Source of the DNA: Candidatus Zambryskibacteria bacterium RIFCSPHIGHO2_01_FULL_46_25 | Lineage (GTDB): Bacteria; Patescibacteriota; Minisyncoccia; Phycocordibacterales; Zambryskibacteraceae | Reading direction: 5' to 3' | Length of the DNA: 64,000 bases | NCBI GenBank assembly: GCA_001825155.1 | Contig: MHVH01000005.1 | Coordinates: 168,501-232,500, forward strand | Shown: in pieces, positions 1 to 64,000 of the stretch | How positions within the stretch are numbered: the stretch's first letter is position 1 | Layout: every line of letters starts with the position of its first letter | Made by a program: the position numbers and the translations under genes | The notes under the pieces: generated by a model | What the model was told of the DNA's origin: nothing | The model's database searches: none | The model's input: only the letters and a program-made list of their open reading frames with translations

Positions 1-338
1 ATTAGTTTATATGTTTTTTTTATATATTCAGAAATATCACGAATTTCCGGAGAGTCTGAACCAGCGCAAGTTATTTTGAAAGTTTTAAACTCATCCTCGT
101 TACCTGCAATGACTGCCTCAATAAGACAGCCCAAAATAGACTTGTGATTTGAAATATAAAGTGGATTGTATTTGGTATCTTGTGACACAACATAGGCACG
201 AGCTACGCTCCTCAACTCCCTAACCTCATCCAAATTTGATACATAGTCTAAATAGATAGAATCTCCAACTTCTCTTCGTACGTGAAAAACTTTCTTTTTA
301 TTAATCTCATTTAGAACAATACTACGTAAACCCGTCAC
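1..338 (-). CDS. partial ORF (3' part; GTG start near 336-338; runs off the window start), hypothetical, possibly glycosyltransferase-related
   Basis: Open frame on the minus strand from the GTG at 336-338 to the window edge, with no stop; manual translation VTGLRSIVLNEINKKK...ITCAGSDSPEIRDIS. Confidence 0.3.
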   Translation of the reverse strand, partial: MTGLRSIVLNEINKKKVFHVRREVGDSIYLDYVSNLDEVRELRSVARAYVVSQDTKYNPLYISNHKSILGCLIEAVIAGNEDEFKTFKITCAGSDSPEIRDISEYIKKTYKL

Positions 339-348
339 GTAGGATAGT

Positions 349-2061
349 TTAATTTCTAGATTTAATTCTTTCATACCCATTCTTAATTTGATCAAAGGCA
401 TCAGAAACTCGTATTCTGTCCATGCAAAATTCTTCACAGCACGTAATCTCCTCTTGCCTTGAACTATGTTTGCACAATTTATGCCTATCTTTGTCATATA
501 ATGGTACCATGTATTCTGAAGTATGTAAATATTTAGGGTCAGTCGCACCGAATATAACAAATGAGCTCTTATTGAAGCTCTGGGCAATTACTGCTGGCCC
601 AGAGTCATTTCCGATAATAAATTTACAATGTTTAATAAGCGACATCATTTCGCTGAATGAGTAAGACTTCTCAAGTATTATGCATTTAACTTTAAACTCT
701 TTTTCAAGCAATTTTGCTAACTGAAGAAACTTATCGTAACCCCAATTTCTCTTTTTCTCCTCCCACCAACTGGTAGAAGGGGCAATGAGAATATACTCGT
801 CCTTAATAATTCTATTCCACTCATCATTCAAGGTTGGAATATCATTCATCTCAATGTCACCAAAACCAACTGATTCCATGTATCCTTGAATATATGTCTT
901 ATGGTTGTCACTTAACTCGTGTACCAGCCTGATGAAAGCATCACACTTTATCTGGTTCGAAATTAAGTCATTGTAATCGTATATATGGGTATAAGTGCCT
1001 AGTAGTTGCCCGGCGTCTGTAATCTTGGTTGCCAAGGAAATGGTATCGCTAAATTTTAATAGAAATTTAGCAACAGGCTCTGTCATTATCACATCACCCA
1101 GATGTCCACTCCTGACAAGGCAAATTGACTTAATCTGTCCCTTTTCAATCTTTCTCCTCAGATACTGACTGTGCCATTTGACCAATTTAGTATCGTAGAT
1201 AAATCTATCCTCTGGTATAAGAGTTCCCCAAAATGTTCTGTGTTCCGAAAACCATCTTTTTCTTATCTCGTCCACATTATTTTTAAATTCATCAACATAT
1301 TTTCTAATGGTTTCTATTCTCTCCATCCATGGTGCGTCCGAATCAGAGGTTGAGTCATTTTCGAATTCAGCAAGCTTCTTCCACTTTTTATATATTTCCT
1401 CCGGTTTTCCGCGAAATTCAAAATGTAAAAGCTTAGCCTCACTTGCGGGCACAATAAAAGGGTTCCAGTGATAATTACCAAAAAAATCTTTGTTGTTCTC
1501 AGTTCTTACATAATGGCCTCCCACCACGATTTCCATACGATCATGATTTTTAACAATAGCTTTTCTAAAATGACCGTATTCCTGCCATGGTTTTTCTGGC
1601 CACGGATAATAGTATTTTGTTGTATCTATTGGATTTACTGGTGAGCATGTAAAATCATTAAAAGTGTAATCAAATAAGGCGTTTGCCCACCCAATTGTTG
1701 CATAAGGAATTTTCTTGTCCTCTAGGCGATCTATAAAATCGTGTATATCTTTTTCTTTGATTGAAAAAAACTCGTCGACATCCAGAAATATAAACCAGTC
1801 TATCTCGTAGTTATCTTTTGCATACTTTAAGAGCTTATTAGCAATTCTTGCATGATCAAATACGGGATTCTCCTCATTGATGATTACTACCCGAGAATTA
1901 TTTTTATATTTGTCGAAAATCTCTTTGGTTCCATCTGTAGAGCAGTGATCAGCAATAAAAATGTAATCAAACCCGAGGTCTAGATGATAGGAAATATTTA
2001 AATCAGCATATAACTCCTCATTTCGTACCGACATCAGTATCGCAACACTGCTTCTTCTCAT
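349..2061 (-). CDS. two-domain glycosyltransferase: N-terminal GT2-like (nucleotide-diphospho-sugar transferase) plus C-terminal GT9/heptosyltransferase-like
   Basis: 570-aa ORF; N-terminus DHCSTDGTKEIFDKY...FLDVDEFF is GT2-like; C-terminus GHLGDVIMTEPV...GNDSGPAVIAQSF is heptosyltransferase-like. Confidence 0.6.
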   Translation of the reverse strand: MRRSSVAILMSVRNEELYADLNISYHLDLGFDYIFIADHCSTDGTKEIFDKYKNNSRVVIINEENPVFDHARIANKLLKYAKDNYEIDWFIFLDVDEFFSIKEKDIHDFIDRLEDKKIPYATIGWANALFDYTFNDFTCSPVNPIDTTKYYYPWPEKPWQEYGHFRKAIVKNHDRMEIVVGGHYVRTENNKDFFGNYHWNPFIVPASEAKLLHFEFRGKPEEIYKKWKKLAEFENDSTSDSDAPWMERIETIRKYVDEFKNNVDEIRKRWFSEHRTFWGTLIPEDRFIYDTKLVKWHSQYLRRKIEKGQIKSICLVRSGHLGDVIMTEPVAKFLLKFSDTISLATKITDAGQLLGTYTHIYDYNDLISNQIKCDAFIRLVHELSDNHKTYIQGYMESVGFGDIEMNDIPTLNDEWNRIIKDEYILIAPSTSWWEEKKRNWGYDKFLQLAKLLEKEFKVKCIILEKSYSFSEMMSLIKHCKFIIGNDSGPAVIAQSFNKSSFVIFGATDPKYLHTSEYMVPLYDKDRHKLCKHSSRQEEITCCEEFCMDRIRVSDAFDQIKNGYERIKSRN

Positions 2062-2100
2062 TGCCTAACTATATCATTTATGGTCGAATTTTAATACTGG

Positions 2101-2847
2101 CTACTTCAAAAGGTCATCGAGGTAATGTTTGAATTTATAAAATGCCGGATGATCAGGGTAGACAGCATGGAACATTGTAACTTCATCCAAATCTTCGATA
2201 TCAGCATTTTCGTTTGGACCAATTAACATATATTTTTCTTTCGGGAAAATATATAATTCGCCATTTATCGAATACCTAGTCAGAGCAATTGCTAGTGCTC
2301 CCTGCTCATCATGGTGGGTTTGATTATCTTTAGATATGTTCTTTTTCCACCAATTTAATTCTTCTGACAAATCTTGAGAAATGTTATAACCTGCTTTTTG
2401 TATAAAGAGACCAGCATTTACAAAGGGAGTTTGTTTGTCAGCTTTTTGCTGCATAGCCCCATACTGCCACAGCTGACCGAAAAACTCATCCATAATACCG
2501 AACTTTGATTTCGAGTCCTTGATGAAATCGTCAATTTCTTTTGGGTATCTCAATAAAAATACATCCGAGTCAATATAGACCTCCGTTTCATTTACATCTA
2601 TTCTCGGGCTTGGACACCACTTTTTCCATGTAGCAACAGAATCAATATCATACTCACTAACGATGTTGGTAAAATCTAGCACTTCAGCAATTCCGTTGAA
2701 TTTGTTCATCCAGTCACTTGGTGAATCTGTATAGATGACATATCTGTGTTTATTACCAAATTGCTTTTTGAAAGACAAAATACTATACCTAAGTAAATCT
2801 AGGTTTTTTTCTTTATATTGACCCCATATACTCCATCTAAATATCAT
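2101..2847 (-). CDS. hypothetical protein in glycosyltransferase cluster
   Basis: 248-aa ORF, same strand, tightly packed with neighbours. Confidence 0.35.
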   Translation of the reverse strand: MIFRWSIWGQYKEKNLDLLRYSILSFKKQFGNKHRYVIYTDSPSDWMNKFNGIAEVLDFTNIVSEYDIDSVATWKKWCPSPRIDVNETEVYIDSDVFLLRYPKEIDDFIKDSKSKFGIMDEFFGQLWQYGAMQQKADKQTPFVNAGLFIQKAGYNISQDLSEELNWWKKNISKDNQTHHDEQGALAIALTRYSINGELYIFPKEKYMLIGPNENADIEDLDEVTMFHAVYPDHPAFYKFKHYLDDLLK

Positions 2848-3590
2848 TTTATTTTAGGAAAATGTTTAGGTTTCCACTGCTTTCTTTTAGTATTATTATA
2901 TTTTGAATACATTTCGAATATCTTTCTTTGATCTGGTCTTTCAATAAGCCATTTATCAATATTGGTGTAATATCCATGAAAACCAAATTGATCTTTATAG
3001 TTATCATCGCCGCCCTCGAATGCAAATCTTCTTGCTAATTCTACATCAGCGAATTCTATTCCTCTTTTTATAAAAAGATCTCTGTACCATACACTGAACG
3101 CTATGTCTTCTGGATGAAAATATGGAATCTCACTTGATTTAAATAATTCTGCCGATACTTCTAAGAATTTCCTGCTCCTTATACAAAAACCTCCATTACC
3201 AACCACTCTTCTCCCTCTCCAGTTTTCAGGAAACCCAAAATCATTAATTGACCAATCTTTTACAACCCATGGTGCACCAATATAATCATAATTTAGAAAC
3301 TCATTGGTCCAACTATTTGGGTTTAAGATGAATCCATCCCATTGAACCAGTAAAACAAATTCTGTATCAACGTAGTCTTTTAAGTCACTTAAACAGAACT
3401 GCGAATATTGCTCATGAGAAGCAATCTCTTTTATTTTAATTAATCTATGATCTTCAACATCCTTTGAAGTAAGCAGCTTGGATTTTGCAAAAGTAATTTT
3501 TTCTTCGCACAAATTCATTACTTCCTGTAGCTTAGCTGGGTCGACACAATCAATCCCTAGCAAAGTAACTTTATCTAACTTTAATTTCAT
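2844..3590 (-). CDS. hypothetical protein in glycosyltransferase cluster
   Basis: 248-aa ORF overlapping the downstream gene by 4 nt (operon-like). Confidence 0.35.
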   Translation of the reverse strand: MKLKLDKVTLLGIDCVDPAKLQEVMNLCEEKITFAKSKLLTSKDVEDHRLIKIKEIASHEQYSQFCLSDLKDYVDTEFVLLVQWDGFILNPNSWTNEFLNYDYIGAPWVVKDWSINDFGFPENWRGRRVVGNGGFCIRSRKFLEVSAELFKSSEIPYFHPEDIAFSVWYRDLFIKRGIEFADVELARRFAFEGGDDNYKDQFGFHGYYTNIDKWLIERPDQRKIFEMYSKYNNTKRKQWKPKHFPKIK

Positions 3591-3610
3591 ATAATCGGAG
3601 TGCGTATAAT

Positions 3611-4891
3611 CTATTTGAGATTCTTCACAAGAAAATCCCTCATAATTACCGGAAAATCAAATCTGCCAATCGTGTTTGTGTTTTTATCAATAATTTCTCT
3701 CTTTGTGTTCTGATCCAATTTGGCTGTGGTGATTATTTTTTGTGAAAACAGTTCGATATCATTTGGATCAACGTATACAGACTCATCCTCACTAAATGCA
3801 TCAACTGCGCCATCAACCTCACTAATTATAGTTACAAAATTCATATCTCTTGAAAACAACTTGGCCTCAATTGAGGTGTGTGGGAATGGATCCATTATTG
3901 ATGGTATACATACAATATCTGTATTTTCATTTCTTAATACGGTTTTCCATATATCTGGATTGAAATCATCAATGATGATAGATCTAGGTGTATCTGAAAG
4001 AATGCTTCGGACTTCGGAGAAGTAATTCGATTCACCAGAATTATTTGGCATTTGTAAAATAAGATAGTGATTTGGCAACTGTTGAGCCGACATTTTCCAT
4101 GCCTGAGCAAGCTCTCTGAAACCTTTAGCGACCGAGCACCTTCCCCAAGAAAAAATAATCTTTGCATCTCGTTCGATATTTATATCAAATTTTTCTAAAT
4201 CAGAGTTTGTAAATTTCCTGCTAAGATAGTTGTCGTATCTACTAAAAAATAATCCATTTTGAAGAAAATCATCTTTTGAGAAAAATAATCCATAATCATT
4301 ATGCATTCTCTCAGCGAACTTTTTTCCTAAAGAAATGACCTTCGAGTCTTTATCTTTGAAGGCTAGGTCAAAACACTCTTGCTCAACCCTAATTCTATTT
4401 TCTCTCCAAACCTGATCTCCAAAAGCATGATTTTTGCCAGTACTTAATGGGAAATAAAAATACTTAACTTTTTTGCTGTTAACCAAATCTTTATATTTAG
4501 CAAAGAATAAAAAGGGAGTGTCATTTAAAATGATATAACTCTCCTCATCAGGGTTTAGAATAATATTTAGAGCAGTAACAAGGGAGGAGCATGTGTAATT
4601 CCATTCATTAAAACTTCTCCACATATCCCACTCACTTTCTCCTTTGGTCGAATTACATAGTGGCAACATGGCGCCTCCAGTTTCTGAAGTAAGTTTATTT
4701 GCCTTATCAAAACACTCTTTGTTAAACACTTTTGAACCCTGGTCTACATTGATATAAGCAATACTTACCTTCAAATCGAACTCATCAGCAAGTTCACCTA
4801 AAGCATCCACAAAATTTTTTGCAATTGTTCCAACTCCAGAATAATGCGTACCTATGCCGTCATATGTAGCTATAATTAGATGTTTCTTCAT
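3611..4891 (-). CDS. putative glycosyltransferase (GT1/GT4-like) / hypothetical
   Basis: 426-aa ORF; N-terminus IIATYDGIGTHYSGVGTIAKNF resembles the Rossmann-like start of GT-B enzymes. Confidence 0.4.
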   Translation of the reverse strand: MKKHLIIATYDGIGTHYSGVGTIAKNFVDALGELADEFDLKVSIAYINVDQGSKVFNKECFDKANKLTSETGGAMLPLCNSTKGESEWDMWRSFNEWNYTCSSLVTALNIILNPDEESYIILNDTPFLFFAKYKDLVNSKKVKYFYFPLSTGKNHAFGDQVWRENRIRVEQECFDLAFKDKDSKVISLGKKFAERMHNDYGLFFSKDDFLQNGLFFSRYDNYLSRKFTNSDLEKFDINIERDAKIIFSWGRCSVAKGFRELAQAWKMSAQQLPNHYLILQMPNNSGESNYFSEVRSILSDTPRSIIIDDFNPDIWKTVLRNENTDIVCIPSIMDPFPHTSIEAKLFSRDMNFVTIISEVDGAVDAFSEDESVYVDPNDIELFSQKIITTAKLDQNTKREIIDKNTNTIGRFDFPVIMRDFLVKNLK

Positions 4892-4959
4892 ATATTTCAG
4901 CTGGACTTAATTTCTAATAGAAGTGGCGAGTGATCTGATATCGGCTCATTAGTGATATT

Positions 4960-5330
4960 TAAAATACCACTCTTTTCAGAGTTTAGGAAGTACTGTGCCG
5001 ATGCTCTTCGGTCATCGTGTACAAGGTGGCTGGTTGGCAAGGTAGAGAAACTGTTCTCTTTTGCCCTAACGGCTCAGCAAGCTGAGCCGTTGGAAAACTA
5101 GACTTTCCGCTCATTCCATTCAAAAAAGTCTTATCACCGCCAACACTGAAAGTATGATAGCGGAAAGGCTGAGGAAGCGCTGTGCGCTTCCGAAGGGCCT
5201 TGAGCACCGAAGGTGCGAAAGGTGTACGGCGTCTGTAAGACGAGAGGCACGAGCACGCCCGCAGGGCGTGCGAGTTAGTTAGAATCAAGAATTTTTGATA
5301 AAGTAGGTTCGAGCAGACTCGTATAGAGCC
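4960..5330 (+). other. structured non-coding region of unknown family; ends in a tRNA-3'-like GGTTCGA...AGAGCCACCA
   Basis: About 370 nt without a credible ORF and dense in hairpins (GCACCttcgGTGC, GCACGCCCgcaGGGCGTGC, AACGGCTCAGCaagcTGAGCCGTT); its 3' end resembles the 3' half of tRNA-Leu; strand uncertain. Confidence 0.2.
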
Positions 5331-5422
5331 ACCATAGATGGGATAAAGCCCAATTCGGATAATTCGGATTTGGCTTGGCTGATGAAAACCCAAGGAATTT
5401 CGGGCACGGCGCGCGCTTCGCG
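5331..5422. repeat. left copy of a perfect 92-bp inverted repeat (partner 8581-8672); diverged similarity continues to about 5480
   Basis: Manual reverse-complement alignment gives 92/92 identity; begins with ACCA immediately after the tRNA-like 3' end. Confidence 0.9.
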
Positions 5423-5827
5423 CGAGTGGAGGTGTAGGTTCATAAAATTCAAAGCCAAAATATTTTCTGGAGGTTGATTTTAATACAAGGGTTCTGGGAG
5501 GTCGTACTTTTTAGTATGTGCTTGCCCCACCCGCCCGTGCGCGCACAAATTCTGCTCCCCTTAATGACATTCTCCATTTTACAACACTGATTATTCCTCC
5601 TGTCTTCTTGAAAAATCCTTATTTTATGATAGTTTATCGTCAGTGGCGATTCGTTCGCCACCAGAGTGCTCAACGGGAGAAGTTTGTTTACTCAAATTAC
5701 TCACAATGACGCACTCGCAACATTCAAGTAAGAAAGAAAGTTTTACTTTCCTTCCGAAAGGTGTTATCCTTAGTAGCGAGGCTGACCCAGCGTCGGCCTC
5801 GACTCCTAAGGGTACCGGTCCAAGTGG

Positions 5828-7084
5828 TTGTATGTTGGTTCGACTCCAACGGGATCGTCTATTGAAAAACATCTCAATTTACATTCAGTTTTCTCCTATT
5901 CAGAGTTTGGAAAAGCTTTTAACAAGCTAAAGAAAAAGAACAAATATAGGCAGACATCTGCAGATTTTAATTTAAAAGACCGATATTCCGACAAAAGAAT
6001 TCTAAACGCCCTAGGGAAATTCATACAGAAACATTCGAGCGATCAGGCAAGAGGATTGTATAGAGAAGTAGAAATCTACTCTCTTAGGCCATATAGGGGA
6101 ATTTCGATTTTAAAAAAGAGCGGGAAATATCGCCCACTTCTTGTTCCCTCTCCTTTGGATAGATTGGTATTTTTAACTGCGCTTCCAAGAATAAAAGGGT
6201 TGATTTATAAGAGACTTTTGAAATTTTCTGCTTTAGGGGTAGGCGTTAAGAGTGAGGAGGGATTAAAAATTACCATTGTATCTAATAAAATATTTGAAAA
6301 GGTTAAGCAGAAGAAAACGAGATATGTCCTTGCCTTAGATTTCCAGGACTTTTTCTCAACTATTCACAGAGATAAGCTGCACAGAAAACTTAAAACTATT
6401 TTTTCAAAAGCTGAAGAAAAAGAACTTTTGAAACTTTTAGTCTTGTCGATAAATAATCCTATAGAATCAGATGATCTTTTTAAAGCAAAATTTAAGAATC
6501 TTAATCTCGAGACAAGCGGAATTCCTCAAGGACTAGCGTACTCTCCATTACTAGCTAGTTTCTTTGCTACAAGTCTGGACGCCTTAGTGAGAAGAAACAA
6601 GTCAGTAATCTCGTACCGTTATTTAGATGATATGGTAATCATAGGGCCAAACAAAAGAAATCTTATAAAAATCTATAGAAAAATAAAAAGTTTTTCAGCT
6701 AAATTGGGTCTGAAGCTCCACGACCTTGGCGGAAAGACAAAAATATTACCAGTTATAAATCCCGATGATTCTTTCGATTTTCTCGGCATCTCTTTTTCTA
6801 AATCAGGTAAGCATATTACCAATCAAGCTATTAAGAAGTTTTTAGAAACCATAAAGACAGAAATCCTTACTGGGCGAGGATTAAGAACTTCTCCAGATAA
6901 TATCAAGAGGGTTTTTAAAGAATATGTCACTGGATGGAAACAATACTACTCGGCCATCTGCCCAGAGCACTATAAGGAAATAGCCCCAATTTTAGCAAAT
7001 GAAGTTCGTACTTATATGCTGAAAAAGAAAGCTTGGAAAAGGATATACCTAAGTGATGAAAATTTGTTTAACTTGAAGGAGTGA
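5828..7084 (+). CDS. reverse transcriptase (group II intron/retron-like prokaryotic RT; no intron RNA domains recognised)
   Basis: RT motifs RPLLVPSPLDRLV (RT2), LDFQDFFSTI (RT3), GIPQGLAYSPLLAS (RT4), YRYLDDMVII (RT5, YxDD), and thumb motif YVTGWKQYY; ORF opens with TTG, true start uncertain. Confidence 0.75.
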   Translation: MYVGSTPTGSSIEKHLNLHSVFSYSEFGKAFNKLKKKNKYRQTSADFNLKDRYSDKRILNALGKFIQKHSSDQARGLYREVEIYSLRPYRGISILKKSGKYRPLLVPSPLDRLVFLTALPRIKGLIYKRLLKFSALGVGVKSEEGLKITIVSNKIFEKVKQKKTRYVLALDFQDFFSTIHRDKLHRKLKTIFSKAEEKELLKLLVLSINNPIESDDLFKAKFKNLNLETSGIPQGLAYSPLLASFFATSLDALVRRNKSVISYRYLDDMVIIGPNKRNLIKIYRKIKSFSAKLGLKLHDLGGKTKILPVINPDDSFDFLGISFSKSGKHITNQAIKKFLETIKTEILTGRGLRTSPDNIKRVFKEYVTGWKQYYSAICPEHYKEIAPILANEVRTYMLKKKAWKRIYLSDENLFNLKE

Positions 7085-7191
7085 TATAATAAACTCGCAC
7101 TCAACCGATAATAAGTTGTCTTTTTAAATGGCCGTCTCGGGTCAGCTTAAGGCAACTTAGGTTGAGTGCACCGGGGCGGCCATTTAAGTTT

Positions 7192-8721
7192 ATGAAATAC
7201 TTTTTATACGTTAGAAAATCCACCGATGTTGAAGACAAGCAAGTGCTTTCTATTGAAGCGCAGCTTTCGGAATTGAGAACTATTGCTAAACATGATGAGC
7301 TAGAAATCGTAGAGGAGTTTATAGAAAAGCGAAGTGCAAAAGTTCCAGGCAGATCAATTTTTGAAGAAATGCTCCGCCGGATTGAAAAGGACGAAGCCGA
7401 AGGAATTATTTGCTGGAAAGTAGATAGACTTTCCAGAAATCCTGTAGACAGCGGACGTATCAGTTGGATGCTTCAGCAAAACATCATTCAAAAAGTTATC
7501 ACACACGATAGAGTTTATCTCCCGCAAGACAATGTGCTTATTATGTCTGTAGAGTTCGGGATGGCTAATCAATACATCAGAGATTTGAGTGTAAATACCA
7601 AACGAGGTTTAAGAGCCAAAGCCAGACAAGGTATTTACCCCAGTGTTGCGCCCCTAGGATATTTAAATGATGTAAGGAGTAAGACGATAGTTATAGATAG
7701 GAAGAAAAGCCTTATAGTCCGTAAAGCATTTGAGATGTATGCGGAAAATAAATATAACCAAGAAGATATAGCCAACTTTCTTTTCAAGAATGGTATTCAA
7801 AGCAGATTAATAAGAAGACCAGACGCAACTGGCGGTAAGCCCTTGAAGAGAGACCAGATTAAGTGGATCTTAGAAAGCCCTTTTTATTATGGAAACTTCT
7901 ACTATGCTGGCGAAGTTTGGGAAGGAAAACACAAACCCTTAATTTCAAAAAAGCTCTGGGATAAAGTCCAAGAAGTTTTGAAATTAAGAGGAAGGGTAAA
8001 GAAAGTTAAGACAGAACCTAAAGCATTTTCCGGACTTCTTTATTGTGGAGAATGTGGCTGTTCTATTACTGCCGAAAGACAAAAGGGACATATTTATTAT
8101 CGTTGCACCAAAAAGAAAGGTAAATGCTCACAGCCCTTTACTAGAGAGGAAGTTTTAGACTCCCAACTTTCGGCAATACTAACTTCCTTAGTATTGCCGA
8201 GTGAATGGGCTAAAGAATTAAATAAGATGTTGGATAAAGACGAAGCGGACATCACTCAATCCGCGACGGCGTCCGTCCAAGCTCTGCGGTCAGATGCGAT
8301 GGAGATAAACTCCAAGCTTGCCCGCATTACAGACCTCTTTGTGGAACAAGACATTGAGCGTGGAGAATACCTGGATAGGAAGAAAGCTCTAATGTCTCAA
8401 AAGAAGTCTGTAGAGGAACAAATCCTCTTACTTGAACGAGACGCTGCTAGATGGCTCGAACCGATGCGAGAATGGCTAAAGGTGGCTTCTAGCCTAGCTG
8501 AAGCCGCGCAATCGAACGACCTCCCCTCCAGAAAATCATACCTCCAGAAAATCTTTGGCTCGAACCTCACACTCCACTCACGCGAAGCGCGCGCCGTGCC
8601 CGAAATTCCTTGGGTTTTCATCAGCCAAGCCAAATCCGAATTATCCGAATTGGGCTTTATCCCATCTATGGTGGGTCAGGTGGGAATCGAACCCACATCC
8701 GCAGAGCGGACAACATTTTAA
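7192..8721 (+). CDS. large serine recombinase (resolvase/invertase N-domain, recombinase domain, zinc ribbon); ORF reads through the inverted repeat into tRNA-Leu
   Basis: MKYFLYVRKSTDVEDKQVLSIEAQ with catalytic-Ser context; zinc ribbon CGECGCS...YYRCTKKKGKC; ORF track starts at TTG 7162, ATG at 7192 is preferred; last ~50 aa are encoded by the inverted repeat and tRNA. Confidence 0.8.
   Translation: MKYFLYVRKSTDVEDKQVLSIEAQLSELRTIAKHDELEIVEEFIEKRSAKVPGRSIFEEMLRRIEKDEAEGIICWKVDRLSRNPVDSGRISWMLQQNIIQKVITHDRVYLPQDNVLIMSVEFGMANQYIRDLSVNTKRGLRAKARQGIYPSVAPLGYLNDVRSKTIVIDRKKSLIVRKAFEMYAENKYNQEDIANFLFKNGIQSRLIRRPDATGGKPLKRDQIKWILESPFYYGNFYYAGEVWEGKHKPLISKKLWDKVQEVLKLRGRVKKVKTEPKAFSGLLYCGECGCSITAERQKGHIYYRCTKKKGKCSQPFTREEVLDSQLSAILTSLVLPSEWAKELNKMLDKDEADITQSATASVQALRSDAMEINSKLARITDLFVEQDIERGEYLDRKKALMSQKKSVEEQILLLERDAARWLEPMREWLKVASSLAEAAQSNDLPSRKSYLQKIFGSNLTLHSREARAVPEIPWVFISQAKSELSELGFIPSMVGQVGIEPTSAERTTF
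8581..8672. repeat. right copy of the perfect 92-bp inverted repeat (partner 5331-5422); extended similarity to about 8490
   Basis: Exact reverse complement of 5331-5422; lies within the recombinase 3' coding region and ends at the CCA of tRNA-Leu. Confidence 0.9.
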
Positions 8722-8754
8722 GTGTTGCGCGTATACCTATTCCGCCACTGACCC
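8669..8754 (-). tRNA. tRNA-Leu (anticodon TAA), CCA encoded
   Basis: Manual cloverleaf: acceptor GGGTCAG/CTGACCC, anticodon arm CAACA-CTTAAAA-TGTTG, long variable arm, T-arm GGGTTCGATTCCC. Confidence 0.85.
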
Positions 8755-8756
8755 AG

Positions 8757-8829
8757 AGGCGTAGAGGGGAATCGAACCCCTGCAATAACAGTTTTGCAGA
8801 CTGTCGCGTTACCACTTCGCCACTACGCC
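8757..8829 (-). tRNA. tRNA-Cys (anticodon GCA)
   Basis: Acceptor GGCGTAG/CTACGCC, anticodon loop CTGCAAA, T-arm GGGGTTCGATTCCCC. Confidence 0.8.
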
Positions 8830-8900
8830 AAAACCACTATTACCATACCATAAAATGTTGAAAAACGGTTCGATTAATGAGATACTATGCTTTGTTTGTT

Positions 8901-8973
8901 GCGCCCATAGCTCAGCTGGTAGAGCAGATCCCTCTTAAGGATAAGGTCCAAGGTTCGATCCCTTGTGGGCGCA
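8901..8973 (+). tRNA. tRNA-Lys (anticodon CTT)
   Basis: Acceptor GCGCCCA/TGGGCGC, D-arm GCTCAGCTGGTAGAGC, anticodon loop CTCTTAA, T-arm CAAGGTTCGATCCCTTG. Confidence 0.8.
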
Positions 8974-8977
8974 CAAT

Positions 8978-9059
8978 GCCGAGGTGGCGAAATTGGCAGA
9001 CGCGCCAGCTTTAGGAGCTGGTACCGCAAGGTGTGGAGGTTCAAGTCCTCTCCTCGGCA
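8978..9059 (+). tRNA. tRNA-Leu (anticodon TAG)
   Basis: Acceptor GCCGAGG/CCTCGGC, anticodon arm CCAGC-TTTAGGA-GCTGG, long variable arm, T-arm GGAGGTTCAAGTCCTCT. Confidence 0.85.
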
Positions 9060-9089
9060 CACTGCATTTATGAAGAAAGAAAAATAAAC

Positions 9090-10973
9090 ATGCTAGAAGG
9101 AACAATACGCGTAACCGGCAAGGGTGTCGGCTATTTTGAGGACCCGCAAGGCGGAGACGACTTCGAAATACAGCCGGAGAATCTTAAGGCCGCCTTAAAC
9201 CGCGATACCGTAATCGTCGAACCTACCGGCAAAGAAATTTATGGTCGGAAACAGGCCAAAGTGGTCGAGATTCTCGAGCGCCACAAGACGGAATTCGTCG
9301 GCACTTTCGATGATGGCTTCATGATTCCGGATGATAAGCGGATGTACCGAGACATCTTTGTCGAGGATCCTAAGGGAGCAAAAAATGGCGACAAGATACA
9401 AGTCCATCTCACGTCCTGGGAAGACCCTTCCAAAAGCCCCAAGGGCGAGATACTCCGCGTCATTGGGCGCGCCGGCGAGCACAATGCCGAGATGGTCGGC
9501 ATTGTTTTGGAAAGTGGATTCGAAATCGACTTCCCTCCCGAAGTGGAAAGCGAAGCCGAGGCTTGGAAGGAAAGATATGAAAAGGAGGATAAGCTCAAGA
9601 ATCGGCGTGACTTTAGTGAAGTCACGACCTTCACCATCGACCCGGCGGACGCCAAGGACTTCGACGACGCTATTTCTTTGAAAAAACTTGAGAACGGTGA
9701 TTATGAAATCGGCGTGCATATCGCCGACGTATCCCACTTCGTTACTCCCGGCACAGCGCTTGACAAAGAAGCGGTAAAAAGAGGCACGTCCATCTACCTC
9801 GTCGACCGCACCATTCCCATGCTTCCGGAAGTGCTTAGTAACGACCTTTGCTCGCTTAATCCCAACGAACCCAAATATGCCTTCTCCGCCGTCTTCGTCA
9901 TGGATAAGAATGCGAAGGTGAAGGACCGCTGGTTCGGCAAAACTCTTATCGAGTCGGATAAAAGATTTACCTACGAAGAAGCGCAGGAAATATTGGATAA
10001 AAAGTCCGGAACATATTACGAAGAATTGAAAACCTTAAACGACCTGGCCTACAAACTTCGCGAAGAGAAGTTCAGGAAGGGCGCCATTGAATTCGAAACC
10101 GAGGAAGTGAAGTTCGAGCTCGACGAGCTCGGCAAGCCCATACGCGTATACAAGAAGGAACGCAAGGACACGCACAAACTGGTGGAAGATTTCATGCTCC
10201 TCGCAAATCGAGAGGTGGCGACACACATGCATACGGCATACAAAAGCAATGCGCGCGCCGCTTTTGTCTATCGCATACACGACGCTCCGGACAGAGAAAA
10301 AATCGTGAATCTTGCCACGTTTGTAAAAGCACTTGGCTTCGAACTCAAGAACAGGGACGGCGAGACTACGGCGGAAGATATTACAAAGATGCTCAAGTCA
10401 GTCGAAGGCACTCCGACAGAAATGTTGGTAAAAACTGCCGCCATCCGCTCCATGAGCAAGGCCATTTACTCAACCAGTAATATCGGCCACTTCGGTCTGG
10501 CATTTGAATATTATACTCACTTCACCTCCCCCATCCGCCGATATCCCGACCTTATGGTGCATCGTCTACTTCAGCGCTTCATCGAGCAGGGGCAAATTGA
10601 GCAGGACGAGATTATCAAATACCAGAGACTCTGCGACGACTCTTCTGAGCGCGAGATGGAAGCGGCCGAGGCGGAGCGCGCATCTATCAAGTACAAGCAA
10701 GTAGAGTACATGCAGGAGCACGTGGGCGAAGAATTCGACGCTATCATCTCCGGCGTCTCGGAGTGGGGCATTTATGTAGAAGAAGTGAATACCAAGGCTG
10801 AAGGTATGGTCAAGCTCCGTGATATGAAAGACGATTTTTATGAATTAAATGAGAAGCTCTACGCCATCGTCGGTCAGAAATCCGGCAAGAAATACTCCCT
10901 CGGCGATAAAGTCCGCGTCAAACTCATCGCCTCAGATCCAGAGAGAAAGACTCTTGACTTTGCATTTGTTTAG
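9090..10973 (+). CDS. rnr: ribonuclease R (VacB/RNase II family 3'-5' exoribonuclease)
   Basis: RNB-domain motifs HFGLAFEYYTHFTSPIRRYPDLMVHR, C-terminal S1-like domain; start moved to ATG 9090 to avoid overlap with tRNA-Leu. Confidence 0.85.
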   Translation: MLEGTIRVTGKGVGYFEDPQGGDDFEIQPENLKAALNRDTVIVEPTGKEIYGRKQAKVVEILERHKTEFVGTFDDGFMIPDDKRMYRDIFVEDPKGAKNGDKIQVHLTSWEDPSKSPKGEILRVIGRAGEHNAEMVGIVLESGFEIDFPPEVESEAEAWKERYEKEDKLKNRRDFSEVTTFTIDPADAKDFDDAISLKKLENGDYEIGVHIADVSHFVTPGTALDKEAVKRGTSIYLVDRTIPMLPEVLSNDLCSLNPNEPKYAFSAVFVMDKNAKVKDRWFGKTLIESDKRFTYEEAQEILDKKSGTYYEELKTLNDLAYKLREEKFRKGAIEFETEEVKFELDELGKPIRVYKKERKDTHKLVEDFMLLANREVATHMHTAYKSNARAAFVYRIHDAPDREKIVNLATFVKALGFELKNRDGETTAEDITKMLKSVEGTPTEMLVKTAAIRSMSKAIYSTSNIGHFGLAFEYYTHFTSPIRRYPDLMVHRLLQRFIEQGQIEQDEIIKYQRLCDDSSEREMEAAEAERASIKYKQVEYMQEHVGEEFDAIISGVSEWGIYVEEVNTKAEGMVKLRDMKDDFYELNEKLYAIVGQKSGKKYSLGDKVRVKLIASDPERKTLDFAFV

Positions 10974-10998
10974 TTATATGATTTAAGAGGAGGGGTTC

Positions 10999-11208
10999 AT
11001 GAAAAAGCAGTTGACGAGCATCTTTGCGCTGTCTCTCTTCTCCCTGACCTTTCCTCTCGTGTTGATTTGCGCATTTTTCTACGGCGCAATGTGGGGGAAT
11101 TTCACGTTCAACTACGACGAGGAGAGGGGGCGAGAAGCGATCCAGAATCTGTTTCTCAACCCTTGCGGGAAGATCATTTCCTGGGGTTGGGATAAGGTCG
11201 CAGCGTAA
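10999..11208 (+). CDS. small hydrophobic hypothetical protein
   Basis: 69-aa ORF with strong RBS AGAGGAGGGG 6 nt upstream; N-terminal hydrophobic segment. Confidence 0.4.
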   Translation: MKKQLTSIFALSLFSLTFPLVLICAFFYGAMWGNFTFNYDEERGREAIQNLFLNPCGKIISWGWDKVAA

Positions 11209-11230
11209 TCCATTGCTCCGCCAATCTCAC

Positions 11231-11260
11231 CGCCGGCGCGCACGCGCCGGCGGCTTTCAT
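11231..11260 (+). terminator. GC-rich hairpin, probable rho-independent terminator
   Basis: CGCCGGCGCG-cac-GCGCCGGCGG followed by CTTTCATT. Confidence 0.4.
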
Positions 11261-11303
11261 TACAAATTTTAACAAACCTTCCACTCTAACTGAACCTCTC
11301 CCC

Positions 11304-11337
11304 CCATTATTTTCCAGCTATAGCGTAGAAATAATGG
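11304..11337. repeat. quasi-palindromic ~34-bp repeat, copy 1 (partner 11908-11941), just downstream of the PaaX-like gene
   Basis: CCATTATTTTCCAGCTATAGCGTAGAAATAATGG versus CCATTATTTTCTAGCTATAGCTTAATTATAATGG; direct repeats, each with palindromic ends CCATTAT/ATAATGG and core AGCTATAGC. Confidence 0.85.
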
Positions 11338-11344
11338 GGATGAC

Positions 11345-11911
11345 TTATATAAGGTCGAAATCCATTCTTAAATATTTATCATTCTCTATTTGATCAGCGA
11401 TGATGTAGAGCATATTCTTCCCTATCCCATAATTGGTCTTGAGGAGTCCGATGACATCTTCGCAATCATAAGGATAAACCCAGACGCTGTCCTGTAGTCT
11501 TAAAAAACCCGACGATTTGAGTATCTCCCTCACCTCGTCTCTCACTTTCTTCATCTTTTCCGGAATATCGAAAATTATGATCCTCCATTTTCTATCCCAT
11601 CTTTTTGGCTTAGGAATTCTATAATCATCCATTTCCCATTGGCGAAGAACCTTTTCTCCATCCGTTGTGAGAAAATATTTCCCACTTTTAAATTCCACCA
11701 ATCCTTTCCTTCTCAGGCGCGAAACCGCGGAGTATATAATATCTTTCTTTCTAGAAGATATTGGAATATCCAGATCAAGAAAATAATTCAGAACACTCGG
11801 CAAAAGGTCCGAGGAGCCCCTTCTGCCTCCAGAAGCTATCGAGACAAGAATCGCCTCCTGAACTTTCGATTTATTTATGGACTTCCTGGCTTTTCTTTCT
11901 AGCTCTCCCAT
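11345..11911 (-). CDS. PaaX-family regulator-like protein (N-terminal wHTH plus C-terminal Cas2-like/PaaX_C domain), paralog 1
   Basis: WRIIIFDIPEKMKKVRDEVREILKSSGFLRLQDSVWVYP matches the PaaX C-domain / Cas2-like pattern; 60-70% identical in the C-terminal half to ORF 22404-22976. Confidence 0.7.
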   Translation of the reverse strand: MGELERKARKSINKSKVQEAILVSIASGGRRGSSDLLPSVLNYFLDLDIPISSRKKDIIYSAVSRLRRKGLVEFKSGKYFLTTDGEKVLRQWEMDDYRIPKPKRWDRKWRIIIFDIPEKMKKVRDEVREILKSSGFLRLQDSVWVYPYDCEDVIGLLKTNYGIGKNMLYIIADQIENDKYLRMDFDLI

Positions 11912-11941
11912 TATTTTCTAGCTATAGCTTAATTATAATGG
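11908..11941. repeat. quasi-palindromic repeat, copy 2, overlapping the start codon and promoter region of the PaaX-like gene
   Basis: See 11304-11337. Confidence 0.85.
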
Positions 11942-11990
11942 AAATATGATATTTTGAAAATTTAGGAAAGAAAGACACTTGACTTCCAGT

Positions 11991-14171
11991 TTATTTCGCC
12001 ACTTCCACCGCCTCATCGAATGATATGGAAAGGAGTTTGGAGATGCCATTGCCGGACATGGTGACGCCGTAGATAACGCCAGCGCGGCTCATAGTCTCGC
12101 GGTTGTGGGTTATGAGAATTAGTTGCGACTTCTCGCTAAGCAACTCCACCAAATCGCCGTACTTCTTGGAATTGGACTCATCGAGAGCGGCATCGGTCTC
12201 ATCGAGAATGATAAAAGGCGGTGGATTGACTTGCGAGATGGCAAAGATTAAGGCGATTGAAGTAAGCGCTCTTTCACCACCAGAGAGCATCATGAGATTG
12301 CGAATCTTCTTCTTCGGCAAGGAAACTTTTATATCCAACCCCTCTTCAACTTTTTCACCTTCCTCACCTTCTTCAACTGGCAACTCGTTCTTCACAAGAG
12401 TGAGATGCGCTTCCCCGCCGCCGAACATGGAGGTAAAGAGTTTGTCGAATTTCTCATTGATATTTTGGAGCCCGGTTTTGAATTCTGTCGCGAGTCTGTC
12501 TTCCAAGTCTTTTATCAAGCCGTTGAGAGATTCGGCCGACTTCTCAAGGTCGAGAAGCTCGCGCGCCAAGAAAGCGTCTCGCTCGGAAGTTTCGAGATGT
12601 TCCTTCTTCACCTCCTCAGCGCCAGCTATACTTGAGTCCTCTAGTCGTATCTTCAATCTCCCCAAAGTTCGCTTCCTCTCTTCTTGATTTACCCTGCCCT
12701 CTTCCTTGGAGAATTCCAAACCTCCATACTTCAAAACATCTCCGCCCGCCAGATGTCCAATTTCCGTAAGCTCGCGCTTGAATTCGGTTTCTTCAAGACC
12801 CACCTTCTCCTCACGCGCCTTGAGCAGACTGAGTTTCGAGCGAATACTGTTCTCCTCCGACATAATGCGGAAGACTGCTATCTGGGCAGAGCTGTCAGAA
12901 TCCTTGGCTCGCTCAACCTCCTTCTTGAGCGTCTCGTAATCTGCTTGGAGTTTCTTCTCCTTCTCTTCGGCATCCTTCTGCTTCCGCTCTACCCCCAATT
13001 TCTCTTCTCTCAGTTCTTCAATATACTTCTTGGCTTCTTCGATAATATTCGAAGCAACTGTTTCCCGTCTTTCCTTCAAGAAATTTAGAAACTTGGCTTT
13101 GATTCTCTCTAGAATCCCGGGTGCGTCCTTCTCAATCTCGATTTCTTTATAAAGCGCCTCAACATCTTTGAGCGGGATAACTTTGTGCTCATTGGAAGCG
13201 GCAAGCTCTTGCTGTTTTCTCACAATGCTCGACTGAGCATCCATCAAGCCCTCCACCCTGCCAAGCTCCCTGCTGGAAGCATCTTTGATAGCGCGAGATG
13301 CCGATAGTTCTTTCTCCAACTCGAGGATGAGATACTCCTTCTTCTCCTGCGAGCCTTGCTCCGCAAGAACTTCTTTCGCCTCCGCCAATTCTTTCTCCAA
13401 CTTCGCAAGCGAAGCACTGAGTGGCTTGCGTTCCTCTTCTATCTCTTTCTTCGCCGACGTGATATAGGAATCCTCCCGTTTGAAGTACTCAAGAGCGAGC
13501 TTCACAAGGTCTTCTCGCAGACCCTCTGTCTTGGCAAGCTTCTCCACTTGCTTCTCGAGGAAGCGCAAGTGCGGCGCAATCTCTTTTCGCAGAGCCTTAA
13601 CTTGTGCCACGTTTTCGAAAGTTTTCTTGAGCTTACGCTCACTCTCAGCTTTCTTGTATTGATAGAGCTTGAGGCCCAAAGCATCCTCGACCATTGCTTT
13701 TCTATCCTTGGGATTGGCACTCACTACCTTGTCCGCTTCGCCCTGTGAAATGATGTGGTGACCAGAAGCACCTATGTGAGCACCCGCTAGAAGCTCGATA
13801 ATATCCTTCAATCTCATCTGTGAACCGTTGATGAGATATTCGTTGAGCCCATCGCGATGCACAACACGCTCTATGGAAACTTCCGGAAAATCTATGTCGA
13901 AAATTTTTCTGGAATTGTCGAAGGTTACTTTGACCGAAGCCCTGTTCGCTCTTGGTTCGGAAGTGGCACCATTCCAGATAAGGTCCTCACCCTTCTTGCC
14001 ACGCATGCTCTTGATAGACTGCTCACCCAAAACGAAGCGGAAGGCCTCCGCCACATTGCTCTTGCCTGAGCCGTTAGGCCCCACAATGGAGGAAATAGGG
14101 GTATTGAATTCAAAAACATTCTTTTTCGCAAAAGATTTAAACCCCGATAGTTCTATCGATTTTAGATACAT
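11991..14171 (-). CDS. smc: SMC-family chromosome segregation ATPase (short form)
   Basis: Walker A GPNGSGKSN, long coiled coil, signature LSGGERALTSIAL, Walker B FIILDETDAALD. Confidence 0.75.
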   Translation of the reverse strand: MYLKSIELSGFKSFAKKNVFEFNTPISSIVGPNGSGKSNVAEAFRFVLGEQSIKSMRGKKGEDLIWNGATSEPRANRASVKVTFDNSRKIFDIDFPEVSIERVVHRDGLNEYLINGSQMRLKDIIELLAGAHIGASGHHIISQGEADKVVSANPKDRKAMVEDALGLKLYQYKKAESERKLKKTFENVAQVKALRKEIAPHLRFLEKQVEKLAKTEGLREDLVKLALEYFKREDSYITSAKKEIEEERKPLSASLAKLEKELAEAKEVLAEQGSQEKKEYLILELEKELSASRAIKDASSRELGRVEGLMDAQSSIVRKQQELAASNEHKVIPLKDVEALYKEIEIEKDAPGILERIKAKFLNFLKERRETVASNIIEEAKKYIEELREEKLGVERKQKDAEEKEKKLQADYETLKKEVERAKDSDSSAQIAVFRIMSEENSIRSKLSLLKAREEKVGLEETEFKRELTEIGHLAGGDVLKYGGLEFSKEEGRVNQEERKRTLGRLKIRLEDSSIAGAEEVKKEHLETSERDAFLARELLDLEKSAESLNGLIKDLEDRLATEFKTGLQNINEKFDKLFTSMFGGGEAHLTLVKNELPVEEGEEGEKVEEGLDIKVSLPKKKIRNLMMLSGGERALTSIALIFAISQVNPPPFIILDETDAALDESNSKKYGDLVELLSEKSQLILITHNRETMSRAGVIYGVTMSGNGISKLLSISFDEAVEVAK

Positions 14172-14189
14172 CTAGTACAGTTTATCAAA

Positions 14190-14891
14190 TTATTTCCAGC
14201 CTTTCTTTTCTAGAGCATCACGAGCGGCCTCTTGTTCTGCATCTTGCTTCGACTTCCCTTCTCCCTCGCCGTAAACCTCTCTACCGACGGAGACAGAGAC
14301 GGTGAAATGCTTGTCATGGTCTGGTCCGGATTCCCTGACTGTTTTATATGCAGGAGTTAATCCCATTAACTCCTGTGCCTTCTCTTGAAAAAGAGATTTT
14401 GCGTCTATCCAAGTACCGTCTGAGACAATTTCTTCCATAAGCGGAGCAATGTGTTTGAGTATAAAATCTTTTGCCGCTTCGTAATCTCGGTCTATGTAAA
14501 TCGCGCCAATGAGCGCCTCAAGCGTATTCGCCAGAATATAGGTACGGGCGCGACCGATATCTTTGCCTTCCCCCCGGGAAAGCAAAAGGAAATCATTTAC
14601 CCCCAGCGCTTGCGCCACCTTCGCGCAAGTCTCCGCATTGACGAGAGCGGAACGAAGAGCGGTCATCTCCCCTTCGCTAGCCTCTTTCATCCTGCCGAAG
14701 AGATAGTTGGTAATAACAAGCTCAAGGACCGCATCGCCGAGGAACTCCAGGCGCTCATTATGAGCAAGGCCGGATCCGCCAGCTGGCGGACGGTTCTCGT
14801 TTATATATGAGCGGTGAGTGAAGGCCTGTTTGAGCAGGCTTTTGTCCTTGAACATGATTCCCGCTGTTTCTTCAAATTTGTTGAAATCCAT
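14190..14891 (-). CDS. rnc: ribonuclease III
   Basis: RNase III signature ERLEFLGDAVLELVI; C-terminal dsRBD; conserved rnc-smc neighbourhood. Confidence 0.9.
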   Translation of the reverse strand: MDFNKFEETAGIMFKDKSLLKQAFTHRSYINENRPPAGGSGLAHNERLEFLGDAVLELVITNYLFGRMKEASEGEMTALRSALVNAETCAKVAQALGVNDFLLLSRGEGKDIGRARTYILANTLEALIGAIYIDRDYEAAKDFILKHIAPLMEEIVSDGTWIDAKSLFQEKAQELMGLTPAYKTVRESGPDHDKHFTVSVSVGREVYGEGEGKSKQDAEQEAARDALEKKGWK

Positions 14892-14892
14892 T

Positions 14893-15804
14893 TTACTTGC
14901 CCTCAGCGAGCTTCGTTATCGCCTTGGTCACGATAGGCAGAATATCATCATAAAAGTTTAGGTCAAGGATGTCCGCCAGTTTGAACCATCTCACGTCATC
15001 GAGTCCGCCCTTCTCCTCCTTCTTCTCGAGAGTCAATTCCATAAACGGCGCTTCGGCCATATAGTAATTAATTTCTTTCATCATCTTGCCTTTTTCCGGA
15101 TGGAAGGTGGAGTAGGAGTTGCTGCCAATATTTTCCTTGACCTCAATCGGGACACCTAGTTCTAATGGCACCTTGCGGCGTAAACATTCAACATCGCTTT
15201 CACCTTCATTTAGACGACCTTTCGTAAGTGTCCAGTGACCGAACACATCATGCACAAGCGCCACATAAACTTCCCCTTCATGCCTGGCAAATACAGCCGC
15301 GCCGGCAAGTTTCTCTACGGGCAACTGGTCTAGAGGCACGTTGCCGAATTTTTTCTTTGGCTTCGGCTGGTCGTTTTTCCCCGGTTCGCCCATCTCCTTG
15401 TATACCGCGCCGAGAACACCGTTAATGAATCTGCCGGAAGTCTCTCCGCCGAACTGCTTGGCAAGCTCTATAGCCTCGTTGATAGCCACCTTGGGCGGAA
15501 CTTCTTTTCTATCGGCGAAAAGAAGTTCCGCCAGCCCTATCCTCAAAATATTCCTATCGACCGGCGCGATCTTCTCCAGAGGCCAGTCCGGAGCCGCTTT
15601 GGCTATGAGATTGTCGAGGTCCTTCTGCTTATCTAAAACAAGATTAAGAAGCCGTTCCATGAAAGGCCGGTCGTTACTGCCCGGCGCGAACTCGGTAATA
15701 TTTTTCTCAAAAATCGTCCTAATCTCCTCGATGCTGCGTTTCTCAAAATCCCACTCAAAAAGTGTTTGCAAAACTATCGAACGAGACAGATGTCGTTGTG
15801 ACAT
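14893..15804 (-). CDS. nusB: NusB antitermination factor fused to a C-terminal Nudix-like hydrolase domain
   Basis: N-terminal NusB motifs (RNILRIGLAELLF, GETSGRFINGVLG); C-terminal GHWTLTKGRLNEGESDVECLRRKVPLELG is a Nudix-box-like motif. Confidence 0.7.
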   Translation of the reverse strand: MSQRHLSRSIVLQTLFEWDFEKRSIEEIRTIFEKNITEFAPGSNDRPFMERLLNLVLDKQKDLDNLIAKAAPDWPLEKIAPVDRNILRIGLAELLFADRKEVPPKVAINEAIELAKQFGGETSGRFINGVLGAVYKEMGEPGKNDQPKPKKKFGNVPLDQLPVEKLAGAAVFARHEGEVYVALVHDVFGHWTLTKGRLNEGESDVECLRRKVPLELGVPIEVKENIGSNSYSTFHPEKGKMMKEINYYMAEAPFMELTLEKKEEKGGLDDVRWFKLADILDLNFYDDILPIVTKAITKLAEGK

Positions 15805-15835
15805 AAAGAACTAAAGAGCTTATGTTTATATAAAT

Positions 15836-16057
15836 TTAACGCGCGTTTTCCGCTTCCTTCGTCTTCTTGGCTCGCTTCTCGATCTTGGCGGAGAGATTGA
15901 CCACCTTCCTGCCGCGATACGTGCCGGTAGCCGGAGACATCCTGTGGCGCAAGTGCGTATTGCCCTGCTCGTCTTTCGACAAAGCCGGGTTCTTGAGCCT
16001 ATGGTGAGAGCGCCGACTGTTCGTCTGCGACCTCGTATGTCTCATTCGGACTACCAT
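15836..16057 (-). CDS. rpmF: 50S ribosomal protein L32
   Basis: MRHTRSQTNSRRSHHRLK...HLRHR...YRGRKV is typical of bL32. Confidence 0.75.
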   Translation of the reverse strand: MVVRMRHTRSQTNSRRSHHRLKNPALSKDEQGNTHLRHRMSPATGTYRGRKVVNLSAKIEKRAKKTKEAENAR

Positions 16058-16144
16058 GACTCTACATTAGCATAAATATGGCAAAAAGAAAGGACCCGGC
16101 AGCTACAGCCGCCGGGCCACTCATGAGACTGTGGTTCGAGAGTT

Positions 16145-16603
16145 TTATACTGTCACTCCCCGTGCTCGAAGGGTCTCTACCGCCGCACGATATGCCCAGA
16201 ACTGAACTGGGGCGATCATGCTGCGCAGACGTCTTACCGACACCCAACGTGGCGCCGACATCTCGTCCCCTTGAGCCTCTAGTGGTCTCGTATGCAATTC
16301 GCCGAGACAGTCGCTCAAAGATATGAGGAAGGCGTACTTGATGTGGTGGGTTCCCTTCTTCGCAATCTCTTCCGTGTCGACTGCCAGAAGCCCTGTTTCT
16401 TCCTGGAGCTTCCGGACACTCGTCTCTTCACTCGATTCCCCGAACTCACCGGACCCGCTGGTGCCGGTCGGGAATCGAACTTCCCACCTGCTTTTTTTGC
16501 CTGTGTCAGGATCCGTTGAACGATAATCATGAACGAGCATCTCGAGCTCGTTATCAGAATTAACGCGCCAGACCACATTACAGGCAGAGTGTGTCATGAG
16601 CAT
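16145..16603 (-). CDS. Nudix hydrolase
   Basis: Nudix box GSGEFGESSEETSVRKLQEETGL; locally GC-rich, with spurious overlapping ORFs on the other strand. Confidence 0.55.
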   Translation of the reverse strand: MLMTHSACNVVWRVNSDNELEMLVHDYRSTDPDTGKKSRWEVRFPTGTSGSGEFGESSEETSVRKLQEETGLLAVDTEEIAKKGTHHIKYAFLISLSDCLGELHTRPLEAQGDEMSAPRWVSVRRLRSMIAPVQFWAYRAAVETLRARGVTV

Positions 16604-16642
16604 CGCTCCACCCTATTCCTTTCTACTTCTTACTATACTACC

Positions 16643-17233
16643 TTACGGTGTAAATGTCAATCTCTTTGTAAAGCTCCTCCTATGTAGCTCTGTTAAGCCA
16701 TATTTTTTGATAGCTTTCCGATGAACCAACGTGCCGTAACCTTTATGCAAATCGAAGCGGTATTTGGGATATTTTTTAGAAAATTTGACCATCTTTCTAT
16801 CGCGAATCACCTTGGCGCAAATTGAAGCGAGGGAAATTATGGGAATTTTCTCATCCCCTCTTATGACCGTGAGCTGGTGCTTGAATTCCGGCGGAGCCTT
16901 GAGTGCACCGTCGAGGAATATCTGAGAATCTTGAGTAATTCCCAAACCCTTCAAAACTCTTTTGATACCGAGGCGAATGGCGTAAGCGATGCCATGCTTG
17001 TCTATAATCTTTTCCGAAATGAGAGAGACGTGGAAATCGAGTTCACCCCTCTTTCTTGCTTCTTGCGCTAAAGCAAACCACAGTTCCCTTTCTTCCGCTG
17101 TAAGCTGTTTGGAATCTTTTATTCCCTTGAAAAATTTTTTATTAAACTTTTCCGGAATCCTTACCGCCCCGACTGCCACCGGCCCGGCCAAGGGTCCCCT
17201 CCCCGCTTCATCTATGCCTACGATATGACTCAT
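16643..17233 (-). CDS. rnhB: ribonuclease HII
   Basis: MSHIVGIDEAGRGPLAGPVAVGAV is the canonical RNase HII N-terminus. Confidence 0.9.
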   Translation of the reverse strand: MSHIVGIDEAGRGPLAGPVAVGAVRIPEKFNKKFFKGIKDSKQLTAEERELWFALAQEARKRGELDFHVSLISEKIIDKHGIAYAIRLGIKRVLKGLGITQDSQIFLDGALKAPPEFKHQLTVIRGDEKIPIISLASICAKVIRDRKMVKFSKKYPKYRFDLHKGYGTLVHRKAIKKYGLTELHRRSFTKRLTFTP

Positions 17234-17252
17234 TCGTTCTCTGTATTATACT

Positions 17253-20200
17253 ATGCCCATCACGATGTCGAAATCTTCCCCTTTCACCCATTTACACACC
17301 CACTCCCATTACTCCCTTTTGGAAGCATTGCCTAAGATTCCGGACCTGGTCAAGAAGGCGAAGAAATGCGGCATGGAATCACTCGCGCTCACCGATTCCG
17401 GCAATCTCTATGGCGCTATCGAGTTCTACAAAGAATGCAAAGAGAATGGCATTAAGCCCATTATCGGCGTCGATTTCTATGTCGCTCTCCGCACCCGCCA
17501 TGATAAAGAAGCTCGTATAGACAACCAGAGAAGCCGCTTGGTACTCTTGGCCGAGAACGAAACGGGTTATAAAAATCTTTTGAAACTCGTGTCAGCTTCA
17601 TACCTCGAAGGCTTCTACTACAAGCCGAGAATCGACCGAGAATTGCTCGAGAGATACAATGAAGGGCTCATCGCCATAGCGAAGGAAGACCTGCCTGCCG
17701 GCAGGCAGGGAAATAATTATAAAGAAATATTTAAAAATAATTTTTTCTTGGAAAGCGAGCTTGCCATATACGACGTTTATTATCTTGAGCCGGAAGACCG
17801 CCCGGCGTTCGAAACGGTAAAGTCGATCCAGGAATTCATAAACCGCGGCAGTTTCGGCGAGGAGGAAGACCTGCACTTTCGAACCCGAGACGAAACCAAG
17901 AAGGATTACAAAACAAACCCGGAAAAACTTTCCAAGACTGTAGAAATCGCCGAGAGATGCAACCTGATTCTGGAGCTGGGCAAGTGGGTATTCCCGAATT
18001 ATGTGACAAAACCGGGCAAATCTTATGACGAGGAACTGCGCGACCTTGTATATGAGGGGTTGAAGAAAAAAAGCATTGAGGAAACGCCGGCGATAGTCGA
18101 GCGCATAGAGTACGAATTGAAGGTCATAAGAAGCAAGGGTTATTCGCCATACTTCCTCGTTACCGCGGACCTCTTGCGCTACGCGCACGGTCACAAAATA
18201 CTCACCAATACCAGAGGCTCGGCGGCAGGCTCGATGGTTACCTATCTTGCCGGCATTACGACTGTTGACCCTATAAAATTCGCCTTGCCCTTCGAGCGAT
18301 TTCTGAACCCAGACCGCCCCTCTCCTCCAGATATAGACCTCGACATAGCGGACAATCGCCGCGACGAGCTCATCCAGTACGCAAGAGACAAATACGGCGT
18401 CAACCATGTAGCGCAGATCGGCACCTTCGGCACCATGATGGCGCGCGGCGCGGTACGCGACGTGACCAGAGCTATGGGATTGCCTTACAGTCTGGGCGAC
18501 CAGATTGCCAAGCTGATACCTCTCGGCGCGCAAGGCTTCCCTATGACTATAGACCGCGCCATGAAGGAAAATCCCGACCTCAGAAAACTCTACGAAGAGG
18601 GCGGCGAAGCAAAAACCGTTATGGATATGGCCAGAAAGATTGAGGGCAATGCCCGGCACATCTCGGTTCACGCTGCGGGCGTCGTTATCGCCCCCTCCGA
18701 CCTCACCGACTACACCGCGCTCCAGTACGATACTAAGGGTGAGCAGAAAATTATCACTCAGTACGACATGTATTCCATCGAGGAAGCGGGGCTTCTCAAG
18801 TTCGACTTCCTCGGCATCAGAAATCTTGCCACCATCGCGGAAACCTTCGTGCGCTTGGAGAAAATCGAGGGAAAGATTATCAAGCTCGAAGACATCCCAA
18901 TCGATGACAAGAAGACCTACGAGATGCTCGCCCGAGGCGAGACCGAAGGCACTTTTCAGCTCAACGGCTCAGGTATGACCAAAGCTCTCATGGATTTGAA
19001 GCCGACGGTTATCCACGACATTAATGTCATGGTAGCCCTCTACCGCCCCGGTCCAATGGACAACATTCAGGAATATATAGCGAGGAAAAACGGCAAGAAG
19101 CCGATTACATATCTCCATCCGAAGATGAAGACCTTCCTCGACACGACCTACGGCGTGCTGGTCTATCAAGACGATCTTCTCATGACCGCAATAGAAGTGG
19201 CCGGATACACTTGGGGCGAAGTGGACAAGTTCCGCAAGGCTGTCGGCAAGAAGATCCCGGAGGAGATGAAGAAGCAACACGTCATGTTCGTCGAGGGCTG
19301 CCAGAAGCACGGCGGTATGACGGAAGAGAAAGCCGAGGCGCTCTGGCAACTCTTTGTGCCATTCCAGGGATACGGCTTCAACAAGGCGCACGCAGCGAGC
19401 TACGGACATATCGCCTACGTGACGGCGTATCTCAAGGCGAACTTCCCGGAAATTTATATGAGCGCCGTACTCACGGCGGAATCCGGCGATGTGGATACTA
19501 TTGGCGTCATGGTGAACGAATGCAAACGCATGGGCATAGATGTCTTACCGCCTTCGATAAACGAGAGTTTCTCGCAGTTTTCGGTAATCAAAGCCGACAT
19601 AGGCCTTGCCTATGGGTCTCCACAGGCAAGGCCTATGTACAAAATTCGCTTTGGTCTCACGACCATCAAGAACTTCGGACAAGGCATTTCTTCAAGTATT
19701 ACCGCCGAGCGAAAGGTGAATGGCAAATTCAAAAGCCTGGCCGACTTCCTCGACCGAGTGAAGGACAAGAATTTGAACAAAAAATCGCTTGAGGCTCTCA
19801 TCAAGTCTGGCGCTCTCGATGAGTTCGGCGAGAGAGGAGAACTCTTCGCGAATCTAGAAAACTTACTCGCCTATCATAAGGAGCAGCTGAATTCTTCTGA
19901 TAATCAAAATTCGCTTTTCGGACTTATGGAAGACTCTACGAGTCTTCCATCACTTCGACTTCGCCCGGGGCAACCGGTTTCTCAGAAAGAGAAACTCTTT
20001 TGGGAGAAAGACCTTCTGGGGCTCTACATCTCCGGCCATCCTCTGGAAGAGCACCGCCAGAAATTAGTTGATAAAAAGATGGATATATCGAAGCTTGTCG
20101 ACGCTCCAGAAGGAGCCGAGAAAGTCATCGCCGGCATGGTTGAGGAGGCGCGTGACGTCCTGACGAAAAATAACGAGCGCATGGTATTCATGAAGCTCTC

Positions 20201-20357
20201 TGATTTTACCGGCTCGATAGAGGTGGCGGTTTTCCCGCGAGTGCTGACCGAATTTCGCCAGTTCGTAGAGCCGGAAGCTTGCATCGCCATCAAGGGCAGA
20301 ATCTCGAAGCGCAACGGCATCACCTCCTTCGTTGCCGACAAGATTAAAGCCTTGTAG
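17253..20357 (+). CDS. dnaE: DNA polymerase III alpha subunit
   Basis: PHP domain HLHTHSHYSLLEA; polymerase core; 1034 aa. Confidence 0.9.
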   Translation: MPITMSKSSPFTHLHTHSHYSLLEALPKIPDLVKKAKKCGMESLALTDSGNLYGAIEFYKECKENGIKPIIGVDFYVALRTRHDKEARIDNQRSRLVLLAENETGYKNLLKLVSASYLEGFYYKPRIDRELLERYNEGLIAIAKEDLPAGRQGNNYKEIFKNNFFLESELAIYDVYYLEPEDRPAFETVKSIQEFINRGSFGEEEDLHFRTRDETKKDYKTNPEKLSKTVEIAERCNLILELGKWVFPNYVTKPGKSYDEELRDLVYEGLKKKSIEETPAIVERIEYELKVIRSKGYSPYFLVTADLLRYAHGHKILTNTRGSAAGSMVTYLAGITTVDPIKFALPFERFLNPDRPSPPDIDLDIADNRRDELIQYARDKYGVNHVAQIGTFGTMMARGAVRDVTRAMGLPYSLGDQIAKLIPLGAQGFPMTIDRAMKENPDLRKLYEEGGEAKTVMDMARKIEGNARHISVHAAGVVIAPSDLTDYTALQYDTKGEQKIITQYDMYSIEEAGLLKFDFLGIRNLATIAETFVRLEKIEGKIIKLEDIPIDDKKTYEMLARGETEGTFQLNGSGMTKALMDLKPTVIHDINVMVALYRPGPMDNIQEYIARKNGKKPITYLHPKMKTFLDTTYGVLVYQDDLLMTAIEVAGYTWGEVDKFRKAVGKKIPEEMKKQHVMFVEGCQKHGGMTEEKAEALWQLFVPFQGYGFNKAHAASYGHIAYVTAYLKANFPEIYMSAVLTAESGDVDTIGVMVNECKRMGIDVLPPSINESFSQFSVIKADIGLAYGSPQARPMYKIRFGLTTIKNFGQGISSSITAERKVNGKFKSLADFLDRVKDKNLNKKSLEALIKSGALDEFGERGELFANLENLLAYHKEQLNSSDNQNSLFGLMEDSTSLPSLRLRPGQPVSQKEKLFWEKDLLGLYISGHPLEEHRQKLVDKKMDISKLVDAPEGAEKVIAGMVEEARDVLTKNNERMVFMKLSDFTGSIEVAVFPRVLTEFRQFVEPEACIAIKGRISKRNGITSFVADKIKAL

Positions 20358-20366
20358 GATGTAGTT

Positions 20367-22088
20367 ATGAGTAAAATTGAGGAAAAAAGGCATTCTCTCG
20401 CCCATCTTCTGGCGGCGGCGGTTTTGGAACTATACCCCGGGACCAAGAACACTATTGGCCCGTCTATAGACAACGGCTTCTATTACGATTTCGAATTCCC
20501 CTCTCCTATAAGTGACACAAACCTCAAGGAAATTGAGAAGAAGATGAAGAAACTTTCGAATTCCTGGAAGAGTTTTGAGAAAAAGGATGTTTCCGCAGAG
20601 GAAGCTCGAGAACATTTCAAAGATAATCCATACAAGCTCGAACTAATCGGGGAAATTATTTCTAAGGGAGAACCTCTGACTCTATACACTTCAGGCAGCT
20701 TCACCGATCTTTGTCGTGGCGGGCACGTCGAAGATATGCGGGAAGTGGACAACGACGCTTGGAAGCTTTCCCACATTGCCGGTGCCTACTGGCGCGGCAA
20801 TGAGAAGAACAAAATGCTCACCCGCATTTATGGCTTGGCTTTCGATACGAAAGAAGAATTGGATACGTATGAGAAAATGATTGAAGAAGCCAAAAGGAGA
20901 GATCATAGAAAACTGGGGGCGGAACTCAACCTGTTTTCAGTAGATGACCGTCTAGGTCAAGGTCTTATATTATGGCACCCGAAGGGCGGCATCATCCGTA
21001 AAGAAATCGAGGATTATGAGAGAGAGCTTGTCTTGAAACATGGATATGATTTAGTCTATACACCACACATTGCTAGCGAGAAACTCTTCATTGAATCTGG
21101 ACATTTGGAAAATTACATCGACAGCATGTACGGCTCAATAGAGATTGAAGGGGAAAAATATCGACTCAAGCCAATGAATTGCCCTGGGCATATTTGCATT
21201 TACCAGGCACGGGTGCATTCCTATCGTGATTTGCCATTGCGCTTCGCTGAATTCGGTACGGTTTACCGCTATGAACTAAGCGGTACGCTCCAAGGCCTCT
21301 TGCGTGTACGCGGATTTACACAAGATGATGCTCACATCTTCTGCACACCGGAACAAGTAGAAAATGAGGTTAAGGAACTGCTCTCTTTGGTTGACGAAAT
21401 GCTCAAGACTTTTCGCTACCCTTACTCTATCGAGCTTTCAACAAAGCCTGAAAAGGCCATGGGTTCAAAAGAAACCTGGGACAAAGCGGAACAGTTACTC
21501 AAATCAGTTTTGGAAAAGGAGGGCAAGGAATACACCGTCGACGCTGGAGGAGGTGCTTTCTACGGGCCAAAATTGGACTTCAAGCTCATTGATTCTCTCG
21601 GACGAAAATGGCAGGGTCCAACTGTCCAACTTGATTTCAACTTGCCGGAAAGATTTAAGATGGAATATATCGGATCGGATGGAAAAGCTCATAGGCCAGT
21701 AATGCTACACCGAGTATTAGTAGGCTCAATGGAGCGATTCTTCGGTGGTCTTATCGAGCACTACGCCGGTGCATTCCCTCTCTGGCTCTCCCCGGTACAG
21801 GTTAAGGTTTTACCTATCGGCGAGGGACACTTCGCTTACGCGACAGAAGTTCTGGACAAGATGAAAACCGCTGGCATTCGCGCCGAACTCGACGTCTCCG
21901 ACGAAACTCTGGGCAAGAAGATTCGCAACGTGAAGACCGAAAAAATTCCTTACGCTCTGGTCATCGGCGACAAAGAGGTGGCGGACAAAAAAGTGACTGT
22001 CGAGAGCCGCGACCGAGACAATGAAGGAGTACAAGAAGTCGAAACGCTGATTGAAAAGTTGAAAACAGAAATCAAAGAGAAAAAATAA
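20367..22088 (+). CDS. thrS: threonine--tRNA ligase
   Basis: Class II core (HRKLGAELNLF, FRYELSGTLQGLLRVRGFTQDDAHIF), anticodon-binding C-terminus. Confidence 0.9.
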   Translation: MSKIEEKRHSLAHLLAAAVLELYPGTKNTIGPSIDNGFYYDFEFPSPISDTNLKEIEKKMKKLSNSWKSFEKKDVSAEEAREHFKDNPYKLELIGEIISKGEPLTLYTSGSFTDLCRGGHVEDMREVDNDAWKLSHIAGAYWRGNEKNKMLTRIYGLAFDTKEELDTYEKMIEEAKRRDHRKLGAELNLFSVDDRLGQGLILWHPKGGIIRKEIEDYERELVLKHGYDLVYTPHIASEKLFIESGHLENYIDSMYGSIEIEGEKYRLKPMNCPGHICIYQARVHSYRDLPLRFAEFGTVYRYELSGTLQGLLRVRGFTQDDAHIFCTPEQVENEVKELLSLVDEMLKTFRYPYSIELSTKPEKAMGSKETWDKAEQLLKSVLEKEGKEYTVDAGGGAFYGPKLDFKLIDSLGRKWQGPTVQLDFNLPERFKMEYIGSDGKAHRPVMLHRVLVGSMERFFGGLIEHYAGAFPLWLSPVQVKVLPIGEGHFAYATEVLDKMKTAGIRAELDVSDETLGKKIRNVKTEKIPYALVIGDKEVADKKVTVESRDRDNEGVQEVETLIEKLKTEIKEKK

Positions 22089-22096
22089 AACGATGA

Positions 22097-22130
22097 GGGC
22101 GGTCCGGCTACTAAGCCGGACCGCCCTTTG
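22097..22130. terminator. bidirectional rho-independent terminator
   Basis: GGGCGGTCCGGCTactaAGCCGGACCGCCC followed by TTTG; preceded by an A-run on the other side. Confidence 0.6.
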
Positions 22131-22137
22131 CGCTGCT

Positions 22138-22335
22138 TTACATGTGAAGAATCCTCTCGACGACGCTCGAGACGTCGAAGCCCGTGCCCGGGCTCAGAAA
22201 TTCGACCACGAGTAACGCCACGACCGCCCCCAGAAATCCCACGGCGGTGTAAGCTGCGATATCTTCCGCCCTATCCCAAACCATATGCTGCCTCCAATCC
22301 TCTTTAACTATACACCCAAATTTATAAAAAGTCAA
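22138..22335 (-). CDS. small hypothetical membrane protein
   Basis: 65-aa ORF with one hydrophobic helix; weak support. Confidence 0.25.
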   Translation of the reverse strand: MTFYKFGCIVKEDWRQHMVWDRAEDIAAYTAVGFLGAVVALLVVEFLSPGTGFDVSSVVERILHM

Positions 22336-22346
22336 GTTGTTCTCTT

Positions 22347-22380
22347 ACACAATAACCCTACGACCGTTTGCTTATTGTGT
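22347..22380. repeat. quasi-palindromic repeat upstream of PaaX-like paralog 2 (partner 22976-23012)
   Basis: ACACAATAACCCTACGACCGTTTGCTTATTGTGT versus ACACATAATAAGCTTACGACCGTTGGCTTATTATGTG; direct repeats with inverted ends. Confidence 0.8.
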
Positions 22381-22403
22381 AGTAAGATGTAAATTAAAGA
22401 AAA

Positions 22404-22976
22404 ATGGGAAAGCTAGAAGAAATCAGTAAGAAAAATACCCGAAAGACGAGAATCCACGAAACTCTCCTTCTTGCGCTAGTCTCGGGCGGAAGAAGGGGTG
22501 GAGATATACTGATAAGGCAAGTGGTTGATTCACTTCTTAAAACCGACTTCTCCCTCACTTCCCCACGCATAAGCGACACAGTGAAGTCTGCTGCGCAACG
22601 CTTGAGCCGGAGAGGTTTAATAGCATTCGAGGACGGACATTACTCACCCACCGTAAGCGGGAAGAAACTATTGGCAAAATGGCAGAGAACAAATTATAAA
22701 ATCAAAATCCCGAAAAAATGGGACAAGAAGTGGCGGGTGATCATTTTTGACATACCTGAGAAGAAACGGAAAATCCGCGATCACATCAGAGAAATACTTA
22801 TTGCCACCGGGTTCATTCGGTTACAGGACAGCGTATGGGTATACCCATATGACTGTGAGGATGTAATCGGGCTTATAAAAACAGAACTGCGAATCGGTCG
22901 GTATCTTTTGTATATGATCGTCGACCAGATCGAGGACGACCGGTTCCTACGAATGGATTTCGACCTCATTCGCTAA
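22404..22976 (+). CDS. PaaX-family regulator-like protein (wHTH plus Cas2-like C-domain), paralog 2
   Basis: WRVIIFDIPEKKRKIRDHIREILIATGFIRLQDSVWVYPYDCEDVIGL; paralog of 11345-11911. Confidence 0.7.
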   Translation: MGKLEEISKKNTRKTRIHETLLLALVSGGRRGGDILIRQVVDSLLKTDFSLTSPRISDTVKSAAQRLSRRGLIAFEDGHYSPTVSGKKLLAKWQRTNYKIKIPKKWDKKWRVIIFDIPEKKRKIRDHIREILIATGFIRLQDSVWVYPYDCEDVIGLIKTELRIGRYLLYMIVDQIEDDRFLRMDFDLIR

Positions 22977-23012
22977 CACATAATAAGCTTACGACCGTTG
23001 GCTTATTATGTG
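22976..23012. repeat. quasi-palindromic repeat immediately downstream of the PaaX-like paralog 2 stop codon
   Basis: See 22347-22380. Confidence 0.8.
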
Positions 23013-23063
23013 GATGAGGTTTAAAAAATAATTACATATATAATTACGTAATTAAATATGTGG

Positions 23064-23104
23064 AAAGGGCGAAGCCACCGAAGTGACTCCGCCCTTTTGT
23101 CTTG
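23064..23104. terminator. hairpin plus T-tract, probable bidirectional terminator
   Basis: AAAGGGCGaagccaccgaagtgactcCGCCCTTTTGTCTTGTT. Confidence 0.5.
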
Positions 23105-23116
23105 TTGCCGACGCCA

Positions 23117-23482
23117 TCAGCGGTCGGCGGGAACGATCTTGATGGGAACGCCCCTCGCCGTGACGACACCCGCCTTGATCTCGCTGGAGCATCCTCGCTC
23201 CGAGCTCACGTTCCCCGCTGAGGTCGTGTAGCAAGGATTGAGCGCGCGTTCCAAGTGCTCGGGTTTGAGTCCAGGAACATCAAGTTCATACCAGCTGCGG
23301 GCGTTAACGGCAACCCACCCCGCTTCCTGCCACTGGGCAACCTCGACCTTGAGCGCGACGTTCTCCTGCTTGAGTGCCTTACTCTCAGTCTCCGCTTGAT
23401 CAGCCTTGTACGCTGCCCAGGAAGCGGTTACACACACGACCAGGAACACGACCAACAACGTATTGAATTCGTTTTTTCTCAT
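23117..23482 (-). CDS. hypothetical secreted/membrane-anchored protein with coiled-coil segment
   Basis: N-terminal hydrophobic anchor LLVVFLVVCVTASWAAY, then a coiled-coil-like KALKQENVALKVEVAQWQ. Confidence 0.45.
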   Translation of the reverse strand: MRKNEFNTLLVVFLVVCVTASWAAYKADQAETESKALKQENVALKVEVAQWQEAGWVAVNARSWYELDVPGLKPEHLERALNPCYTTSAGNVSSERGCSSEIKAGVVTARGVPIKIVPADR

Positions 23483-23554
23483 CGTTCATCTCCCGTTGAG
23501 TTAACTCAGCAGAATCTCAGTCTTTTTTTATTATACAGTCAGATAGTATAGAAG

Positions 23555-24913
23555 TCAAGACTTCGGTTTAAGAGTCGGGAAGAGAATCACTTCTTTGATA
23601 TTTTTTACATCCGTGAGAATCATGACCATGCGGTCAATGCCAATGCCGATACCGCCGTTCGGAGGCATGCCGTATTCCATGGCTTCCAGATATTCGAGGT
23701 CGGATGGCGAGATATTCTTCTCTCCCTTCGCTCCCTTCTTGTCTTCTTCTAAATAACGTTCTTTCTGGTCCACTGGATTATTGAGTTCCGAAAACGCATT
23801 CACCAGTTCGACGCCCGCAATCACAAGCTGGAAGCGGTCAATCAGTTCCGGGTTATCTTCTTTGCGCTTCGCGAAAGGATTGAAAGATACCGGATAATCA
23901 ATAATAAAAGTTGGCTGGATGAGAGAGGGGCGAATTTCCTTTTTGTATACTTCATCAGTCAAACCCTCCGGCCATACCATAACCTTGAAATCCGGCTCCA
24001 TGTCTATCGTCTGCCCTTGATACTCGAATTGCATCTTGCCGAAAAGATTCTTGACCACGTATTTAAACAATTTCTCGATAAATTCTCTCTGACCCTTGGC
24101 GTCAGTGTAAGCTTCGTTTGATTCGAGCATCGTAAATTCCGGATTGTGAGATGTGTCTATACCTTCGTTTCTAAATCGTTTGCCTATCTCAAAAACCTTA
24201 TCGAATCCTCCCCCCAAAAGCATCTTGAGATAAAGCTCCTGCGCGATAGGCAGGTAGAAATCCATGTCGAGCGCGTTGTGATGCGTCGTGAAGGGCTCCG
24301 CGGTGGCACCGCCCGCCAAGGGCTGGAGATTCGGCAGGTCAACTTCTATATAACCGTTATCGATATAAAATTTTCGTATAAGTTCTACGATTTTCGAACG
24401 CTTGATGAATCTTTCTTTCACCTCCGGATTGGAGAGTAGGTCCAGATAACGTTTGCGAAACCGTTCTTCCACATCTTGAAGTCCATGCCACTTTTCGGGC
24501 AGTGGCAGGAGTGACTTGGAGAGCATCTTCACCTCCTCCGCGAGGATGGTCTTCTCGTTCTGCTTGGTGAGGAAGAGCGTGCCGCGAATTTCCGCGAAAT
24601 CGCCAATGTCAAAAGCTTTCTCGAAGAGTTCGAAATTCTTTTCCGGTATCGGGTCATCTTTCTTCAGGAGTGCCTGGAAGCGGCTTGTGCCGTCGTCGAA
24701 ATCGAAGAAGGCGATCTTCCCTTGCGCACGCAAAGACACGATGCGTCCGGCAAGCGTCACCGCCTCGCCGTCTGTAAGCTCGTCGAACTTCGCCTTGGCT
24801 TCGGAGTTGGTGTGTGTGCGACCGGTGGAAACCGGGTACGGGTTAATACCCTTCGAGATAAGAGAGTTTAGTTTCTCGAGTCTTGCGGCCCGGATTTCAT
24901 CTAATGAAGCCAT
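23555..24913 (-). CDS. lysS: lysine--tRNA ligase (class II)
   Basis: OB-fold N-domain; class II motifs FRNEGIDTSHNPEFTMLE and GGIGIGIDRMVMIL. Confidence 0.9.
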   Translation of the reverse strand: MASLDEIRAARLEKLNSLISKGINPYPVSTGRTHTNSEAKAKFDELTDGEAVTLAGRIVSLRAQGKIAFFDFDDGTSRFQALLKKDDPIPEKNFELFEKAFDIGDFAEIRGTLFLTKQNEKTILAEEVKMLSKSLLPLPEKWHGLQDVEERFRKRYLDLLSNPEVKERFIKRSKIVELIRKFYIDNGYIEVDLPNLQPLAGGATAEPFTTHHNALDMDFYLPIAQELYLKMLLGGGFDKVFEIGKRFRNEGIDTSHNPEFTMLESNEAYTDAKGQREFIEKLFKYVVKNLFGKMQFEYQGQTIDMEPDFKVMVWPEGLTDEVYKKEIRPSLIQPTFIIDYPVSFNPFAKRKEDNPELIDRFQLVIAGVELVNAFSELNNPVDQKERYLEEDKKGAKGEKNISPSDLEYLEAMEYGMPPNGGIGIGIDRMVMILTDVKNIKEVILFPTLKPKS

Positions 24914-24925
24914 GAAGCTATGAAG

Positions 24926-25393
24926 CTATTTAATGTCGATAATCTTATACGACATTGTACCACTTGGCGTTTCGAATGAGAACGTGTCCCCCTTCTTCTT
25001 ACCGAGAGCGGCTTGGCCCAAGGGAGAACGCGTCGAGATAAGGCCCTTGGCGGCATCGGCCTCTTCCGAACCCACGATGGTAAGAGATTTATTGGTTTTA
25101 TCCGACTCACGCTCGACGATGATGGCCGACCCGACGCTCACCAGGTTGGTATTCTGCGTCGAGACAATGGAAGCAGTTTTCAGAATTTTCTCGAGCCTGT
25201 TGATTCTGTCCTCGAGCACCGCCTGGCTGTCGCGAGCCTCTTGATACTCATGATTCTCCGAGAGGTCGCCAAGAGATTTGGCATATTCGAGCGCGTCCGC
25301 AATTTCCTTGCGCTTGACGGTTTTCAAATGATTCAGCTCTTTTTCCAGCTCGGCGAACTTGTCTTTTGTCAGATATTCTTGGCTTACCTCCAT
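24926..25393 (-). CDS. greA: transcription elongation factor GreA
   Basis: N-terminal coiled coil plus C-terminal FKBP-like fold; sequence typical of GreA. Confidence 0.85.
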   Translation of the reverse strand: MEVSQEYLTKDKFAELEKELNHLKTVKRKEIADALEYAKSLGDLSENHEYQEARDSQAVLEDRINRLEKILKTASIVSTQNTNLVSVGSAIIVERESDKTNKSLTIVGSEEADAAKGLISTRSPLGQAALGKKKGDTFSFETPSGTMSYKIIDIK

Positions 25394-25456
25394 GTTTCTA
25401 TAACTATTAATATAATGGCAAGTAATGATACACCCAATCCTTTTAAAAGCAATGCA

Positions 25457-27181
25457 CTACTGTTGAAAATATTCCGACGCGTAAATGGATATCCAGTCGA
25501 AAACCTGACGCATAACGGAGGTGGCACCCATGGTATTCGTCGCCGGTCCTCTCTCCATGATGACAGCCCAGGCGTAGCGGGGATTATCGTATGGGAAGAA
25601 GCCTACGGACCATGAGTGGACATATTTCTTGCCGGCTCCTATCTCGGCCGTGCCGGTTTTTGCCGCCGCTTCGACATAGGGCACATTGAGGCCTATTGAG
25701 GTACCGTAGGTTACGCTCTGACGCAAGCCCTCATGCACGACACGCCAATCGGCGCCAGCAAACGGGACAGTCCTCACAACCGGCTCAGGCGCTCCGCCGG
25801 AGAGGAGCGAGGGCTTAAGCACCTTTCCCTTGTTGGCAATGGCGGCCATGAAGCGGACAGCCGAAAGGGGCGTTATCTGGGTGCCGTATTGACCGATAGA
25901 GGTGATGAGGGTATCGCCCAAACGCCAGATATCGCCGTCGAATTTCTCCGCCTTCCATTCTGGGGTAGGGATAAGCCCCGCAACTTCCCCCGGTAATTCC
26001 AAACCGGTCGGCTCTTCAAGCGCAAACATTTCGAAATATTTGTCGATAAGCCCAATTCCCAATCCTTTCTGCCCGCCGAATCCCCCACCGATAGAATAGA
26101 AGTAGGTGTCGGAAGACACTGCCAAAGCTTCTCTCATGGCCGTCCAGCCATGCACCTTCCAATCGCCGAAGATTGTAGGCTTCGACGGGTCATAAGGATT
26201 CGGCACCGTGATTGAACCTGTGCTTAAAATTTCCTTATCCGGGGAAATGATTTTTTCGTTTAACGCGGCTAGAGCGAGAATCGGTTTGACTATGGACCCG
26301 GGGGTGTAAAGGCCGCCAATGGCGCGATTGAGGAATGGCTTGGCAGGATTATTTATAAGCGTGGCAAAAGTGTTCTGGTCAACGCCTTGGGTAAGCGCGT
26401 TCTGGTCATACTCCGGATAACTCGTGAGCGCGAGGATCTCTCCAGTCGTAACATTCATGATGACGCCGGCGCCACCGACAAAGCCGCCCGACCTGGCAAG
26501 CGCCTTGATTGCTTTGTACATCGCCTCCGTAATCCCGGAGTCGATAGAGAGAACAAGTGTTTCGCCATCCACGGGCTTTTCGACAATGCTCTCGGAGGTA
26601 ATTCCCCCCATGACATCCGTCTCGACAAGCCTCTCGCCATTTTTGCCCTTAAGCACGCCGTCGAAGGCGCGCTCCGCTCCATCACGCGGTCTGTATTCGG
26701 TTTCGTAATAAATTCCCGAACTGTCTCTCATGGGGTACTTAACATAGCCGACCGTGTGAGCAAGACCTTCTATCGGCGCATAGCGCCGACCAGCAAAATC
26801 GCTCTCGGAGCTTTTGATATCGTTGGTAGCAAGCTCCGTGCCGTTTCTGTCAGTGATAATGCCCCTGTTGGCAAAAATGAATGTCTCTTCAAGCCTGTTT
26901 TGATCTGATATTTGCGCGTAGATCTCTCCGTCCTTAACTCCCAAAAACCAAAGCTTGCCCGCGAGTATTACTATCAAGAGAATTAACGTCATTTTCACGA
27001 TAGTGAAAGTGACGTTCCCCATCGGACGCTCGATTCTCCCCTCCAACGCGTACTCGTCGAAGCCTGGAAGATTGGTTGAATCAAGAAATATATCTTCGGG
27101 ATTGATATCGCGGTATTTCTTGCCGACAGGAGAACGGATATGCAGGCCCTTTTTGATATTTTTCCAGATGCGTCTATGCAT
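25457..27181 (-). CDS. mrdA: penicillin-binding protein 2 (peptidoglycan D,D-transpeptidase)
   Basis: N-terminal TM segment; transpeptidase motifs SIVKP (SxxK) and KTGTA; lies next to mreBCD. Confidence 0.85.
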   Translation of the reverse strand: MHRRIWKNIKKGLHIRSPVGKKYRDINPEDIFLDSTNLPGFDEYALEGRIERPMGNVTFTIVKMTLILLIVILAGKLWFLGVKDGEIYAQISDQNRLEETFIFANRGIITDRNGTELATNDIKSSESDFAGRRYAPIEGLAHTVGYVKYPMRDSSGIYYETEYRPRDGAERAFDGVLKGKNGERLVETDVMGGITSESIVEKPVDGETLVLSIDSGITEAMYKAIKALARSGGFVGGAGVIMNVTTGEILALTSYPEYDQNALTQGVDQNTFATLINNPAKPFLNRAIGGLYTPGSIVKPILALAALNEKIISPDKEILSTGSITVPNPYDPSKPTIFGDWKVHGWTAMREALAVSSDTYFYSIGGGFGGQKGLGIGLIDKYFEMFALEEPTGLELPGEVAGLIPTPEWKAEKFDGDIWRLGDTLITSIGQYGTQITPLSAVRFMAAIANKGKVLKPSLLSGGAPEPVVRTVPFAGADWRVVHEGLRQSVTYGTSIGLNVPYVEAAAKTGTAEIGAGKKYVHSWSVGFFPYDNPRYAWAVIMERGPATNTMGATSVMRQVFDWISIYASEYFQQ

Positions 27182-27443
27182 ATGCTCTTATGCGGCGGCG
27201 AATCGGTAATATGATAACCGCCAAAGATAAGCTAAAAAAAGCGAAGGTGGAAAAAATCGAAAAGAAGGAATGTATCTCCGAGCCGTATAAGGCATCGATG
27301 AGAAAACCGGCAAATACGCCCTCCCAAAAGAAGGGAAAAACAACTATGACCACAGCGAGAAACGGAATATAAACATAATAAGGTAGAAAAATGATGGCGA
27401 GAATCAGAGCGGCAAGAGTTATATAGCGACGCTTATTTATCAT
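27174..27443 (-). CDS. mreD: putative rod shape-determining protein MreD (short)
   Basis: 89-aa polytopic hydrophobic protein between mreC and mrdA. Confidence 0.45.
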   Translation of the reverse strand: MINKRRYITLAALILAIIFLPYYVYIPFLAVVIVVFPFFWEGVFAGFLIDALYGSEIHSFFSIFSTFAFFSLSLAVIILPIRRRIRAYA

Positions 27444-28237
27444 GGTTTTATCAATACAAAATGAATGCCGAAGATGTTGACCGGGCTTATGGCAAGCACT
27501 TCCTTGAACGAATCAGTTGGCTTCATTACCACATCCCCAACTACCGCGAGAAGACGTGACGAGATGTCGGCAGAAAGAATTCTATCTCCCGCCTCAACCT
27601 CGGTTTCTCTGGGCAGAACGAGTTTGAAATTACCTCCGCCGGCTCCTTCGAGTGTCACGGATATGCCGTGACGCTCAAGCATCGCGGCAGTCTTTACTTC
27701 TGAAGCGGAATAAAGCCTGACTTTCGCCGAGCTTCCAAAAACTTGTTCAACCGTGCCAAGTCCTGGTCCTTCAGACATTAACACGCCGGAGCCCTCCTTC
27801 ACACCATCATTCGAGCCTGCATCTATTATGAACGTATCATAAGGCGTCTGTGGTGGCCGGGCGAGGACGGTTGCGATAATTCCACCTGTTTCGACGCGAC
27901 GAGCAAACATTTCTTCCATCGCGCCACCGCTCCCCATTTCGGGAAAGCGTGCCGCCTTCTCAAGTTCTAAGAAAGCGATGCGCTCTTTCAGTGTTGCATT
28001 CTCGGTCGCTAAAAAATTTTTGGAATGGAAGAAGTTGCCTATGACACCAAGCTTCGTGGCAACAATATTCTCCCCCTTCCATAATGGAGAAGCGATCGAA
28101 ATAATAGCTCCATCAAACAAGAAGAGAAGGAAGACCACGACCACAAATACACCAAGAAGAACCAAAACGGGCTTCATAAACGGGCTTCTTGCCCTATTTC
28201 TTGGGAGGTAATTCATCTTCATTGACAATAAGCACAT
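27440..28237 (-). CDS. mreC: rod shape-determining protein MreC
   Basis: N-terminal TM segment, coiled coil (LKERIAFLELEKA), beta-rich C-domain; position after mreB. Confidence 0.75.
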   Translation of the reverse strand: MCLLSMKMNYLPRNRARSPFMKPVLVLLGVFVVVVFLLFLFDGAIISIASPLWKGENIVATKLGVIGNFFHSKNFLATENATLKERIAFLELEKAARFPEMGSGGAMEEMFARRVETGGIIATVLARPPQTPYDTFIIDAGSNDGVKEGSGVLMSEGPGLGTVEQVFGSSAKVRLYSASEVKTAAMLERHGISVTLEGAGGGNFKLVLPRETEVEAGDRILSADISSRLLAVVGDVVMKPTDSFKEVLAISPVNIFGIHFVLIKP

Positions 28238-29267
28238 CCTTAAATCTCTCTAAATCTTCGAGAATAATGCCACAGCCCCTAGCCACAGCCGTAAGTGGGT
28301 CCGCCGGAACATGCACGGGAATGTTTATTTCATTCTCGATAAGTTCGGCGAGACCTTTGATCAATGCTCCTCCGCCCGACAGATGAAGGCCTCGCTGCAT
28401 AATATCGGAGAGAATTTCCGGCGGAGTGGATTCCAGCACTTCGCGCACCGCCTCTATAAGGGTTTCGACCGATTGAGAGAGGGCTTCCCTGATATCCGTG
28501 TCGGTAAGAATCACTTCCTTCGGAAGGCCCGTCACCAGATCTCTGCCTTTAATCGGCGCTTCAAATGGAGCGTGGGTCGGCATGACAGACCCGATTGTCA
28601 TCTTCACCGCTTCCGCCGTTTTTTCCCCAATCAATATTTTGAACTGGTTTCGAACATACGCGATTATGTCGGAATTAAACCGGTCTCCGGCGATGCGAAG
28701 ATTTTTCGACCGGACAACCCCGCCCAAAGATATGACTGCGATGTCGGAAGTGCCGCCGCCGATGTCTATGACCATATTGCCCACTGGCTCATGAATGGGC
28801 AATCTCATGCCAATGGCTGAAGCCATGGGCTCTTCCACTATGTGCACTTCTCCGGCACCGGCGTTTCTTGTAGCATCGCGGACGGCTCTTATCTCGACGT
28901 TTGTTATGTTGGAAGGAACGCCGACGACAACCCTTGGCGACAACAATTTGTTTGAACCTGCGGTAGCTCGGCTCAAGAGATACGCCACCATCTCTTCCGT
29001 CGTTTCGAAGTCCGATATGACACCGTCAACGAGAGGCTTGATGGCGAGAATATGCTCGGGCGTTCTGCCAAGCATTAACTTGGCTTCGGTGCCGATGGCG
29101 ACAATCTGACCGGTTTTCTGGTTTACCGCCACGACCGAGGGCTCATTGATGACAATGCCCCTGCCACGCATGTAAACAAGCGTATTGGCGGTGCCAAGGT
29201 CTATGCCAATGTCGTGGGAAAAGAGTCTGCGCCACTTTTTATTGTAATTCAGAAGCTTTTTTATCAT
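28194..29267 (-). CDS. mreB: rod shape-determining protein MreB (actin homolog)
   Basis: DIGIDLGTANTLVYMRGRGIVINEPSVVAV phosphate-1 motif; full actin-like fold length. Confidence 0.9.
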   Translation of the reverse strand: MIKKLLNYNKKWRRLFSHDIGIDLGTANTLVYMRGRGIVINEPSVVAVNQKTGQIVAIGTEAKLMLGRTPEHILAIKPLVDGVISDFETTEEMVAYLLSRATAGSNKLLSPRVVVGVPSNITNVEIRAVRDATRNAGAGEVHIVEEPMASAIGMRLPIHEPVGNMVIDIGGGTSDIAVISLGGVVRSKNLRIAGDRFNSDIIAYVRNQFKILIGEKTAEAVKMTIGSVMPTHAPFEAPIKGRDLVTGLPKEVILTDTDIREALSQSVETLIEAVREVLESTPPEILSDIMQRGLHLSGGGALIKGLAELIENEINIPVHVPADPLTAVARGCGIILEDLERFKDVLIVNEDELPPKK

Positions 29268-30472
29268 TTCTTAAGTTCCGCGATTAAGTTTTCTATAGTC
29301 ATATACTTAACTTCCTCTGACGTGCGTTCTTTGACCTCAAGTGTTTTGGATTCGAGCGACTTTTCCCCGATAACAACTCTTGTGGGAATACCTATTAGGT
29401 CCGCGTCGGCAAACTTCTCGCCGGCGCGCGCGTCGCGGTCGTCGTAGAGCGTCTCAATCCCTTTCGCTTCCAATGTTTTATACGCTTCATCAGCAAGTTC
29501 TTTGACGTCGCCGAGCGCAATAAGATGCACCCTGAACGGCGCCACCTCCTTGGGCCAGACAATACCCTTATCGTCTGATAAGGCTTCTACGATAGTGCCC
29601 ATGAGCCTCGCAGGACCAATGCCATAAGAACCCATGAAAACAGGAACCTCTTTACCCTCCTCATTTTTGAACTTGAGATACGGGTCAGAAAATCGTGTAC
29701 CAAGTGTAAAGATATTTCCAACCTCGACCGCCTTGTGGGCTTCACCCACTCCATCCCCGAGTTCTTTGTTGACAGCCTCTTTCTTGCCTCCGTCGGTGAT
29801 GTGGATGATATCCTCTCCGGCTTCACAAAGAGTCTGGAATTCGTGAGAAAACTTAGAGAATGAGCCTCCAGAAGCACGAGTCATGTAGGTAAGATGTCCG
29901 ATGCCAGTACGGTCAAAGACGTTCCTATACGCTTGTGCCACTCGATTATAGAACTTCTCATGCTGTGCCACGTCTGTCGAGAAAGAATAGAGGTCCTTCA
30001 TGATGAATTCTCTTGTGCGCATGATACCAGACTTCGCCCGTGTTTCATTCCGGAACTTGTTTTGGAATTGATAGACTGAAAACGGAAGATCTTTGTATGA
30101 AGAGACAAATTGCTCGAGCATATTGGAGATGGGCTCTTCGTGAGTGAAGCCGAGCCCGAGCTCTCCGCCGTCTTTCAAATTGGTTTTGAACCAAGTGTCG
30201 ACACTCTTGTCATCCCATCTGTCTGTCCTCTGCCACAACTCTTTCCTTTGCAAAGAGCTCATGAAGATTTCGTGCGCACCGAGCGCATTCATTTCTTCGC
30301 GAATGATACTAATGATCTTGTTTAAAGTGCGCAGACCGAGTGGTAGGAAGTCGTAGACGCCCGCCATCTCCTTGTTGATAAATCCAGCCCGCGTGAGCAG
30401 AATGGCGTTTTTTGAAATCTCGTCCGCTGGCGCTTCACGGCGCGTTTTTGTAAATAAAGTGCTTTGCTTCAT
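29264..30472 (-). CDS. proS: proline--tRNA ligase (short form lacking editing insertion)
   Basis: Class II motifs; N-terminus MKQSTLFTKTRREAPADEISKNAILLTRAGF is typical of ProRS. Confidence 0.85.
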   Translation of the reverse strand: MKQSTLFTKTRREAPADEISKNAILLTRAGFINKEMAGVYDFLPLGLRTLNKIISIIREEMNALGAHEIFMSSLQRKELWQRTDRWDDKSVDTWFKTNLKDGGELGLGFTHEEPISNMLEQFVSSYKDLPFSVYQFQNKFRNETRAKSGIMRTREFIMKDLYSFSTDVAQHEKFYNRVAQAYRNVFDRTGIGHLTYMTRASGGSFSKFSHEFQTLCEAGEDIIHITDGGKKEAVNKELGDGVGEAHKAVEVGNIFTLGTRFSDPYLKFKNEEGKEVPVFMGSYGIGPARLMGTIVEALSDDKGIVWPKEVAPFRVHLIALGDVKELADEAYKTLEAKGIETLYDDRDARAGEKFADADLIGIPTRVVIGEKSLESKTLEVKERTSEEVKYMTIENLIAELKK

Positions 30473-30603
30473 GGCGCTATTATAGAGAAAAGATTGTATT
30501 AATGAAACAGACTATATGCTTTACAATCTCATATTTGTGTGATAAATTAAAAATGTAGTGACGTCAGATTGCGCCGCGTAGATGGAATCACTCCTTCTTG
30601 CTC

Positions 30604-30652
30604 GACCTCACCCGGTCTTACGACCACCCTCTCCTAGACGCAAGGAGAGGGT
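30604..30652 (+). repeat. palindromic mini-repeat (GACCTCACCC...CCCTCTCCT-loop-AGGAGAGGG), copy 1, overlapping the 3' end of the DUF559 gene
   Basis: Identified by eye; four copies in the window share GACCTCACCC plus the hairpin CCCTCTCCT/AGGAGAGGG. Confidence 0.85.
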
Positions 30653-30985
30653 TTGCTTAATTATCCCAATTACTTTATTCAAATTTTTGGTAATTTCATA
30701 ATTTTTTATACGAAGAGTTTGATATCCTAAGTTTTTAAAAAACTTATCACGATTAGAATCATATTCTTTTTGAAATTCATGCGATTTACCATCAATTTCA
30801 ACAATCAACCTGGCTTTAAAACAGTAGAAATCGAGTATGTATCCTCCCATGCTGTGTTGTCTTCTAAATCTGCACCCGAGTTTATTATTTCTAAGTTTTT
30901 GCCACAACATCTCTTCTTCTGGAGTTGATGATTCCCTGAGATTCCGTCTTCGTTCAATAAATTTTCGTTGATTATGTATTTTCAT
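30608..30985 (-). CDS. DUF559 endonuclease-domain protein (Vsr/restriction-endonuclease-like fold)
   Basis: YILDFYCFKARLIVEIDGKSHEF...RDKFFKNLGYQTLRI is the DUF559 pattern. Confidence 0.65.
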   Translation of the reverse strand: MKIHNQRKFIERRRNLRESSTPEEEMLWQKLRNNKLGCRFRRQHSMGGYILDFYCFKARLIVEIDGKSHEFQKEYDSNRDKFFKNLGYQTLRIKNYEITKNLNKVIGIIKQTLSLRLGEGGRKTG

Positions 30986-30990
30986 GCTTG

Positions 30991-31032
30991 CCCCCTCTCC
31001 TTACGTTCTAGGAGAGGGGTTGGGGGTGAGGT
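30991..31032 (-). repeat. palindromic mini-repeat copy 2 (inverted relative to copy 1), between the DUF559 start and the rseP stop
   Basis: CCCCCTCTCCTtacgttctAGGAGAGGGGttgGGGGTGAGGTT. Confidence 0.85.
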
Positions 31033-32117
31033 TAGAAAATATTCCTAACGTCCCTTATGGTAATAAGTATCATCAGGAAGATTAGCAGGGCGAAACCGGC
31101 GGCATTCACGGCGTTGAAAAATCTGACGGGAATCTTCCTCCTGGTAATCGATTCCATGCCTACGAAGAGTAGCCTGCCTCCGTCAAGGGCCGGGAACGGC
31201 AGAAGATTGATTATCGAGAGATTTATAGAAAGAAGTGCGGTGAAGGTGACGAGATAGCCCCAGCCGAGATTGCGTATATCCCCCACCATACCGACAATTC
31301 CCACCGGTCCGGTTACGGACGCTAGGTCCGCCTTACCGACAAACGCCCGACCTATTAATCCGACAATCGCTTTGGCCGTAAGAGTGGTGAGAGAAGCTGT
31401 GGTCTTAAGCCCTTCCCATACAGCCCGATGCGCCGGCAACTTCACCGTCCCGATAGTTTCCATGGATATGCCGACTGCTTTCTGTCCCGGCAAAATGCCT
31501 TCCTTTGGAGTTACTGTCTTCTGCGAAATGTCCTTGCCCCTCTGAATTTCAAAGGCAATGGACCCTGAAGAATTTTTTATATACCTTGTCGCCTCTTCCG
31601 GAGTAAGGTTCAGAATCACATCTCCTGCCTTGAGGCCCGACAAAGCAGCCGGGGATTCCGGCACTACGAGCGTTATCACGGTGCGCGGATTCTCAACGGG
31701 TAAGGAAGTGCTCGCGGGCGATGGTATACCTGTGATAAAACCGAGAGAGATGAGCAACCAAGCGAAAAGGAAATTGAAGAAGACGCCCGCCGCGAGCACG
31801 GTAGCCTGTATGCCACGATTTTTGGATTGAAAATTATCTGGATCAAGACCTCTCCCCTTCCCCTCTCCTAAATTAGGAGAGGGCTGGGTGAGGTCGGTCT
31901 CTGAATTCTCCCCAAAAATTTTTACAAAGCCGCCGAAAGGCAGCCAGTTGAGCGTGAAATCAGCTCCCTTCCATTTAAAAATCTTTTTGGCGCGAGGCGG
32001 GTAGCCCAGGCCGAATTCGTCCACGCGTATGCCAAAAAACCTTGCCGCGAGAAAATGCCCAAGCTCATGCACTACGATAAGCGCGCTTAAAATTATTAAG
32101 AAGATTATTATTGACAT
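31032..32117 (-). CDS. rseP: RIP metalloprotease RseP (site-2 protease, M50 family)
   Basis: HELGHFLAARFFGIRV zinc motif, PDZ domain, C-terminal TM helices; contains an in-frame palindromic repeat insert. Confidence 0.85.
   Translation of the reverse strand: MSIIIFLIILSALIVVHELGHFLAARFFGIRVDEFGLGYPPRAKKIFKWKGADFTLNWLPFGGFVKIFGENSETDLTQPSPNLGEGKGRGLDPDNFQSKNRGIQATVLAAGVFFNFLFAWLLISLGFITGIPSPASTSLPVENPRTVITLVVPESPAALSGLKAGDVILNLTPEEATRYIKNSSGSIAFEIQRGKDISQKTVTPKEGILPGQKAVGISMETIGTVKLPAHRAVWEGLKTTASLTTLTAKAIVGLIGRAFVGKADLASVTGPVGIVGMVGDIRNLGWGYLVTFTALLSINLSIINLLPFPALDGGRLLFVGMESITRRKIPVRFFNAVNAAGFALLIFLMILITIRDVRNIF
31855..31896 (-). repeat. palindromic mini-repeat copy 3, inserted in frame inside rseP
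   Basis: CCCTCTCCTaaattAGGAGAGGGctgGGTGAGGTC; encodes ...DLTQPSPNLGEGKGRG... in RseP. Confidence 0.85.
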
Positions 32118-32668
32118 TATTCCGAAATTTCTTTTGTCTTCTTCTCGTAGAGCTCTTCGAGTTTCTGATTCGTTTCATCAACCATCTTCTGCAAATCTTG
32201 CTTGGCGCGGAAAACGTCATCCTTGCCAATAGAGCCTTCCTTCTCTTGCCTATCGGCATCAGAATGGACTTTCTCTCTCTCATTCCTTACCCGCACGCGG
32301 GCCTCCTCAAGCTTCTGTTTGGCAAGTTTGGCCAAGGCCTGCCGCCTGTCGTCCGTAAGCTCTGGGAAAGCCACCCTCAAGCCCTGGTCGTCCACGGAGA
32401 CGGATACACCCAGATTCGCTTCCCGTATCGCGGAGTCAATCATCTTTACCGCGGACTTGTCCCACGGCGTGATGCGCAAACTCCTCGCACTCTCGCCGAG
32501 CACCGAAGCGACCTGATTAATCGGCATCTTGGAACCATACATATCGACTCTTACGGAATCGAGAATGCCGGGATTAGCCTGGTTACTCCTTATGCCCAAA
32601 TATTCCTTCTTGAGCCACTCGATAGTGCCATCGGCACCCTGCTTAAATTGGGAAAAGTTGTATGACAT
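32117..32668 (-). CDS. frr: ribosome recycling factor
   Basis: 183 aa; RRF motifs (VRVDMYG, ITPWDKS, coiled C-terminus). Confidence 0.9.
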   Translation of the reverse strand: MSYNFSQFKQGADGTIEWLKKEYLGIRSNQANPGILDSVRVDMYGSKMPINQVASVLGESARSLRITPWDKSAVKMIDSAIREANLGVSVSVDDQGLRVAFPELTDDRRQALAKLAKQKLEEARVRVRNEREKVHSDADRQEKEGSIGKDDVFRAKQDLQKMVDETNQKLEELYEKKTKEISE

Positions 32669-32675
32669 GAGTTGA

Positions 32676-33257
32676 TTATAGCACTACAGCCAAGTGCTCC
32701 AGAATGAGCCTCGGTGAAGCGGCGCGGTCGTCGCTGTAGAGACGCATCTTGTAAACTTCCTTCGACTTCGTGGCGCGAAGTAACTCATCGAGGAAGATGG
32801 AGAGATTCTTTTCTTTATCGGCAAACTTGGCGGCAAAAGTGAGACGGTCTCTGGGAGAAAGATTCAAGAAATTCCGAGCTTCGTTAGCTTCGTTAGCTTC
32901 GTTAGCGAGGCGCAGAATCTCCATACGTGAGCGCAGAGTCGGGATAATCAACTCTTCCTCGCGAACAACGAGGAAGAAGTGCGTATCGGGAACAGGGTCT
33001 TCGAAAGTCTTGAGAAGAGCGTTCTGGGCCTCAAGTGTAATTTTCTCCGGCGAGAGAAGAAAGATTTTCCTCTCGCCGAAAGCCTTGAGGCAAGCCGCTT
33101 CGCCAAGACGGCGGGCCTCATCAATGCCGAATAGCGGCTCGTTGAATACGAAAAAATCCGGCGAACCCAAGAGCTTCACTCCTCTTTCCGTCCAGAAAGA
33201 ATGCAGGCGCTCTTCGGCCAAATTTCTTTCTCCGATGAGAAGATACGCATGATGCAT
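32676..33257 (-). CDS. holB: DNA polymerase III delta' subunit-like (short)
   Basis: HAYLLIG...NALLKTFEDPVPDTHFFLV...IIPTLRSRM matches clamp-loader delta'; contains an in-frame EANEANEA repeat. Confidence 0.65.
   Translation of the reverse strand: MHHAYLLIGERNLAEERLHSFWTERGVKLLGSPDFFVFNEPLFGIDEARRLGEAACLKAFGERKIFLLSPEKITLEAQNALLKTFEDPVPDTHFFLVVREEELIIPTLRSRMEILRLANEANEANEARNFLNLSPRDRLTFAAKFADKEKNLSIFLDELLRATKSKEVYKMRLYSDDRAASPRLILEHLAVVL
32881..32906. repeat. 9-bp tandem repeat (TTCGTTAGC)x3, equivalent to GCTAACGAA, in frame in holB
   Basis: Read directly; related string GAAGCTAACCAAGCTAACGAAGCTA at 45856-45880 in the rpsA-like N-terminus. Confidence 0.8.
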
Positions 33258-33713
33258 TTATTTTTCTACCTTCAGGAGCTCGACTTCGAAAACCAAGGTC
33301 GAATTCGCTGGAATTGGACCAACTGCCTGGTTGCCATACGCGTAGTCGGAAGCGATGACGAGAGTTCTCTTGCCACCCGCGCGCATGCCCTGAATACCTT
33401 CGTCCCAGCCACGAATCACCTGTCCGGCTCCGAGAGTAAAGGTGTATGGAGAATTGGAATCGCGCGAGCTATCGAAAACTTGTCCGTTCGGCAAAGTGCC
33501 AACGTAATGCACGGTGAGCTTGTCCCCCGGCTCAGCCAGTTCGCCCTGTCCGGCAACCACTTCCTCTACTTTGTATCCTGTTTCTGGCATTTGATTATTT
33601 TGATTTTGAGAACTGGTGCTAAAGAAACTCATAAGCGGCCCGGAAAAGAAAAGATACCCCATGAGTCCCAGTCCCGCGGCAACTGCAATATATTGATTCC
33701 TGCTGTTTTTCAT
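33258..33713 (-). CDS. FKBP-type peptidyl-prolyl cis-trans isomerase (membrane-anchored/secreted)
   Basis: GDKLTVHYVGTLPNGQVFDSS...FTLGAGQVIRGWDEG...LVFEVELLKV. Confidence 0.8.
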   Translation of the reverse strand: MKNSRNQYIAVAAGLGLMGYLFFSGPLMSFFSTSSQNQNNQMPETGYKVEEVVAGQGELAEPGDKLTVHYVGTLPNGQVFDSSRDSNSPYTFTLGAGQVIRGWDEGIQGMRAGGKRTLVIASDYAYGNQAVGPIPANSTLVFEVELLKVEK

Positions 33714-33752
33714 TTATCTAGTATTTAGATTAATAAGACTTATGCGACCTAT

Positions 33753-34502
33753 ATGTCATATGTTATTATAAGTCCCATGGATGACGCAACCAAGCAGAAG
33801 CTCATGAATGACCTCACGCTCTCGCGTGGCGAGATGGAAAAGATTGCCAAAAACCGTGTGGCGGAGATTGCGAAGGAATTCACGGAAGGCTTCAAATTCC
33901 TCGAAGATTATCCGAAATCAGTCACCTTCTTCGGCTCCAACCAATGCAAGGAAAATGACCAGTATTACGAGAGTGCCCGTACTCTCTCCGGTAGACTCGT
34001 CAAGGAGCTCAGCTTTTCCGTGGTCTCCGGTGGCGGTCCGGGCATCATGGAAGCGGCCGACCGTGGAGCCATGGAGGCCGGCGGCAACTCTCTCGGCCTT
34101 CTTATCAGACTCCCCAACGAACAGCCGGTGAATCCGTATATATCGAAGAGTATCAGCTTCTACTACTTCTTCGCCCGCAAGGTCTGCCTCACCTTCGGGG
34201 CGGAAGTTTTCATCTTCTACCCGGGCGGTTTCGGCACTCTCGACGAATTCTTCGAAATTATTACTCTCATCCAGACGAAAAAAATTGGCAATGTGCCTCT
34301 AATCTGCGTCGGAAGCGATTACTGGAACAAACTCAAAACATTTATGCAAGAGGAGATGCTCAAGCGTGGCGCGATAGAGGCTAAGCATCTCGACCTTTTT
34401 ACCATTACCGACAGCCACGACGAGATAATCGATATTATAAAGAAAGTTCCCGTGAAGATTAGCGTCCCCTTCTCCGGCGTTGACCAGAAGATTACTGCGT
34501 GA
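33753..34502 (+). CDS. LOG-family (TIGR00730) nucleotide-binding protein
   Basis: VTFFGS...SGGGPGIMEAADRGAMEAGG...PGGFGTLDEFFEI is typical of LOG. Confidence 0.75.
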   Translation: MSYVIISPMDDATKQKLMNDLTLSRGEMEKIAKNRVAEIAKEFTEGFKFLEDYPKSVTFFGSNQCKENDQYYESARTLSGRLVKELSFSVVSGGGPGIMEAADRGAMEAGGNSLGLLIRLPNEQPVNPYISKSISFYYFFARKVCLTFGAEVFIFYPGGFGTLDEFFEIITLIQTKKIGNVPLICVGSDYWNKLKTFMQEEMLKRGAIEAKHLDLFTITDSHDEIIDIIKKVPVKISVPFSGVDQKITA

Positions 34503-34545
34503 TATAATATAGGTAGACAGAACACCTCTTTCCTAGGAGTTTCTC

Positions 34546-35616
34546 ATGGAAATCGTGATTGCGCTTTTGGGCGCCGTGCTGGTAATGATCGCGGTCTACG
34601 GTCTTCTTCAATTTGGGCTGCCGTGGATCATCGTCAAGCTCGGCAACATCGATGCCTGGTGGAGCCCGTACCGTACCTTGCCACCCCCCGGCGAGATGTA
34701 CATCATGGTAAGCGGCGACCCGGACGGCCCATTCGACAAAATCATCGAATCGGTAGAGGGTTACCGATACGATGAGGAGGAGCAGCAATTTGTTACTGAT
34801 CCCATGCCAAGAAAAAAGGGCTACCTCGAGAATCTTGGCGTGGCGAAAATCGGCTTCTGGAAGTACTTCCTCTGGCGGGAAGTCCGCTACGACAAGTGGG
34901 AGAAGAAGCCGGATCCTTCAACGGAGTACGGTCTGGTCTCAAAGACCCGGGGGAAAAAGAAAGAAGGAGAACTGCCCTCAATCTTCTTCCGCTACAACAT
35001 GGCCACCGAGGTCAAGGCAGCGGAGACAAAAGATAATTTCCCCGTCGACGCGATACTGGTTTTCACAACTCAGATCGAACGGCCGGTGAAGGCGTTCTTC
35101 TTCGCCGGCGGCTGGGAAGTGCAGGTCAACGCCGCGGTGCAAGGGCTTTTCCGCCAGTACGTGAGCGATCGCACAATCGAGGTGCTGCGGGAAGAAAAAT
35201 CCAAGGGCGACAACACTCTTGTTGACCAGATCAAGGAACTGAGCAACGGCTCGGAACTGGAGGGTGGACTTCTCGAACTCTACGGCGTGAAAATCATCGA
35301 TGCTCGTTTCGTCATCTTCGACCTCGTCAAAGGCGAAGCCGAGATGGCGGAAGCACTACGAGCCATCGGTGTGGCCGAGAGAAAAGCCCAGGCCCGTGTA
35401 AAAGAAGCCGAGGGCAAACGGGAAGCGATGATCGTCGAAGCCGACGGCGAGAAGGAAGCGAGAATCAGAAAGGCCGTTGGGATTCGAGAGGAAGTCGCCG
35501 CATGGGGCAGTCACCCCGTCGGCAAGACCGTCGTTATCGGCGAAGCCATCAAGGAAGCCAAGCCGAAGGCAATCGGCGGTGACATCTTCGCCAACATCAA
35601 CGTCGAGGATAAATAG
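34546..35616 (+). CDS. membrane protein, possibly SPFH/band-7-like
   Basis: N-terminal TM segment; C-terminal A/E/K-rich coiled coil (AERKAQARVKEAEGKREAMIVEADGEKEARIRKA); tentative. Confidence 0.35.
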   Translation: MEIVIALLGAVLVMIAVYGLLQFGLPWIIVKLGNIDAWWSPYRTLPPPGEMYIMVSGDPDGPFDKIIESVEGYRYDEEEQQFVTDPMPRKKGYLENLGVAKIGFWKYFLWREVRYDKWEKKPDPSTEYGLVSKTRGKKKEGELPSIFFRYNMATEVKAAETKDNFPVDAILVFTTQIERPVKAFFFAGGWEVQVNAAVQGLFRQYVSDRTIEVLREEKSKGDNTLVDQIKELSNGSELEGGLLELYGVKIIDARFVIFDLVKGEAEMAEALRAIGVAERKAQARVKEAEGKREAMIVEADGEKEARIRKAVGIREEVAAWGSHPVGKTVVIGEAIKEAKPKAIGGDIFANINVEDK

Positions 35617-35629
35617 AAAGAGGTGGAGC

Positions 35630-35662
35630 GGGCCGGACGACAAGTCGTCCGGCCCTTTTGTA
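35630..35662 (+). terminator. rho-independent terminator
   Basis: GGGCCGGACGAcaagTCGTCCGGCCC followed by TTTTGTATTT. Confidence 0.6.
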
Positions 35663-35731
35663 TTTGACATTTTACTTGTTTAGTGTATAATCAAAAGCAG
35701 ACTAACCTGTTCTATACTAGATAGAGGGAGG

Positions 35732-36541
35732 ATGGACATGAATGCAGTACTCTGGACCGCCATCATCATCGCGGGCCTCGCCATCGTGGCGGTACTCGTG
35801 GTGTGGGCGGTGAAGAAAAGCTTCGTCCCCTGGCTCGTCAGGACGCTGATCAAAGAGGGTCTCGTCGCAGGCGTTGAAAGCTGGCGGAAGAGGAGATTGG
35901 CTGCCGCCCAGCCTATCGCGAGACCAACACCGGTGGCTTCCCCAGCCGTCACTACTACCACAACAACAAGAAAAAGGACTCTGGCTTCCAGGACTGGAAC
36001 CATTTCTCTCCTCGTCGGAATCGTCACGTTCGTGCTTCTCCTGGTCTGGATGCGGCAATCGCCGGGCATGATGGCAGCTATTAGCCAGACCGGATGGTGG
36101 CTCGGCACTGGAGCTCTCGCTCTGGCTCTGCTCGCCGGCCTCGCCTATCTGCTCTACAAAGCGGCACAAGCGAAGAAGTGGGGCTTGATCGTTACGGTAG
36201 TCATCGCAGTGATAGTAATCTACGGCTACAACAACTGGTGGACAACGAGCCCATCTTCCGGCACAACGCTGGTTCCAATCGCTCCTATTCGAACCGAAGA
36301 GGTTCTCGCGACTAGGGAGTGGTCAGAGGTCGTCGAGGTACCCATGTGCTATCGGGCAAAGTGGCAAAGGCAAAGTCCAGTAGCATACGAGATAATGACG
36401 CAAACTGGTGAGGTGATCGACTACCCACGAGACCTTGTCGGGACAAAAAAAGTGCGTGGGAAACTCGAAAGCCTCCGGTTCCGTGTCACGGATCCGGAAC
36501 AAGAAGCTGTTGTTATCAAGATCAGCTTCTCCCCTCTTTGA
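35732..36541 (+). CDS. hypothetical polytopic membrane protein (paralog of 36674-37504 in the C-domain)
   Basis: Multiple TM helices; C-terminus ...EWSEVVEVP...VAYEIMT...RFRVTDPEQEAVVIKISFSPL resembles the C-terminus of the next gene. Confidence 0.45.
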   Translation: MDMNAVLWTAIIIAGLAIVAVLVVWAVKKSFVPWLVRTLIKEGLVAGVESWRKRRLAAAQPIARPTPVASPAVTTTTTTRKRTLASRTGTISLLVGIVTFVLLLVWMRQSPGMMAAISQTGWWLGTGALALALLAGLAYLLYKAAQAKKWGLIVTVVIAVIVIYGYNNWWTTSPSSGTTLVPIAPIRTEEVLATREWSEVVEVPMCYRAKWQRQSPVAYEIMTQTGEVIDYPRDLVGTKKVRGKLESLRFRVTDPEQEAVVIKISFSPL

Positions 36542-36563
36542 GGTTTAAGGGAGAAGTATTCAC

Positions 36564-36595
36564 GGGCGCCGCGTTCACGCGGCGCCCTTTTTGAT
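36564..36595 (+). terminator. rho-independent terminator
   Basis: GGGCGCCGCGttcaCGCGGCGCCC followed by TTTTTGATTT. Confidence 0.65.
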
Positions 36596-36673
36596 TTAAA
36601 TTTAAATTGACAATTGTAACGTTAACATGGCATAATTCTCATCGGAAAGTTCTCTCCACTATGTGAGGTTAAC

Positions 36674-37504
36674 ATGAACTGGAATGCTTTCGGGAACGCG
36701 CTCAGGAAGTCGGGCAAATTCGCTCTCAAGCTTGCGGGCATCGGATTGGGCATCTGGATCAGCCTCGTTCTGGCTGACATTCTCACCTTCTACTATGCCT
36801 ACGTGAGCAGCCACAGCGTGCTGTTGGATCGCGGGATGAGTGAGTATGGCTCGAAGATTGTCGCAATAGTATTCGCGGCAATCTTCATGCTCACGGTCCA
36901 TCGCTCCGTGTGGTACATGATTAAGAGAGACCACCAGCGCTGGGTTCTGCTGGTGACGGGCGGAATTCTTGCCTGGTTTGTGATCATGTACGTCGTCTCA
37001 TCGCCGTACTCGAATTCCTCCTTCAACCCGTTCTCTGGCGAACCCCAGGCGAAGTACTACCGCGACGGCGGAGGACAAATCGTCAAGATGCCTCTGGGTG
37101 CCAAGACAGGACCGGAAGGCCAACCACTTCAACTCATCGATCGCAAAACGGCAGAGGAATACAAGGCGCAAGCTGCACTTGTGACACCGGCGCAGAAATC
37201 CGAGACGGTAAAGTCTGTTCGATCCTCCAACCTTACTCTCCTTCGGACAATAGAAATCCTCGTAACAAACGAGTGGTCCGAGAGGGTTCCGATACCACCG
37301 GGTCAAAGGATGAGAACGGACAGACTCGACCCAAATGTTGCCTACGAGGGAAGAGGTCCAAACACTTCGATGCCTATCTCTGTTCCTGTCGGGCTCGAAG
37401 CCAGCGGCAAACGGATACAAATACCCGATGGTGATTGGATCCAGTACCGCGTTACTGACGAGGGTAAACAGGTTAAGCTTCGCATCAACTTCTTCCCCTA
37501 CTAA
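36674..37504 (+). CDS. hypothetical polytopic membrane protein (paralog of 35732-36541)
   Basis: TM-rich N-half; C-terminus ...NEWSERVPIP...VAYEGRG...YRVTDEGKQVKLRINFFPY. Confidence 0.45.
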   Translation: MNWNAFGNALRKSGKFALKLAGIGLGIWISLVLADILTFYYAYVSSHSVLLDRGMSEYGSKIVAIVFAAIFMLTVHRSVWYMIKRDHQRWVLLVTGGILAWFVIMYVVSSPYSNSSFNPFSGEPQAKYYRDGGGQIVKMPLGAKTGPEGQPLQLIDRKTAEEYKAQAALVTPAQKSETVKSVRSSNLTLLRTIEILVTNEWSERVPIPPGQRMRTDRLDPNVAYEGRGPNTSMPISVPVGLEASGKRIQIPDGDWIQYRVTDEGKQVKLRINFFPY

Positions 37505-37516
37505 CAACCAGCACAA

Positions 37517-37555
37517 AGGCGCCTCGCTTCCGCGAGGCGCCCTCTTCTTTTTCTT
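37517..37555. terminator. bidirectional hairpin terminator
   Basis: AGGCGCCTCGCttccGCGAGGCGCCCT followed by CTTCTTTTTCTT. Confidence 0.55.
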
Positions 37556-37567
37556 ATCGTTTCTTTC

Positions 37568-37840
37568 TTACAGAAGTCCCGGATAATTCGGCTTGTCGAT
37601 GCCGAACGTGCCTAAGATGAGATTGATGATGCCGTAGGCGGATATCATGATAAGCATACCCACTAGCCCCCACAAGATTTTTTTCTTGCCGTCTTCGCGC
37701 TTGGTATCGGTAGTTTCGGAATTGATGAACTGGACTATGCCCCAGAAGAAGTATAGTGTCGCCACGGCGAAAAGCAGTATGATAATCGGATTCAGGATGA
37801 ACTGATTGACCTTGTTGAGAAGCTCGATAATCATCGCCAC
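37568..37840 (-). CDS. small two-TM pilin-like protein (VirB2/TrbC-like, T4SS-pilin-type), array member 1
   Basis: 90 aa; two hydrophobic helices separated by a K/D/E loop; conserved LLFxxxxLYFFWGIVQFI ... ILWGLVGMLIMI. Confidence 0.45.
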   Translation of the reverse strand: MAMIIELLNKVNQFILNPIIILLFAVATLYFFWGIVQFINSETTDTKREDGKKKILWGLVGMLIMISAYGIINLILGTFGIDKPNYPGLL

Positions 37841-37846
37841 CCAATA

Positions 37847-38194
37847 CTAGAGACCGGGAACCGTCGGTACGGCTTGAGGAGTAGACTCCGGATTGACGCC
37901 GACGGCATTGCCGATGAAGCGGACAAGACCCCAGACAGCAACCATTACGAAGAGGGCTACAAGGCCCCAGATCATGAGACGCTGGCCTTCCTTATGAGCA
38001 TCTTCGCCAGAAGCGGAGAAGATGAATCGAACCAAGCCCCAGAAGAAGACGAGGAGTGCGACCGCCACCACGATAGGAAGGGCGATACCCACCAGTCTGC
38101 CGATGGAGCGCAGAAGCGTCTCGAGATTGCCGAGATTCTGAGCGAAAGCGACTGCCGGAAAAGTTGCTAAAGCGATTAATGCGAATTTTTTCAT
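37847..38194 (-). CDS. pilin-like two-TM protein with signal peptide, array member 2
   Basis: Signal peptide MKKFALIALATFPAVAFAQ; LLVFFWGLVRFI ... MIWGLVALFVMVAVWGLVRFI. Confidence 0.5.
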   Translation of the reverse strand: MKKFALIALATFPAVAFAQNLGNLETLLRSIGRLVGIALPIVVAVALLVFFWGLVRFIFSASGEDAHKEGQRLMIWGLVALFVMVAVWGLVRFIGNAVGVNPESTPQAVPTVPGL

Positions 38195-38304
38195 TTAATT
38201 AACTATTTACTATCTAATATCTACTAATAACTTACGTATTTAATGATACGTCAATAGCGGGAAATCGCAACCGATCAATCCCCACCCCATGGGGATTGAT
38301 CTCC

Positions 38305-38661
38305 CTAGGGTCTTGGGATTTGTGGCAAGTCCACGGTGTAGCCGGAGATATTCAATTCCTTCTGTATAAATCTCACAAGTCCCCAGACCGTTATCATCAC
38401 GAAAAGAGCCACAAGACCCCAGACCATAAGGCCCTTACTCTTCTTCACTTCCGCTTCATCCCCGGCCTTCGAAATAAACTTGACTAGGCCCCAGAAGAAA
38501 ACAAGCAAGGCGGCAGCTACAACGATAGGAATAATGTTTTGTATCAGGTCGCCTATGCGATCGATCCATCTACCTGTGGTCCCGAATGTCGTTTGCGCGC
38601 TCGCTATTGCCGGAAAAACCGACAAGGTAATCACCAATAATTTCATTAATTTATTTTTCAT
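38305..38661 (-). CDS. pilin-like two-TM protein with signal peptide, array member 3
   Basis: Signal peptide ...FPAIASAQ; LLVFFWGLVKFI ... MVWGLVALFVMITVWGLVRFI. Confidence 0.5.
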   Translation of the reverse strand: MKNKLMKLLVITLSVFPAIASAQTTFGTTGRWIDRIGDLIQNIIPIVVAAALLVFFWGLVKFISKAGDEAEVKKSKGLMVWGLVALFVMITVWGLVRFIQKELNISGYTVDLPQIPRP

Positions 38662-38684
38662 ACTTTAATTATAACTTGATTATT

Positions 38685-38957
38685 TTAACGCCTCAAGGGT
38701 ATTGAGGACCCCTGGCCTATGTTAAGTTCCTTGCCTATGAACTTCACAAGCCCCCAGACACTTATCATAACAAAGAGGCTTATGAGCCCCCAAACCATGA
38801 AATTTTTGCCTTCTTCCACAGCCTTCTCATCCCCGCCTACGCGGGCAATGAATTTTACCAAGCCCCAGAAGAAGACAAGCATGGCGGCAATAATCAGCAC
38901 TCCGACAATATCCGCCACCAGTCCGCCCGCCCCTTTAATTAAGACTTGCAAGTTCAT
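38685..38957 (-). CDS. pilin-like two-TM protein, array member 4
   Basis: MLVFFWGLVKFIARVGGDEKAVEEGKNFMVWGLISLFVMISVWGLVKFI. Confidence 0.5.
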   Translation of the reverse strand: MNLQVLIKGAGGLVADIVGVLIIAAMLVFFWGLVKFIARVGGDEKAVEEGKNFMVWGLISLFVMISVWGLVKFIGKELNIGQGSSIPLRR

Positions 38958-38960
38958 GGA

Positions 38961-39236
38961 TTATTTATTGGTAGGCAGAGTTGGCACGGCGAAATTTCTG
39001 AATCCAAGCTCGCCGAACGCAAACCGGAGAATACCGAAAATCGATACCATCACGAATATGCCTATGAGCCCCCATATCATGAGACTGCGCCCTTCGGCAT
39101 GAGTCTTGGCATCGCCCGACTTGGCTATGAAGCCGACCAAACCCTTGAAGAAGACGAGGAGTGCCAGCGCCACCATAATGGTAATAAGCGGATTGATGAG
39201 GTTTATGAATTTTCCCACTAGTTCTGTGAAATTCAT
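38961..39236 (-). CDS. pilin-like two-TM protein, array member 5
   Basis: LLVFFKGLVGFIAKSGDAKTHAEGRSLMIWGLIGIFVMVSIFGILRF. Confidence 0.5.
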   Translation of the reverse strand: MNFTELVGKFINLINPLITIMVALALLVFFKGLVGFIAKSGDAKTHAEGRSLMIWGLIGIFVMVSIFGILRFAFGELGFRNFAVPTLPTNK

Positions 39237-39237
39237 T

Positions 39238-39657
39238 TTAGATAGGACATGTGCCGCCTGTTACCTGGGCTATGGTCTTGCACACTACGGTAGCAAGCAT
39301 CCACGAACCCAGGAGCACGCCTGTGCCTACTGCTGTATATAGAAGCGCTTTGTGAGCTTTCTCAAGTTCTGCCGGCTTGCCCTGGGCCATGACATATTTG
39401 AAGCCGACGAAGATGAAGGCCATCACGGCGAGAACGGCTCCGATAGGCAGAAGAATGTCATTGATGATGGTCTTTAATAAAACAAAGAGGTTGTCTGTGC
39501 CACTCTTTAAAGGATTGGGGAGAGAAGTGCAGTTTGAATTTTGACCCTCTCCTTCGCACGTATTGTCACCTTCACCTTGAGCGTAAACAGTTGCTACCCC
39601 AAAAGATAGAATTATTAAGAATGAGAAAGCTGAAGCAAGAATTGTCTTTTTCATCAT
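39238..39657 (-). CDS. pilin-like secreted two-TM protein (Cys-rich N-region), array member 6
   Basis: Signal peptide then GEGDNTCEGEGQNSNC...; two C-terminal TM helices of the VirB2/TrbC-like type. Confidence 0.45.
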   Translation of the reverse strand: MMKKTILASAFSFLIILSFGVATVYAQGEGDNTCEGEGQNSNCTSLPNPLKSGTDNLFVLLKTIINDILLPIGAVLAVMAFIFVGFKYVMAQGKPAELEKAHKALLYTAVGTGVLLGSWMLATVVCKTIAQVTGGTCPI

Positions 39658-39980
39658 TTAAGAATTATGAAATTCGATTTAAGCAAAACCGTACTTATAG
39701 TATAGACCACAAGCCAGGCGGCCAGTATCCACACATAGCCCCACGCGACCTTGCTAAGCATGGTAACGGCATTCTTGTACTCCGTCTCGCTTCCTCGAGA
39801 CATGACCATCTTGAAGCCGGCGTAGGCGAAGGCCGCCACGGCGATAAGGGTGGAGAGTATAAACAGGTCGTTTATAAGCACTCTGGCCAGAGTTATTAAG
39901 CTTGCGTAACCGCATTCCGGAAGTTCGGTCGTCTTCACCCCATCGCAGACTATTAAACTTTGCCAGCCTGGCATAGCCAT
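39654..39980 (-). CDS. small two-TM membrane protein, array member 7
   Basis: 108 aa with two hydrophobic helices; overlaps the previous gene by 4 nt. Confidence 0.4.
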   Translation of the reverse strand: MAMPGWQSLIVCDGVKTTELPECGYASLITLARVLINDLFILSTLIAVAAFAYAGFKMVMSRGSETEYKNAVTMLSKVAWGYVWILAAWLVVYTISTVLLKSNFIILK

Positions 39981-39989
39981 ATTTGTAAA

Positions 39990-41273
39990 TTATTTTATTA
40001 AGTTATCCAAGCTTCTGCTCGCGGCGCCGAGAGCTTCCGAAGTTCTCGCCCGTCCACTCGTGACGGCATTTACCATCTCGCCGAAAATGTTTCCGGTGGA
40101 AACATTTTCGGGGTCAAGCCAGCCACGAGCCTGCAAGGCCGATTCGTAGAAGACCGAGAGCGCGGAATCGCTCTGCCGCCCCGAGAGAATATCGCGGCGG
40201 GCCGGCGGCAGGCCGAGACTCTTCGACAACGGCTCACTTATGTCCCTAGACACAAGTATAAGCGCTGCCCTGAGCGCGGCGGAAGCATTCCTCGTGCCGC
40301 GGGTAATAGAGACCGCGTAGAGTCGACCAAAGGTAAGTTTCTTGCCCGACACTCTCGACTGCGGCACTGGTGCGATGCCAAGATTCAAATTCGGGTTCTT
40401 GTTCCGGAGAGCGGAGAGCTCGCTCGCGAAACCCAGATAGTAGACCGCATCCCCGCTCGCGAAGTGTGTTTCTGCGGAAGGCAGAATCCTGTTCCAACTG
40501 TAATACGCTTTCGCCGGATTCGAGAATTGGGTGTAGAAATCGAGCGCCGATTCGCCGGGCGCGACCGGCAACCCGTAATTATTTGAGAGAGCGGAGCGCA
40601 GATTCGCGTTGATGGACTCCGTCACTGGCGTCCCGGCCTGGAGAAGAAGGAGGGAAAGAATTTCTTTGAAGTTCGGAATGTTTCTGGTCTCGCCGAGAGC
40701 TATAACCGACTGCGCCAGATTACCAGCCGGGTCTTTCTTCGTGAGTTTGAGAGCCATGGGATATACCTCATCCCAGTAAGCGATAGGTCTTGCCTCGCCC
40801 GCCGCCGAGAGCAAATCGCGGTTGTAATAGAGAACCAGCGGGTCTACCGCGAGCGGTAAGCCGTATACACCCTCTTTCGTCAGAAAAAGTTCTCCTTCTT
40901 CCACAAACGAGTTCCCGAAATCGCGCTCACCCACGCTGTCGTAAGGAATATAGATGAGCTTAGGTTTATTCTTGAGAAATCGCTCCTGGGTAACGACGAG
41001 AAGGTCGGGACCGGCGCCGGAGGCAAGCGCCTCGGTAAATTCCTGGTCGATAGAATCCGCGGACTTCTCCACGTAGCGAATAGTGAGCGACTTGTCGATA
41101 TTCGGGACGGCGGTGTCAATAATTTGCGAGATTGCTTCGGAAGGCAAGTCCCCCCAGACCGTAACCGTCGCTTCCTGGCTCGACGACCCTCCGCGATAGA
41201 GGGCAAAGACCATGACCGCCAATAGTATGAAGAGTCCGAAAACCGACAGGAGTATTATTTGAAACTTGGACAT
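39990..41273 (-). CDS. extracellular solute-binding protein (ABC-transporter SBP family 1-like), membrane-anchored
   Basis: N-terminal TM anchor then a periplasmic-binding-protein-like fold; start preferred at MSKFQ (ATG 41271-41273) over the track's 41321. Confidence 0.6.
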   Translation of the reverse strand: MSKFQIILLSVFGLFILLAVMVFALYRGGSSSQEATVTVWGDLPSEAISQIIDTAVPNIDKSLTIRYVEKSADSIDQEFTEALASGAGPDLLVVTQERFLKNKPKLIYIPYDSVGERDFGNSFVEEGELFLTKEGVYGLPLAVDPLVLYYNRDLLSAAGEARPIAYWDEVYPMALKLTKKDPAGNLAQSVIALGETRNIPNFKEILSLLLLQAGTPVTESINANLRSALSNNYGLPVAPGESALDFYTQFSNPAKAYYSWNRILPSAETHFASGDAVYYLGFASELSALRNKNPNLNLGIAPVPQSRVSGKKLTFGRLYAVSITRGTRNASAALRAALILVSRDISEPLSKSLGLPPARRDILSGRQSDSALSVFYESALQARGWLDPENVSTGNIFGEMVNAVTSGRARTSEALGAASRSLDNLIK

Positions 41274-41297
41274 AGACCTATTGTAGAACACAATAGG

Positions 41298-41332
41298 CAA
41301 TTTACAATTCACAATTTCCAATTTTCAATCAA
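41298..41332. repeat. AT-rich CAATTT-type tandem repeat block (family shared with 51195-51228)
   Basis: CAATTTACAATTCACAATTTCCAATTTTCAATCAA versus GAATTTTCAATTTTCAATTTGCAATTTTCAATCAA. Confidence 0.8.
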
Positions 41333-41606
41333 TAGCTGGTTGCGAAGATTTCAGCATTCTCAGCCAGTGCTTGGTCTCTTGTATCTCCTTCTTGCAGATG
41401 AATATCTTATTGATGAAATCTTTCCGTGAGCTTGCGCCGTTCGCTTCCATATAATTCGCACCCACGCTCGTCGCTGCCCGGACAAGCTGATTTACAATCG
41501 GAGAAATAATATTGTCCTGCCTTACCTTCCGGCATAAAACTATGACTGATTCACCAAATTTCGCCGTTCTTTCTTCCAAGTCGTACTTCTTTCCCGTTTG
41601 AGTCAT
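41325..41606 (-). CDS. four-helix-bundle protein (TIGR02436; 23S rRNA IVS-protein family)
   Basis: ...RAATSVGANYMEANGASSRKDFINKIFICKKEIQETKHWLRM matches the family consensus. Confidence 0.65.
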   Translation of the reverse strand: MTQTGKKYDLEERTAKFGESVIVLCRKVRQDNIISPIVNQLVRAATSVGANYMEANGASSRKDFINKIFICKKEIQETKHWLRMLKSSQPAID

Positions 41607-41658
41607 TTGAAAATTAGAAATTTATTGAAAATTCTAAATTAAAAATTGAAAATTTCAC
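41607..41658. repeat. GAAAATT-type tandem repeat block (reverse complement of the AATTTTC family) upstream of the four-helix-bundle gene
   Basis: TTGAAAATTAGAAATTTATTGAAAATTCTAAATTAAAAATTGAAAATTTCAC. Confidence 0.75.
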
Positions 41659-41666
41659 TAATTTGC

Positions 41667-44135
41667 TTACAGGCAAATTAGCGAAGCTATCGAGTCGCCT
41701 TCGCGGAGTTTCATGATGCGGACGCCTTGGGTTTGGCGGCCGAGGATGGGAACCTCTTTGAGGTCGACACGTACCACCTGGCTCTTCTTGGAGATAGCTA
41801 TAACCTCCTCTTCCGCGTCGGAGACAATCTGCGAGGTAATGACGGGACCTGTTTTCGGCGTGACTTTCGACGTGAGGATACCGGAGCCGCCTCTGCCTTG
41901 CGCCTTATACTCGGCGAGCTTTGTCCTCTTACCGTAGCCGTTGCCGGAGATGACCAGGAGATGTCCGGAAGCAGAATTCTTCGTTATCACGTGCGCTCCC
42001 ACAACCGCGTCATTCTTCTCGAGCTTGATGCCTCGCACTCCGCCAGCCGCGCGCCCCATCTCTCGGAGCGCCGAATCCTTGAAGCGGATGGACTGCCCTT
42101 TTCTCGTGACTATGGAAATATCGTCCCCGCTCTCCACAAGTTCCGCCGATACGAGCCTGTCTCCCGGTGCGAGACGGATGGCGATAATGCCGGATGAGCG
42201 GACATCGGTAAAAGATTTTGCCGAAACTTTCTTCACCGTGCCCATCTCGGTCACCATGAGAAGCGAGCCGGAACTTTTTGCATCCTTCGTACGCAAATCT
42301 TTCGGCATCGGCAGAATCGAAGTCACCTTCTCTTCGGCGGAAAGCGCAATGAAGTTCATTATTGACTTGCCGCGAGTGGCGCGCTTGCCTTCCGGCAGGT
42401 CATACATCTTAATCTGATAAGCCTTGCCCTTGTCGGTGAAGAAAAGAAGGTCGTCATGGGTTGATGCCGTGAGAAAATTGGTCACAAAATCCTCTTCCTT
42501 GGTATCCAGGTCAACGACGCCTATGCCTCCCCTCTTCTGCCTCTTGTATTCGTCCGGATTGGTGCGCTTGATATAGCCACCGGAAGTAAGAACCAGAGCA
42601 TTGTCTTCTTCCGCGACCAAGTCCTCGACGGAAAGGTTCTTTACCGCGCCCTTGACCACGCGGGTCCTGCGTTCGTCGCCAAACTTCTCTCGTACGGCGA
42701 TAAGTTCAGACTTGATCACTTTTAGGATTTTTGCTGGCGATGCCAGCAACTCCTTCATCTCCTGGATGAAAGCCTGCACCTCGGTGAGCTCGTCCTCAAT
42801 CTTCTTTCTCTCGAGACCGGCGAGCTTCTGCAAACGCATTTCGAGAATGGCGTTGGCCTGGATTTCCGAGAACTTAAAACGCTTGATGAGATTCTCCCGC
42901 GCATCATCTATGGTCTTCGAAGCGCGGATAATCTTTATCACCTCTTCTATATGGTCGAGCGCCTTGGATAGGCCGAGCAGAACGTGTTCACGCTCCTCCG
43001 CTTTGACAAGGTCGAAGAGTGCTCGACGCCTGACCACCATCTCTCTGTGCTTAAGGAACTCGACCAGCATGCTCTTGAGCGAGAGCGTTTGTGGCACGCC
43101 GTCCACAAGTGCCACGATGTTGAAGTGGAACGTATCCTCAAGTTGAGTGTGTTTGTAGAGAGCGTTTAAAACCTTCTGTGGCTGAGAACCGGCCTTCAAA
43201 TCGACGACAATGCGAATGTCCTTGGCGGACTCGTCGCGCATACCCTTAATACCCTCAATCTTCTTCTCTCGGTGCAGGTCGGCAATCTTCTCTATAAGAT
43301 CGGCCTTATTGACTCGATAAGGAATTTCGGTAATGACAATCTGATAATTCCCTGCCTTGTTCTCGGTAATGTCCGCAACACCTCGAGCAACCACGCCGCC
43401 GCGGCCGGTGGCGTACGCGTGGTGAATGTCTTTCTCATTGAAAATGATTCCCCCCGTCGGGAAATCCGGCCCCTTCACGAATTCCAAAAGGTCTTCCGTT
43501 GCCGCGTCCGGATTGTCGGCGAGATGCATGACGGCATCGACCACCTCAGTCAGATTGTGTGGTGGGATGTTCGTGGCCATGCCAACAGCGATGCCCAAGG
43601 TGCCGTTCAAAAGCAGGTTCGGCACGACAGTCGGCAGGACAACCGGCTCAGATTTTGTGCCGTCATAATTCGGCTTGAAGTCAACCGTCTCCTTCTCGAT
43701 ATCTCGAAGCATTTCTCCGGCGACACGACTCATCTTCGCCTCGGTATATCGATAAGCCGCCGCACTGTCACCATCGATACTGCCGAAATTTCCTTGACCT
43801 ATGACAAGCGGATAACGCATGGAGAAGTCCTGCGCCATCTTGACCATCGCTTCGTAGACAGATGAGTCACCGTGCGGGTGATACTTGCCGAGCACATCTC
43901 CAACGATAGTAGCGGACTTTCTGGTCTTTGCGGTGGCGGAGAGACCGATCTCATTCATGGCGTAGAGGATGCGGCGATGCACCGGCTTCAGCCCGTCACG
44001 TACGTCGGGCAGAGCGCGGTCGGTAATGACAGACATCGCGTAGTCGATGAAGCTCTCCTTCATCTCACTCGTAATGGCGCGGGAAACTATTCTGCTTGCC
44101 CCGAGCTCTGTCGAGGGGTCTTTTTTATTGTCCAT
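41667..44135 (-). CDS. gyrA: DNA gyrase subunit A
   Basis: [28 protein letters not shown] active-site Tyr region; C-terminal beta-pinwheel repeats; 822 aa. Confidence 0.9.
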
Positions 44136-44460
44136 AGGTATTTAAAGTATTGTCGCGCATTTCCTCGAAGCCCGATTCGAGCTCGATTGACTCGATGCCC
44201 TCCTTCAAGCCACCGAAGCTATCCTTCAAACCCTCGAAACTCGACTCAATGCCACGGAGAAAGGAGCCGAAGGGGTTGGCCGATTCAACGGATTTGTTGA
44301 CGCTCGCTGCTTGCCCTGAGCTTGTCGAAGGGTTACCACCAAAATTGACAGTAGCCCACACAGCGAAAATAAGAAGAGTGAATCCGCCCGAAGCAAGAAA
44401 GGCGAAACGCTTCTTGTGACTTGGAGACCTTTTATGCAGAGTTGAGAGATATGTTCTCAT
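44125..44460 (-). CDS. hypothetical small membrane protein (overlaps the gyrA start)
   Basis: 111-aa ORF with one TM helix; translationally coupled to gyrA. Confidence 0.35.
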
Positions 44461-44550
44461 GTTGCGATACTAATCTACTAATTCATGCGAATTATACTAA
44501 TGGTATTCCTATTCGTTTCATTCGTATACATTCGCATATTGGTATCGCTG

Positions 44551-45102
44551 TCATTCTTCTTTAAGCACCACTATCTCCCCTTCTTTGCCTTCCAAGTCCT
44601 TCTTCTTCACTACGAATTTGTCGATGGGCACCGCTTTGGTCCCGCCTTCTTTCACAAACTGGTCGAGCTCCGCTTTATTGTAATGCATCGGGATGACAAC
44701 GGAAGGTTCGAGTGATACGGCAAGCTTATAGGCCTTCGCCGGGTCGAGCGTGCCGACAGGTATAAATAGGATATCAATATCTTCAAGCGCTTCAAGCGTC
44801 TCAGCCTTGAGCTCCGCATTGGCAAGCGCGCCAAGGAAACAGAGCTTCATGCCCTCGAACGTGATGAGATAAATAGTATTAATCCTATCTTTCGCCTCAG
44901 AGAGAAATCCTTTTATAAAAATATCTTTGATCTCGTACTCGCCCGGACCGTCGATGATAAAACCAGACTTCTCGGCGGTTTCGCTCCGTCCGGTGCTGAA
45001 AAGAGTGATATCCGCGCTCGTTTTCGCCTGCGGATTGAGAGCAATGGTCAGATTGCCTTGGGAAATCTTGAAACTATCCACCCCTTGGTAGCTGATAATC
45101 AT
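44551..45102 (-). CDS. MBL-fold metallo-hydrolase (Lactamase_B_3-like)
   Basis: 183 aa; ...LFIPVGTLD...VVIPMHY... resembles UlaG/YtnP-like beta-lactamase-fold proteins. Confidence 0.55.
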   Translation of the reverse strand: MIISYQGVDSFKISQGNLTIALNPQAKTSADITLFSTGRSETAEKSGFIIDGPGEYEIKDIFIKGFLSEAKDRINTIYLITFEGMKLCFLGALANAELKAETLEALEDIDILFIPVGTLDPAKAYKLAVSLEPSVVIPMHYNKAELDQFVKEGGTKAVPIDKFVVKKKDLEGKEGEIVVLKEE

Positions 45103-45251
45103 AGTGAATATTCTAGCACAAAAGAGCCTTTTCCGCCATAGTCTTAGCCCTTAAATTTCATCTCCAAAAACACTTGACAAAAAGACTGAAGTATGCTAAG
45201 CTTAATACAGATAGGCACACGACCGTGCTGAGTCGGTTCCAGGAGGAACAG

Positions 45252-45551
45252 ATGGAAAAACAGACGAAGAAGATGGCGGCGACACAGGTGGAGATCGATG
45301 CGAAGAAGGCCGAGCACGATGAGGTCCTTTTGTGCATCGACCAGGTCGCGAAATTCAAGCCGCAGAGCGCACCGTCCAAGCAGAAGCAGGACGAAATTCT
45401 CAGCCAGCTGCAGAACAAGTGCGGCACGATCGGCAAGAATTTCGACGAGCTTCGAACCCGCCTCGAGCTCGAAACGCTCGACATGCTCGCGGGCGCCGAC
45501 ACTGACTTCGTCGAGGAAACGCCGGCGGACGCCCTCCGCAACGCCAGCTAG
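45252..45551 (+). CDS. hypothetical protein in a locally GC-rich segment
   Basis: RBS AGGAGG 8 nt upstream of ATG 45252; followed by a clean terminator; overlapping ORFs on both strands look like GC-rich artefacts. Confidence 0.35.
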   Translation: MEKQTKKMAATQVEIDAKKAEHDEVLLCIDQVAKFKPQSAPSKQKQDEILSQLQNKCGTIGKNFDELRTRLELETLDMLAGADTDFVEETPADALRNAS

Positions 45552-45584
45552 GCACCGCACCCGGCGGCTCCGGGTAACGACTCA

Positions 45585-45614
45585 GGGCGGGCTCTCACGA
45601 GCCCGCCCTTTTAC
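45585..45614 (+). terminator. rho-independent terminator
   Basis: GGGCGGGCTCtcacGAGCCCGCCC followed by TTTTAC. Confidence 0.6.
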
Positions 45615-45726
45615 ATTCCTCCACTTTGTGTTATCTTAATACGGTTCTTTATTAGTCCCGTTTCTGTTATCCCTGCCCTTACGGCAATCACTCAACAGAG
45701 GGCAGGACCGGAGGCGGCATCATCTA

Positions 45727-46929
45727 ATGTCATTATTTTCATTTGGTAAAAAAGCCCCGACGCTCGAAGAGGTCGGGGTCCCGACCCAGCCTGAAGCTGG
45801 CGTCGGGAAAGAGATTAAAAAAGTAAAAAGGGTTAAAAAAACCAAGGAAGCTCCTGAAGCTAACCAAGCTAACGAAGCTATTTCAAGCTACCTTGAGAAG
45901 ATTCCCACTCCCCCGGCGATAGACGACCTCGTCGAAGGGTCGGTCATCTCTATAGACAAGGGCGCGGTCTACGTGGACCTGCCGCCCTTTGGCACCGGTA
46001 TTATCTACGGGCGCGAATTCCAGAATGCCAGAGACATCATCAAGAAGATTAATGTCGGCGACATTGTCGCGGGCAAGGTCGTGGGTGTGGGTGGCAAAGA
46101 GGGTTATATCGAAATTTCGCTCAAGGAAGCTCGCCAGGCCATCATATGGAACGAAGCCGAGGACGCTATTCGCGAGAAGCGCACATTCGAACTCCCTATC
46201 ACAGATGCCAACAAGGGCGGGCTCATCATAAACTGGCAGGGCATTACCGGATTCCTCCCCGCTTCCCAACTCAAGCCCGAGCATTATCCTCGCATCTCCG
46301 ACGGCGACAAAGACAAGATTCTCGATGAATTGAAGAAGCTCGTGGGCGAGAAGCTCTCCGTCACCATCATCGGCGTCAATCCGAAGGAGGGTAAACTTAT
46401 CTTCTCCGAGAAATCGCCGGAAACCAAAGATAAGGAAAATATTGTTTCCCGCTACGCGCTGGGTGACGAGCTTACCGGCGAAGTGACCGGTCTTGTGGAC
46501 TTCGGAGTGTTTGTGAAGATTGAGGAAGGACTCGAGGGCTTGGTCCACATTTCCGAAATTGATTGGGGCCTCGTTGAGAATCCGAAAACTATGTTCAAGA
46601 TCGGCGAGAAGGTGAAGGTGAAAGTCATCGAGATAAAGGATGGCAAAATTTCCCTCTCCATCAAGGCCTTGAAAGAGAATCCTTGGCGTGAAGCGGAGAA
46701 GAAATACAAGAAGGATGACGTCGTCGAAGGTGTCATCATCAAGTTCAACAAGCACGGCGCTCTCGCCTCTATCGAGGAAGGTGTTGCCGGTCTCATTCAC
46801 ATCTCAGAATTCGGCTCCGAGGAGAAACTGCGTGAGAAACTCGAAATGGGCAAGGTGTATTCCTTCAAGATTACCCTCTTCGACCCCAAGGAACAGAAGA
46901 TGGCGCTCTCATACGTAGAGAAGAAATAA
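45727..46929 (+). CDS. rpsA: S1 RNA-binding domain protein (ribosomal protein S1-like, about 4 S1 repeats)
   Basis: Repeated S1 motifs (GSVISIDKGAVYVDL..., GEVTGLVDFGVFVKIEEGLEGLVHISE..., VEGVIIKFNKHGALASIEEGVAGLIHISE). Confidence 0.7.
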   Translation: MSLFSFGKKAPTLEEVGVPTQPEAGVGKEIKKVKRVKKTKEAPEANQANEAISSYLEKIPTPPAIDDLVEGSVISIDKGAVYVDLPPFGTGIIYGREFQNARDIIKKINVGDIVAGKVVGVGGKEGYIEISLKEARQAIIWNEAEDAIREKRTFELPITDANKGGLIINWQGITGFLPASQLKPEHYPRISDGDKDKILDELKKLVGEKLSVTIIGVNPKEGKLIFSEKSPETKDKENIVSRYALGDELTGEVTGLVDFGVFVKIEEGLEGLVHISEIDWGLVENPKTMFKIGEKVKVKVIEIKDGKISLSIKALKENPWREAEKKYKKDDVVEGVIIKFNKHGALASIEEGVAGLIHISEFGSEEKLREKLEMGKVYSFKITLFDPKEQKMALSYVEKK

Positions 46930-46954
46930 ATTCGAAGTTAGGATTTAGGATTTT

Positions 46955-46974
46955 CACTATGATATATCATAGTG
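46955..46974. repeat. perfect 20-bp palindrome CACTATGATATATCATAGTG (second copy in trxB at 54666-54685)
   Basis: Read directly; preceded by TTAGGATTTAGGATTTT, related to the tsaD TTAGGATT repeats. Confidence 0.9.
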
Positions 46975-47063
46975 CCTTCATACATCGATTTTCTGCTATA
47001 GCCTGAGATAGATGTATACGTTATCTTTTCGCTGCAGCGAAATTATAACGTATGTGCAAATTT

Positions 47064-47621
47064 TTAGGTATTGTTTTTTAATTCCAGCTGATAAATTTGG
47101 GTATCGTAACCGCGGAGTTCTTCGTCGGCGCGGGAGAGACCCAGCATTTCGAGTTCTTTGAACAATTCTTCGCGAACTTTTTCCGGATTGGCGTCGTCCG
47201 GGCAAAGCTTCTCAAGTTCGACGTAAGTGCCGAGTTTTTCCACGTCATCAAGACAGATTTCATAAATGCCGAGCTTGCCCTTGCGGCGAATTTTCCTCAC
47301 CTCGATCATCGGCACCCAGCCTAAAGTTTCCAAAATTTTGCTGGTTTCTTCCGCATCATCAATTTCGGTTTCGTATTCAAGATTATCTCCCTCATTTGAG
47401 CGCTGTTGCTTGAGATTCAACTGAATTTTATCCTTCATTCTTCTAATACGCATAATAATGTCACCCTCTTTAGCCTGACTAAACTCATTGGCAGAGCCCT
47501 TGAGCGCGTAAATAACGTCATGTTGACTTATCGGCTTAGACAGTTCGCGTCCCTTCTCTCCGAGCTTTCGCTCAAGCTCTGTGAAATTACCCGCTTTCAG
47601 TTTTATTTCTATTTCTCTCAT
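47064..47621 (-). CDS. CYTH-domain protein (class IV adenylate cyclase / triphosphatase family)
   Basis: MREIEIKLK...start with ExExK and later acidic motifs typical of CYTH. Confidence 0.55.
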   Translation of the reverse strand: MREIEIKLKAGNFTELERKLGEKGRELSKPISQHDVIYALKGSANEFSQAKEGDIIMRIRRMKDKIQLNLKQQRSNEGDNLEYETEIDDAEETSKILETLGWVPMIEVRKIRRKGKLGIYEICLDDVEKLGTYVELEKLCPDDANPEKVREELFKELEMLGLSRADEELRGYDTQIYQLELKNNT

Positions 47622-47622
47622 C

Positions 47623-48168
47623 TCATTTATTAAACTCCGTCATGGCGGTGCTTAGGCCGGAGTCTTTGATAGTTTCGACTGCGGTTACGACACTTTTGAA
47701 AACTTTTTTGAGTTTTTCCATTTCCGGCTTTTTGAAGTCAGACAAAATATGTTTCTCGACTGCTTTCTCCCCCTTCGGCTTCTTGAGTTTGCCGCTCGGA
47801 GTAGCGGGCGAAGTGCCTATACGTATGCGAATAAATGCCTCGGTTTTGAGCGCCTTTATAATCGACTCCAGTCCGCGGTGTCCGCCCGAACCGCGGTTGT
47901 AAGAAATTTTCATCACTCCTAGAGGCAAATCGAGGTCATCATAAATCACAATAAGTTTCTCCGCAGTTTTCTTGTTCTTCACAACCTTCGCCACAGCCTT
48001 GCCTGTGACATTCATAAAGGTGCTCGGGGTAAAAATTCGGAAGCCCGGCTTCTTTTGTGGAAGCCGAGCTTCCACAGTTTGCAAAAAATCCGCCGCCATG
48101 CGTCCCGTGTTGTGCCGAGTGCGCGCGTATTCGTCTCCAGGATTTCCCAAGCCTATAACAATATACAT
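47623..48168 (-). CDS. pth: peptidyl-tRNA hydrolase
   Basis: MYIVIGLGNPGDEYARTRHNTG is the canonical Pth N-terminus. Confidence 0.9.
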   Translation of the reverse strand: MYIVIGLGNPGDEYARTRHNTGRMAADFLQTVEARLPQKKPGFRIFTPSTFMNVTGKAVAKVVKNKKTAEKLIVIYDDLDLPLGVMKISYNRGSGGHRGLESIIKALKTEAFIRIRIGTSPATPSGKLKKPKGEKAVEKHILSDFKKPEMEKLKKVFKSVVTAVETIKDSGLSTAMTEFNK

Positions 48169-48215
48169 ACTGCTATTGTGTCAAATAAGAATAGATAATA
48201 CAATCTCTGCAAACA

Positions 48216-48824
48216 ATGCCTCCTGAGAATTTACAACCCGCCCTTCGACAAGCTCAGGGCAAGCCAACCGAAAATTTCTGGAAAGAACTTTTCAAGCTCG
48301 TTTTGCTCGCGGTCGTCATAGTTATCCCCTTCCGACTTTATGTCGCTCAGCCCTTCATCGTCGATGGGCTTTCCATGTATCCGACCTTCGACAACGGACA
48401 CTATCTCATCATTGACGAAGTCTCGTATCGCTTCCGAGAGCCAGCGCGCGGCGATGTACTTGTTTTTAAGGCACCACCAAACCCAGAAAAGTATTACATC
48501 AAGCGCCTCATAGGCTTTCCCGGCGAGACGATAATGATAAACGATGGTCAAGTAACGATAACCAATAAAGAAAATCCGGACGGATTCAAATTGGCCGAGC
48601 CTTATGTCAAATTTCCCAAGGACGAGGTCCTGACCATAATTCTCGAAGAGAACGAGTACTTCGTCATGGGTGACAACCGCGCTTCGAGCTCGGATTCCCG
48701 CGTCTGGGGGCCGTTGCCGAAGGAAAATATTATAGGCCGTCCGGTCATGCGATTCTTTCCTCCGGCGCTATTCCCCGGAGACATCTCGCACTTTGAGGCA
48801 AGGCTTAACGCAAACGACGAGTGA
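48216..48824 (+). CDS. lepB: signal peptidase I
   Basis: Catalytic Ser GLSMYPTF, Lys box YIKRLIG, GDNRASSSDSRVWG. Confidence 0.85.
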   Translation: MPPENLQPALRQAQGKPTENFWKELFKLVLLAVVIVIPFRLYVAQPFIVDGLSMYPTFDNGHYLIIDEVSYRFREPARGDVLVFKAPPNPEKYYIKRLIGFPGETIMINDGQVTITNKENPDGFKLAEPYVKFPKDEVLTIILEENEYFVMGDNRASSSDSRVWGPLPKENIIGRPVMRFFPPALFPGDISHFEARLNANDE

Positions 48825-49960
48825 TGCTCAAAGAAGCGCGAAAACCTGTTTGGAGCTTAAACGAATTCGACAAGCAGATTATCACCGCGACATATTTCGG
48901 CTTCATGCCCATCACCGCCCCGAGAATCACGGAGGAAGACATCGCCGCGTCCAAGCACTGCGCGGCACTGCCGTATTATGACGCCGCGGAGAAATCGGCT
49001 CTCATCCGAAGCTACATAAACAACAACTTCGCTTCGCTCCCGCACCCGCTCGCGCTGGTGTATAAGAAAAAGAAGCCCGAAAGCTATTCTCTCCACTTCA
49101 TAGGAGCCCAGGGCGGCATAGCGGAGGCAACACTCATCCGCGCCGCCCTCTCCATGCTTGCGGAAGAAGGCTACAAGAACCTCTCCGTCCACATAAATTC
49201 CATCGGCGACAAAGATTCCATATGTGTTTATGAGCGAGAACTCGCAAGCTACGCGAGGAAATTCGGTAGCTCTCTCAGCGCGCCTCTCAAGGAAAGTTTG
49301 AGAGAGGACATCTGGAACCTTTTCCGGCGCGATGAGGAAGAGATGATACAGCTGCGCGCCGCCGCTCCATCATCTGTCGCCTTCCTCTCCTCGCAAAGCC
49401 GGCTCCATTTCAAAGAAGTGCTTGAGTATCTTGAATCTCTTGCCATAGATTTCCGCCTCGCTCCGGAGCTTGTGGGCGAAAAGAATCATTGCTCGCACGC
49501 CATCTTCGCTATCAAAAATTTGGTCGACGAAGTGGAGACGACTCTTGCCGTGGGCTACCGCTATTCCCGCCTGGCAAAAAGATTGGGGCTTCGCAAAGAA
49601 ATTCCCATGGCCGGAGTAACCATCTTCTCCGCCGCCAAGAATGCCGCGAAAAAAATCTACAAGCAACTGCCCAAGCCGAAATTCTATCTCGTCCAACTAG
49701 GGCAAGTGGCAAAGATGAAAACTCTTTCGCTTATTGAGCTTTTACGCTTGCACCATATCCCCGTTCACCATTTCCTCGGCAAGGATAAACTCGCCGCCCA
49801 GCTCTCGAGCGCCGAATCTCTGCAAGTCTCTTACCTCATCATCATCGGGCACAAAGAGGCTCTCGACGGCACCGCCACCATTAGGAATGTTGCCACCCGC
49901 GCCCAGGATACCATCCCTCTCGAATTGCTCCCGCAGTATTTGAAGAAGATTAGCCTTTAA
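48821..49960 (+). CDS. HisRS/HisZ-like class II aaRS paralog (catalytic motifs degenerate)
   Basis: Class II HisRS-like fold with C-terminal anticodon-binding-like domain (YLVQLG...YLIIIGHKEALDGTATIRN); motif 2/3 are not clearly conserved. Confidence 0.4.
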   Translation: MMLKEARKPVWSLNEFDKQIITATYFGFMPITAPRITEEDIAASKHCAALPYYDAAEKSALIRSYINNNFASLPHPLALVYKKKKPESYSLHFIGAQGGIAEATLIRAALSMLAEEGYKNLSVHINSIGDKDSICVYERELASYARKFGSSLSAPLKESLREDIWNLFRRDEEEMIQLRAAAPSSVAFLSSQSRLHFKEVLEYLESLAIDFRLAPELVGEKNHCSHAIFAIKNLVDEVETTLAVGYRYSRLAKRLGLRKEIPMAGVTIFSAAKNAAKKIYKQLPKPKFYLVQLGQVAKMKTLSLIELLRLHHIPVHHFLGKDKLAAQLSSAESLQVSYLIIIGHKEALDGTATIRNVATRAQDTIPLELLPQYLKKISL

Positions 49961-50139
49961 CTTTAAGGGAAATGCCGACGATTTTGTTTGACAATAATAA
50001 CAATATTTGTTATTATTCGGTTGGGCTGAGAGCCAGTTCCAGCAGAGGCGCGCCACTTCAAACTGCTGTCACGTCGAGCAGGCTCTCGCCCACTTGCAAG
50101 TATGGGAACCTTGCACGCTTGGGTGCCGCATGGCGAGTG

Positions 50140-50900
50140 GCACCTTTTTTGTTTGCTTGTGTTCTGCAACACCGAGTGTTGCAAACAATTATAAAGTATC
50201 AATATATTCCAGTTCTTCTTTAAGGAGTTTTGCTGGACTAGTCTTCACGAATTGATGATATTCTTCTTTATCTTTAAATCTATCGGTAAGAATAGCGGGA
50301 AGTAGTAAATTACCCCACCGATTTTCATTTACCATATCTTGATAGCTAGACCAGTAATAGTGATTTTCTTTACTCAGCCATTTTGTAATTTCTCTGGGAT
50401 TTCTGTGAATATAGGTAGATAGGTGAAGAAGTTGCCTATCGTCTCCGACATGTACTGCTTTGTAAGGACCCTGAAATACGTGTCCAGACTTATCGTATTT
50501 GGTGTTGTAGTATTTGCTATAAGCATTCAACACTCTTTGCATGTAATTTGAAATTCCACCTTCTTTCAATTCCTTGATTATCAGATGGAAATGATTTGGC
50601 ATTATGCAAAAAGCAATCAATTCGATTGTGCGCGTATCAATCACCTCTTGAACATAATCCTGCAACACCGAGTGTTGCATAAAATCTCCCATAAGTTTGC
50701 TAATATTCTTAATAATGGTCGGGGATTGGAGATACAAGATTAAGAAAAGGAATCTGTAATAATCTCGGGTGTCATGAAAGATTATTTGTTTGTTAATTCC
50801 CCTATTGAAAAGATGGTAATGTTCTCCAGGCGCAATAATGATATTTCTCATAGAGCCTATTATACATGCAACACTCGGTGTTGCAGGTTGTAGACAATTT
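50140..50900. mobile_element. IS200/IS605-like RAYT (REP-associated tyrosine transposase) unit with flanking REP hairpins
   Basis: Hairpin TGCAACACCGAGTGTTGCA at 50158-50186 and 50866-50890, with a third copy inside the ORF at 50649-50676. Confidence 0.7.
50189..50851 (-). CDS. tnpA: Y1 HUH transposase (RAYT / IS200-like TnpA)
   Basis: HYHLFNRG...; HUH motif MPNHFHLII; catalytic Tyr region NAYSKYYN. Confidence 0.75.
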   Translation of the reverse strand: MRNIIIAPGEHYHLFNRGINKQIIFHDTRDYYRFLFLILYLQSPTIIKNISKLMGDFMQHSVLQDYVQEVIDTRTIELIAFCIMPNHFHLIIKELKEGGISNYMQRVLNAYSKYYNTKYDKSGHVFQGPYKAVHVGDDRQLLHLSTYIHRNPREITKWLSKENHYYWSSYQDMVNENRWGNLLLPAILTDRFKDKEEYHQFVKTSPAKLLKEELEYIDTL

Positions 50901-50928
50901 ATATGGCTTGTGTTAAATTAACGCCCTA

Positions 50929-51189
50929 ATGCAATCAATGGTAAATATAGAGGTGGAGAAAGGTCCGAACGAGAACAACCTCGGCGTTTTGAGGCGCTTC
51001 ACCAAGAGAGTCCAGGCCGCGGGCATCCTACCCCGCGTACGAAGCAAGCGCTACTCCGAGCGCCACAAGTCCGAAAATGTCAAACGCGCCAAGACCTTGG
51101 AATATTTGAAGAAGAAGGAAGTTACGGCGGAACTGGTAAAGCAAGGCAAGATCGTCGAGGTTTCCAAGTTTGCTCGAAAGCGAAGATAG
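50929..51189 (+). CDS. rpsU: 30S ribosomal protein S21
   Basis: VEKGPNENNLGVLRRFTKRVQAAGILPRVRSKRYSE...KRAK is the bS21 pattern. Confidence 0.8.
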   Translation: MQSMVNIEVEKGPNENNLGVLRRFTKRVQAAGILPRVRSKRYSERHKSENVKRAKTLEYLKKKEVTAELVKQGKIVEVSKFARKRR

Positions 51190-51194
51190 AACAG

Positions 51195-51228
51195 GAATTT
51201 TCAATTTTCAATTTGCAATTTTCAATCA
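51195..51228. repeat. AATTTTC tandem repeat block between rpsU and ybeY (same family as 41298-41332)
   Basis: GAATTTTCAATTTTCAATTTGCAATTTTCAATCAA. Confidence 0.8.
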
Positions 51229-51569
51229 AGAATCAGACACGCAAGCGGACTCCCAGGGAAGATTTTGAAATTTTGAAGGGTAGAATACTCGGCAAAAAGT
51301 ACGAGCTCTCGCTTGTTTTCTGTGGAGACATGCTCTCGCGCCGCCTCAATCGCGCTTATCGCGGTAAAGACAAACCAACCAACGTTCTGAGTTTCCCTCT
51401 GTCGGAAAATTCCGGAGAAATTTTCATCAACCTTTCGAGAATGGAACCTTTTGGAGCGCGAAAACTCTTTATCCACGGTCTTTTGCATTTGAATGGAATG
51501 GAACATGGGGCTAGAATGAAGCAAGCTGAAAAAAAATGGCTCGTCAAATCACAGTCGGCATCGACATAG
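51213..51569 (+). CDS. ybeY: endoribonuclease YbeY
   Basis: HGLLHLNGMEH zinc-binding motif; the annotated start lies inside the repeat block, so the true start may be downstream. Confidence 0.75.
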   Translation: MQFSIKNQTRKRTPREDFEILKGRILGKKYELSLVFCGDMLSRRLNRAYRGKDKPTNVLSFPLSENSGEIFINLSRMEPFGARKLFIHGLLHLNGMEHGARMKQAEKKWLVKSQSAST

Positions 51570-52738
51570 GAACATCCCAAGTCAAGGCAATCATTGCCGA
51601 AGGCGCTCTTGAGCAAGGACACTTCTCCCCCCGCATCATCGGCGCCGCAACCGCAGAATCGAAAGGTCTTGAGCGCGGCTATATCCTGAACGCGGAGGAA
51701 GCGGCCGAGAGCGTTCGCTTGGCCGTCAACCGCGCGGAAAAAACGGCCGGAGTAAGGGTCAGAAGGGCTTACGTCTCTTTCGGTGGCATCGGCCTCGGAA
51801 GCATCAAGGCGGAAGGCTCTGTCGCTATCTCACGCGCCGATATGGAGATAACAGAGAGGGACTTGGCGCAGGTACTTGAAGCGGCGGAGCAATCAATCCC
51901 CGCCGCAAGCATTCTCAATAAGCGCATCATCAATACCATCCCCATCGAATACAAGATAGACGGCAAACCCGTCTGGGGCGACGCACTGGGTCTCAAGGCG
52001 CAGAAACTCGAGGTCAAGGCTCTTTTCATAACCTGTCTTGAACACCACTTGGCGGAACTTATAAAGACGGTGGAAACCGCGGGACTCGAGGTAGTGGATG
52101 TCGTAGCCGCGCCGGTGGCGGCAAGCTTCGTAACCGTCTCCAAGAAGGAACGCCGCGTCGGATGCCTGCTCGCGGACATTGGCGCGGAAACTCTTTCTCT
52201 CATCGTCTTTGAAAACAACAACCCAACCTCTCTTGAAGTCTTTCCCATCGGCGGCAATGATATTACCAATGACATCGCTCTTGGACTCAAGCTTCCGCTC
52301 GAGGACGCCGAGAATGTGAAGCAAGGAGGCATCGCCCGCACCCCTTATTCGAAGAAGAAGCTCGAAGAAATCGTTTTAGCGCGCCTCGGCGACTGCTTCG
52401 ATCTCGTCGAAACCCATTTGAAAAAGATTGGCAGAGACTCGCTCCTCCCTGCTGGAGTACTACTTACTGGCGGTAGCGCATCCGTTTCCAGTGTCAAGAC
52501 CTTTGCGGAAGAATTCTTAGGCCTACCCTCCCGCATTGCCGAAATTCATTTCGGCACGAATGAGAAGAATCGCATGAGAGACAATGTTTGGGCAACAGCG
52601 TGCGGCTTGGCACTCTTGGGCTTCAACGCAGGAGAGAAAAACGGATTCTCCGGTTCGAGCAGAAGCGGACTTTTGCCCGGAAGTGGCAGAGGCTTGGCGC
52701 AAAAAATTTCCCGCCTCATTTCTCAAATCCTGCCGTAA
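51536..52738 (+). CDS. ftsA: cell division protein FtsA
   Basis: MARQITVGIDIGTSQVKAII actin-fold N-terminus; lies immediately upstream of ftsZ. Confidence 0.85.
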   Translation: MARQITVGIDIGTSQVKAIIAEGALEQGHFSPRIIGAATAESKGLERGYILNAEEAAESVRLAVNRAEKTAGVRVRRAYVSFGGIGLGSIKAEGSVAISRADMEITERDLAQVLEAAEQSIPAASILNKRIINTIPIEYKIDGKPVWGDALGLKAQKLEVKALFITCLEHHLAELIKTVETAGLEVVDVVAAPVAASFVTVSKKERRVGCLLADIGAETLSLIVFENNNPTSLEVFPIGGNDITNDIALGLKLPLEDAENVKQGGIARTPYSKKKLEEIVLARLGDCFDLVETHLKKIGRDSLLPAGVLLTGGSASVSSVKTFAEEFLGLPSRIAEIHFGTNEKNRMRDNVWATACGLALLGFNAGEKNGFSGSSRSGLLPGSGRGLAQKISRLISQILP

Positions 52739-52824
52739 ATCACAACATATTTATAGTATTTTGTCCATTGCTTCCCAAATCCCCCGCCTTTGGGTAAGAT
52801 AGGCGCATCCATAAATTTAAACGC

Positions 52825-53994
52825 ATGCCACAAATCAAACCAGAAGTGGAATCTTTCGCCAGAATCAAGGTTATCGGTATAGGAGGCTCCGGCAAGAATA
52901 CGGTTAATCACATGATTAATTCTAAGGTCAAGGGGGTCGAATTTATCTGTATAAACACCGACGCGCAAGACCTCCATAATTCGCTCGCCAAGAAGAGGAT
53001 ACACATAGGTAAGAACCTTACCCGAGGTCTCGGCACCGGCATGAATCCGGAGCTCGGCAAGCGAGCCGTTGAAGAAACCAAGGAAGAGGTCCAGGAATCC
53101 ATCAAGGGTGGTGACATGGTCTTCATCACCGGTGGCATGGGCGGTGGCACTGCCTCTGGAGCAGCGCCAGTCGTCGCTCGTACGGCCAAGGAGAATGGCT
53201 GTCTTACAGTCGCTGTCGTCACCAAGCCATTCTTCTTCGAAGGTCAGCAGAGGATGAAGATTGCGGAAGTGGCAATAGACGACCTCAAACAGTCCGTTGA
53301 CGCGCTTATCGTTATCCCAAACGACCGCCTACTCCAAACCGTGGAGAAGAACATCACCGCCAAGAACGCCTTCGCCATCTGCGACAATATCCTCAAGGAA
53401 GCCGTCGAGGGCATCTCGGACCTCATCACCACCCCGGGCATTATCAATATAGACTTCGCTGACATACGCTCGGTGCTCGAGAATTCCGGCGCGGCGCTCA
53501 TGGGTATCGGCTCAGCCTCAGGCGAGAATCGAGCCATTGAGGCCGCGAAAGCCGCCATTTCTTCGCCTCTGCTTGAAATCTCCATCAATGGCGCGAAGGG
53601 CGTGCTCTTCTCCATCGCCGGCGGCGACGACTTGACTATGTTTGAAATTCAGGACGCAGCCAAGGTTATCACCGAGTCCGTGGACCCGAACGCGAAGATT
53701 ATCTTCGGTACCGTCCGAGACGAGAAGTTGAAAAAAGGCGAACTCAAGATTACCGTCATCGCTTCTAACTTCCCAGAGAACAACGTAAGGAAGGCCGGCT
53801 CCCTTTTCCAGAACTTCGGCACCGATGAAGAGCGAGGCAAGGGTAAGATATTCAACGCCATGCCGATACAGGAGAAATCTGCCAACAAGGAACAGGACAT
53901 AAAGAAGCCAGCTCCCCCCATTTCCGCTGCCGAAAACAATGACGACGACTGGAGCGCCGTACCGGCATTCCTGCGACGCAGCAAACTCAAATAA
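52825..53994 (+). CDS. ftsZ: cell division protein FtsZ
   Basis: GIGGSGKN and GGGTASGAAPVVA tubulin signature. Confidence 0.9.
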   Translation: MPQIKPEVESFARIKVIGIGGSGKNTVNHMINSKVKGVEFICINTDAQDLHNSLAKKRIHIGKNLTRGLGTGMNPELGKRAVEETKEEVQESIKGGDMVFITGGMGGGTASGAAPVVARTAKENGCLTVAVVTKPFFFEGQQRMKIAEVAIDDLKQSVDALIVIPNDRLLQTVEKNITAKNAFAICDNILKEAVEGISDLITTPGIINIDFADIRSVLENSGAALMGIGSASGENRAIEAAKAAISSPLLEISINGAKGVLFSIAGGDDLTMFEIQDAAKVITESVDPNAKIIFGTVRDEKLKKGELKITVIASNFPENNVRKAGSLFQNFGTDEERGKGKIFNAMPIQEKSANKEQDIKKPAPPISAAENNDDDWSAVPAFLRRSKLK

Positions 53995-54030
53995 GCGACT
54001 CGGGAAGATTTCTGATAGAATTTCTTTTGT

Positions 54031-54945
54031 ATGCATGATTTAACAATCATCGGCGGAGGGCCGGCTGGCGTTGCCGCGGGTGTTTATGCGGCACGTAAGC
54101 GCCTTAAAACAATTTTAATAACAGAATCTTTCGGCGGGCAGTCCACCGAGTCTGCCGGCATAGAGAATTGGATTGGCACGGTCAATATTCTCGGGCCTGA
54201 TTTCGGCAAGATGCTTGAGGACCATCTCCGCTCCGTAGCCGGCGAGTTTGTTGAGATAAAGTTGAATAAGGTTAATAAATTGAATAAGTCGGATAAGGGA
54301 TTTGAGATTGGTACGGAAGACGGGCAATCTTATCTATCGAAAACCGTTCTCATTACCACTGGCTCGACGAGAAGGAGGCTTGATATTCCCGGCGCCAAGG
54401 AATTCGAGAACAAGGGCATCTCCTACTGCGCCTCCTGCGACGGTCCTATCTTCGCCGGGAGCCACGTGGCAGTTATAGGTGGCGGCAATGCCGGATTCGA
54501 GACGGCGGCCCAGCTTCTAAATTATGCCGCCTCCGTTACCCTCATCAACAGAAGCGACACCTTCAAGGCCGATGAGATGACAGTTGAGAAAGTGCTTTCG
54601 CACCCCAATATGAGAGTAATCAAGAACGCGGTGCCCAAGGAGATTAAGGGAGATAAGTTTGTAAGCACTATGATATATCATAGTGGCAATACAGATCACG
54701 AGCTTAAGGTTACCGGCATATTCGTCGAGATAGGCCTCGTACCCACCACAAGCTTCGCCAAAGAACTTCTGCCTCTGAATAAAATTGGACAAATAGAAAT
54801 CGACCCCAAGACGCAGAGAACCGCCGTAGCCGGAGTGTGGGCGGCTGGAGATTCGACAGACGGTCTCTACCATCAGAACAACATTGCCGCCGGCGACGCG
54901 GTAAAAGCGCTCGAGGACATCTACCTCCATTTGCACGCGAAATAA
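54031..54945 (+). CDS. trxB: thioredoxin-disulfide reductase
   Basis: FAD motif IIGGGPAG, redox-active CASCDG, NADPH motif GGGNAG; carries two in-frame repeat inserts. Confidence 0.85.
   Translation: MHDLTIIGGGPAGVAAGVYAARKRLKTILITESFGGQSTESAGIENWIGTVNILGPDFGKMLEDHLRSVAGEFVEIKLNKVNKLNKSDKGFEIGTEDGQSYLSKTVLITTGSTRRRLDIPGAKEFENKGISYCASCDGPIFAGSHVAVIGGGNAGFETAAQLLNYAASVTLINRSDTFKADEMTVEKVLSHPNMRVIKNAVPKEIKGDKFVSTMIYHSGNTDHELKVTGIFVEIGLVPTTSFAKELLPLNKIGQIEIDPKTQRTAVAGVWAAGDSTDGLYHQNNIAAGDAVKALEDIYLHLHAK
54253..54298. repeat. GATAAGTY-type octamer tandem repeat inserted in frame in trxB (shared 14-mer ATAAGTCGGATAAG with the valS 3' region)
   Basis: GAGATAAAGTTGAATAAGGTTAATAAATTGAATAAGTCGGATAAGGG encodes EIKLNKVNKLNKSDKG. 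Confidence 0.8.
54666..54685. repeat. perfect 20-bp palindrome CACTATGATATATCATAGTG inserted in frame in trxB (encodes STMIYHSG)
   Basis: Identical to 46955-46974. Confidence 0.9.
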
Positions 54946-54965
54946 ACGGGTATAACTTACGTTTG

Positions 54966-55041
54966 TGGTGCGCGGTGCAGAACTCGAATCTGCGACCCTC
55001 CCCACGTCAAGGGGATGCTCTACCAACTGAGCTAACCGCGC
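54966..55041 (-). tRNA. tRNA-Val (anticodon GAC), CCA encoded
   Basis: GCGCGGTTAGCTCAGTTGGTAGAGCATCCCCTTGACGTGGGGAGGGTCGCAGATTCGAGTTCTGCACCGCGCACCA. Confidence 0.85.

Positions 55042-64000: not shown

What the first reader, a model, noticed from the sequence alone, without database searches (positions are those of the whole stretch)
4960..8760. Reverse transcriptase plus large serine recombinase module bracketed by a perfect 92-bp inverted repeat, anchored on the CCA end of tRNA-Leu
A prokaryotic RT (YxDD present as YLDD, QG in RT4, thumb motif YVTGWKQYY) sits 77 nt upstream of a large serine recombinase with a zinc ribbon. Both ORFs appear to start at TTG. They are flanked by 5331-5422 and its exact reverse complement 8581-8672, with diverged similarity continuing about 70 nt further inward. 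The right copy begins at the encoded CCA of tRNA-Leu(TAA), and the recombinase ORF reads through the repeat into the tRNA, so its last ~50 aa are repeat-encoded. The left copy follows a degenerate tRNA-3'-like sequence (GGTTCGAgcagaCTCgtatAGAGCCACCA). About 400 nt of structured non-coding DNA lie between the left repeat and the RT, ending in a tRNA-T-arm-like hairpin GTTGGTTCGACTCCAAC over the RT start. The RT-recombinase spacer forms a nested hairpin (CTCGCACTCAACC...GGTTGAGTGCA, ATGGCC...GGCCAT). The RT is not followed by group II intron domain V/VI and has no DGR-like SQ motif. An RT-serine recombinase pairing with this architecture matches no retron, DGR or intron organisation I know of. 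It could be a tRNA-targeting integrative element, a recombinase-invertible segment, or an RT-based defence or retron-like module with an ncRNA.
Basis: partly seen in the sequence, partly recalled or inferred. Interest (0 to 1): 0.9.

Follow-up and report, generated by a model that had tools for sequence, protein, structure and literature searches.

The report
Integrase island carrying a tRNA-tagged reverse transcriptase
The repeat-bracketed pair is the integrase end of an ~18-kb mobile island sitting in a tRNA-Leu gene of an ultrasmall (CPR) bacterium. The reverse transcriptase is a separate passenger from a rare, apparently undescribed family that always carries its own tRNA-shaped non-coding RNA.

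Summary
A 94-nt perfect inverted repeat (116 nt at 95%) brackets a reverse transcriptase (RT) and a large serine recombinase (LSR) and abuts the CCA end of tRNA-Leu(taa).

The idea that RT and LSR form one conserved machine is not supported.

1. The repeat belongs to the LSR. Close LSR relatives without any RT (L134, L135, L136) and L078, where the RT lies elsewhere, show the same layout: the LSR reads into a tRNA 3' end, and an inverted copy of its own 3' arm lies upstream, next to a conserved ~250-nt element I call Z.

2. A second, inverted Z copy lies 14 kb away and brackets low-GC cargo. Two public assemblies carry that cargo in opposite orientations, so inversion happens in nature.

3. 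The RT family is tiny (about 30 clusters), CPR-restricted and shaped like group II intron RTs. It rides on tRNA-flanked islands with serine or tyrosine integrases.

4. A conserved ncRNA ending in a tRNA-like acceptor/T-arm module always precedes the RT. Eleven of its 12 pairs show compensatory changes. It matches no Rfam family.

No intron ribozyme, retron or DRT10 features were found. The RT's function is unknown. Most likely it is an RNA-templated accessory or defence cassette.

The parts
1..4891 (-). Distal part of the island cargo: glycosyltransferase and DUF5672 genes at GC ~0.35, against ~0.49 for the host. The cargo continues about 9.2 kb beyond the left end of the window.
   Evidence: GC profile. 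Pfam on called genes. The whole cargo is seen in L131 6945-21029.
5040..5334 (+). Element Z, copy 1. It is GC-rich and folds into several hairpins. It ends in ...GTAGGTTCGAGCAGACTCGTATAGAGCCACCA. Positions 5117-5332 are repeated, inverted, 14 kb to the left, outside the window.
   Evidence: Second copy at 99.5% over 216 nt at L131 21029-21244. Homologous Z lies after the LSR in L001, in L078 as a 257-nt inverted pair, and in L134. Fold z = -4.9. No Rfam hit.
5326..5441 (.). Left repeat arm ('arm L'; perfect part 5329-5422). It is an inverted copy of the last ~38 codons of the LSR gene plus 6-9 nt of tRNA-type 3' end. It includes the GC palindrome 5408-5424.
5446..5560 (.). Backbone stretch of the LSR module. 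It is conserved in an RT-less relative. Positions 5507-5555 resemble the start of the Y element.
   Evidence: 89% identity to L134 7099-7179. 52-nt match to L131 20548-20597.
5640..5860 (+). RT-associated ncRNA (about 220 nt; the 5' end is inferred).
- Hairpin: 5643-5661
- P1 hairpin: 5768-5811
- tRNA-like module: acceptor-like stem 5816-5821 / 5852-5857, D-loop-like 5822-5833, T-arm 5834-5850 with loop TTCGACT
- Possible promoter: TTGAAA-16-TAGTTT at 5608-5635, read by eye only
   Evidence: Region 5539-5874 is 90.8% identical to L001 although the RT proteins are only 69% identical.
5828..7084 (+). Reverse transcriptase of the group II intron-like type. The real start is probably near 5861, just after the tRNA-like module.
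7126..7185 (+). Long stable hairpin directly upstream of the LSR start codon.
7192..8721 (+). Large serine recombinase (integrase), 509 aa from the ATG. Its last ~45 codons are not conserved and are encoded by the repeat arm and the tRNA complement.
8562..8677 (.). Right repeat arm ('arm R'; perfect part 8581-8674).
   Evidence: In other samples an otherwise identical module diverges abruptly from 8513 or 8571 onward.
8669..8754 (-). tRNA-Leu(taa) with encoded CCA. This is the chromosomal anchor of the island.

Best explanation
**What it is.** The region is the tRNA-proximal end of an ~18-kb integrative island in a Parcubacteria (CPR) genome.

**The integrase (shown).** The LSR is the island's integrase. 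Its gene ends at the attachment junction, so the ORF runs through ~100 nt of 'arm' DNA into the complement of tRNA-Leu.

**Layout shared by the island family (shown).** Read from the tRNA, it is: tRNA -> arm | LSR module | inverted arm <- Z | cargo | Z -> host. There are three sites of the form 'tRNA-like 3' end + downstream DNA'. They give two adjacent segments, each bounded by inverted repeats.

**Inversion (partly shown).** The cargo segment is found in both orientations in nature. The LSR module is found in both orientations relative to Z when the window is compared with its closest relative, L001.

**How the repeats work (inferred).**
- The repeats are the LSR's recombination sites, or are kept identical by recombination between them.
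- The free form would be a circle with two inverted Z+arm repeats separating the module from the cargo. This is the geometry of the yeast 2-micron plasmid.
- Integration of one Z|arm site into a tRNA 3' end gives the observed order.
- A self-complementary TA sits at the junction (CCACCA-TA-GATGGG). That would allow recombination in either orientation.

**The RT cassette (shown).** The cassette (~5560-7190) comprises a promoter, a ~220-nt ncRNA ending in a tRNA-like acceptor/T-arm module, the RT and a hairpin. It is an independent cargo unit that happens to lie inside the LSR module here.

**What the RT does (inferred).** The tRNA-like end is probably cut by tRNA-processing enzymes. That would release a stable ncRNA and a nearly leaderless RT mRNA. 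The RT would then use this ncRNA as template and/or primer, as retron and DRT RTs use theirs. The likely role is accessory or anti-phage.

**Confidence by part.** The overall figure of 0.7 covers the composite reading: an island integrase module plus an independent RT-ncRNA cassette. My sub-claim estimates are ~0.85 that the LSR is the island integrase, ~0.85 that the RT and ncRNA are a functional pair, ~0.5 that the LSR itself drives the inversions, and ~0.45 that the RT cassette acts in defence.
For: **Host and island**
- The RT's public name places it in Parcubacteria GW2011_GWB1_49_7.
- GC is 0.35 in the island against 0.49 in the host.

**LSR as integrase**
- Three-domain LSR; phrog_95 'integrase' at 4.7e-76.
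- The LSR 3' end abuts a tRNA 3' end in the window (Leu), L078 (Glu), L002/L092 (Ser), L031 (Asn), L010/L094 (Glu), L134, L135 and L136.

**The repeat belongs to the LSR, not the RT**
- L078: an 89-nt 98% repeat brackets the LSR alone and starts 9 nt inside tRNA-Glu.
- RT-less loci L134 (149 nt, 77%), L135 (104 nt, 76%) and L136 (170 nt, 93%) show the same layout.

**Z pairs bracket the cargo**
- L131: 216 nt at 99.5%.
- L078: 257 nt at 98%.
- L005: 218 nt at 98%.
- L136: 173 nt at 85%.

**Inversion**
- L132 is 100% identical to L131 over 14 kb, but the cargo is flipped relative to the TPR-gene flank.
- In L001 the LSR runs into arm and then Z(rc), the opposite of the window.
- One contig, L087, ends with the LSR arm joined to 5 nt of Z rather than tRNA.

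**RT is a separate cargo unit**
- Integrase type, distance and orientation vary between loci.
- The RT family has ~30 clusters against more than 4,259 LSR relatives.
- The backbone stretch 5446-5526 is present in RT-less L134.

**ncRNA**
- 88% of cells paired against 70% in shuffles; covariation score 0.596 against 0.266.
- The acceptor-like stem is 100% paired and the T-arm 95.6%. Eleven of their 12 pairs show compensatory changes.
- The covariance model hits 19 of 19 loci, always directly upstream of the RT. It hits none of the control loci searched and nothing else in the window.
- A third subtype has a sigma-70 promoter, a hairpin and a full cloverleaf that Rfam scores as tRNA at 36-47 bits.

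**RT fold**
- Model pLDDT 86.8. The closest structures are GsI-IIC group II intron RT and G2L4, TM 0.65-0.70.

**Defence-type neighbours**
- Restriction-modification genes, Mrr_cat and AAA_15.
Against: - No recombination assay and no read-level data. Nothing shows that the LSR, rather than RecA acting on 90-260-nt identical repeats, makes the inversions.
- Population variants break at 8513 and 8571, the inner edge of the arm. The model puts the crossover at the tRNA/arm junction. This pattern looks more like homologous recombination.
- Inversion of the LSR module itself rests on a between-species comparison (L001) and on 5 nt at one contig end (L087).
- No free circular form and no empty tRNA-Leu site were found.
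- No replication gene is evident in the cargo.
- More distant LSR relatives (32-36% identity) in viral contigs have no such repeats.
- For the RT: no effector gene is conserved next to it, no cDNA product is known, and the anti-phage role is inferred from neighbours only.
Confidence: 0.7

Rival explanations
1. RT and LSR cooperate as one retro-integrating element. The element is transcribed. The RT copies the RNA, starting at a tRNA-like or tRNA CCA end. This is how the Neurospora retroplasmid RT works, and the layout recalls eukaryotic DIRS elements with their inverted terminal repeats. The LSR then inserts the double-stranded copy next to a tRNA.
For: - The tRNA-like module sits immediately upstream of the RT ORF, as in the retroplasmid. 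That RT recognises a 3' tRNA-like structure and CCA, and template-switches to tRNAs (PMC8363836).
- The junction lies exactly after an encoded CCA, which only 2 of the window's 7 tRNAs have.
- Inverted repeats end the module.
- RT and LSR are adjacent in the window and in L001.
Against: - The repeat-bracketed LSR layout exists without an RT.
- The RT occurs with tyrosine integrases and at varying distance and orientation from LSRs.
- Each genome found contributed a single locus.
- In L078 and L134 the tRNA at the junction has no CCA.
- No sequence complementary to the tRNA-like 3' end exists in the window.
Confidence: 0.06
2. The inverted repeat has no function. It is the remnant of a second, head-to-head copy of the LSR gene, or an accidental inverted duplication. 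Its perfection reflects only a recent gene conversion.
For: - The left arm is a fragment of LSR coding sequence with no ORF context.
- Arm identity varies from 76% to 100% between lineages.
- Mosaic breakpoints in L088 and L089 look like homologous recombination.
Against: - The same layout (arm copy upstream of the LSR module, next to Z) recurs in five lineages. Their LSRs are only 38-85% identical, and they sit at different tRNAs: Leu-taa, Leu-cag and Glu.
- Within each genome the two copies stay far more alike than the copies of different genomes. That implies ongoing exchange over long times.
- The repeat always ends at the tRNA-type 3' end.
Confidence: 0.2
3. It is a degraded group II intron that happens to have landed beside an integrase.
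For: - The best NCBIfam match is group II intron RT/maturase at 127 bits.
- A weak GIIM hit and a GW..Y thumb motif.
- The closest folds are group II intron RT and G2L4.
Against: - No Rfam group II domain (D1-D4, DV/DVI) in the window at E<=1, nor in 18 related loci.
- The score is far below the family cut-off of 300.
- The flanking RNA is a conserved ~130-220-nt ncRNA with a tRNA-like end on the 5' side only.
- The RT motifs are intact and conserved across 28 sequences.
- Each genome found contributed a single locus.
Confidence: 0.02
4. The RT is a member of a known defence RT system (DRT10/UG17 or a retron).
For: - The best PADLOC hit is RT_UG17 at 104 bits, followed by UG4 and Drt3a.
- Like DRT2, DRT9 and DRT10, it is an ncRNA plus an RT.
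Against: - DRT10 is a three-part system with a SLATT effector, and its ncRNA lies upstream of the SLATT gene. No SLATT gene is seen in any locus.
- Retron and Drt NCBIfam scores are far below their cut-offs.
- Sequence and fold place it closest to group II, G2L and CRISPR-associated RTs.
Confidence: 0.05

Closest known systems
tRNA-integrating genomic islands and prophages with a large serine integrase (phiC31/Bxb1/TP901-type; XisF and Ccr recombinases as the nearest named models)
   Same: Three-domain LSR. The integrase gene sits at the island edge. The attachment junction lies at a tRNA 3' end. The cargo has foreign base composition.
   Different: The LSR gene is bracketed by a 76-100% identical inverted copy of its own 3' arm (90-170 nt). 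A second inverted pair (Z, 170-260 nt) brackets the cargo. Ordinary LSR att half-sites are about 20-25 bp (established knowledge of the family, not tested here).
Recombinase-driven inversion systems (Hin/Gin/Cin serine invertases; yeast 2-micron plasmid FLP/FRT flip-flop)
   Same: A recombinase gene lies inside or beside a segment bounded by inverted repeats. Both orientations of one segment are found in natural populations. The layout permutes into a circle with two inverted repeats separating two unique regions.
   Different: The enzyme is a large serine integrase, not a small invertase or FLP. The repeats are much longer than hix/gix sites. No enhancer is known. The enzyme responsible for the inversions is unproven. 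No free circle has been seen.
Free-standing group II intron-like RTs (G2L, e.g. G2L4) and group II intron RTs
   Same: Closest in sequence (~80 bits) and fold (TM 0.65-0.70). Same size. Maturase-like thumb motif GW..Y. No endonuclease domain.
   Different: No intron ribozyme. The RT has a dedicated upstream ncRNA with a tRNA-like end. It is restricted to CPR bacteria and carried on mobile islands.
ncRNA-dependent RT systems (retrons, DRT2, DRT9, DRT10)
   Same: An RT gene immediately preceded by a conserved structured ncRNA. It is often found among defence genes on mobile islands.
   Different: A different RT clade. The ncRNA ends in an acceptor/T-arm or full cloverleaf mimic. No conserved effector partner (no SLATT, no retron effector).
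Neurospora Mauriceville/Varkud mitochondrial retroplasmids
   Same: The RT ORF begins just downstream of a tRNA-like structure. That RT recognises a tRNA-like 3' end and CCA (PMC8363836).
   Different: The retroplasmid is a fungal mitochondrial plasmid that replicates through RNA. Here the element is chromosomal, each genome found has one locus, and there is no evidence of an RNA replication cycle.

Membership tests
Large serine recombinase (integrase) | N-terminal resolvase catalytic domain, followed by the recombinase domain and the zinc-ribbon domain | tested here: met
   Pfam PF00239 at 9.2e-20, PF07508 at 1.6e-14, PF13408 at 4.6e-12. phrog_95 'integrase' at 4.7e-76.
Large serine recombinase (integrase) | Gene lies next to its attachment site at the edge of an integrated element | tested here: met
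   The ORF runs into a tRNA 3' end in the window and in 7 related loci. The island has foreign GC content.
Large serine recombinase (integrase) | Catalyses attP x attB recombination at a 2-bp crossover | not testable with these tools
   The self-complementary TA at the arm junction is only an inference from the sequence.
Group II intron | Ribozyme domains DI-DVI flank the RT ORF on both sides | tested here: not met
   No Rfam intron family hit in the window (E<=1) or in 18 related loci.
Group II intron | RT/maturase scores above the family threshold | tested here: not met
   TIGR04416 scores 127 bits against a cut-off of 300. GIIM scores 20.4 against 23.
Group II intron-like (G2L) free-standing RT | RT closest to group II intron RTs in sequence and fold, with no intron RNA | tested here: met
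   PDB profile hits to group II RT, G2L4 and Cas6-RT-Cas1 at ~80 bits. Foldseek 6ar1 and 9d4s at TM 0.65-0.70. No intron RNA.
Group II intron-like (G2L) free-standing RT | Placement in one of the named G2L subgroups by phylogeny | not tested
   No reference tree was available in the tools.
Retron | Retron-clade RT with an msr/msd ncRNA | tested here: not met
   Retron NCBIfam models score 54 and 19 bits against cut-offs of 235 and 450. The ncRNA is a hairpin plus a tRNA-like module.
DRT10 / UG17 | Three-part system: ncRNA, SLATT effector gene and RT | tested here: not met
   No SLATT domain is seen among the neighbours in any locus with Pfam-annotated genes.
DRT10 / UG17 | RT matches the UG17 profile | tested here: inconclusive
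   It is the best PADLOC hit, at 104 bits over part of the profile, but no cut-off is available. Group II-type matches are as strong or stronger.
Serine invertase switch (Hin/Gin type) | Small serine invertase acting on short (~26 bp) inverted sites | tested here: not met
   The enzyme is a 509-aa LSR. The repeats are 94-260 nt.
Serine invertase switch (Hin/Gin type) | Both orientations of the bracketed segment occur | tested here: inconclusive
   The cargo segment is found in both orientations (L131 against L132). For the RT-LSR segment there is only the cross-species comparison with L001 and 5 nt at the end of contig L087.
Retroplasmid / DIRS-like retroelement | Obligate linkage of RT and recombinase, and replication through RNA | tested here: not met
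   The linkage is not conserved. Each genome found contributed one locus. An RNA replication cycle cannot be tested here.

The most novel reading that the evidence does not exclude
The RT family is the first bacterial counterpart of the retroplasmid principle. The ncRNA's tRNA-like end is processed and CCA-tailed by host tRNA enzymes. The RT then recognises this end and starts DNA synthesis there, producing a cDNA that acts in defence or in maintenance of the island.

A more extreme version is that the cDNA is handed to the neighbouring integrase. I put that below 0.05.

Separately, the island family may be a 2-micron-like flip-flop element whose large serine integrase uses orientation-neutral sites.
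Probability: 0.2. Interest if true: 0.85.

Novelty: new variant of a known kind. Interest (0 to 1): 0.6.

Why it matters
**The RT and its ncRNA.** Stand-alone bacterial RTs with dedicated ncRNAs have repeatedly turned out to use unexpected DNA-synthesis mechanisms (retrons, DRT2, DRT9, DRT10). This family is small, sharply defined and group II intron-like. Its partner RNA imitates a tRNA and has strong covariation support. It gives a concrete, clonable RNA-protein pair of ~1.6 kb in which to ask what a tRNA mimic does for an RT. I found no paper describing it in the library searched, and no Rfam family matches it.

**The island architecture.** An integrase gene is bracketed by an inverted copy of its own 3' arm, next to a second inverted pair that demonstrably flips 14 kb of cargo. 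This is a recurring design in CPR bacteria. It could mean that large serine integrases are used there as invertases as well as integrases. That bears on how these tiny genomes vary surface glycosylation and restriction genes.

Tried and rejected
- **Group II intron.** No ribozyme hit in the window or in 18 loci.
- **Retron, DRT2, DRT3, DRT10.** Scores are far below cut-offs, and there is no SLATT gene.
- **Phage origin of the RT.** No close relative in IMG/VR; the best hit is 29% identical over part of the protein.
- **Primer-binding site.** No complement of the tRNA-like 3' end anywhere in the window.
- **Genome-wide repeat.** The arm occurs only twice in 64 kb.
- **Alternative LSR tail.** I looked for a protein ending in ...SMVALYESARTYFIKNS, which would mark the inverted state. 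The five members of the 90% cluster do not include it.
- **Z or Y as a known RNA.** Z (5040-5334) and Y (a ~500-nt conserved stretch before the distal Z) were compared with known RNAs. There are no ARAGORN tmRNA calls and no Rfam hits even at E<=10. Y is absent from viral contigs. By eye they resemble neither RNase P RNA nor tmRNA.
- **Contig breaks as evidence of heterogeneity.** Many contigs carrying the identical RT start at 5192. That is k-1 (140 nt) before the end of the Z repeat, which is ordinary repeat behaviour for a k=141 assembler.
- **Encoded CCA as a sign of an RNA intermediate.** tRNA-Val also has CCA. Junction tRNAs in L078 and L134 lack it.
- **Promoter and terminator scan.** It gave nothing above chance.

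Full report

Yes. The inverted repeat is found at 5326-5441 / 8562-8677, 116 nt at 95%. Its perfect core is 94 nt, 5329-5422 / 8581-8674. The arm sequence occurs only twice in the 64-kb window, with none expected by chance.

- tRNA-Leu(taa) lies at 8669-8754 on the minus strand and carries an encoded CCA. The repeat runs into its last 6-9 nt.
- The two ORFs are an RT (RVT_1, 2.9e-23; YLDD) and a three-domain large serine recombinase, or LSR.
- The LSR ORF reads through the right arm into the tRNA complement.
- The left arm therefore encodes, on the other strand, a copy of LSR residues 468-505.
- The spacer hairpin 7126-7185 is very stable (z = -6.7). It is conserved in the closest relative, with compensatory changes in its apical stem.

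- The LSR almost certainly starts at ATG 7192, not at the TTG at 7162.
- The RT's first ~11 codons from TTG 5828 overlap the tRNA-like RNA. They are missing in most homologues and disordered in the model.
- The inward 'diverged similarity' is limited to one shifted 17-nt block.

**2. Where the window comes from**

The RT is 100% identical to a protein of Parcubacteria group bacterium GW2011_GWB1_49_7, a CPR bacterium. GC content is ~0.35 from position 1 to ~8200 and ~0.49 in the rest of the window. The finding therefore sits at the edge of a foreign island that runs off the left end of the window.

**3. The RT is a small, distinct family with its own tRNA-like ncRNA**

*Size and placement of the family*
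- A word-indexed search found 28 relatives, nearly all from CPR bacteria. Beyond them come ordinary group II intron RTs at ~25% identity.
- A full profile search of 1.84 billion representatives gave ~14 clusters above 370 bits and ~18 at 200-305 bits. Below that lies a continuous tail at 170 bits or less.
- By sequence the family is about equally near to Cas6-RT-Cas1, group II intron RTs and G2L4, all at ~80 bits.
- The AlphaFold model (pLDDT 86.8) is closest to the GsI-IIC intron RT and G2L4, with TM 0.65-0.70.
- The thumb carries the maturase-like GW..Y motif.
- Scores for retron and Drt models are far below their cut-offs.
- The best PADLOC hit is UG17/DRT10. DRT10 is defined by an adjacent SLATT effector, and none is present in any locus.
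- No intron ribozyme is detectable.

*The ncRNA*
- Directly upstream of the RT, in essentially every family locus, there is a conserved RNA ending in GGTTCGAnTCC.
- In 19 loci the structure is a long hairpin (P1), followed by a 6-bp acceptor-like stem. That stem encloses a D-loop-like GTGG stretch and a 6-bp T-arm.
- RNAalifold and my own pair counts show compensatory changes in 11 of the 12 pairs of those two stems. They are 100% and 95.6% paired.
- The covariation score is 0.596 against 0.266 in shuffles. Shifted-register controls fall to 0.20 or below.
- A covariance model finds the RNA in all 19 loci, always in front of the RT. It finds nothing in the control loci searched or elsewhere in the window.
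- In a third subtype (L008, L010, L029-L032) the RNA is a sigma-70 promoter, a hairpin and a complete cloverleaf. ARAGORN and Rfam call it a tRNA at 36-47 bits, and it ends ~10 nt before the RT start codon.
- In the window the module lies at 5816-5857.
- Region 5539-5874 is 90.8% identical to L001, although the RT proteins are only 69% identical. The RNA is thus under stronger constraint than the protein.
- No Rfam family matches it. Five literature searches found no description of it.

**4. The RT-LSR pairing is not a conserved unit**

Among family loci with enough flank, the integrase varies:

| Integrase and position | Loci |
|---|---|
| LSR adjacent, same strand | window, L001 |
| LSR 1.7-1.9 kb downstream | L010, L031 |
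| LSR convergent | L006, L028 |
| LSR upstream, divergent | L002, L005, L078 |
| Tyrosine recombinase instead | L007, L018, L019 |

- In L018 the island sits at tRNA-Ser with a tyrosine integrase and an HTH_17 protein. There the RT is followed by an Mrr-type nuclease.
- Conversely, the LSR belongs to a very large CPR clade. More than 4,259 proteins score E<=1e-60, and more than 120 clusters are at least 57% identical.
- In L134 an 85%-identical LSR occupies the same tRNA-Leu(taa)/RNase R site in a related genome. Its module holds an IS110 transposase, an HNH protein and an HTH-SocA pair, and no RT.
- Window 5446-5526 is conserved in that RT-less module at 89% identity. So the RT cassette (~5560-7190) is an insert into a pre-existing LSR module.

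**5. What the inverted repeat is**

The repeat is a property of the LSR element family.

| Locus | tRNA at the junction | Repeat bracketing the LSR | RT inside the bracket? |
|---|---|---|---|
| window | Leu (taa) | 116 nt, 95% (94 nt perfect) | yes |
| L078 | Glu | 89 nt, 98% | no (RT lies 3.3 kb away) |
| L134 | Leu (taa) | 149 nt, 77% | no RT |
| L135 | Glu | 104 nt, 76% | no RT |
| L136 | Leu (cag) | 170 nt, 93% | no RT |

- L078 comes from a complete Paceibacterota genome. Its repeat starts 9 nt inside tRNA-Glu and encodes the LSR C-terminus, exactly as in the window.
- The LSR tail encoded by the arm is not conserved as protein. The conserved core ends at ...GSNxTLH. The arm is therefore a DNA-level feature.
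- In every case with enough sequence, the upstream arm copy is preceded by a conserved GC-rich element that I call Z (window 5040-5334). Its 3' end imitates the last nucleotides of the partner tRNA...GCCACCA against ...CCCACCA in the window, and ...CGTCACA against ...GGTCACA in L078.
- In L001 the LSR 3' arm is followed directly by Z in the opposite relative orientation. The window's RT-LSR segment is thus inverted relative to Z compared with its nearest relative.

**6. A prediction that held**

L078 and L005 showed a second, longer inverted pair made of Z copies bracketing the cargo (257 and 218 nt at 98%). From this I predicted an inverted Z copy beyond the left end of the window.
- I fetched the neighbouring DNA through a window-encoded glycosyltransferase.
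- It showed a 216-nt, 99.5% copy 14 kb away, at L131 21029-21244.
- Contig L132, from another sample, is 100% identical over those 14 kb. Its cargo, however, is flipped with respect to the flanking TPR gene.

Inversion across the Z pair therefore happens in nature. The island spans ~17.9 kb from tRNA-Leu to the distal Z.

The common layout, read from the tRNA, is: tRNA -> arm | LSR module | arm(inverted) <- Z | cargo | Z -> host DNA.

**7. Evidence about ongoing exchange at the arm**

- Contigs from other samples are 100% identical to the window from 5192 to 8570 (L088) or to 8512 (L089, with one mismatch). They then diverge abruptly, with 33 mismatches in the last 100 nt of L088. L089's arm resembles that of L001.
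- One k=141 contig (L087) carries the right arm's diagnostic base but continues with 5 nt of Z instead of tRNA. This hints at the flipped state, but it is thin evidence.
- The many contigs that start at 5192 are explained by the Z repeat itself, because 5192 is k-1 before the repeat's end.

**8. How it most likely works**

*Shown*
- This is an integrated island with an LSR at the tRNA junction.
- The island has two adjacent segments bounded by inverted repeats.
- One segment is found in both orientations.
- The RT and its ncRNA form a separate conserved unit.

*Inferred*
- The three 'tRNA-like end + downstream' sites are the LSR's substrates.
- A circle with two inverted Z+arm repeats would be the free form. 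This is the geometry of the 2-micron plasmid.
- Integration of one of those sites into a tRNA 3' end gives the observed order. Integration through the other site, or inversion, gives the L001 order.
- Because the two arms are reverse complements, any 2-bp crossover shared by them must be self-complementary. TA sits at the window junction and AT at the L078 junction. Established work on serine integrases shows that such a crossover removes orientation control.
- RecA-dependent exchange between the long identical repeats is an equally simple source of the inversions. It fits the L088/L089 breakpoints better.

*For the RT*
- The tRNA-like module is a plausible substrate for RNase P, RNase Z and the CCA-adding enzyme. 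Processing would yield a stable ncRNA and an almost leaderless RT mRNA. This is an inference from the 8-25 nt spacing to the start codon.
- By analogy with retrons, DRTs and the Neurospora retroplasmid RT, which binds a tRNA-like 3' end and CCA (PMC8363836), the RT probably copies or primes on this RNA.
- Restriction-modification, Mrr and AAA_15 genes nearby suggest a defence role, but that remains conjecture.

**9. Verdict**

The sequence features are real and not due to chance.
- The eye-catching 'RT + recombinase in an inverted-repeat bracket' is a coincidence of two separable things.
- The first is the repeat-bracketed integrase module of a CPR island family.
- The second is a passenger RT cassette.
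- Neither matches a described family exactly. The RT with its tRNA-like ncRNA is the more novel and more directly testable part.

I rate the whole as a new variant of known kinds, with moderate to high interest.

Noticed in passing
L131 20510-21244; L078 10054-10892; L005 5089-5849 (outside the window; the window holds only a 50-nt echo at 5507-5555): A ~500-nt GC-rich non-coding stretch ('Y') lies just before the distal Z copy. It is conserved in blocks across Parcubacteria, Paceibacterota and Saccharibacteria islands, including a 50-nt block identical between L078 and L005, although the island proteins are only 33-43% identical. It has no Rfam hit even at E<=10 and is not in viral contigs. 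It may be a large structured RNA of unknown function.
   Followed up: partly
L002 3366-3485 (-), L010 5559-5680 (-), L018 1886-2006 (+), L019 4925-5047 (-): LOOT RNA (Rfam RF03000, function unknown) scores 69-83 bits in four of the RT-bearing islands. Each copy lies 0.4-1.4 kb from the integrase gene, whether that integrase is a serine or a tyrosine recombinase. LOOT may be a component of CPR integrative islands.
   Followed up: partly
L131 6730-21244 versus L132 6261-20764 (window 1-5332 is the right-hand part of this segment): There is a natural inversion polymorphism of the 14-kb cargo (glycosyltransferases, methyltransferases, AAA_15, HTH) between two public assemblies. They are 100% identical over the segment.
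   Followed up: yes
L134 6762-11564: A related genome carries a different LSR module at the same tRNA-Leu(taa)/RNase R site. It holds an IS110 transposase, an HNH protein and an HTH-SocA (Panacea) toxin-antitoxin-like pair, with the same Z/arm layout and no RT.
   Followed up: partly
L008, L010, L029-L032 (e.g. L010 3179-3251; L031 762-839): In one RT subfamily the upstream RNA is a full cloverleaf that tRNA finders call a tRNA, with odd anticodon loops such as a 4-nt 'aatt'. It follows a textbook TTGACA-N17-TAAACT promoter and a 5' hairpin, and ends ~10 nt before the RT start codon.
   Followed up: partly
window 8669-9060, 54966-55041, 58599-58820: Only 2 of the window's 7 tRNA genes (Leu-taa and Val) encode their CCA end. 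The tRNA-Leu(taa) of the related genome in L134 does not.
   Followed up: partly
L088 3380-3480, L089 3320-3428, L090 (window-equivalent 8513-8671): Contigs carrying the identical RT and LSR core from other samples have three different versions of the LSR 3' arm. L090 has a cluster of 4 SNPs at 8519-8573. This short region is a hotspot of exchange in the population.
   Followed up: partly
L090 1-17: This public contig begins with an Illumina adapter remnant (CGACGCTCTTCCGATCT). Its end is an artefact, not biology.
   Followed up: no
window 56001-58000: A second dip in GC (0.39 against ~0.49) lies next to tRNA-Glu and tRNA-Ser genes at 58.6-58.8 kb. It may be another small island. I did not examine it.
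   Followed up: no

Follow-up and report, generated by a model that had tools for sequence, protein, structure and literature searches.

A hairpin-rich non-coding stretch in a Zambryskibacteria tRNA-Leu island: probable flank of an internal, inverted attP-like site of a large serine recombinase

Large serine recombinases (LSRs) of the Bxb1, phiC31 and A118 type combine resolvase, recombinase and zinc-ribbon domains and adjoin their attachment sites, which have a short common core between half-sites and give clean hybrid junctions at both element ends. In the P-type half-site of large serine integrases, the recognition motif lies further from the core than in the B-type half-site. In the mycobacteriophages BPs and Brujita, which use a tyrosine integrase, attP lies within coding sequence, and the repressor and the integrase degradation tag are affected. 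In Hin, Gin and Cin and in shufflons, inverted repeats of about 26-34 bp flank a segment beside or containing a site-specific recombinase gene, with an inverted alternative 3' coding end and with both orientations of one segment in populations. Integration by LSRs needs only short sites (about 40-50 bp), as stated in PMC12286644. Tycheposons (Hackl et al., bioRxiv 10.1101/2020.12.28.424599) and classical tyrosine-integrase islands carry defence and surface-glycan genes at tRNA 3' ends, restore the tRNA end and have sites that imitate the tRNA.

The window analysed here, a stretch of 64,000 nucleotides, holds part of an island of about 18 kb with about 35% GC (host about 49%) in the 3' end of tRNA-Leu(UAA), whose cargo comprises glycosyltransferase (GT) genes, a reverse transcriptase (RT) with an ncRNA, and an LSR. 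The locus has the domain set, the adjoining site, the short common core, the clean hybrid junctions and the motif offset named above for LSRs and their sites. Unlike textbook LSR sites, it has a tRNA 3' end as its target, its crossover would lie inside the recombinase's own 3' coding end, so that integration would replace the C-terminus, and the island retains an extra inverted attP-like copy with arms of 150-230 nt and a conserved hairpin-rich flank. It resembles tycheposons and tyrosine-integrase islands in tRNA position, in cargo, in imitation of the tRNA and in restoration of the tRNA end (here by supplying CCA), and differs from them in that its recombinase is of a CPR-specific LSR lineage with an ORF that continues into the tRNA, and in having internal inverted site copies that would make parts of the island invertible. 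With attP inside coding sequence, as in BPs and Brujita, integrated and free forms would encode different C-terminal ends; unlike in those phages, it is the serine recombinase itself that is predicted from sequence to change its C-terminus. Of the features named for Hin, Gin, Cin and shufflons, the inverted repeats at a segment with a recombinase gene and the inverted alternative 3' coding end recur here, and assemblies show one segment in both orientations, some of them possibly by assembler choice; the arms are 116-230 nt long, the enzyme is an integrase-type LSR and not a small invertase, the repeats derive from attachment sites, and catalysis by the recombinase is putative.

The hairpin-rich stretch (4960-5330) lies between a glycosyltransferase gene (3611-4891, minus strand) and the RT ORF (5828/5861-7084), with no credible ORF between the two. 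A six-frame pseudo-protein query of 4940-5340, meant to catch spurious ORF calls on homologous DNA, had no match at E<=10 among 5.8 billion proteins, in agreement with an earlier note on this DNA that saw no plausible ORF. The same note was correct in calling a 136-aa ORF (4983-5393, minus strand) an artefact: it crosses the repeat in a frame that differs from that of the recombinase. The GC content of the stretch was 44-51% (about 35% in the flanking genes). Minimum free energy of 4960-5335 was -146.1 kcal/mol on the plus strand (z = -5.9) and -132.6 kcal/mol on the minus strand (z = -7.1), with 0 of 100 shuffles as good on either strand, which bears out the multiple stable hairpins described earlier. 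No copies of 4960-5330, as a REP or MITE would give, were found elsewhere in the 64-kb window. In 4800-5950 there were three promoter-like sites (1.4 expected; uninformative), no terminators and no terminator-like U-tracts; the sole promoter-like match within the stretch (5131-5158) is not kept in the related locus L003.

The stretch ends in ...GTATAGAGCCACCA at 5333, and the inverted repeat IR1 starts at that CCACCA; the junction of its right arm with the 3' end of tRNA-Leu(taa) is built identically, as had been noticed before. Likeness to the 3' half of tRNA-Leu, also claimed before, held for GT.GGTTCGA and CCACCA only: no T-stem is possible at the 3' end (GTAGG and AGACT cannot pair), and the Rfam tRNA model had no match to this end in 4700-6100 at E<=10, so a tRNA or tRNA 3' fragment was rejected. 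The 0.9-kb non-coding gap that had drawn attention does lack a credible ORF and is a mosaic of at least five different elements.

Rfam was searched at gathering thresholds on the whole window and at E<=10 on 4700-6100, L074 20450-21330 and L007 5050-6050, and gave only tRNAs and chance-level matches. The divergent tmRNA, RNase P RNA and 6S RNA considered in the earlier note, and the group II domains that it had proposed searching for, were thereby rejected: tmRNA for want of an ARAGORN tmRNA in the window, of an Rfam match at gathering score or E<=10 and of a T-stem; RNase P RNA and 6S RNA for want of an Rfam match at gathering score or E<=10; and a group II intron for want of an Intron_gpII or group-II-D1D4 match, likewise at gathering score or E<=10. 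The group II intron is also disfavoured by the sub-threshold GIIM match of the RT, by the inverted repeat that separates the stretch from the RT, and by the stretch travelling without RT in loci L073 and L089.

On balance, the stretch is taken to be mobile-element DNA rather than a stand-alone RNA gene. The features of the locus are listed below by window position, with the strand where one was assigned; Site A is the internal site, Site B is attL and Site C is attR.

4960-5102: F5', unique inner part of the stretch, with hairpins H0, H1 and H2 (from the fold)
about 4994-5023: H0, with a cUUCGg-type loop, absent from relatives
about 5036-5066: H1 (from the fold), absent from relatives
5066-5093: H2, kept in L003, L073 and L089
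5103-5332: U, hairpins H3-H8 and core, one arm of inverted repeat IR2
5253-5271: H7, an 8-bp hairpin rich in GC, immediately past the native recombinase stop in the minus-strand reading
5282-5332, minus strand: native recombinase C-terminal codons and stop (...ALYESARTYFIKNS stop / ...SMVALYESARTYFIKNS stop)
5297-5325: predicted P' half-site, overlapping the tail codons, with the T-arm mimic CGAACCTAC
5327-5332: recombination core CCAC within CCACCA, common to Sites A, B and C
about 5300-5360: Site A (P'-O-P), ...TATAGAGCCAC joined to CATAGATGGG
5326-5477, minus strand: IR1 left arm, recombinase 3'-end remnant, an open 57-codon frame together with 5282-5325
5478-5624: u, spacer between the IR1 left arm and N
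5625-5860, plus strand: N, RT-associated ncRNA, 91% identical to L003 (RT protein 68%)
5828-7084, plus strand: reverse transcriptase, Pfam RVT_1 2.9e-23; maturase-domain (GIIM) match 5e-4, sub-threshold at 20.4 bits against a cut-off of 23
7192-8721, plus strand: LSR with Resolvase, Recombinase and Zn_ribbon_recom domains
8562-8677, plus strand: IR1 right arm, true recombinase 3' end joined to tRNA-Leu (attL)
8669-8690: Site B, attL (tRNA-O-P), ...CCTGACCCAC joined to CATAGATGGG
8669-8754, minus strand: tRNA-Leu(UAA), the integration target (ARAGORN, Rfam)
L074 about 21244, outside the window: Site C, attR (P'-O-B'), ...TATAGAGCCAC joined to ATTTGATTAA

Sites A (P'-O-P), B (B-O-P) and C (P'-O-B') all contain the core CCAC. 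The two junctions, B and C, are the reciprocal hybrids of attP and attB, and the set looks as expected from an attL/attR pair plus a copy of attP. The reconstructed attB reads ...GACCCAC followed by ATTTGATT, and the empty target would be expected as tRNA-Leu followed by ATTTGATTAAATTGC. Locus L073, at a different tRNA, has the same three-site pattern with the core GGCACCA. The motif TCGAACC, putatively recognised by the zinc-ribbon domain, is separated from the core by 16 nt in P' and by 12 nt in the tRNA half-site, and the same 4-nt offset is found in L073. Besides the shared core, the reciprocal junctions and the motif offset of an attP-type site, proximity to the cognate LSR gene was found: the L003 homologue of 5063-5325, on the opposite strand, immediately follows the recombinase gene and overlaps its end, and in the window the site adjoins the 57-codon recombinase remnant. 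The P' half-site is conserved at 18 of 18 positions and the neighbouring arm sequence at only about 65-70%; the remnant half-site beside the core is degenerate in L073. Among the four tRNAs of the cluster 8669-9060, only tRNA-Leu(UAA) has an encoded CCA, which is supplied by the element. The att-site remnant that the earlier note had offered as one option thus gained support, the last 50 nt or so corresponding to the P' half of an attP-type site and, on the minus strand, to native recombinase C-terminal codons. The stretch would look tRNA-like because the half-site mimics its target tRNA and because coding sequence is being read on the wrong strand.

The probable explanation is that the stretch is the flank of an internal, inverted attP-like site of an LSR island inserted in tRNA-Leu(UAA). 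In this LSR family, the attP crossover would fall within the recombinase gene itself, in its 3' end. The free (native) form of the gene would end in ...LYxxARTYFxxx and a stop, and the same codons would form the P' half-site that imitates the tRNA T-arm; after integration, the recombinase gene would be joined to the tRNA and read into it. The stretch would be an extra internal inverted copy of the native junction, with the plus-strand order of flank F (H0-H8), P' half-site with native tail codons, core CCAC and a recombinase 3'-end remnant of about 150 nt. As the remnant is common to the true recombinase gene (IR1) and the last 216-230 nt are common to attR (IR2), the stretch forms a pivot, which would serve two adjacent invertible segments, a 3.1-kb RT-recombinase module and a 14-kb glycosyltransferase island.

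The two predicted kinds of recombinase C-terminus were both found. In the window orientation, the LSR ORF reads through IR1 into antisense tRNA-Leu and ends in ...SMVGQVGIEPTSAERTTF, while the L003 recombinase has the native end ...ATLYYQIRTYFRLLN, and the window minus strand would give the native tail ...MVALYESARTYFIKNS. The native tail (LY..ARTYF... and a stop) ends the L003 recombinase and 9 of the 120 nearest family members, read-through into the antisense tRNA T-arm (GIEPT, GFEPS and similar) was found in 91 of the 120 nearest recombinase cluster representatives, and L073 and L089 keep the whole native tail in frame. Both also have an orthologous remnant (LALNFMNLHLHSREAR...), with equal length and a pN/pS of 0.29-0.5, and its frame is open for 57 codons in all three loci, with no stops or frameshifts; by these signs it appears still to be coding. 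Remnants and true recombinase C-termini are mosaics of each other. No flipped recombinase gene product was found in the 90% cluster (five of five members were tRNA read-through or frameshifted).

IR1 pairs 5326-5441 with 8562-8677 (116 nt at 95%; 103 nt at 99%), with a weaker extension to 5477 / 8525. IR2 pairs window 5117-5332 with L074 21029-21244, inverted (216 nt at 99.5%); past a 34-nt hairpin that is inserted in the far copy, the match continues over 5103-5117. The IR2 partner is the attR island/chromosome junction, about 14 kb away and about 9 kb past the left end of the window; in L074, a scaffold gap (Ns 20765-20782) separates this far copy from the island end, and the two are joined only across it. 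Each segment is thus bounded by inverted repeats. In L082 (plus eight similar contigs), L083 (plus two) and L088, the start of the GT island adjoins the RT side, and in L081 (plus one), L084 and L085 it adjoins the TPR/attR side, with 0-2 mismatches across 4892-5330 and at least three assemblies per orientation; F5' stays attached to the GT island in both. Contigs break at 5192 and 5234 (megahit k=141; another assembler), as expected of a repeat boundary at 5332, and since the inverted repeat exceeds the k-mer and leaves orientation undetermined in a de Bruijn graph, some of the both-orientation contigs could be assembler choices. For the RT-recombinase module, no flipped form was found among assemblies with a complete called gene; the sole hint is 6 nt at the end of contig L067, in which the true recombinase 3' end is followed by GCTCTA (P' sequence) and not by tRNA, so that sample does contain a recombinase-O-P' junction.

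The order cargo, F, core, remnant, u, variable module, recombinase and tRNA recurs in L073, which has type I R-M cargo and no RT, and in L089, which shares the chromosomal neighbourhood of the window and has an HNH + Panacea module and no RT. Recombinases are 85-88% identical among the three loci, and RNase R DNA is 72.5% identical in L089. The three-site anatomy, the two kinds of recombinase C-terminus, both 14-kb orientations in assemblies and the architecture in three related genomes are all present in the data. A different RT cassette is flanked by a 218-nt inverted repeat beside a recombinase of the same family in L007. Inversion would proceed by recombination within the repeat arms, most simply assumed to be homologous, and action of the recombinase at the core is possible. 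At only 81% identity, the two IR1 arms of L073 speak against frequent exchange in that locus.

Recombinase-driven inversion would be the more ambitious interpretation: a programmed double switch in which the RT-recombinase module, the GT island or both are flipped between core sites by the recombinase, with or without a partner. Flipping would toggle the recombinase C-terminus between native and tRNA-fused, the stretch being both a working site and the alternative 3' end, and would put R-U (R being a large structured RNA) directly upstream of the ncRNA-RT-recombinase operon. Such a programme is rather unlikely, although it would account for the architecture being kept in three genomes despite complete cargo turnover, for the 18 of 18 conservation of the P' half-site, for a tail and remnant in frame with synonymous excess, for the mosaic make-up of remnants and true C-termini, for both GT-island orientations in assemblies, for the other state of the recombinase end in L003 and for the L007 cassette. 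Recombination of attP with attL or attR is not known for serine integrases without a directionality factor, and an inversion driven by the recombinase would be unorthodox at this locus. No contig with the RT-recombinase module flipped turned up, the L073 arms have diverged and their remnant half-site is degenerate, and inversion of the GT island changes no obvious promoter-gene link, except downstream of R. That the recombinase works the three core sites as a double inversion switch, retained at a tRNA locus in Parcubacteria, is regarded as improbable.

Under the preferred reading as an attP-like flank, F belongs to the recombinase backbone. Four related LSR elements that differ in cargo have H2, H3 and H7, and H7 is at the same place in L003, L073 and L089. 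Alignment to homologous loci, proposed in the earlier note, gave compensatory pairs in H2 (5077/5082, G-C to A-T) and H7 (5255/5269, A-T in the window and L003, G-C in L073 and L089), but the covariation comprises these two pairs in four sequences only. Whole hairpins are gained or lost: L003 lacks H4-H6, and Site C and L089 carry inserted 34-nt hairpins. Together with the compensatory changes, this gives thin evidence that the hairpins may be selected as structure. F blocks are 80-90% identical between the window and L003 (recombinases 59%), and the H3 interior is nearly invariant in the four elements and non-coding, with a 1-nt indel in L003 that breaks every frame. F is not downstream of every native-type recombinase, as no F-like region follows the stop codon of the native-type family member L071. 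H2, H3 and H7 may act in RNA read from the recombinase-sense (minus) strand, where a role as 3'-UTR, terminator or insulator would separate the recombinase from the variable cargo operon.

Some of the same conservation would suit an independent structured ncRNA gene on the plus strand, alone or as the 3' part of R. Transcribed towards the core, its RNA would regulate the recombinase 3' end in antisense or serve the RT as a second RNA partner. The strong folding z-scores, the RNA-type loops on the plus strand (cUUCGg, GAAA), the F blocks more alike than the recombinases, the H3 interior and the U copy that directly follows R at attR in the same orientation all point that way, yet such a gene is quite unlikely. 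In L003, L073 and L089, F has no R beside it, and the promoter-like match at 5131-5158 is not conserved. The plus strand folds better by 13.5 kcal/mol, but this is compositional, because shuffled controls likewise favour the G-rich plus strand. A C.A mismatch on the plus strand in H2 of L089 would be G.U on the minus strand; G.U pairs occur on the plus strand at the helix end too, and strand assignment by folding energy and G.U counts was rejected as confounded by composition. Most RT loci lack F and the RT-less L073 and L089 have it, so F is not an RT partner, and the claim that the stretch is part of the element's ncRNA fell: the RT ncRNA lies at about 5625-5860, and the stretch travels with the recombinase backbone.

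That the stretch is a functionless relic of two tandem or related recombinase elements, its hairpins neutral GC-rich palindromes and its repeats merely allowing occasional homologous recombination or confusing assemblers, is very unlikely. Conservative site-specific recombination cannot create duplications, so a messy history is implied, and an IS110 insertion in L089, truncated R copies and assemblies that break at the repeats fit ongoing decay. Against this stand the same layout in three diverged genomes, compensatory changes that preserve H2 and H7, a remnant without stops or frameshifts, and conservation far above neighbouring coding DNA in the H3 interior, the P' half-site and the block 5411-5566, which spans the inner end of the IR1 arm and the first part of u and is about 97% identical to L073.

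Within u, 5507-5555 on the minus strand duplicates the first 50 nt of R, seen as a match of L074 to itself between 6507-6555 and 20548-20597. R is about 400 nt long and common to Parcubacteria and Saccharibacteria. Conserved F and R motifs, run as exact patterns through viral contigs, gave 0 matches, and blastn against phage and plasmid collections gave none.

The neighbouring RT belongs to a small family (about 22 cluster representatives, mostly CPR bacteria), across which N is conserved. The 3' domain of N consists of a stem (5767-5812) and a tRNA-like acceptor/T-arm minihelix (5816-5857), with covariation at 18 of 29 pairs (matched by 0 of 500 shuffles), and ARAGORN calls a tRNA at the minihelix position in L012, L028 and L029. 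The best defence-library profile was PADLOC RT_UG17 (1.7e-30), which covers the RT core only. DRT10 is a three-part module of RT, SLATT effector and ncRNA in which SLATT is required (bioRxiv 10.64898/2026.04.29.721553; PMC12632851). The RT here is like UG17/DRT10 in its best profile match and in the structured ncRNA beside it, and unlike it in that the ncRNA ends in a tRNA-like minihelix and in that no SLATT gene lies beside the RT in the window or in 20+ related loci; membership was rejected because there is no SLATT partner. No DGR-style template/variable repeats or other direct repeats of note were found near the RT.

For annotation, the lesson of the locus is that hairpin-dense DNA with a tRNA-like end can pass for a new RNA. 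More than 4,500 database matches belong to this CPR serine-recombinase family; as most of its genes read into tRNA genes, their C-termini are probably mis-annotated. The RT family, with its covariation-supported tRNA-like minihelix ncRNA, and RNA R are potentially the more novel leads. If the switch were real, the 3.1-kb flip would restore the native C-terminus of the recombinase, the 14-kb flip would set R and then the hairpin module directly upstream of the ncRNA, RT and recombinase, and the RT module (possibly defence), the surface-glycan island and integrase activity would be phase-variable through one attP-derived pivot. The internal inverted attP copy would make cargo segments invertible, which bears on surface-glycan and defence variation in minimal-genome bacteria.

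The locus was laid out as follows, with G+C of about 35% left of about 8100 vs about 49% in the remainder of the window:
3611-4891, minus strand: last gene of a glycosyltransferase operon
about 0.95 kb between this operon and the reverse transcriptase: stretch without a credible ORF
5828/5861-7084: reverse transcriptase (RT)
7192-8721: large serine recombinase
directly after the recombinase, minus strand: tRNA-Leu(taa) and tRNA-Cys
beyond these: tRNA-Lys, tRNA-Leu(tag), then RNase R
The RT protein was identical to one from 'Parcubacteria group bacterium GW2011_GWB1_49_7'. A single base separated tRNA-Cys from tRNA-Leu. A 35-nt self-complementary sequence (CCCATTATTTTC.AGCTATAGC...ATAATGG) occurred twice (11304-11338, 11907-11941), flanking a 188-aa PaaX_M-domain gene (11345-11911).

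The folding energies of 4960-5335 (G+C 44-51%) were -146 (plus strand; z = -5.9) and -133 kcal/mol (minus strand; z = -7.1), in agreement with the hairpin density described in the earlier note. Its claim that the region is non-coding also held: the 136-aa ORF across it had no relatives, and a six-frame query was likewise without a match. A coding role was further ruled out by a 1-nt indel in L003, a contig with a related element (RT 68%, recombinase 59% identical). No Rfam match to tmRNA, RNase P, 6S, group II or tRNA was obtained even at E<=10 and ARAGORN called no tmRNA; the proposed housekeeping RNAs and group II were rejected. The proposed att site was retained, the region probably being the flank of an attP-like copy that shares its core with attL and attR. 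The earlier observation was correct and its interpretation partly right.

The 116-nt inverted repeat IR1 (95% identity; 5326-5441 / 8562-8677) started exactly at the CCACCA of the region, as had been noted, and its right arm likewise abutted tRNA-Leu at the CCACCA end. Contigs reaching past the left end of the window were found by look-up of a window glycosyltransferase. On one of them, L074, 5117-5332 was repeated inverted (21029-21244; 99.5% identity), with homology extending to 5103 beyond a 34-nt hairpin insertion. The junctions (slash) were:
Site A, internal to the window: …TATAGAGCCAC/CATAGATGGG
attL, at tRNA-Leu: …CCTGACCCAC/CATAGATGGG
attR, on L074: …TATAGAGCCAC/ATTTGATTAAATTGC, then a small zinc-ribbon ORF, tRNA-Gly and a TPR gene

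As judged from this pattern, an element of about 18 kb would be integrated at …GACCCAC/ATTTGATT, and the pre-integration tRNA-Leu would have had no encoded CCA, like the neighbouring tRNAs. CCA was encoded in tRNA-Leu(taa) only (1/4 tRNAs of the cluster 8669-9060), where it lies inside the repeat and would therefore be supplied by the element. The island appears to hold one additional complete attP-like copy, inverted, with 4960-5330 as its outer half. The inner half (5326-5477) was a remnant of the recombinase 3' end, which with the native tail formed an open frame of 57 codons. Conservative site-specific recombination cannot generate this internal duplication. The region probably flanks the internal attP-like copy on its P' side and serves as pivot for two invertible segments.

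Two partners were seen for the beginning of the glycosyltransferase island together with 4892-5330: the RT side (L082 and 8 similar contigs, L083 and 2, L088) and the attR/TPR side (L081 and 1 similar contig, L084, L085), with 0-2 mismatches over 4892-5330 between the two sets. Contigs L074 and L075 were identical (100%) across 14 kb. Inverted repeats of 216 nt bounded the 14-kb glycosyltransferase/methyltransferase island (35% G+C; window 1-5116 and about 9 kb to the left of the window; L074 6946-21028). Independent assemblies of near-identical genomes contained the island either way round with respect to its flanks; for assemblers, orientation is ambiguous where an inverted repeat exceeds k, and the far copy on L074 was linked to the island solely across a scaffold gap. 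Many assemblies broke off within the repeat, at a distance of exactly one k-mer from its boundary (5192, k=141; 5234, k≈100). In contig L067, the true recombinase end was followed by P' (GCTCTA) in place of the tRNA, which is evidence for a putative circle junction or flipped module. A complete flipped recombinase gene was looked for and none was found. An inversion switch operated by the recombinase would agree with both arrangements of the island; this reading is unlikely. Public contigs of the locus also contained assembly oddities: a 94-nt tandem duplication of 5238-5331 at the start of L065 (1-188), Illumina adapter sequence in L070 (1-17), a change to a diverged allele within the recombinase 3' end at the 3' ends of L068 and L069, and a frameshifted recombinase (438 aa) in GenBank record L063.

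The order cargo (minus strand), hairpin-rich region, core, remnant, spacer (5478-5624), variable module, recombinase and tRNA recurred in two related loci, L073 (recombinase 88% identical; type I restriction-modification cargo; no RT) and L089 (85%; same tRNA and RNase R neighbourhood; HNH and Panacea module; IS110 insertion). Because of this recurrence the region is assigned to the recombinase backbone and not to the RT; its presence in L073 disagrees with the earlier proposal that it is part of the element's ncRNA. In L089 the IS110-family transposase (6395-7351) separated the attP-like site from the conserved spacer. Three hairpins were kept in the window, L073, L089 and L003:
5066-5093: H2
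5103-5110 / 5160-5167: outer stem of H3, interior nearly invariant
5253-5271: H7

Both sides changed in pairs 5077/5082 and 5255/5269 among these four sequences, and whole hairpins were gained or lost (H4-H6 absent from L003; 34-nt hairpins inserted at attR and in L089). The P' half-site was identical between the window and L073 (18/18), with only about 65-70% in the adjoining arm. That the region is a functionless relic is very improbable. In three genomes the remnant was equally long and free of stops (pN/pS 0.29-0.5), and remnant and true C-termini were mosaics of one another, which suggests sequence exchange between the arms through time.

The hairpin body, a conserved backbone module, was always preceded by the (native) recombinase stop and followed by the first cargo gene, in a constant orientation. 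This position suggests that it would work at the RNA level as a 3'-UTR, terminator or insulator; no U-tract terminators were seen in the region. The folding and base-pair comparisons gave no strand assignment for the hairpin body. That the region is a separate ncRNA of the plus strand, perhaps running on from the large RNA R in the arrangement seen at attR, is quite doubtful.

R, a GC-rich structured RNA-like region of about 400-500 nt (L074 20548-20960; L007 5085-5600), was common to one Parcubacteria and one Saccharibacteria locus, both with this RT family. Its long-range complementary blocks covaried (GCCUCGGGCUG/CAGCCCGAGGC vs GCCUCGGAC/GUCCGAGGC), and neither Rfam nor the viral, phage and plasmid collections gave a match. 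A duplicate of the first 50 nt of R lay at 5507-5555 (minus strand), adjoining the recombinase remnant. The Saccharibacteria cassette (L007: C5-methylase, HinP1I-type endonuclease, ncRNA, RT, R) was flanked by a 218-nt inverted repeat (98%; 1265-1482, 5632-5849), with a same-family recombinase just outside.

A GC palindrome (CGCGCGCTTCGCGCG; 5408-5425) and about 150 nt after it were about 97% identical to L073 (5411-5566), far exceeding the adjoining sequence. Because it contains a promoter-like TTCTGG-N17-TAGTAT (about 5489-5517, plus strand), this block may be a regulatory region of the ncRNA-RT-recombinase operon. The RT-associated ncRNA comprised:
5625-5860, plus strand: about 235 nt ahead of the RT, 91% identical to L003 (120-356)
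5767-5812: stem of the 3' domain
5816-5857: 6+6-bp acceptor/T-arm-like minihelix of the 3' domain
It was recognisable across the RT family (L002 2880-3120; upstream of the RT in L004-L012 and L020-L030) and had no Rfam match. The 3' domain was 94.7% paired (11 sequences), with both sides changing in 18/29 pairs (0/500 shuffles; slid controls 33-53% paired), and ARAGORN called a tRNA at the minihelix position in distant members. The ncRNA lies directly upstream of the annotated RT start and overlaps it; the conserved 'MYVGSTPTGSS' N-terminus of annotated RTs is probably ncRNA read as protein. The best defence-library profile for the RT was UG17/DRT10; membership was rejected, as that system requires a SLATT partner and the window RT has none. 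Relatives neighboured SduA_C (Shedu-type nuclease; L077/L078, RT 3215-4432, next gene 4466-5767), a HinfI endonuclease (L002 4363-5154) or lay within a polysaccharide/glycosyltransferase cluster (L079 8001-9233). The contexts of these members were defence-island and surface-glycan, with no constant protein partner.

The recombinase gene has its real 3' end in the right IR1 arm, and its ORF runs on into the antisense tRNA (…SMVGQVGIEPTSAERTTF-stop). The homologue of 5063-5325 in L003 lay on the other strand directly after the recombinase, which ends in …ATLYYQIRTYFRLLN-stop; the minus strand of 5282-5332 encodes …SMVALYESARTYFIKNS-stop. The tRNA-3'-like end claimed earlier stood insofar as GGTTCGA and CCACCA are present, but GGTTCGA was the reverse complement of A-R-T-Y codons and doubles as the element's mimic of the tRNA T-arm. 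The distance from TCGAACC to the core was 16 nt in the P' half-site vs 12 nt in the tRNA half-site, and L073, integrated at a different tRNA, had the identical 4-nt offset. A difference of this kind is described for attP and attB half-sites of serine integrases. The recombinase family is very large in CPR (>4,500 hits); among its 120 nearest representatives (P0035-P0154), 91 ended in GIEPT, GFEPS or similar peptides, which are translated antisense tRNA T-arm, and 9 in a native …LY..ARTYF… tail. Because C-termini split between tRNA read-through and native tail, and the L003 and window tails match, the crossover point of the family lies within the 3' end of its own gene; and because the ORFs mostly enter antisense tRNA genes, its annotated C-termini are probably integration artefacts.

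What the first reader, a model, noticed from the sequence alone, without database searches (positions are those of the whole stretch)
11304..11941. PaaX-like (wHTH plus Cas2-fold) regulator gene bracketed by its own quasi-palindromic direct repeats, copy 1
The gene at 11345-11911 encodes a PaaX-family architecture whose C-domain follows the Cas2/VapD-like pattern (IIFDIPE...VREIL...G..RLQDSVWVYP). A 34-bp imperfect palindrome (CCATTAT...AGCTATAGC...ATAATGG) overlaps its start codon and recurs just past its stop in a convergent intergenic region where it has no neighbouring promoter to regulate. The gene therefore looks like a cassette framed by direct repeats, or an autoregulated unit with a second, orphan operator.
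Basis: partly seen in the sequence, partly recalled or inferred. Interest (0 to 1): 0.55.

Follow-up and report, generated by a model that had tools for sequence, protein, structure and literature searches.

The report
Repressor gene bracketed by own operators
A small DNA-binding protein gene of an ultra-small (Parcubacteria) bacterium sits between two copies of its own 36-bp palindromic binding site, and this layout holds across a large, undescribed protein family that databases often mislabel as the CRISPR protein Cas2.

Summary
Gene 11345-11911 (-) encodes a 188-aa "mini-PaaX": a winged helix plus the PaaX central Cas2-like domain, with no PaaX C-terminal domain. A 36-bp quasi-palindrome overlaps its -10 box and start codon (11907-11942) and recurs 6 nt past its stop (11303-11338).

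It is not a local oddity. A 53%-identical paralogue (22404-22976) is bracketed by a different palindrome. About 70 of 79 homologous loci from Parcubacteria genomes have the same layout, and each gene's downstream copy best matches its own upstream copy. Genomes carry several paralogues (at least 7 in one) with distinct sites, and at least the window's second copy sits in conserved synteny.

Residues in the recognition helix and, unexpectedly, in helix alpha-1 of the Cas2-like domain co-vary with operator bases.

Best reading: a PaaX-type dimeric autorepressor with two cognate operators, the downstream one auxiliary (looping or roadblock). What that second site does is unproven.

A pattern scan also found many gene-less "solo" sites at gene 3' ends, often as exactly abutting pairs of different sites. 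One such pair lies in this window (46981-47052). A REP/RAYT-like or chromosome-organising role therefore remains open.

It is not Cas2, not true PaaX, not phage-borne, and I found no description in the searchable literature.

The parts
11345..11911 (-). Gene for a 188-aa mini-PaaX protein: N-terminal helix, winged helix-turn-helix, Cas2-like (PaaX_M) domain. It has no PaaX C-terminal domain.
   Evidence: ORF. Pfam PF20803 E=1e-20. AF2 model with pLDDT 73 shows wHTH plus a beta-alpha-beta-beta-alpha-beta domain. Best PDB fold hits are PaaX 8a39 and Rv0674 3kfw, then Cas2 proteins.
11907..11942 (.). Promoter-proximal 36-bp quasi-palindrome, the inferred primary operator. It contains the start codon (11909-11911) and the -10 box; the dyad centre is at 11924/11925.
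   Evidence: (PWM score 31.9).
11932..11937 (-). -10 hexamer TATAAT of the gene's predicted promoter, lying inside the palindrome's distal arm. The predicted transcription start is near the dyad centre, giving an SD-less leader of about 14 nt.
   Evidence: Promoter scan, 10 of 12 matches. Across the family an exact TATAAT sits at this arm position in 34 of 70 upstream copies versus 9 of 70 downstream copies. SD-less or leaderless starts are the norm in this genome.
11955..11960 (-). -35-like hexamer TTTTCA, 17 nt upstream of the -10.
   Evidence: This is weak evidence: no conserved -35 appears across the family.
11303..11338 (.). Stop-proximal 36-bp quasi-palindrome, the inferred second or auxiliary operator. 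It starts 6 nt after the stop codon; the dyad centre is at 11320/11321, 604 bp from the first site.
   Evidence: 14 of 18 symmetric pairs; PWM 25.7. It is conserved in the 84%-identical relative L081 while the surrounding intergenic DNA has indels.
11230..11253 (+). Context only: intrinsic terminator (GC hairpin plus T-run) of the convergent + strand unit (RNase R 9033-10973 and small ORF 10999-11208).
22404..22976 (+). Paralogue ('copy 2'), 190 aa and 53% identical.
   Evidence: tblastn E=2e-68. Orthologues with the same flanking genes occur in L018, L006, L011, L014, L013 and L008.
22346..22381 (.). Upstream 36-bp palindrome of the paralogue (TACACAATAAC...GTTTGCTTATTGTGTA), a different sequence class. 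Its centre is 40 nt before the ATG.
22977..23012 (.). Downstream 36-bp palindrome of the paralogue. It starts directly after the stop codon and is 85% identical to the paralogue's upstream copy.
46981..47016 (.). Gene-less ('solo') family-type palindrome TACATCGATTTTCTGCTATAGCCTGAGATAGATGTA, the left half of an abutting doublet in a convergent intergenic region.
   Evidence: PWM 24.8, sequence, neighbouring genes S1 and CYTH. No terminator is predicted there.
47017..47052 (.). Gene-less family-type palindrome TACGTTATCTTTTCGCTGCAGCGAAATTATAACGTA, the right half of the doublet (gap 0).
   Evidence: PWM 37.1, 16 of 18 symmetric pairs. The same kind of exactly abutting heterotypic doublet was recorded 18 times in metagenome contigs; some are the same doublet in related contigs.

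Best explanation
The gene encodes a PaaX-type homodimeric DNA-binding protein, and the two 36-bp palindromes are its own double-stranded DNA binding sites.

Each half-site appears to be read twice. The winged-helix recognition helix reads the outer arm (bases 1-8). Helix alpha-1 of the Cas2-like dimerisation domain reads the inner bases next to an invariant C-N4-G core.

Binding at the upstream site covers the -10 box, the predicted transcription start and the ATG, so the protein represses its own synthesis. The second site, just beyond the stop codon, is an auxiliary operator for the same protein. Most probably it raises occupancy of the promoter site by cooperative binding across a roughly 600-bp loop that encloses the whole gene. 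Alternatively, or in addition, it acts as a bound-protein roadblock at the gene's 3' end.

What is shown: the sequence architecture, its conservation, the site-to-gene specificity and the residue-base covariation. What is inferred: binding, repression, dimer or tetramer state and looping.
For: 1. Family-wide architecture. 74 upstream and 75 downstream PWM sites were found in 80 genome loci. In 70 loci with both copies, the gene's own downstream copy is the best of 70 candidates in 45 loci and second best in 11. Self identity is 29.9/36 versus 20.3/36 for non-self pairs. The layout is also present in distant members L158 and L157 and in the window's paralogue with a different sequence.

2. Operator placement. 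The dyad centre is exactly 17 nt before the ATG in 48 of 70 loci. An exact TATAAT sits in the distal arm of 34 of 70 upstream copies but only 9 of 70 downstream copies. At this locus the promoter scan scores 10 of 12.

3. Symmetry profile. Dyad symmetry spans exactly 36 bp, is strong at the core and arms and near background at k=7-9, as expected for a symmetric protein site. E. coli PaaX binds TGATTC-N27-GAATCA and represses its own promoter (review PMC9493321), which gives the same widely spaced half-site geometry.

4. Covariation that holds in both major clades and in a second data set. Residue 58 Y goes with G4. Residue 125 D goes with C14, K/Q with G14, N with T14. Residue 121 K goes with G15. 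Sister-pair contrasts give p=9e-4, 1e-3 and 3e-3, while control residues give p=1.

5. DNA-level rather than RNA-level constraint. Mismatched symmetric pairs show no G:U bias on the sense strand (61 versus 59).

6. Purifying selection. In the 84%-identical relative both sites keep their arms and core while the flanking intergenic DNA has indels.

7. No alternative promoter target. In 24 of 76 loci, including this one, neither site faces a neighbouring promoter.
Against: - No binding, repression or oligomerisation data exist.
- Nothing computational distinguishes looping from roadblock or decoy roles. Centre-to-centre spacing (593-715 bp) shows no clear helical phasing.
- A symmetric dimer does not explain why the two copies also agree at non-symmetric positions, mostly in direct orientation (50 versus 14 loci, p=7e-6).
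- Gene-less solo sites of the same sequence classes are frequent in a pattern-based sample: 49 solo versus 66 gene-flanking. They lie mainly at gene 3' ends and often as exactly abutting heterotypic doublets. The protein's role is therefore probably wider than self-regulation.
- Several paralogues per genome share a nearly invariant C-terminal domain and differ mainly in DNA address. That is unusual for signal-responsive regulators.
Confidence: 0.55

Rival explanations
1. A REP/RAYT-like, selfish or domesticated system. The palindromes are short mobile or formerly mobile elements, and the flanked gene encodes their cognate handling protein: a site-specific wHTH plus a Cas2-derived nuclease or strand-transfer domain. 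Each paralogue keeps its own orthogonal repeat class. Solo sites and doublets are dispersed copies that survive where insertion is harmless, at gene 3' ends.
For: - The gene is flanked on both sides by its cognate palindrome, with several paralogues per genome each having its own class.
- Solo copies of the same classes lie elsewhere, mostly at 3' ends or in convergent regions.
- The same 72-bp doublet is found in at least three unrelated flanking contexts.
- The two copies share non-symmetric positions in direct orientation, like a duplication.
- Sites flip in place between orthologous loci, and in L001 the downstream copy is the exact reverse complement of the upstream one.
- The effector domain is conserved, the specificity domain is diversified, and the Cas2 beta-1 Asp is retained.
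Against: - Copy number per class is low. This 64-kb window holds only 6 sites in 4 classes, and there were about 6 non-flanking sites in 470 kb around genes.
- The gene loci checked keep their flanking genes across genomes.
- No known transposase or recombinase chemistry is present (no HUH, DDE, Tyr or Ser recombinase hit).
- No cassette is ever found abutting a solo site, and no gene remnants lie next to 73 solos.
- There are no relatives in viral contigs.
- The fixed overlap of the upstream copy with the -10 box and ATG is a regulatory signature.
Confidence: 0.15
2. A 3'-end marking, insulating or chromosome-organising system. The main job of these proteins is at sites placed just after stop codons (their own downstream site, solos and doublets). 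There the bound dimers block read-through or convergent transcription, or bridge same-class sites into loops. The upstream site only sets the protein's own level.
For: - 20 of 26 well-placed solos lie next to a gene's 3' end: 9 in convergent regions and 11 stop-proximal in co-directional regions.
- The cassette's second site is always 0-52 nt past the stop codon.
- The window doublet lies between convergent genes with no predicted intrinsic terminator.
- Exact abutment (gap 0) of two different sites recurs 18 times, which suggests side-by-side binding of two paralogues.
- The invariant C-terminal domain could mediate a common effector or bridging function.
Against: - Several solos and doublets lie beyond a normal intrinsic terminator (L126, L115), and the paralogue at 22404-22976 has its own terminator about 50 nt past its downstream site. 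A roadblock is therefore not obviously needed.
- There is no reason in this model for several different specificities.
- ORF calls around the solos were crude.
- The 3'-end bias is equally expected for neutral insertions.
Confidence: 0.15
3. RNA-level elements. The palindromes act as transcribed hairpins (a 3' stabiliser or terminator, and a 5' hairpin hiding the start codon in read-through transcripts), possibly bound by the Cas2/VapD-like domain.
For: The downstream copies would fold stably as RNA (-19.5 and -18.4 kcal/mol, z = -3.7 and -4.5). They lie in the 3' UTR. Cas2 and VapD relatives have been reported as RNases (background knowledge).
Against: - Mismatches show no G:U tolerance bias on the sense strand (61 versus 59).
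- Symmetry is strongest at k=2-4, which would be hairpin loop, and weakest at k=7-9, mid-stem.
- No T-run follows the sites.
- The predicted transcription start at the dyad centre leaves only half of the upstream palindrome in the mRNA.
- There is no Rfam match.
- Recognition-helix covariation points to duplex DNA read-out.
Confidence: 0.05

Closest known systems
PaaX, the phenylacetyl-CoA-responsive repressor of the paa operons (E. coli, Pseudomonas; PDB 8a39, 3l09, 3kfw)
   Same: N-terminal winged helix followed by the Cas2-like central domain (PF20803 E=1e-20; best fold hits). A long palindromic operator with widely spaced half-sites (TGATTC-N27-GAATCA) and repression of its own promoter (PMC9493321).
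   Different: It has no C-terminal PaaX domain. The TIGR02277 score is 42.7 bits against a cut-off of 264.55. No paa genes are adjacent (the neighbours are SMC and RNase R). There are several paralogues per genome. A second operator sits beyond the stop codon. Inner operator bases co-vary with the Cas2-like helix alpha-1.
Cas2, the CRISPR adaptation protein (with VapD-like relatives)
   Same: A ferredoxin-like beta-alpha-beta-beta-alpha-beta fold, with fold hits to many Cas2 structures. The beta-1 'FDIPE' motif has an invariant Asp. TIGR01573 scores 29.3 bits, above its 24.5 cut-off, which probably explains why NCBI records name homologues 'CRISPR-associated endonuclease Cas2'.
   Different: HMM matches cover only model positions 2-39 of 96. 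The domain is fused to a DNA-binding domain. No CRISPR-like array was found in the window, and the immediate neighbours are SMC and RNase R. Covariation suggests a sequence-reading role on duplex DNA rather than backbone-only contacts.
Repressors with auxiliary operators and DNA looping (LacI O1/O2, GalR OE/OI, lambda CI OR/OL flanking cI)
   Same: Two cognate palindromic operators for one repressor, hundreds of bp apart. One overlaps the promoter and the other lies downstream with no promoter of its own. In lambda the repressor gene lies between the two operator regions.
   Different: Here the pair brackets exactly one short monocistronic gene (593-715 bp centre to centre), and this is a family-wide rule. 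Oligomerisation is unknown.
REP elements and their RAYT (TnpA-REP) genes ('REPtrons'); BIMEs and REPINs
   Same: A gene flanked by its cognate extragenic palindromes. Several paralogues each have their own repeat class. Further copies lie at gene 3' ends, often as doublets of different repeat types.
   Different: The protein is unrelated (no HUH/Y1 fold). Copy number is low. The upstream copy is built into the promoter and start codon. The doublets abut with zero spacer.

Membership tests
PaaX family (transcriptional repressor of phenylacetate catabolism) | [quoted passage not shown] | tested here: met
   The AF2 model shows H37-45, H53-68 and a wing at 72-81. Weak Pfam wHTH hits fall at residues 53-93. 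Foldseek's top hit is PaaX 8a39 over 196 columns.
PaaX family (transcriptional repressor of phenylacetate catabolism) | Central Cas2-like domain (Pfam PF20803 PaaX_M) | tested here: met
   E=1e-20, 74.1 bits against a cut-off of 24, residues 103-176.
PaaX family (transcriptional repressor of phenylacetate catabolism) | C-terminal helical PaaX domain (PF08223), implicated in effector response | tested here: not met
   The protein ends at residue 188, directly after the Cas2-like domain, and has no PaaX_C hit. Homologues are uniformly about 188-190 aa.
PaaX family (transcriptional repressor of phenylacetate catabolism) | Equivalog-level sequence match (TIGR02277, cut-off 264.55 bits) | tested here: not met
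   42.7 bits, partial match over residues 57-159.
PaaX family (transcriptional repressor of phenylacetate catabolism) | Genomic linkage to paa catabolic genes | tested here: not met
   The flanking genes are an SMC-like ATPase and RNase R. The other neighbours examined were S1, CYTH, Pth, PBP2 and MreC. Not every ORF of the window was profiled.
PaaX family (transcriptional repressor of phenylacetate catabolism) | Long palindromic operator with widely spaced half-sites overlapping its own promoter | tested here: met
   A 36-bp dyad overlaps the -10 box and ATG, compared with TGATTC-N27-GAATCA for PaaX. Actual binding cannot be tested with these tools.
Cas2 (CRISPR adaptation) | Full-length match to Cas2 profiles | tested here: not met
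   TIGR01573 scores 29.3 bits (above its 24.5 cut-off), but only model positions 2-39 of 96 are matched. PADLOC Cas2 models also match only the first 35-40 positions or so.
Cas2 (CRISPR adaptation) | Encoded next to cas1 and a CRISPR array | tested here: not met
   No regularly spaced repeat array was found in the 64-kb window. The immediate neighbours are SMC and RNase R. Several dispersed paralogues occur per genome. A cas1 profile search of all ORFs was not run.
Cas2 (CRISPR adaptation) | Conserved metal-binding Asp at the end of beta-1 | tested here: met
   D115 in the 'FDIPE' motif is invariant in 26 of 26 aligned sequences. Catalytic activity cannot be tested here.
REP / RAYT (REPtron) | HUH/Y1 (IS200/IS605-like) transposase | tested here: not met
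   No such Pfam, NCBIfam or PADLOC hit. The fold is wHTH plus Cas2-like.
REP / RAYT (REPtron) | Gene flanked by its cognate palindromic repeats | tested here: met
   Orientation at the asymmetric positions is mostly direct (50 versus 14 loci).
REP / RAYT (REPtron) | Many dispersed extragenic copies of the same repeat in the genome | tested here: inconclusive
   The window holds 6 sites in 64 kb, and the two classes of the resident genes have no third copy. Metagenome contigs selected by pattern hold 49 solos versus 66 gene-flanking sites. Per-genome counts could not be obtained.
Looping repressors with auxiliary operators | Two or more cognate operators for one repressor, one of them at the promoter | tested here: met
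   Sequence-level evidence only.
Looping repressors with auxiliary operators | Repressor forms tetramers or higher oligomers that bridge operators | not testable with these tools
   Only a monomer model could be made. The spacing shows no clear helical phasing.
Toxin-antitoxin (VapD-type) | Two-gene module with a cognate partner gene | tested here: not met
   The unit is monocistronic between unrelated housekeeping genes. Neighbour identity and orientation vary between paralogues.

The most novel reading that the evidence does not exclude
Parcubacteria carry an orthogonal set of Cas2-fold 'address readers'. These are paralogous wHTH plus Cas2-like dimers in which the Cas2-like helix alpha-1 itself reads bases. 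Each recognises a private 36-bp palindrome that brackets its own gene and also marks a few other chromosomal positions (gene 3' ends, exactly abutting heterotypic doublets). In this reading the system is not ordinary gene regulation. It is either a REP/RAYT-like self-propagating repeat-protein partnership built on a Cas2-derived domain, or a protein-DNA code that loops or insulates the tiny chromosome.
Probability: 0.15. Interest if true: 0.85.

Novelty: new variant of a known kind. Interest (0 to 1): 0.62.

Why it matters
1. Annotation. Hundreds of Patescibacteria proteins are named 'CRISPR-associated endonuclease Cas2' in public records. They are DNA-binding mini-PaaX proteins with no CRISPR context, which can distort surveys of CRISPR in these bacteria.

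2. A candidate major DNA-binding family. Several paralogues per roughly 1-Mb genome suggest one of the larger site-specific DNA-binding families in organisms with very few regulators. Its function is unknown.

3. A testable recognition code. The covariation (residue 58 with base 4; residues 121 and 125 with bases 15 and 14) assigns base reading to a Cas2-fold helix. That bears on how Cas2, VapD and PaaX domains evolved. It also offers a set of naturally orthogonal repressor/36-bp-operator pairs.

4. An unusual regulatory design. A repressor gene bracketed exactly by two copies of its operator, conserved across a whole family, plus the unexplained abutting doublets at gene 3' ends, can be tested directly with purified protein.

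Tried and rejected
- **Chance repeat.** Rejected: 0 of 100 shuffles gave a match, and no shuffle gave a palindrome of 14 or more of 18 pairs.
- **High-copy REP-like element unrelated to the gene.** Rejected for this window (6 sites, 4 of them gene-flanking) and for the 470 kb around homologues (149 flanking sites versus about 6 others).
- **True Cas2 or CRISPR.** Rejected: the HMM match is partial and no array was found.
- **True PaaX.** Rejected: no C-terminal domain, sub-threshold score, no paa genes nearby.
- **Known defence system or phage protein.** PADLOC gave only partial Cas2 hits and PHROGs nothing meaningful. There were no relatives in IMG/VR.
- **Known RNA family.** No Rfam match.
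- **Sense-strand RNA hairpin.** No G:U bias was found.
- **Downstream copy as a promoter for a neighbour.** Neighbour orientation is mixed, with 43 convergent, and TATAAT is not retained.
- **Intrinsic terminator.** No T-run follows the site.
- **Solos as scars of recently decayed genes.** No family fragments lie within 800 nt either side of 73 solos (positive control).
- **Solos as integration sites for cassettes.** No cassette ever abuts a solo.
- **Helical phasing of the two sites.** Not informative.
- **Empty-site comparison for this locus.** The only distant genome with the SMC/RNase R neighbourhood (L080) is too diverged to align.
- **Literature.** Searches for PaaX with Cas2, Patescibacteria or Parcubacteria found nothing relevant.
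- **Sequence search of the PDB.** It gave only Rv0674 at E=0.035.
Full report
**1. Checking the observation**

The ORF 11345-11911 on the minus strand (188 aa, ATG start) is present. Its product matches Pfam PaaX_M, the 'PaaX central Cas2-like domain', at E=1e-20 over residues 103-176. Weak winged-helix hits fall at residues 53-93, and no PaaX C-terminal domain is detected.

The repeat is real. Positions 11303-11337 and 11907-11941 are 86% identical over 35 nt (D14). The 21-mer CCATTATTTTCYAGCTATAGC occurs only at these two places in 64 kb even when three mismatches are allowed, against none in 100 shuffles.

Each copy is a quasi-palindrome with arms CCCCATTATTT/AAATAATGGGG and core GCTATAGC. 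One copy contains the start codon and, on the gene's strand, a TATAAT at 11937-11932 with a TTTTCA 17 nt upstream. The other starts 6 nt after the stop codon. It lies in a convergent intergenic region that also holds the terminator of the opposing RNase R unit.

**2. The arrangement is a rule, not a local accident**

A paralogue in the same window (22404-22976, 53% identical) is bracketed in the same way by a different 36-bp palindrome at 22346-22381 and 22977-23012.

The protein has more than 885 close homologues, nearly all 188-190 aa. They come from Patescibacteria/Parcubacteria, especially Candidatus Zambryskibacteria, and many are named 'CRISPR-associated endonuclease Cas2' by NCBI. A profile search finds 258 clusters (at 50% identity) at E<=1e-30.

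A scan of one genome per species found 531 loci. Among the best 80, single assemblies contribute up to 7 paralogues.

I extracted the flanks of these loci and found the following.
- About 70 of 79 loci have a family-type palindrome both at the start and 0-52 nt after the stop.
- A position weight matrix built from these sites finds 74 upstream, 75 downstream and only about 6 other sites in 470 kb.
- Across 70 loci, the gene's own downstream copy is the best match to its upstream copy in 45 and the second best in 11. Identity is 29.9/36 for self pairs versus 20.3/36 for non-self pairs.
- Distant members (L158, L157) keep the layout with yet other sequences.
- An 84%-identical relative in the same SMC/RNase R context keeps the arms and core of both sites, while the surrounding intergenic DNA has indels.

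**3. Anatomy of the site**

The consensus is TAC(A/G)TTATAAT-nnn-(G)CTATAG(C)-nnn-ATTATAA(C/T)GTA. Dyad symmetry extends over exactly 36 bp. It is strong at k=2-4 from the centre and at k=10-18, and close to background at k=7-9 and beyond k=18.

In 48 of 70 loci the dyad centre is exactly 17 nt before the ATG, so the last base of the palindrome is the A of the start codon. An exact TATAAT occupies the distal arm in 34 of 70 upstream copies but only 9 of 70 downstream copies. The mirror position has it in 3 versus 3.

The upstream copy is therefore a promoter -10 box, transcription start, start codon and operator in one. The downstream copy is not a promoter. SD-less and leaderless starts are normal in this genome, so the predicted short SD-less leader is not a problem.

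**4. The protein**

The AlphaFold model (pLDDT 73) shows an N-terminal helix, a winged helix and a beta-alpha-beta-beta-alpha-beta domain. The best PDB fold matches are E. coli PaaX (8a39) and Rv0674 (3kfw), followed by many Cas2 structures.

The C-terminal domain is nearly invariant among paralogues, including the FDIPE and LQDSVWVYPYDCED motifs. The N-terminal part varies.

PaaX binds TGATTC-N27-GAATCA and represses its own promoter (review PMC9493321). That gives the same geometry of widely spaced half-sites.

**5. Covariation links protein and site**

- Recognition-helix residue 58 is Y when base 4 is G (32 of 33) and I/V/T when base 4 is A.
- More surprising is residue 125, on helix alpha-1 of the Cas2-like domain, which tracks base 14. 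D goes with C, K/Q with G and N with T.
- Residue 121, one helical turn away, tracks base 15: K goes with G in 43 of 50.
- These rules hold within both major clades and in an independent set of metagenome cassettes.
- In 45 nearest-neighbour contrasts, a change of residue goes with a change of base at p=9e-4, 1e-3 and 3e-3. Control residues give p=1.
- Asp-cytosine and Lys-guanine are classical read-out pairs (background knowledge).

I infer that the Cas2-like dimer lies over the centre of the operator and reads bases, while the winged helices read the arms. This is inference from covariation, not structure.

**6. What the second site is not**

- It does not serve a neighbouring promoter. The downstream neighbour is convergent in 43 loci and co-directional in 36, and in 24 of 76 loci neither site faces another promoter.
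- It is not an intrinsic terminator, because no T-run follows it.
- It shows no sign of selection as a sense-strand RNA hairpin. G:U-type and A:C-type mismatches number 61 and 59, and symmetry is highest where a hairpin loop would be, although the RNA would fold stably.
- It matches no Rfam family.
- The gene is not on a currently active mobile element. The window's second copy keeps its flanking genes in six genomes and this copy in two closer relatives. No relative occurs in viral contigs.

**7. A complication: solo sites**

The window itself holds two further family-type palindromes with no family gene nearby. They abut exactly, at 46981-47016 and 47017-47052, between the convergent S1-domain and CYTH genes.

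To sample sites without reference to the gene, I scanned metagenome contigs for TACGTTAT-N7-CTATAG-N7-ATAACGTA and obtained 74 loci.
- Of the exact matches, 24 were upstream and 22 downstream of a family gene. 26 were solo and well inside contigs, and 15 were solo near contig ends.
- With the matrix, the counts in those loci were 31 upstream, 35 downstream, 49 solo, and 23 solo near contig ends.
- No family-gene fragment lies within 800 nt either side of any of 73 solos.
- Solos fall into the same sequence classes as gene-flanking sites.
- 20 of 26 lie next to a gene's 3' end.
- Exactly abutting pairs of different sites (zero gap) were recorded 18 times, always solo with solo, some being the same doublet in related contigs.
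- One such 72-bp doublet occurs in at least three unrelated flanking contexts.

These proteins therefore very probably have a few additional chromosomal sites, and self-regulation is unlikely to be their whole function.

**8. Unexplained features**

At non-symmetric positions the two copies of a gene still agree, mostly in direct orientation: 308 direct versus 171 inverted matches, and 50 versus 14 loci, p=7e-6. In some loci, such as L001, the downstream copy is instead the exact reverse complement of the upstream one. A site also flips in place between orthologous loci L126 and L097.

A symmetric dimer does not require this. Possible causes are gene conversion or template switching between quasi-palindromes, or an origin by duplication. 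Spacing between the two sites (593-715 bp, median 625) shows no clear helical phasing.

**9. Interpretation**

The best-supported mechanism is a PaaX-type dimeric autorepressor whose gene is bracketed by two cognate operators. The upstream site blocks the promoter. The downstream site is an auxiliary operator acting through a loop of about 600 bp, or a roadblock at the gene's end.

My confidence differs by step.
- About 0.8 that both palindromes are binding sites of the encoded protein.
- About 0.7 that the upstream site mediates autorepression.
- About 0.3 that the downstream site acts by looping.
- 0.55 for the whole statement.

Rivals are as follows.
- A REP/RAYT-like selfish or domesticated repeat-protein partnership (0.15).
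- A 3'-end insulating or chromosome-organising system (0.15).
- RNA hairpins (0.05).

**10. Comparison with known systems and novelty**

It works like PaaX and like looping repressors with auxiliary operators. It is not a member of PaaX proper: it has no C-terminal domain, scores 42.7 against 264.55 bits, and has no paa genes nearby. It is not Cas2 either: the profile match is partial and there is no CRISPR context.

In layout it resembles REP/RAYT units, but the protein is unrelated and copy number is low.

I found no paper in the searchable library that mentions PaaX together with Cas2, Patescibacteria or Parcubacteria. I therefore rate it a new variant of a known kind, with a modest chance of being something more unusual.

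Noticed in passing
window 46981-47052: Two different family-type 36-bp palindromes abut exactly (gap 0), with no family gene nearby, between the convergent S1-domain (45727-46929) and CYTH (47064-47621) genes. No intrinsic terminator is predicted there. The same kind of heterotypic zero-gap doublet recurs 18 times in metagenome contigs.
   Followed up: yes
window 46955-46974 and about 54662-54685: An unrelated perfect 20-nt palindrome, CACTATGATATATCATAGTG, occurs just before the solo doublet and again inside the thioredoxin-reductase-like ORF 54031-54945 (I5). It may be the operator of another regulator.
   Followed up: no
loci L029, L038, L052, L053, L043, L051, L033, L013 and others, 50-100 nt upstream of the family gene's ATG: A DnaA-box-like 9-mer (TTATCCACA or its complement, up to 1 mismatch) is strongly enriched at the -35 region of about 19 of 79 family promoters, against about 0.9 expected. 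It is absent at both window copies. This may link a subset of paralogues to DnaA.
   Followed up: partly
L042:1346-1381 and L056:148-183: A third copy of the gene's own palindrome class lies about 1.6 kb upstream. It ends in GTATGGG and opens a 74-aa ORF (MGETKR...), followed by a GC-rich opposite-strand ORF and a TrmB-like regulator gene. It may be a relic of a disrupted cassette.
   Followed up: partly
L001, L017 (cassettes); L126 versus L097/L130 (solo doublet): Quasi-palindromes flip in place. In L001 the downstream copy is the exact reverse complement of the upstream copy, and one member of an orthologous doublet is inverted between related contigs. Many solos are longer, perfect palindromes (up to 44-48 bp, for example CCCCATACG...CGTATGGGG) that mirror the ATGGG start context.
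   Followed up: partly
window 5326-5441 and 8562-8677, with ORFs 5828-7084 and 7162-8721 and tRNAs 8669-9060: A 116-nt inverted repeat (95% complementary) brackets a 3.1-kb segment that encodes a large serine-recombinase-like protein. It abuts a cluster of four tRNA genes, and one arm overlaps tRNA-Leu. This may be an integrated element (I1).
   Followed up: no
window 50659-50680 and 50866-50887: A perfect 22-nt inverted pair (each arm contains the palindrome TGCAACAC-CGAG/CTCG-GTGTTGCA) lies just upstream of the start of gene 50189-50851 (-) and again about 180 nt inside it. A TATAAT sits 8 nt before the ATG. This looks like another two-operator arrangement for an unknown regulator (I14).
   Followed up: no
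whole window (47 long ORFs): Only 13 of 47 genes have an SD-like 4-mer upstream. Several have a TATAAT-like box 7-8 nt before the ATG, which suggests that leaderless or short-leader mRNAs are common in this organism.
   Followed up: partly
public annotation of homologues (P0034, P0036, P0044, P0047, P0059 and others): NCBI records name these wHTH-fused proteins 'CRISPR-associated endonuclease Cas2'. The TIGR01573 model passes its cut-off on a partial match covering positions 2-39 of 96. This is a probable systematic misannotation in Patescibacteria.
   Followed up: partly
window 44309-44332 / 48241-48264 and 31861-31895 / 59727-59761: Two further long inverted pairs lie kilobases apart: a 24-nt perfect pair (GCTTGCCCTGAGCTTGTCGAAGGG) and a 35-nt hairpin-containing repeat at 89% (CCCTCTCCTAAATTAGGAGAGGG...). 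Their nature is unknown (I10, I2).
   Followed up: no

Follow-up and report, generated by a model that had tools for sequence, protein, structure and literature searches.

The NusB protein of Candidatus Zambryskibacteria bacterium RIFCSPHIGHO2_01_FULL_46_25 is fused to a second domain: a single 303-residue chain is, with near certainty, both the organism's NusB orthologue and the carrier of a genuine Nudix-fold domain. The fusion is old and has become fixed in a large clade of Parcubacteria that includes the Zambryskibacteria and their relatives, and it may tie rRNA transcription to the recognition of RNA 5' ends. NusB is a universal and well-studied factor, treated as a single-domain adaptor, and its heterodimer with S10 (NusE) binds boxA RNA; E. 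coli lacking nusB is cold-sensitive and processes its rRNA defectively. Through a clade-wide fusion of this kind, antitermination and rRNA synthesis would become physically coupled to the chemistry of RNA 5' ends, such as their triphosphate or non-canonical cap status. The gene lies in a stretch of 64,000 nucleotides (here called the window), and all coordinates below are counted from the first letter of that stretch. The fusion gene and its parts are as follows:

14893–15804, minus strand: nusB::nudix fusion gene, 303 aa, stop codon at 14893–14895; Pfam NusB and NUDIX
15385–15804, minus strand: NusB domain, residues 1–140, all-helical; from TIGR01951, AF2 and Foldseek
15319–15384, minus strand: linker, residues 141–162 (PGKNDQPKPKKKFGNVPLDQLP), about 25 aa, Lys-rich, predicted to be disordered
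14896–15318, minus strand: Nudix-fold domain, residues 163–303, of the aq_158 (ApnA hydrolase) type; from Pfam, AF2, Foldseek and profile comparison
15151–15219, minus strand: Nudix box, residues 196–218, non-canonical (R210-K211 ... L214-E215)

Architecture and integrity of the fusion protein

The original prediction described a 303-residue nusB ORF with a Nudix-like C-terminal extension, and the ORF is as described, both Pfam domains scoring above their gathering thresholds: NusB (PF01029) covers residues 7–136 with an E-value of 3.4e-35 and 121.8 bits (cut-off 23.1), and NUDIX (PF00293) covers residues 173–284 with an E-value of 1.8e-10 and 41.4 bits (gathering score 21.1). No other Pfam domain is found in the protein, which is the sole NusB-like ORF within the window. 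The NCBIfam nusB equivalog TIGR01951 is matched with 130.6 bits (cut-off 88.35), AF2 places helices over residues 2–138 with a pLDDT of about 86–95, and Foldseek superposes this part on Aquifex NusB from the NusB-NusE-boxA complex (3r2c/3r2d) with a TM score of 0.89 and an rmsd of 1.9. The likeness to canonical NusB (structures 3r2c, 3d3b and 1tzt) resides in residues 1–140; canonical NusB stands alone, at about 130–150 aa, and the fusion adds 163 C-terminal residues of linker and Nudix domain. RsmB/Sun, an rRNA m5C methyltransferase, is a precedent for a NusB-like N-terminal domain that brings a catalytic domain to rRNA; in RsmB, however, a methyltransferase is joined to a NusB-like paralogue, and in the fusion a Nudix domain is joined to the orthologous NusB. 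RsmB models align to the NusB part only (residues 8–146, 18–48 bits against cut-offs of 269–540).

The two domains are predicted by AF2 to fold confidently and separately on a flexible tether. Since pLDDT falls below 50 for residues 141–152 of the linker and the pTM of the whole fusion is 0.50, no fixed orientation of NusB and Nudix relative to each other is predicted. The junction opens with G139-E-P-G-K143, invariant in 72 sequences, and the remainder of the linker is the least conserved stretch of the protein. A tether of about 25 residues can reach across roughly 80 Å.

That a frameshift, or an error in sequencing or assembly, merged two genes is an explanation to which we give almost no weight. 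Neither a stop nor a frameshift occurs at the fusion junction, and each of 80 related genomic loci, which come from independent assemblies and different species, contains a single uninterrupted ORF of 292–335 aa; the invariance of the GEPGK motif also speaks against an artefact. The same uninterrupted ORF is present in hundreds of relatives at 58–100% identity. Two database searches, with the best 120 relatives taken from each, together give 199 distinct proteins, all of about 300 aa and with both Pfam domains, and all 199 carry the ORF uninterrupted, some on contigs of up to 0.5 Mb. An artefact was rejected on these grounds.

Distribution and annotation

A NusB-Nudix fusion had been called a non-standard architecture. 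This holds for bacteria at large; within the clade it does not, since there the fusion is the fixed, ancestral form of NusB, and a survey found it to be widespread in CPR/Parcubacteria. The window's protein is 100% identical to one from Parcubacteria group bacterium GW2011_GWB1_* that is annotated only as NusB-like, and all source-named relatives among the listed matches of both searches bear no other label than "NusB" or "N utilization substance protein B". The fusion thereby exposes an annotation gap, the Nudix part being missing from the names of its relatives. Literature searches covering NusB together with Nudix, MutT, RppH and CPR returned nothing relevant on a NusB-Nudix fusion.

For an unfused pair of neighbouring nusB and nudix genes, as the ancestral state, no genuine case was found. 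Two candidates were set aside: in locus L081, an apparent split gene, an in-frame stop replaces the invariant Y135 and the linker is intact and in frame, and in P0226 the gene runs off the end of its contig. Of the stand-alone relatives, P0229 lies on a contig of 695 bp and P0248 in a phage-like region, and neither is informative on the ancestral state.

The Nudix domain and its closest relatives

AF2 predicts an alpha/beta fold over residues 163–301, a domain for which Foldseek returns over 400 Nudix structures. By structure and by profile alike, aq_158 (PDB 3i7u/3i7v) is the best match, with a TM score of 0.84–0.88 against 3i7u at an identity of only about 24%; the profile of the fusion family (A3) matches 3i7u with an E-value of 2.1e-25 and covers residues 1–127 of its 134. 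Other Foldseek matches include Rv2985, CT771, Ndx1 and NUDT2. On profile and modelled structure, the fused domain is assigned to the aq_158 type, that is, to the dinucleoside-polyphosphate hydrolases or "Omnivore RNA pyrophosphatase".

The aq_158 protein of Aquifex aeolicus hydrolyses Ap4A, Ap5A and Ap6A and has been named "Omnivore RNA pyrophosphatase"; in vitro (2026) it strips 5' triphosphate, diphosphate, m7G, NAD, FAD, Np4 and sugar caps from RNA (PMC13145063). Evidence for the activity on RNA is in vitro only, the E51A mutant is inactive, and sequence alone is an unreliable predictor of substrate preference among Nudix proteins (PMC13145063). Both aq_158 and the fused domain have a W-x-[FL]-x-KG motif, the catalytic glutamate E51 (E215 in the fusion) and a set of Tyr, Lys and Asp residues (Y231, K243, Y247, D270 and Y285, fusion numbering). 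They differ in that aq_158 is a stand-alone enzyme of 134 aa with a canonical box, whereas the fused domain is joined to NusB and has invariant motifs specific to the fusion; of the catalytic E47, E50 and E51 of aq_158, the window's domain keeps only the equivalent of E51, E47 being replaced by K211 and E50 by L214.

Two further Nudix proteins are instructive for comparison. E. coli RppH works on the 5' ends of RNA and on Np4A caps, an activity that the fused module may perform or mimic; it belongs, however, to another subfamily (NCBIfam NF001936, 15.5 bits against a cut-off of 118) and ranks only 42nd–49th in Foldseek. NrtR resembles the fusion in having a Nudix fold with impaired catalytic residues on a nucleic-acid-binding regulator, and its Nudix domain with bound ADP-ribose (3gz8) is a strong Foldseek match (E-value 2e-8). 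Its partner, in contrast, is a C-terminal winged-helix DNA-binding domain, whereas in the fusion the partner is an N-terminal NusB, which binds RNA and S10; Pfam finds only NusB and NUDIX in the fusion, and in the AF2 model the Nudix domain extends to the C-terminus, with no winged helix after it. Moreover, the Nudix domain of NrtR is degenerate, whereas many members of the fusion family still have a canonical box.

Loss and constraint in the Nudix box

The box of the fusion had been predicted to be degenerate, and the translation agrees: it reads G-RLNEG-E-SDVECLR-RK-V-P-LE-L-G-V, with RE changed to RK and EE to LE. The complete pattern GX5EX7REUXEEXGU is therefore absent from the window's fusion, which keeps G196, E202, R210, E215 and G217. 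Of the four box glutamates, three of which lie in the REUXEE stretch, two are replaced in this lineage, and because these two are missing, hydrolysis by the window's fusion is doubtful. To call it a module for binding only would be a guess, since non-canonical Nudix boxes can still catalyse with altered chemistry.

Among 200 close cluster representatives, 85 have the RK..LE form and 81 the canonical form, and E202, R210 and E215 are each retained in 199. In a set of 81 close sequences, 38 boxes are canonical and 11 are RK..LE, the rest being RG, RV, RA, DE or QE variants, and in the tree of close sequences the non-canonical variants are scattered. A member with a canonical box is the L003 protein from MHWQ01000002.1. 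At the level of 50%-identity representatives, only 8 of 57 fusions have the canonical box, whereas among the clear stand-alone relatives 12 of 14 have it (Fisher p about 7e-7, a value that ignores the kinship of the sequences). The domain around the box tells a different story: within the RK..LE group the Nudix domain (78.9% identity) is conserved equally to NusB (79.7%), about 30 Nudix residues outside the box are invariant in 72 sequences, and the motifs HDxFGHW, GGLDD and LNFYDDILP are invariant in the fusions and absent from the stand-alone relatives. As judged from these alignments, the catalytic positions appear relaxed and the Nudix domain as a whole constrained, and in the window's lineage selection on the Nudix domain appears to be as strong as on NusB. 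The family offers a natural series, from canonical to degenerate boxes on one scaffold, that can help in asking how a hydrolase becomes a binding module.

Gene neighbourhood

The fusion gene is flanked by genes for a ribosomal protein and an RNA-processing enzyme, all on the same strand:

11991–14171, minus strand: smc, downstream of rnc; an ORF, the Pfam annotation SMC_N being on the orthologue in locus L086
14190–14891, minus strand: rnc (RNase III), directly downstream of the fusion; Pfam
15836–16057, minus strand: rpmF (ribosomal protein L32), next to the fusion on its upstream side; Pfam Ribosomal_L32p

This arrangement is strongly conserved: rpmF precedes the fusion in 78 of 80 loci, rnc follows it directly in all 80 (median spacing 16.5 nt), and in most a homologue of smc lies downstream of rnc. 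In the window, the start codon of rnc follows the stop of the fusion after 1 nt (TAA-a-ATG), and the order rpmF, fusion, rnc is kept even where the Nudix part is only 28–40% identical to that of the window. The adjacency to rnc fits an RNA-processing context; that of nusB and rnc could also be plain operon conservation. A search of the 64-kb window for rRNA, an rRNA leader, boxA or the S10 gene found none of them, the Rfam matches being tRNAs only.

Possible roles of the fusion

The original prediction proposed that the fusion may link antitermination to nucleotide-metabolite hydrolysis or RNA decapping, an idea that gains weight from the homology to aq_158, which acts on ApnA and, in vitro, on RNA 5' ends. 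Our preferred reading, which we hold tentatively and at somewhat less than an even chance, is that NusB tethers a Nudix module recognising 5' polyphosphates or caps to nascent transcripts containing boxA, that is, to rRNA. The NusB part, together with S10, would bind a putative boxA in the leader of the nascent rRNA on the elongating polymerase, and the tethered module would thereby be placed beside the 5' end of the same transcript, where it could recognise a terminal polyphosphate or a cap-like group. In lineages with a canonical box, the module would probably yield a 5' monophosphate in the manner of RppH; in the window's lineage (RKVPLE) its main task would most likely be to bind or hold, with hydrolysis weak or absent. 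A more specific version, to which we assign a low probability, is that NusB in a major CPR branch gained a partly pseudo-enzymatic Nudix domain that reads the RNA 5' end. The antitermination complex would then grip the nascent pre-rRNA at boxA and at its 5' terminus together, looping the leader until the complementary 3' spacer has been transcribed and RNase III, the product of the adjoining downstream gene, can cut; lineages with a canonical box would also convert the end to a 5' monophosphate. If true, this would add a new built-in component to the machine that transcribes and processes rRNA.

Other roles can be envisaged for the same architecture. The Nudix domain might be a small-molecule sensor that tunes NusB upon binding Ap4A or another dinucleoside polyphosphate, NAD/ADP-ribose or (p)ppGpp, which we consider rather unlikely. 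The degenerate Nudix domain of NrtR senses ADP-ribose, and the match to 3gz8 points the same way, as does the fact that the closest solved relatives are ApnA hydrolases; catalytic residues have been lost repeatedly in the family, while the putative ligand contacts common to aq_158 (K195, Y231, K243, Y247, D270 and Y285) are kept. Against such tuning, the flexible linker and the pTM of 0.50 offer no hint of an allosteric contact with NusB, and the box is fully canonical in about half of the close clade, which points to turnover more than to sensing alone. Non-enzymatic Nudix domains are nevertheless an accepted class, and roles of Nudix folds in protein interaction are documented as well (PMC5389931). 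A second possibility, improbable in our estimate, draws on the latter: the domain would be a scaffold offering a docking surface, for instance for RNase III, RNA polymerase or S10, with nucleotide binding being irrelevant. The invariant motifs specific to the fusions, the decay of catalytic positions in most fusion lineages and the tight coupling of the gene to rnc would suit a scaffold; on the other side, it is difficult to account for the near-invariance of E202, R210 and E215 and for the retention of the residues in common with aq_158 unless the domain has a phosphate or metal site.

It is likewise improbable, in our view, that the two halves are not functionally coupled at all, an adjacent gene for a housekeeping ApnA or nucleotide-clean-up hydrolase having been fused to nusB by loss of a stop codon and the benefit being co-expression only. 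Fusions of operon neighbours are common in reduced genomes, the canonical box survives in about 40–47% of close relatives, and the in-frame stop between the halves in L081 can be read as a sign that fused and split states interconvert easily. However, that case amounts to a single stop at Y135, the other candidate ends with its contig, and no genuine unfused pair turned up; a hydrolase acting on its own would be expected to retain its catalytic glutamates, as those of the stand-alone relatives are retained, yet 49 of the 57 fusion representatives have not kept theirs; and the Nudix domain has persisted, strongly conserved, across deep divergence.

The second, stand-alone Nudix protein

Upstream of rpmF, the window encodes another Nudix protein with its own candidate expression signals:

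16145–16603, minus strand: stand-alone orphan Nudix, 152 aa, box G50..L72 at 16388–16456; Pfam NUDIX
16632–16660, minus strand: promoter-like site TTGACA-17-TATAGT, 11/12 matches, upstream of the 152-aa Nudix; a consensus match only
16093–16118, minus strand: terminator-like hairpin, 11-bp stem with 9 GC pairs and a T-rich tail, in the gap between the 152-aa Nudix and rpmF; a consensus match only
16643–17233, minus strand: rnhB (RNase HII), which bounds the variable slot on its upstream side; Pfam RNase_HII

This ORF, too, is as the original prediction had it, with RK in place of RE, and its product matches PF00293 (E-value 1.1e-8, 35.5 bits); the box reads G-SGEFG-E-SSEETSV-RK-L-Q-EE-T-G-L, RE to RK being the only change and EE being kept. 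The AF2 model has a pLDDT of 91, and Foldseek returns generic Nudix folds (TM 0.55–0.66) of no specific subfamily. The claim that it sits in a locally GC-rich patch is weak: its GC content of 54.7% compares with a mean of 48.1 ± 6.5% for the genes of the window, and several genes are richer. GC richness as a sign of foreign origin is not supported, the gene being about one SD above that mean. The two Nudix proteins are not paralogues, BLASTP giving an E-value of 0.19 over the box only, with a kinship no closer than the superfamily. Compensation of the fused domain by the 152-aa protein was also rejected, as a Nudix gene occupies the slot in 5 of 9 informative RK..LE loci versus 16 of 26 other close loci.

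The 152-aa protein is a separate, fast-evolving orphan in a variable slot. It has just 12 relatives among 5.8 billion proteins, rnhB and rpmF lie anywhere between about 0 and about 2500 bp apart depending on the locus, and a divergent Nudix family fills this slot in 23 of the 80 loci, 23 of the 27 members of the family matching PF00293.

Domain architecture and predicted structure

The 303-aa protein is encoded within a tight gene row:

16643-17233, minus strand, rnhB
16145-16603, minus strand, stand-alone 152-aa Nudix protein
15836-16057, minus strand, rpmF
14893-15804, minus strand, nusB::nudix fusion (303-aa ORF)
14190-14891, minus strand, rnc
11991-14171, minus strand, smc

The original prediction of NusB and Nudix domains in this single ORF is supported for both halves by Pfam, which assigns residues 7-136 to NusB (E 3.4e-35) and residues 173-284 to NUDIX (E 1.8e-10; 41.4 bits, gathering score 21.1). 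With the NCBIfam nusB equivalog the protein scores 130.6 bits, above the cut-off of 88.35. Its Nudix box (residues 196-218) reads G-x5-E-x7-R-K-V-P-L-E-L-G-V and is indeed degenerate, the Glu of RE being replaced by Lys and the first Glu of EE by Leu. No further NusB-like or Nudix-like ORFs occur elsewhere in the 64-kb window.

AlphaFold2, run with a 72-sequence alignment, yields two confident domains, a helical NusB (2-138) and an alpha/beta Nudix (163-301). The linker that connects them has a pLDDT under 50, and with a pTM of 0.50 for the full 303-aa model the two domains are not predicted to pack against each other in a defined way. In Foldseek searches, the N-terminal half matches Aquifex NusB of the NusB-NusE-boxA complex (TM 0.89), and the C-terminal half matches dinucleoside-polyphosphate hydrolases, such as the Aquifex aeolicus ApnA hydrolase aq_158 (3i7u, TM 0.84-0.88), M. 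tuberculosis Rv2985, Chlamydia CT771, Thermus Ndx1 and NUDT2, as well as the ADP-ribose-binding Nudix domain of NrtR. A profile including distant fusions and stand-alone relatives aligns with aq_158 over the whole length (E 2.1e-25), R46/E47/E50/E51 of aq_158 corresponding to R210/K211/L214/E215 of the window protein. The 303-aa protein is thus an orthologous NusB carrying a flexibly tethered aq_158-type Nudix fold. It belongs to NusB and to the Nudix fold superfamily, and is related to the aq_158-type ApnA hydrolases but lacks their catalytic signature.

Distribution and conservation of the fusion

The 303-aa protein has a 100% identical counterpart in Parcubacteria group bacterium GW2011_GWB1_*, annotated only as “N utilization substance protein B-like”. 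Each of two database searches returned at least 8000 candidates at E < 1e-5; the best 199 distinct matches (60-100% identity) are all about 300 aa long with both Pfam domains, some lie on contigs of 0.3-0.5 Mb, and every match with a source name goes under “NusB” or “N utilization substance protein B”. Scanning one genome per GTDB species confirmed 428 relatives, the best 80 of which (58-87% identity; labelled Zambryskibacteria, Parcubacteria, Paceibacterota, Minisyncoccia and one Kaiserbacteria) are all fused; the proposed survey of CPR genomes thus finds the architecture again. A frameshift or sequencing artefact, raised as a concern at the outset, is rejected on these data, since all 80 loci carry a single uninterrupted ORF of 292-335 aa and both domains are present in the 199 database relatives. 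The gene order is likewise conserved: rnc lies directly downstream in 80/80 loci (at a median distance of 16.5 nt, compared with 1 nt in the window), rpmF upstream in 78/80, and smc follows rnc in most.

When the Nudix part alone served as query against 1.84 billion 50%-identity representatives, 603 clusters were recovered at E < 1e-3, and 60 of the best 150 have an N-terminal NusB, their Nudix domains being as little as 28% identical to that of the window. Two such distant members keep the rpmF-fusion-rnc order, one of them with a Nudix part below Pfam recognition. The NusB-Nudix architecture is therefore ancient and fixed in this CPR branch.

One related locus (542-1459 in JACCDV010735530.1, GCA_013565675.1) has an in-frame stop exactly where the NusB domain otherwise has its invariant Tyr135 (GAV*KELGEP), and gene callers therefore split NusB (133 aa) from Nudix (141 aa). 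The stop may stem from an error in sequencing, mark a pseudogene or reflect a genuine fission.

Variation and constraint in the fused Nudix domain

Seven key box positions were scored (G196, E202, R210, E211, E214, E215 and G217). Among 81 close sequences, 38 have the canonical box (GX5EX7REUXEEXGU) and 11 the window type, RK..LE, the remainder showing RG, RV, RA, DE, QE and other states; the variants are scattered over the neighbour-joining tree, implying several independent changes. In 200 close cluster representatives (85 RK..LE, 81 canonical), E202, R210 and E215 are each kept in 199, whereas E211 is found in only 83 and E214 in 100. Among 50%-identity representatives, the canonical box is present in 8/57 fusions versus 12/14 clear stand-alone relatives (Fisher p ~7e-7, or 2e-6 with a looser definition, not phylogenetically corrected). 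Selection on two of the catalytic glutamates, as read from these alignments, has thus been relaxed or has changed in the fused form specifically.

The fused domain nevertheless shows no decay. The RKVPLE motif is fixed among RK..LE members, and identity in this group is 78.9% for the Nudix domain and 79.7% for NusB. About 30 non-box Nudix residues are invariant over 72 sequences, including HDxFGHWTxxKG, N229, Y231, P236, G239-K240, Y247, GGLDD, WF and LNFYxD; outside the catalytic glutamates the domain is strongly constrained. K195, Y231, K243, Y247, D270 and Y285 are conserved residues common to the fusions and aq_158; others of the invariant residues are fusion-specific.

Relatives of this Nudix type also occur in other contexts. 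P0313 and P0346 (~270-290 aa) contain two tandem copies and no NusB, and P0300 (577 aa) and P0323 (379 aa) carry it C-terminally in longer proteins. A stand-alone canonical-box relative, P0248 (34% identity; 4001-4453 of an SRR22388351 contig), lies in a region that also encodes a phage-type integrase and a DNA methylase and has a Phage_rep_O-like gene; mobile elements therefore carry relatives of the fused type as well.

Possible function

NusB-S10 would bind boxA of the nascent rRNA leader and thereby hold the tethered Nudix module near the 5' end of the same transcript, whose polyphosphate or cap-like terminus the module may recognise. It would hydrolyse this end in canonical-box lineages and mainly bind it in lineages like that of the window. 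We favour this reading tentatively, at somewhat less than even odds. In vitro, aq_158 converts several RNA 5' ends to monophosphates, including tri- and diphosphorylated ends and m7G, NAD, FAD, Np4 and sugar caps, and its E51A mutant is dead (PMC13145063, May 2026). That the fusion is always coupled to rnc would suit a function in handling or processing the leader, but may also be mere operon conservation.

A free-nucleotide sensor for ApnA, NAD or ADP-ribose, acting in the manner of NrtR, is unlikely. Slightly more doubtful still is a pseudo-enzyme serving to dock a protein, and the same low probability is given to an uncoupled housekeeping hydrolase merely fused to its neighbour, which is disfavoured because catalytic residues are usually lost from the fused copies, in contrast to the stand-alone ones, and the fused copies persist all the same. 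Altered Nudix boxes can remain catalytic. Since, moreover, Nudix substrates are not safely predictable from sequence (PMC13145063), lost hydrolysis in the window protein is a prediction rather than a finding.

The window protein is not RppH, NrtR or RsmB. Its likeness to them is one of principle: with RppH the point in common is 5'-end chemistry, with NrtR the joining of a degenerate Nudix to a regulator that binds nucleic acids, and with RsmB the use of a NusB fold to bring an enzyme domain to rRNA. No description of a NusB-Nudix fusion was found in the literature, and NusB is absent from a large survey of the Nudix clan (PMC5389931).

The second Nudix protein and its slot

The 152-aa protein is unrelated to the fused Nudix beyond the box (BLASTP E 0.19). 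It has a confident generic Nudix fold (pLDDT 91), to which neither structure nor sequence comparison assigned a specific subfamily, and only 12 relatives among 5.8 billion proteins. RE to RK, noted at the outset, is the sole change in its box; the local GC richness ascribed to this region did not hold up, the GC of the gene being unremarkable. In 21/36 closest and 2/44 more distant loci, this rnhB-rpmF slot is taken by a member of a divergent family (28-53% identity, weaker by HMM); the slot is ~0 to ~2500 bp long and in some genomes contains other genes. Most family members have RE..EE, and the window's subgroup RK..EE. Presence of the slot Nudix does not track the fused box state (5/9 RK..LE versus 16/26 other close loci). 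Consensus matching places a strong promoter-like site (11/12 matches) upstream and a strong terminator-like hairpin downstream, so the gene looks like a self-contained unit. Both Nudix proteins of the window, though unrelated, have Lys for the Glu of RE, the broader consensus being RE in each family; this may be coincidence or shared lineage-specific pressure.

Other features of the window

5828-7084, plus strand, reverse transcriptase, 418 aa (RVT_1 E 2.9e-23)
7162-8721, plus strand, large serine recombinase, 519 aa, following the reverse transcriptase
8669-8754, minus strand, tRNA-Leu(taa), overlapped by the 3' end of the recombinase gene
8669-9060, tRNA cluster (Leu, Cys, Lys, Leu)
9033-10973, plus strand, RNase R/II (RNB domain, E 1.5e-114)
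11345-11911, minus strand, and 22404-22976, plus strand, paralogous ~190-aa proteins, each with a PaaX central Cas2-like domain (E ~1e-20)
23117-23482, minus strand, 121-aa ORF without a Pfam match, at 58% GC the richest in the window
24926-25393, minus strand, GreA

RNase R/II and GreA are further RNA/transcription genes near the NusB-Nudix operon. The PaaX/Cas2-like paralogues, on opposite strands, flank the smc-thrS block that holds this operon and dnaE. The reverse transcriptase resembles group II intron maturases (127 bits, below the cut-off of 300), with weak Drt and retron matches, and 5828-8754 may represent an integrated mobile element or else a diversity-generating one beside tRNA genes.
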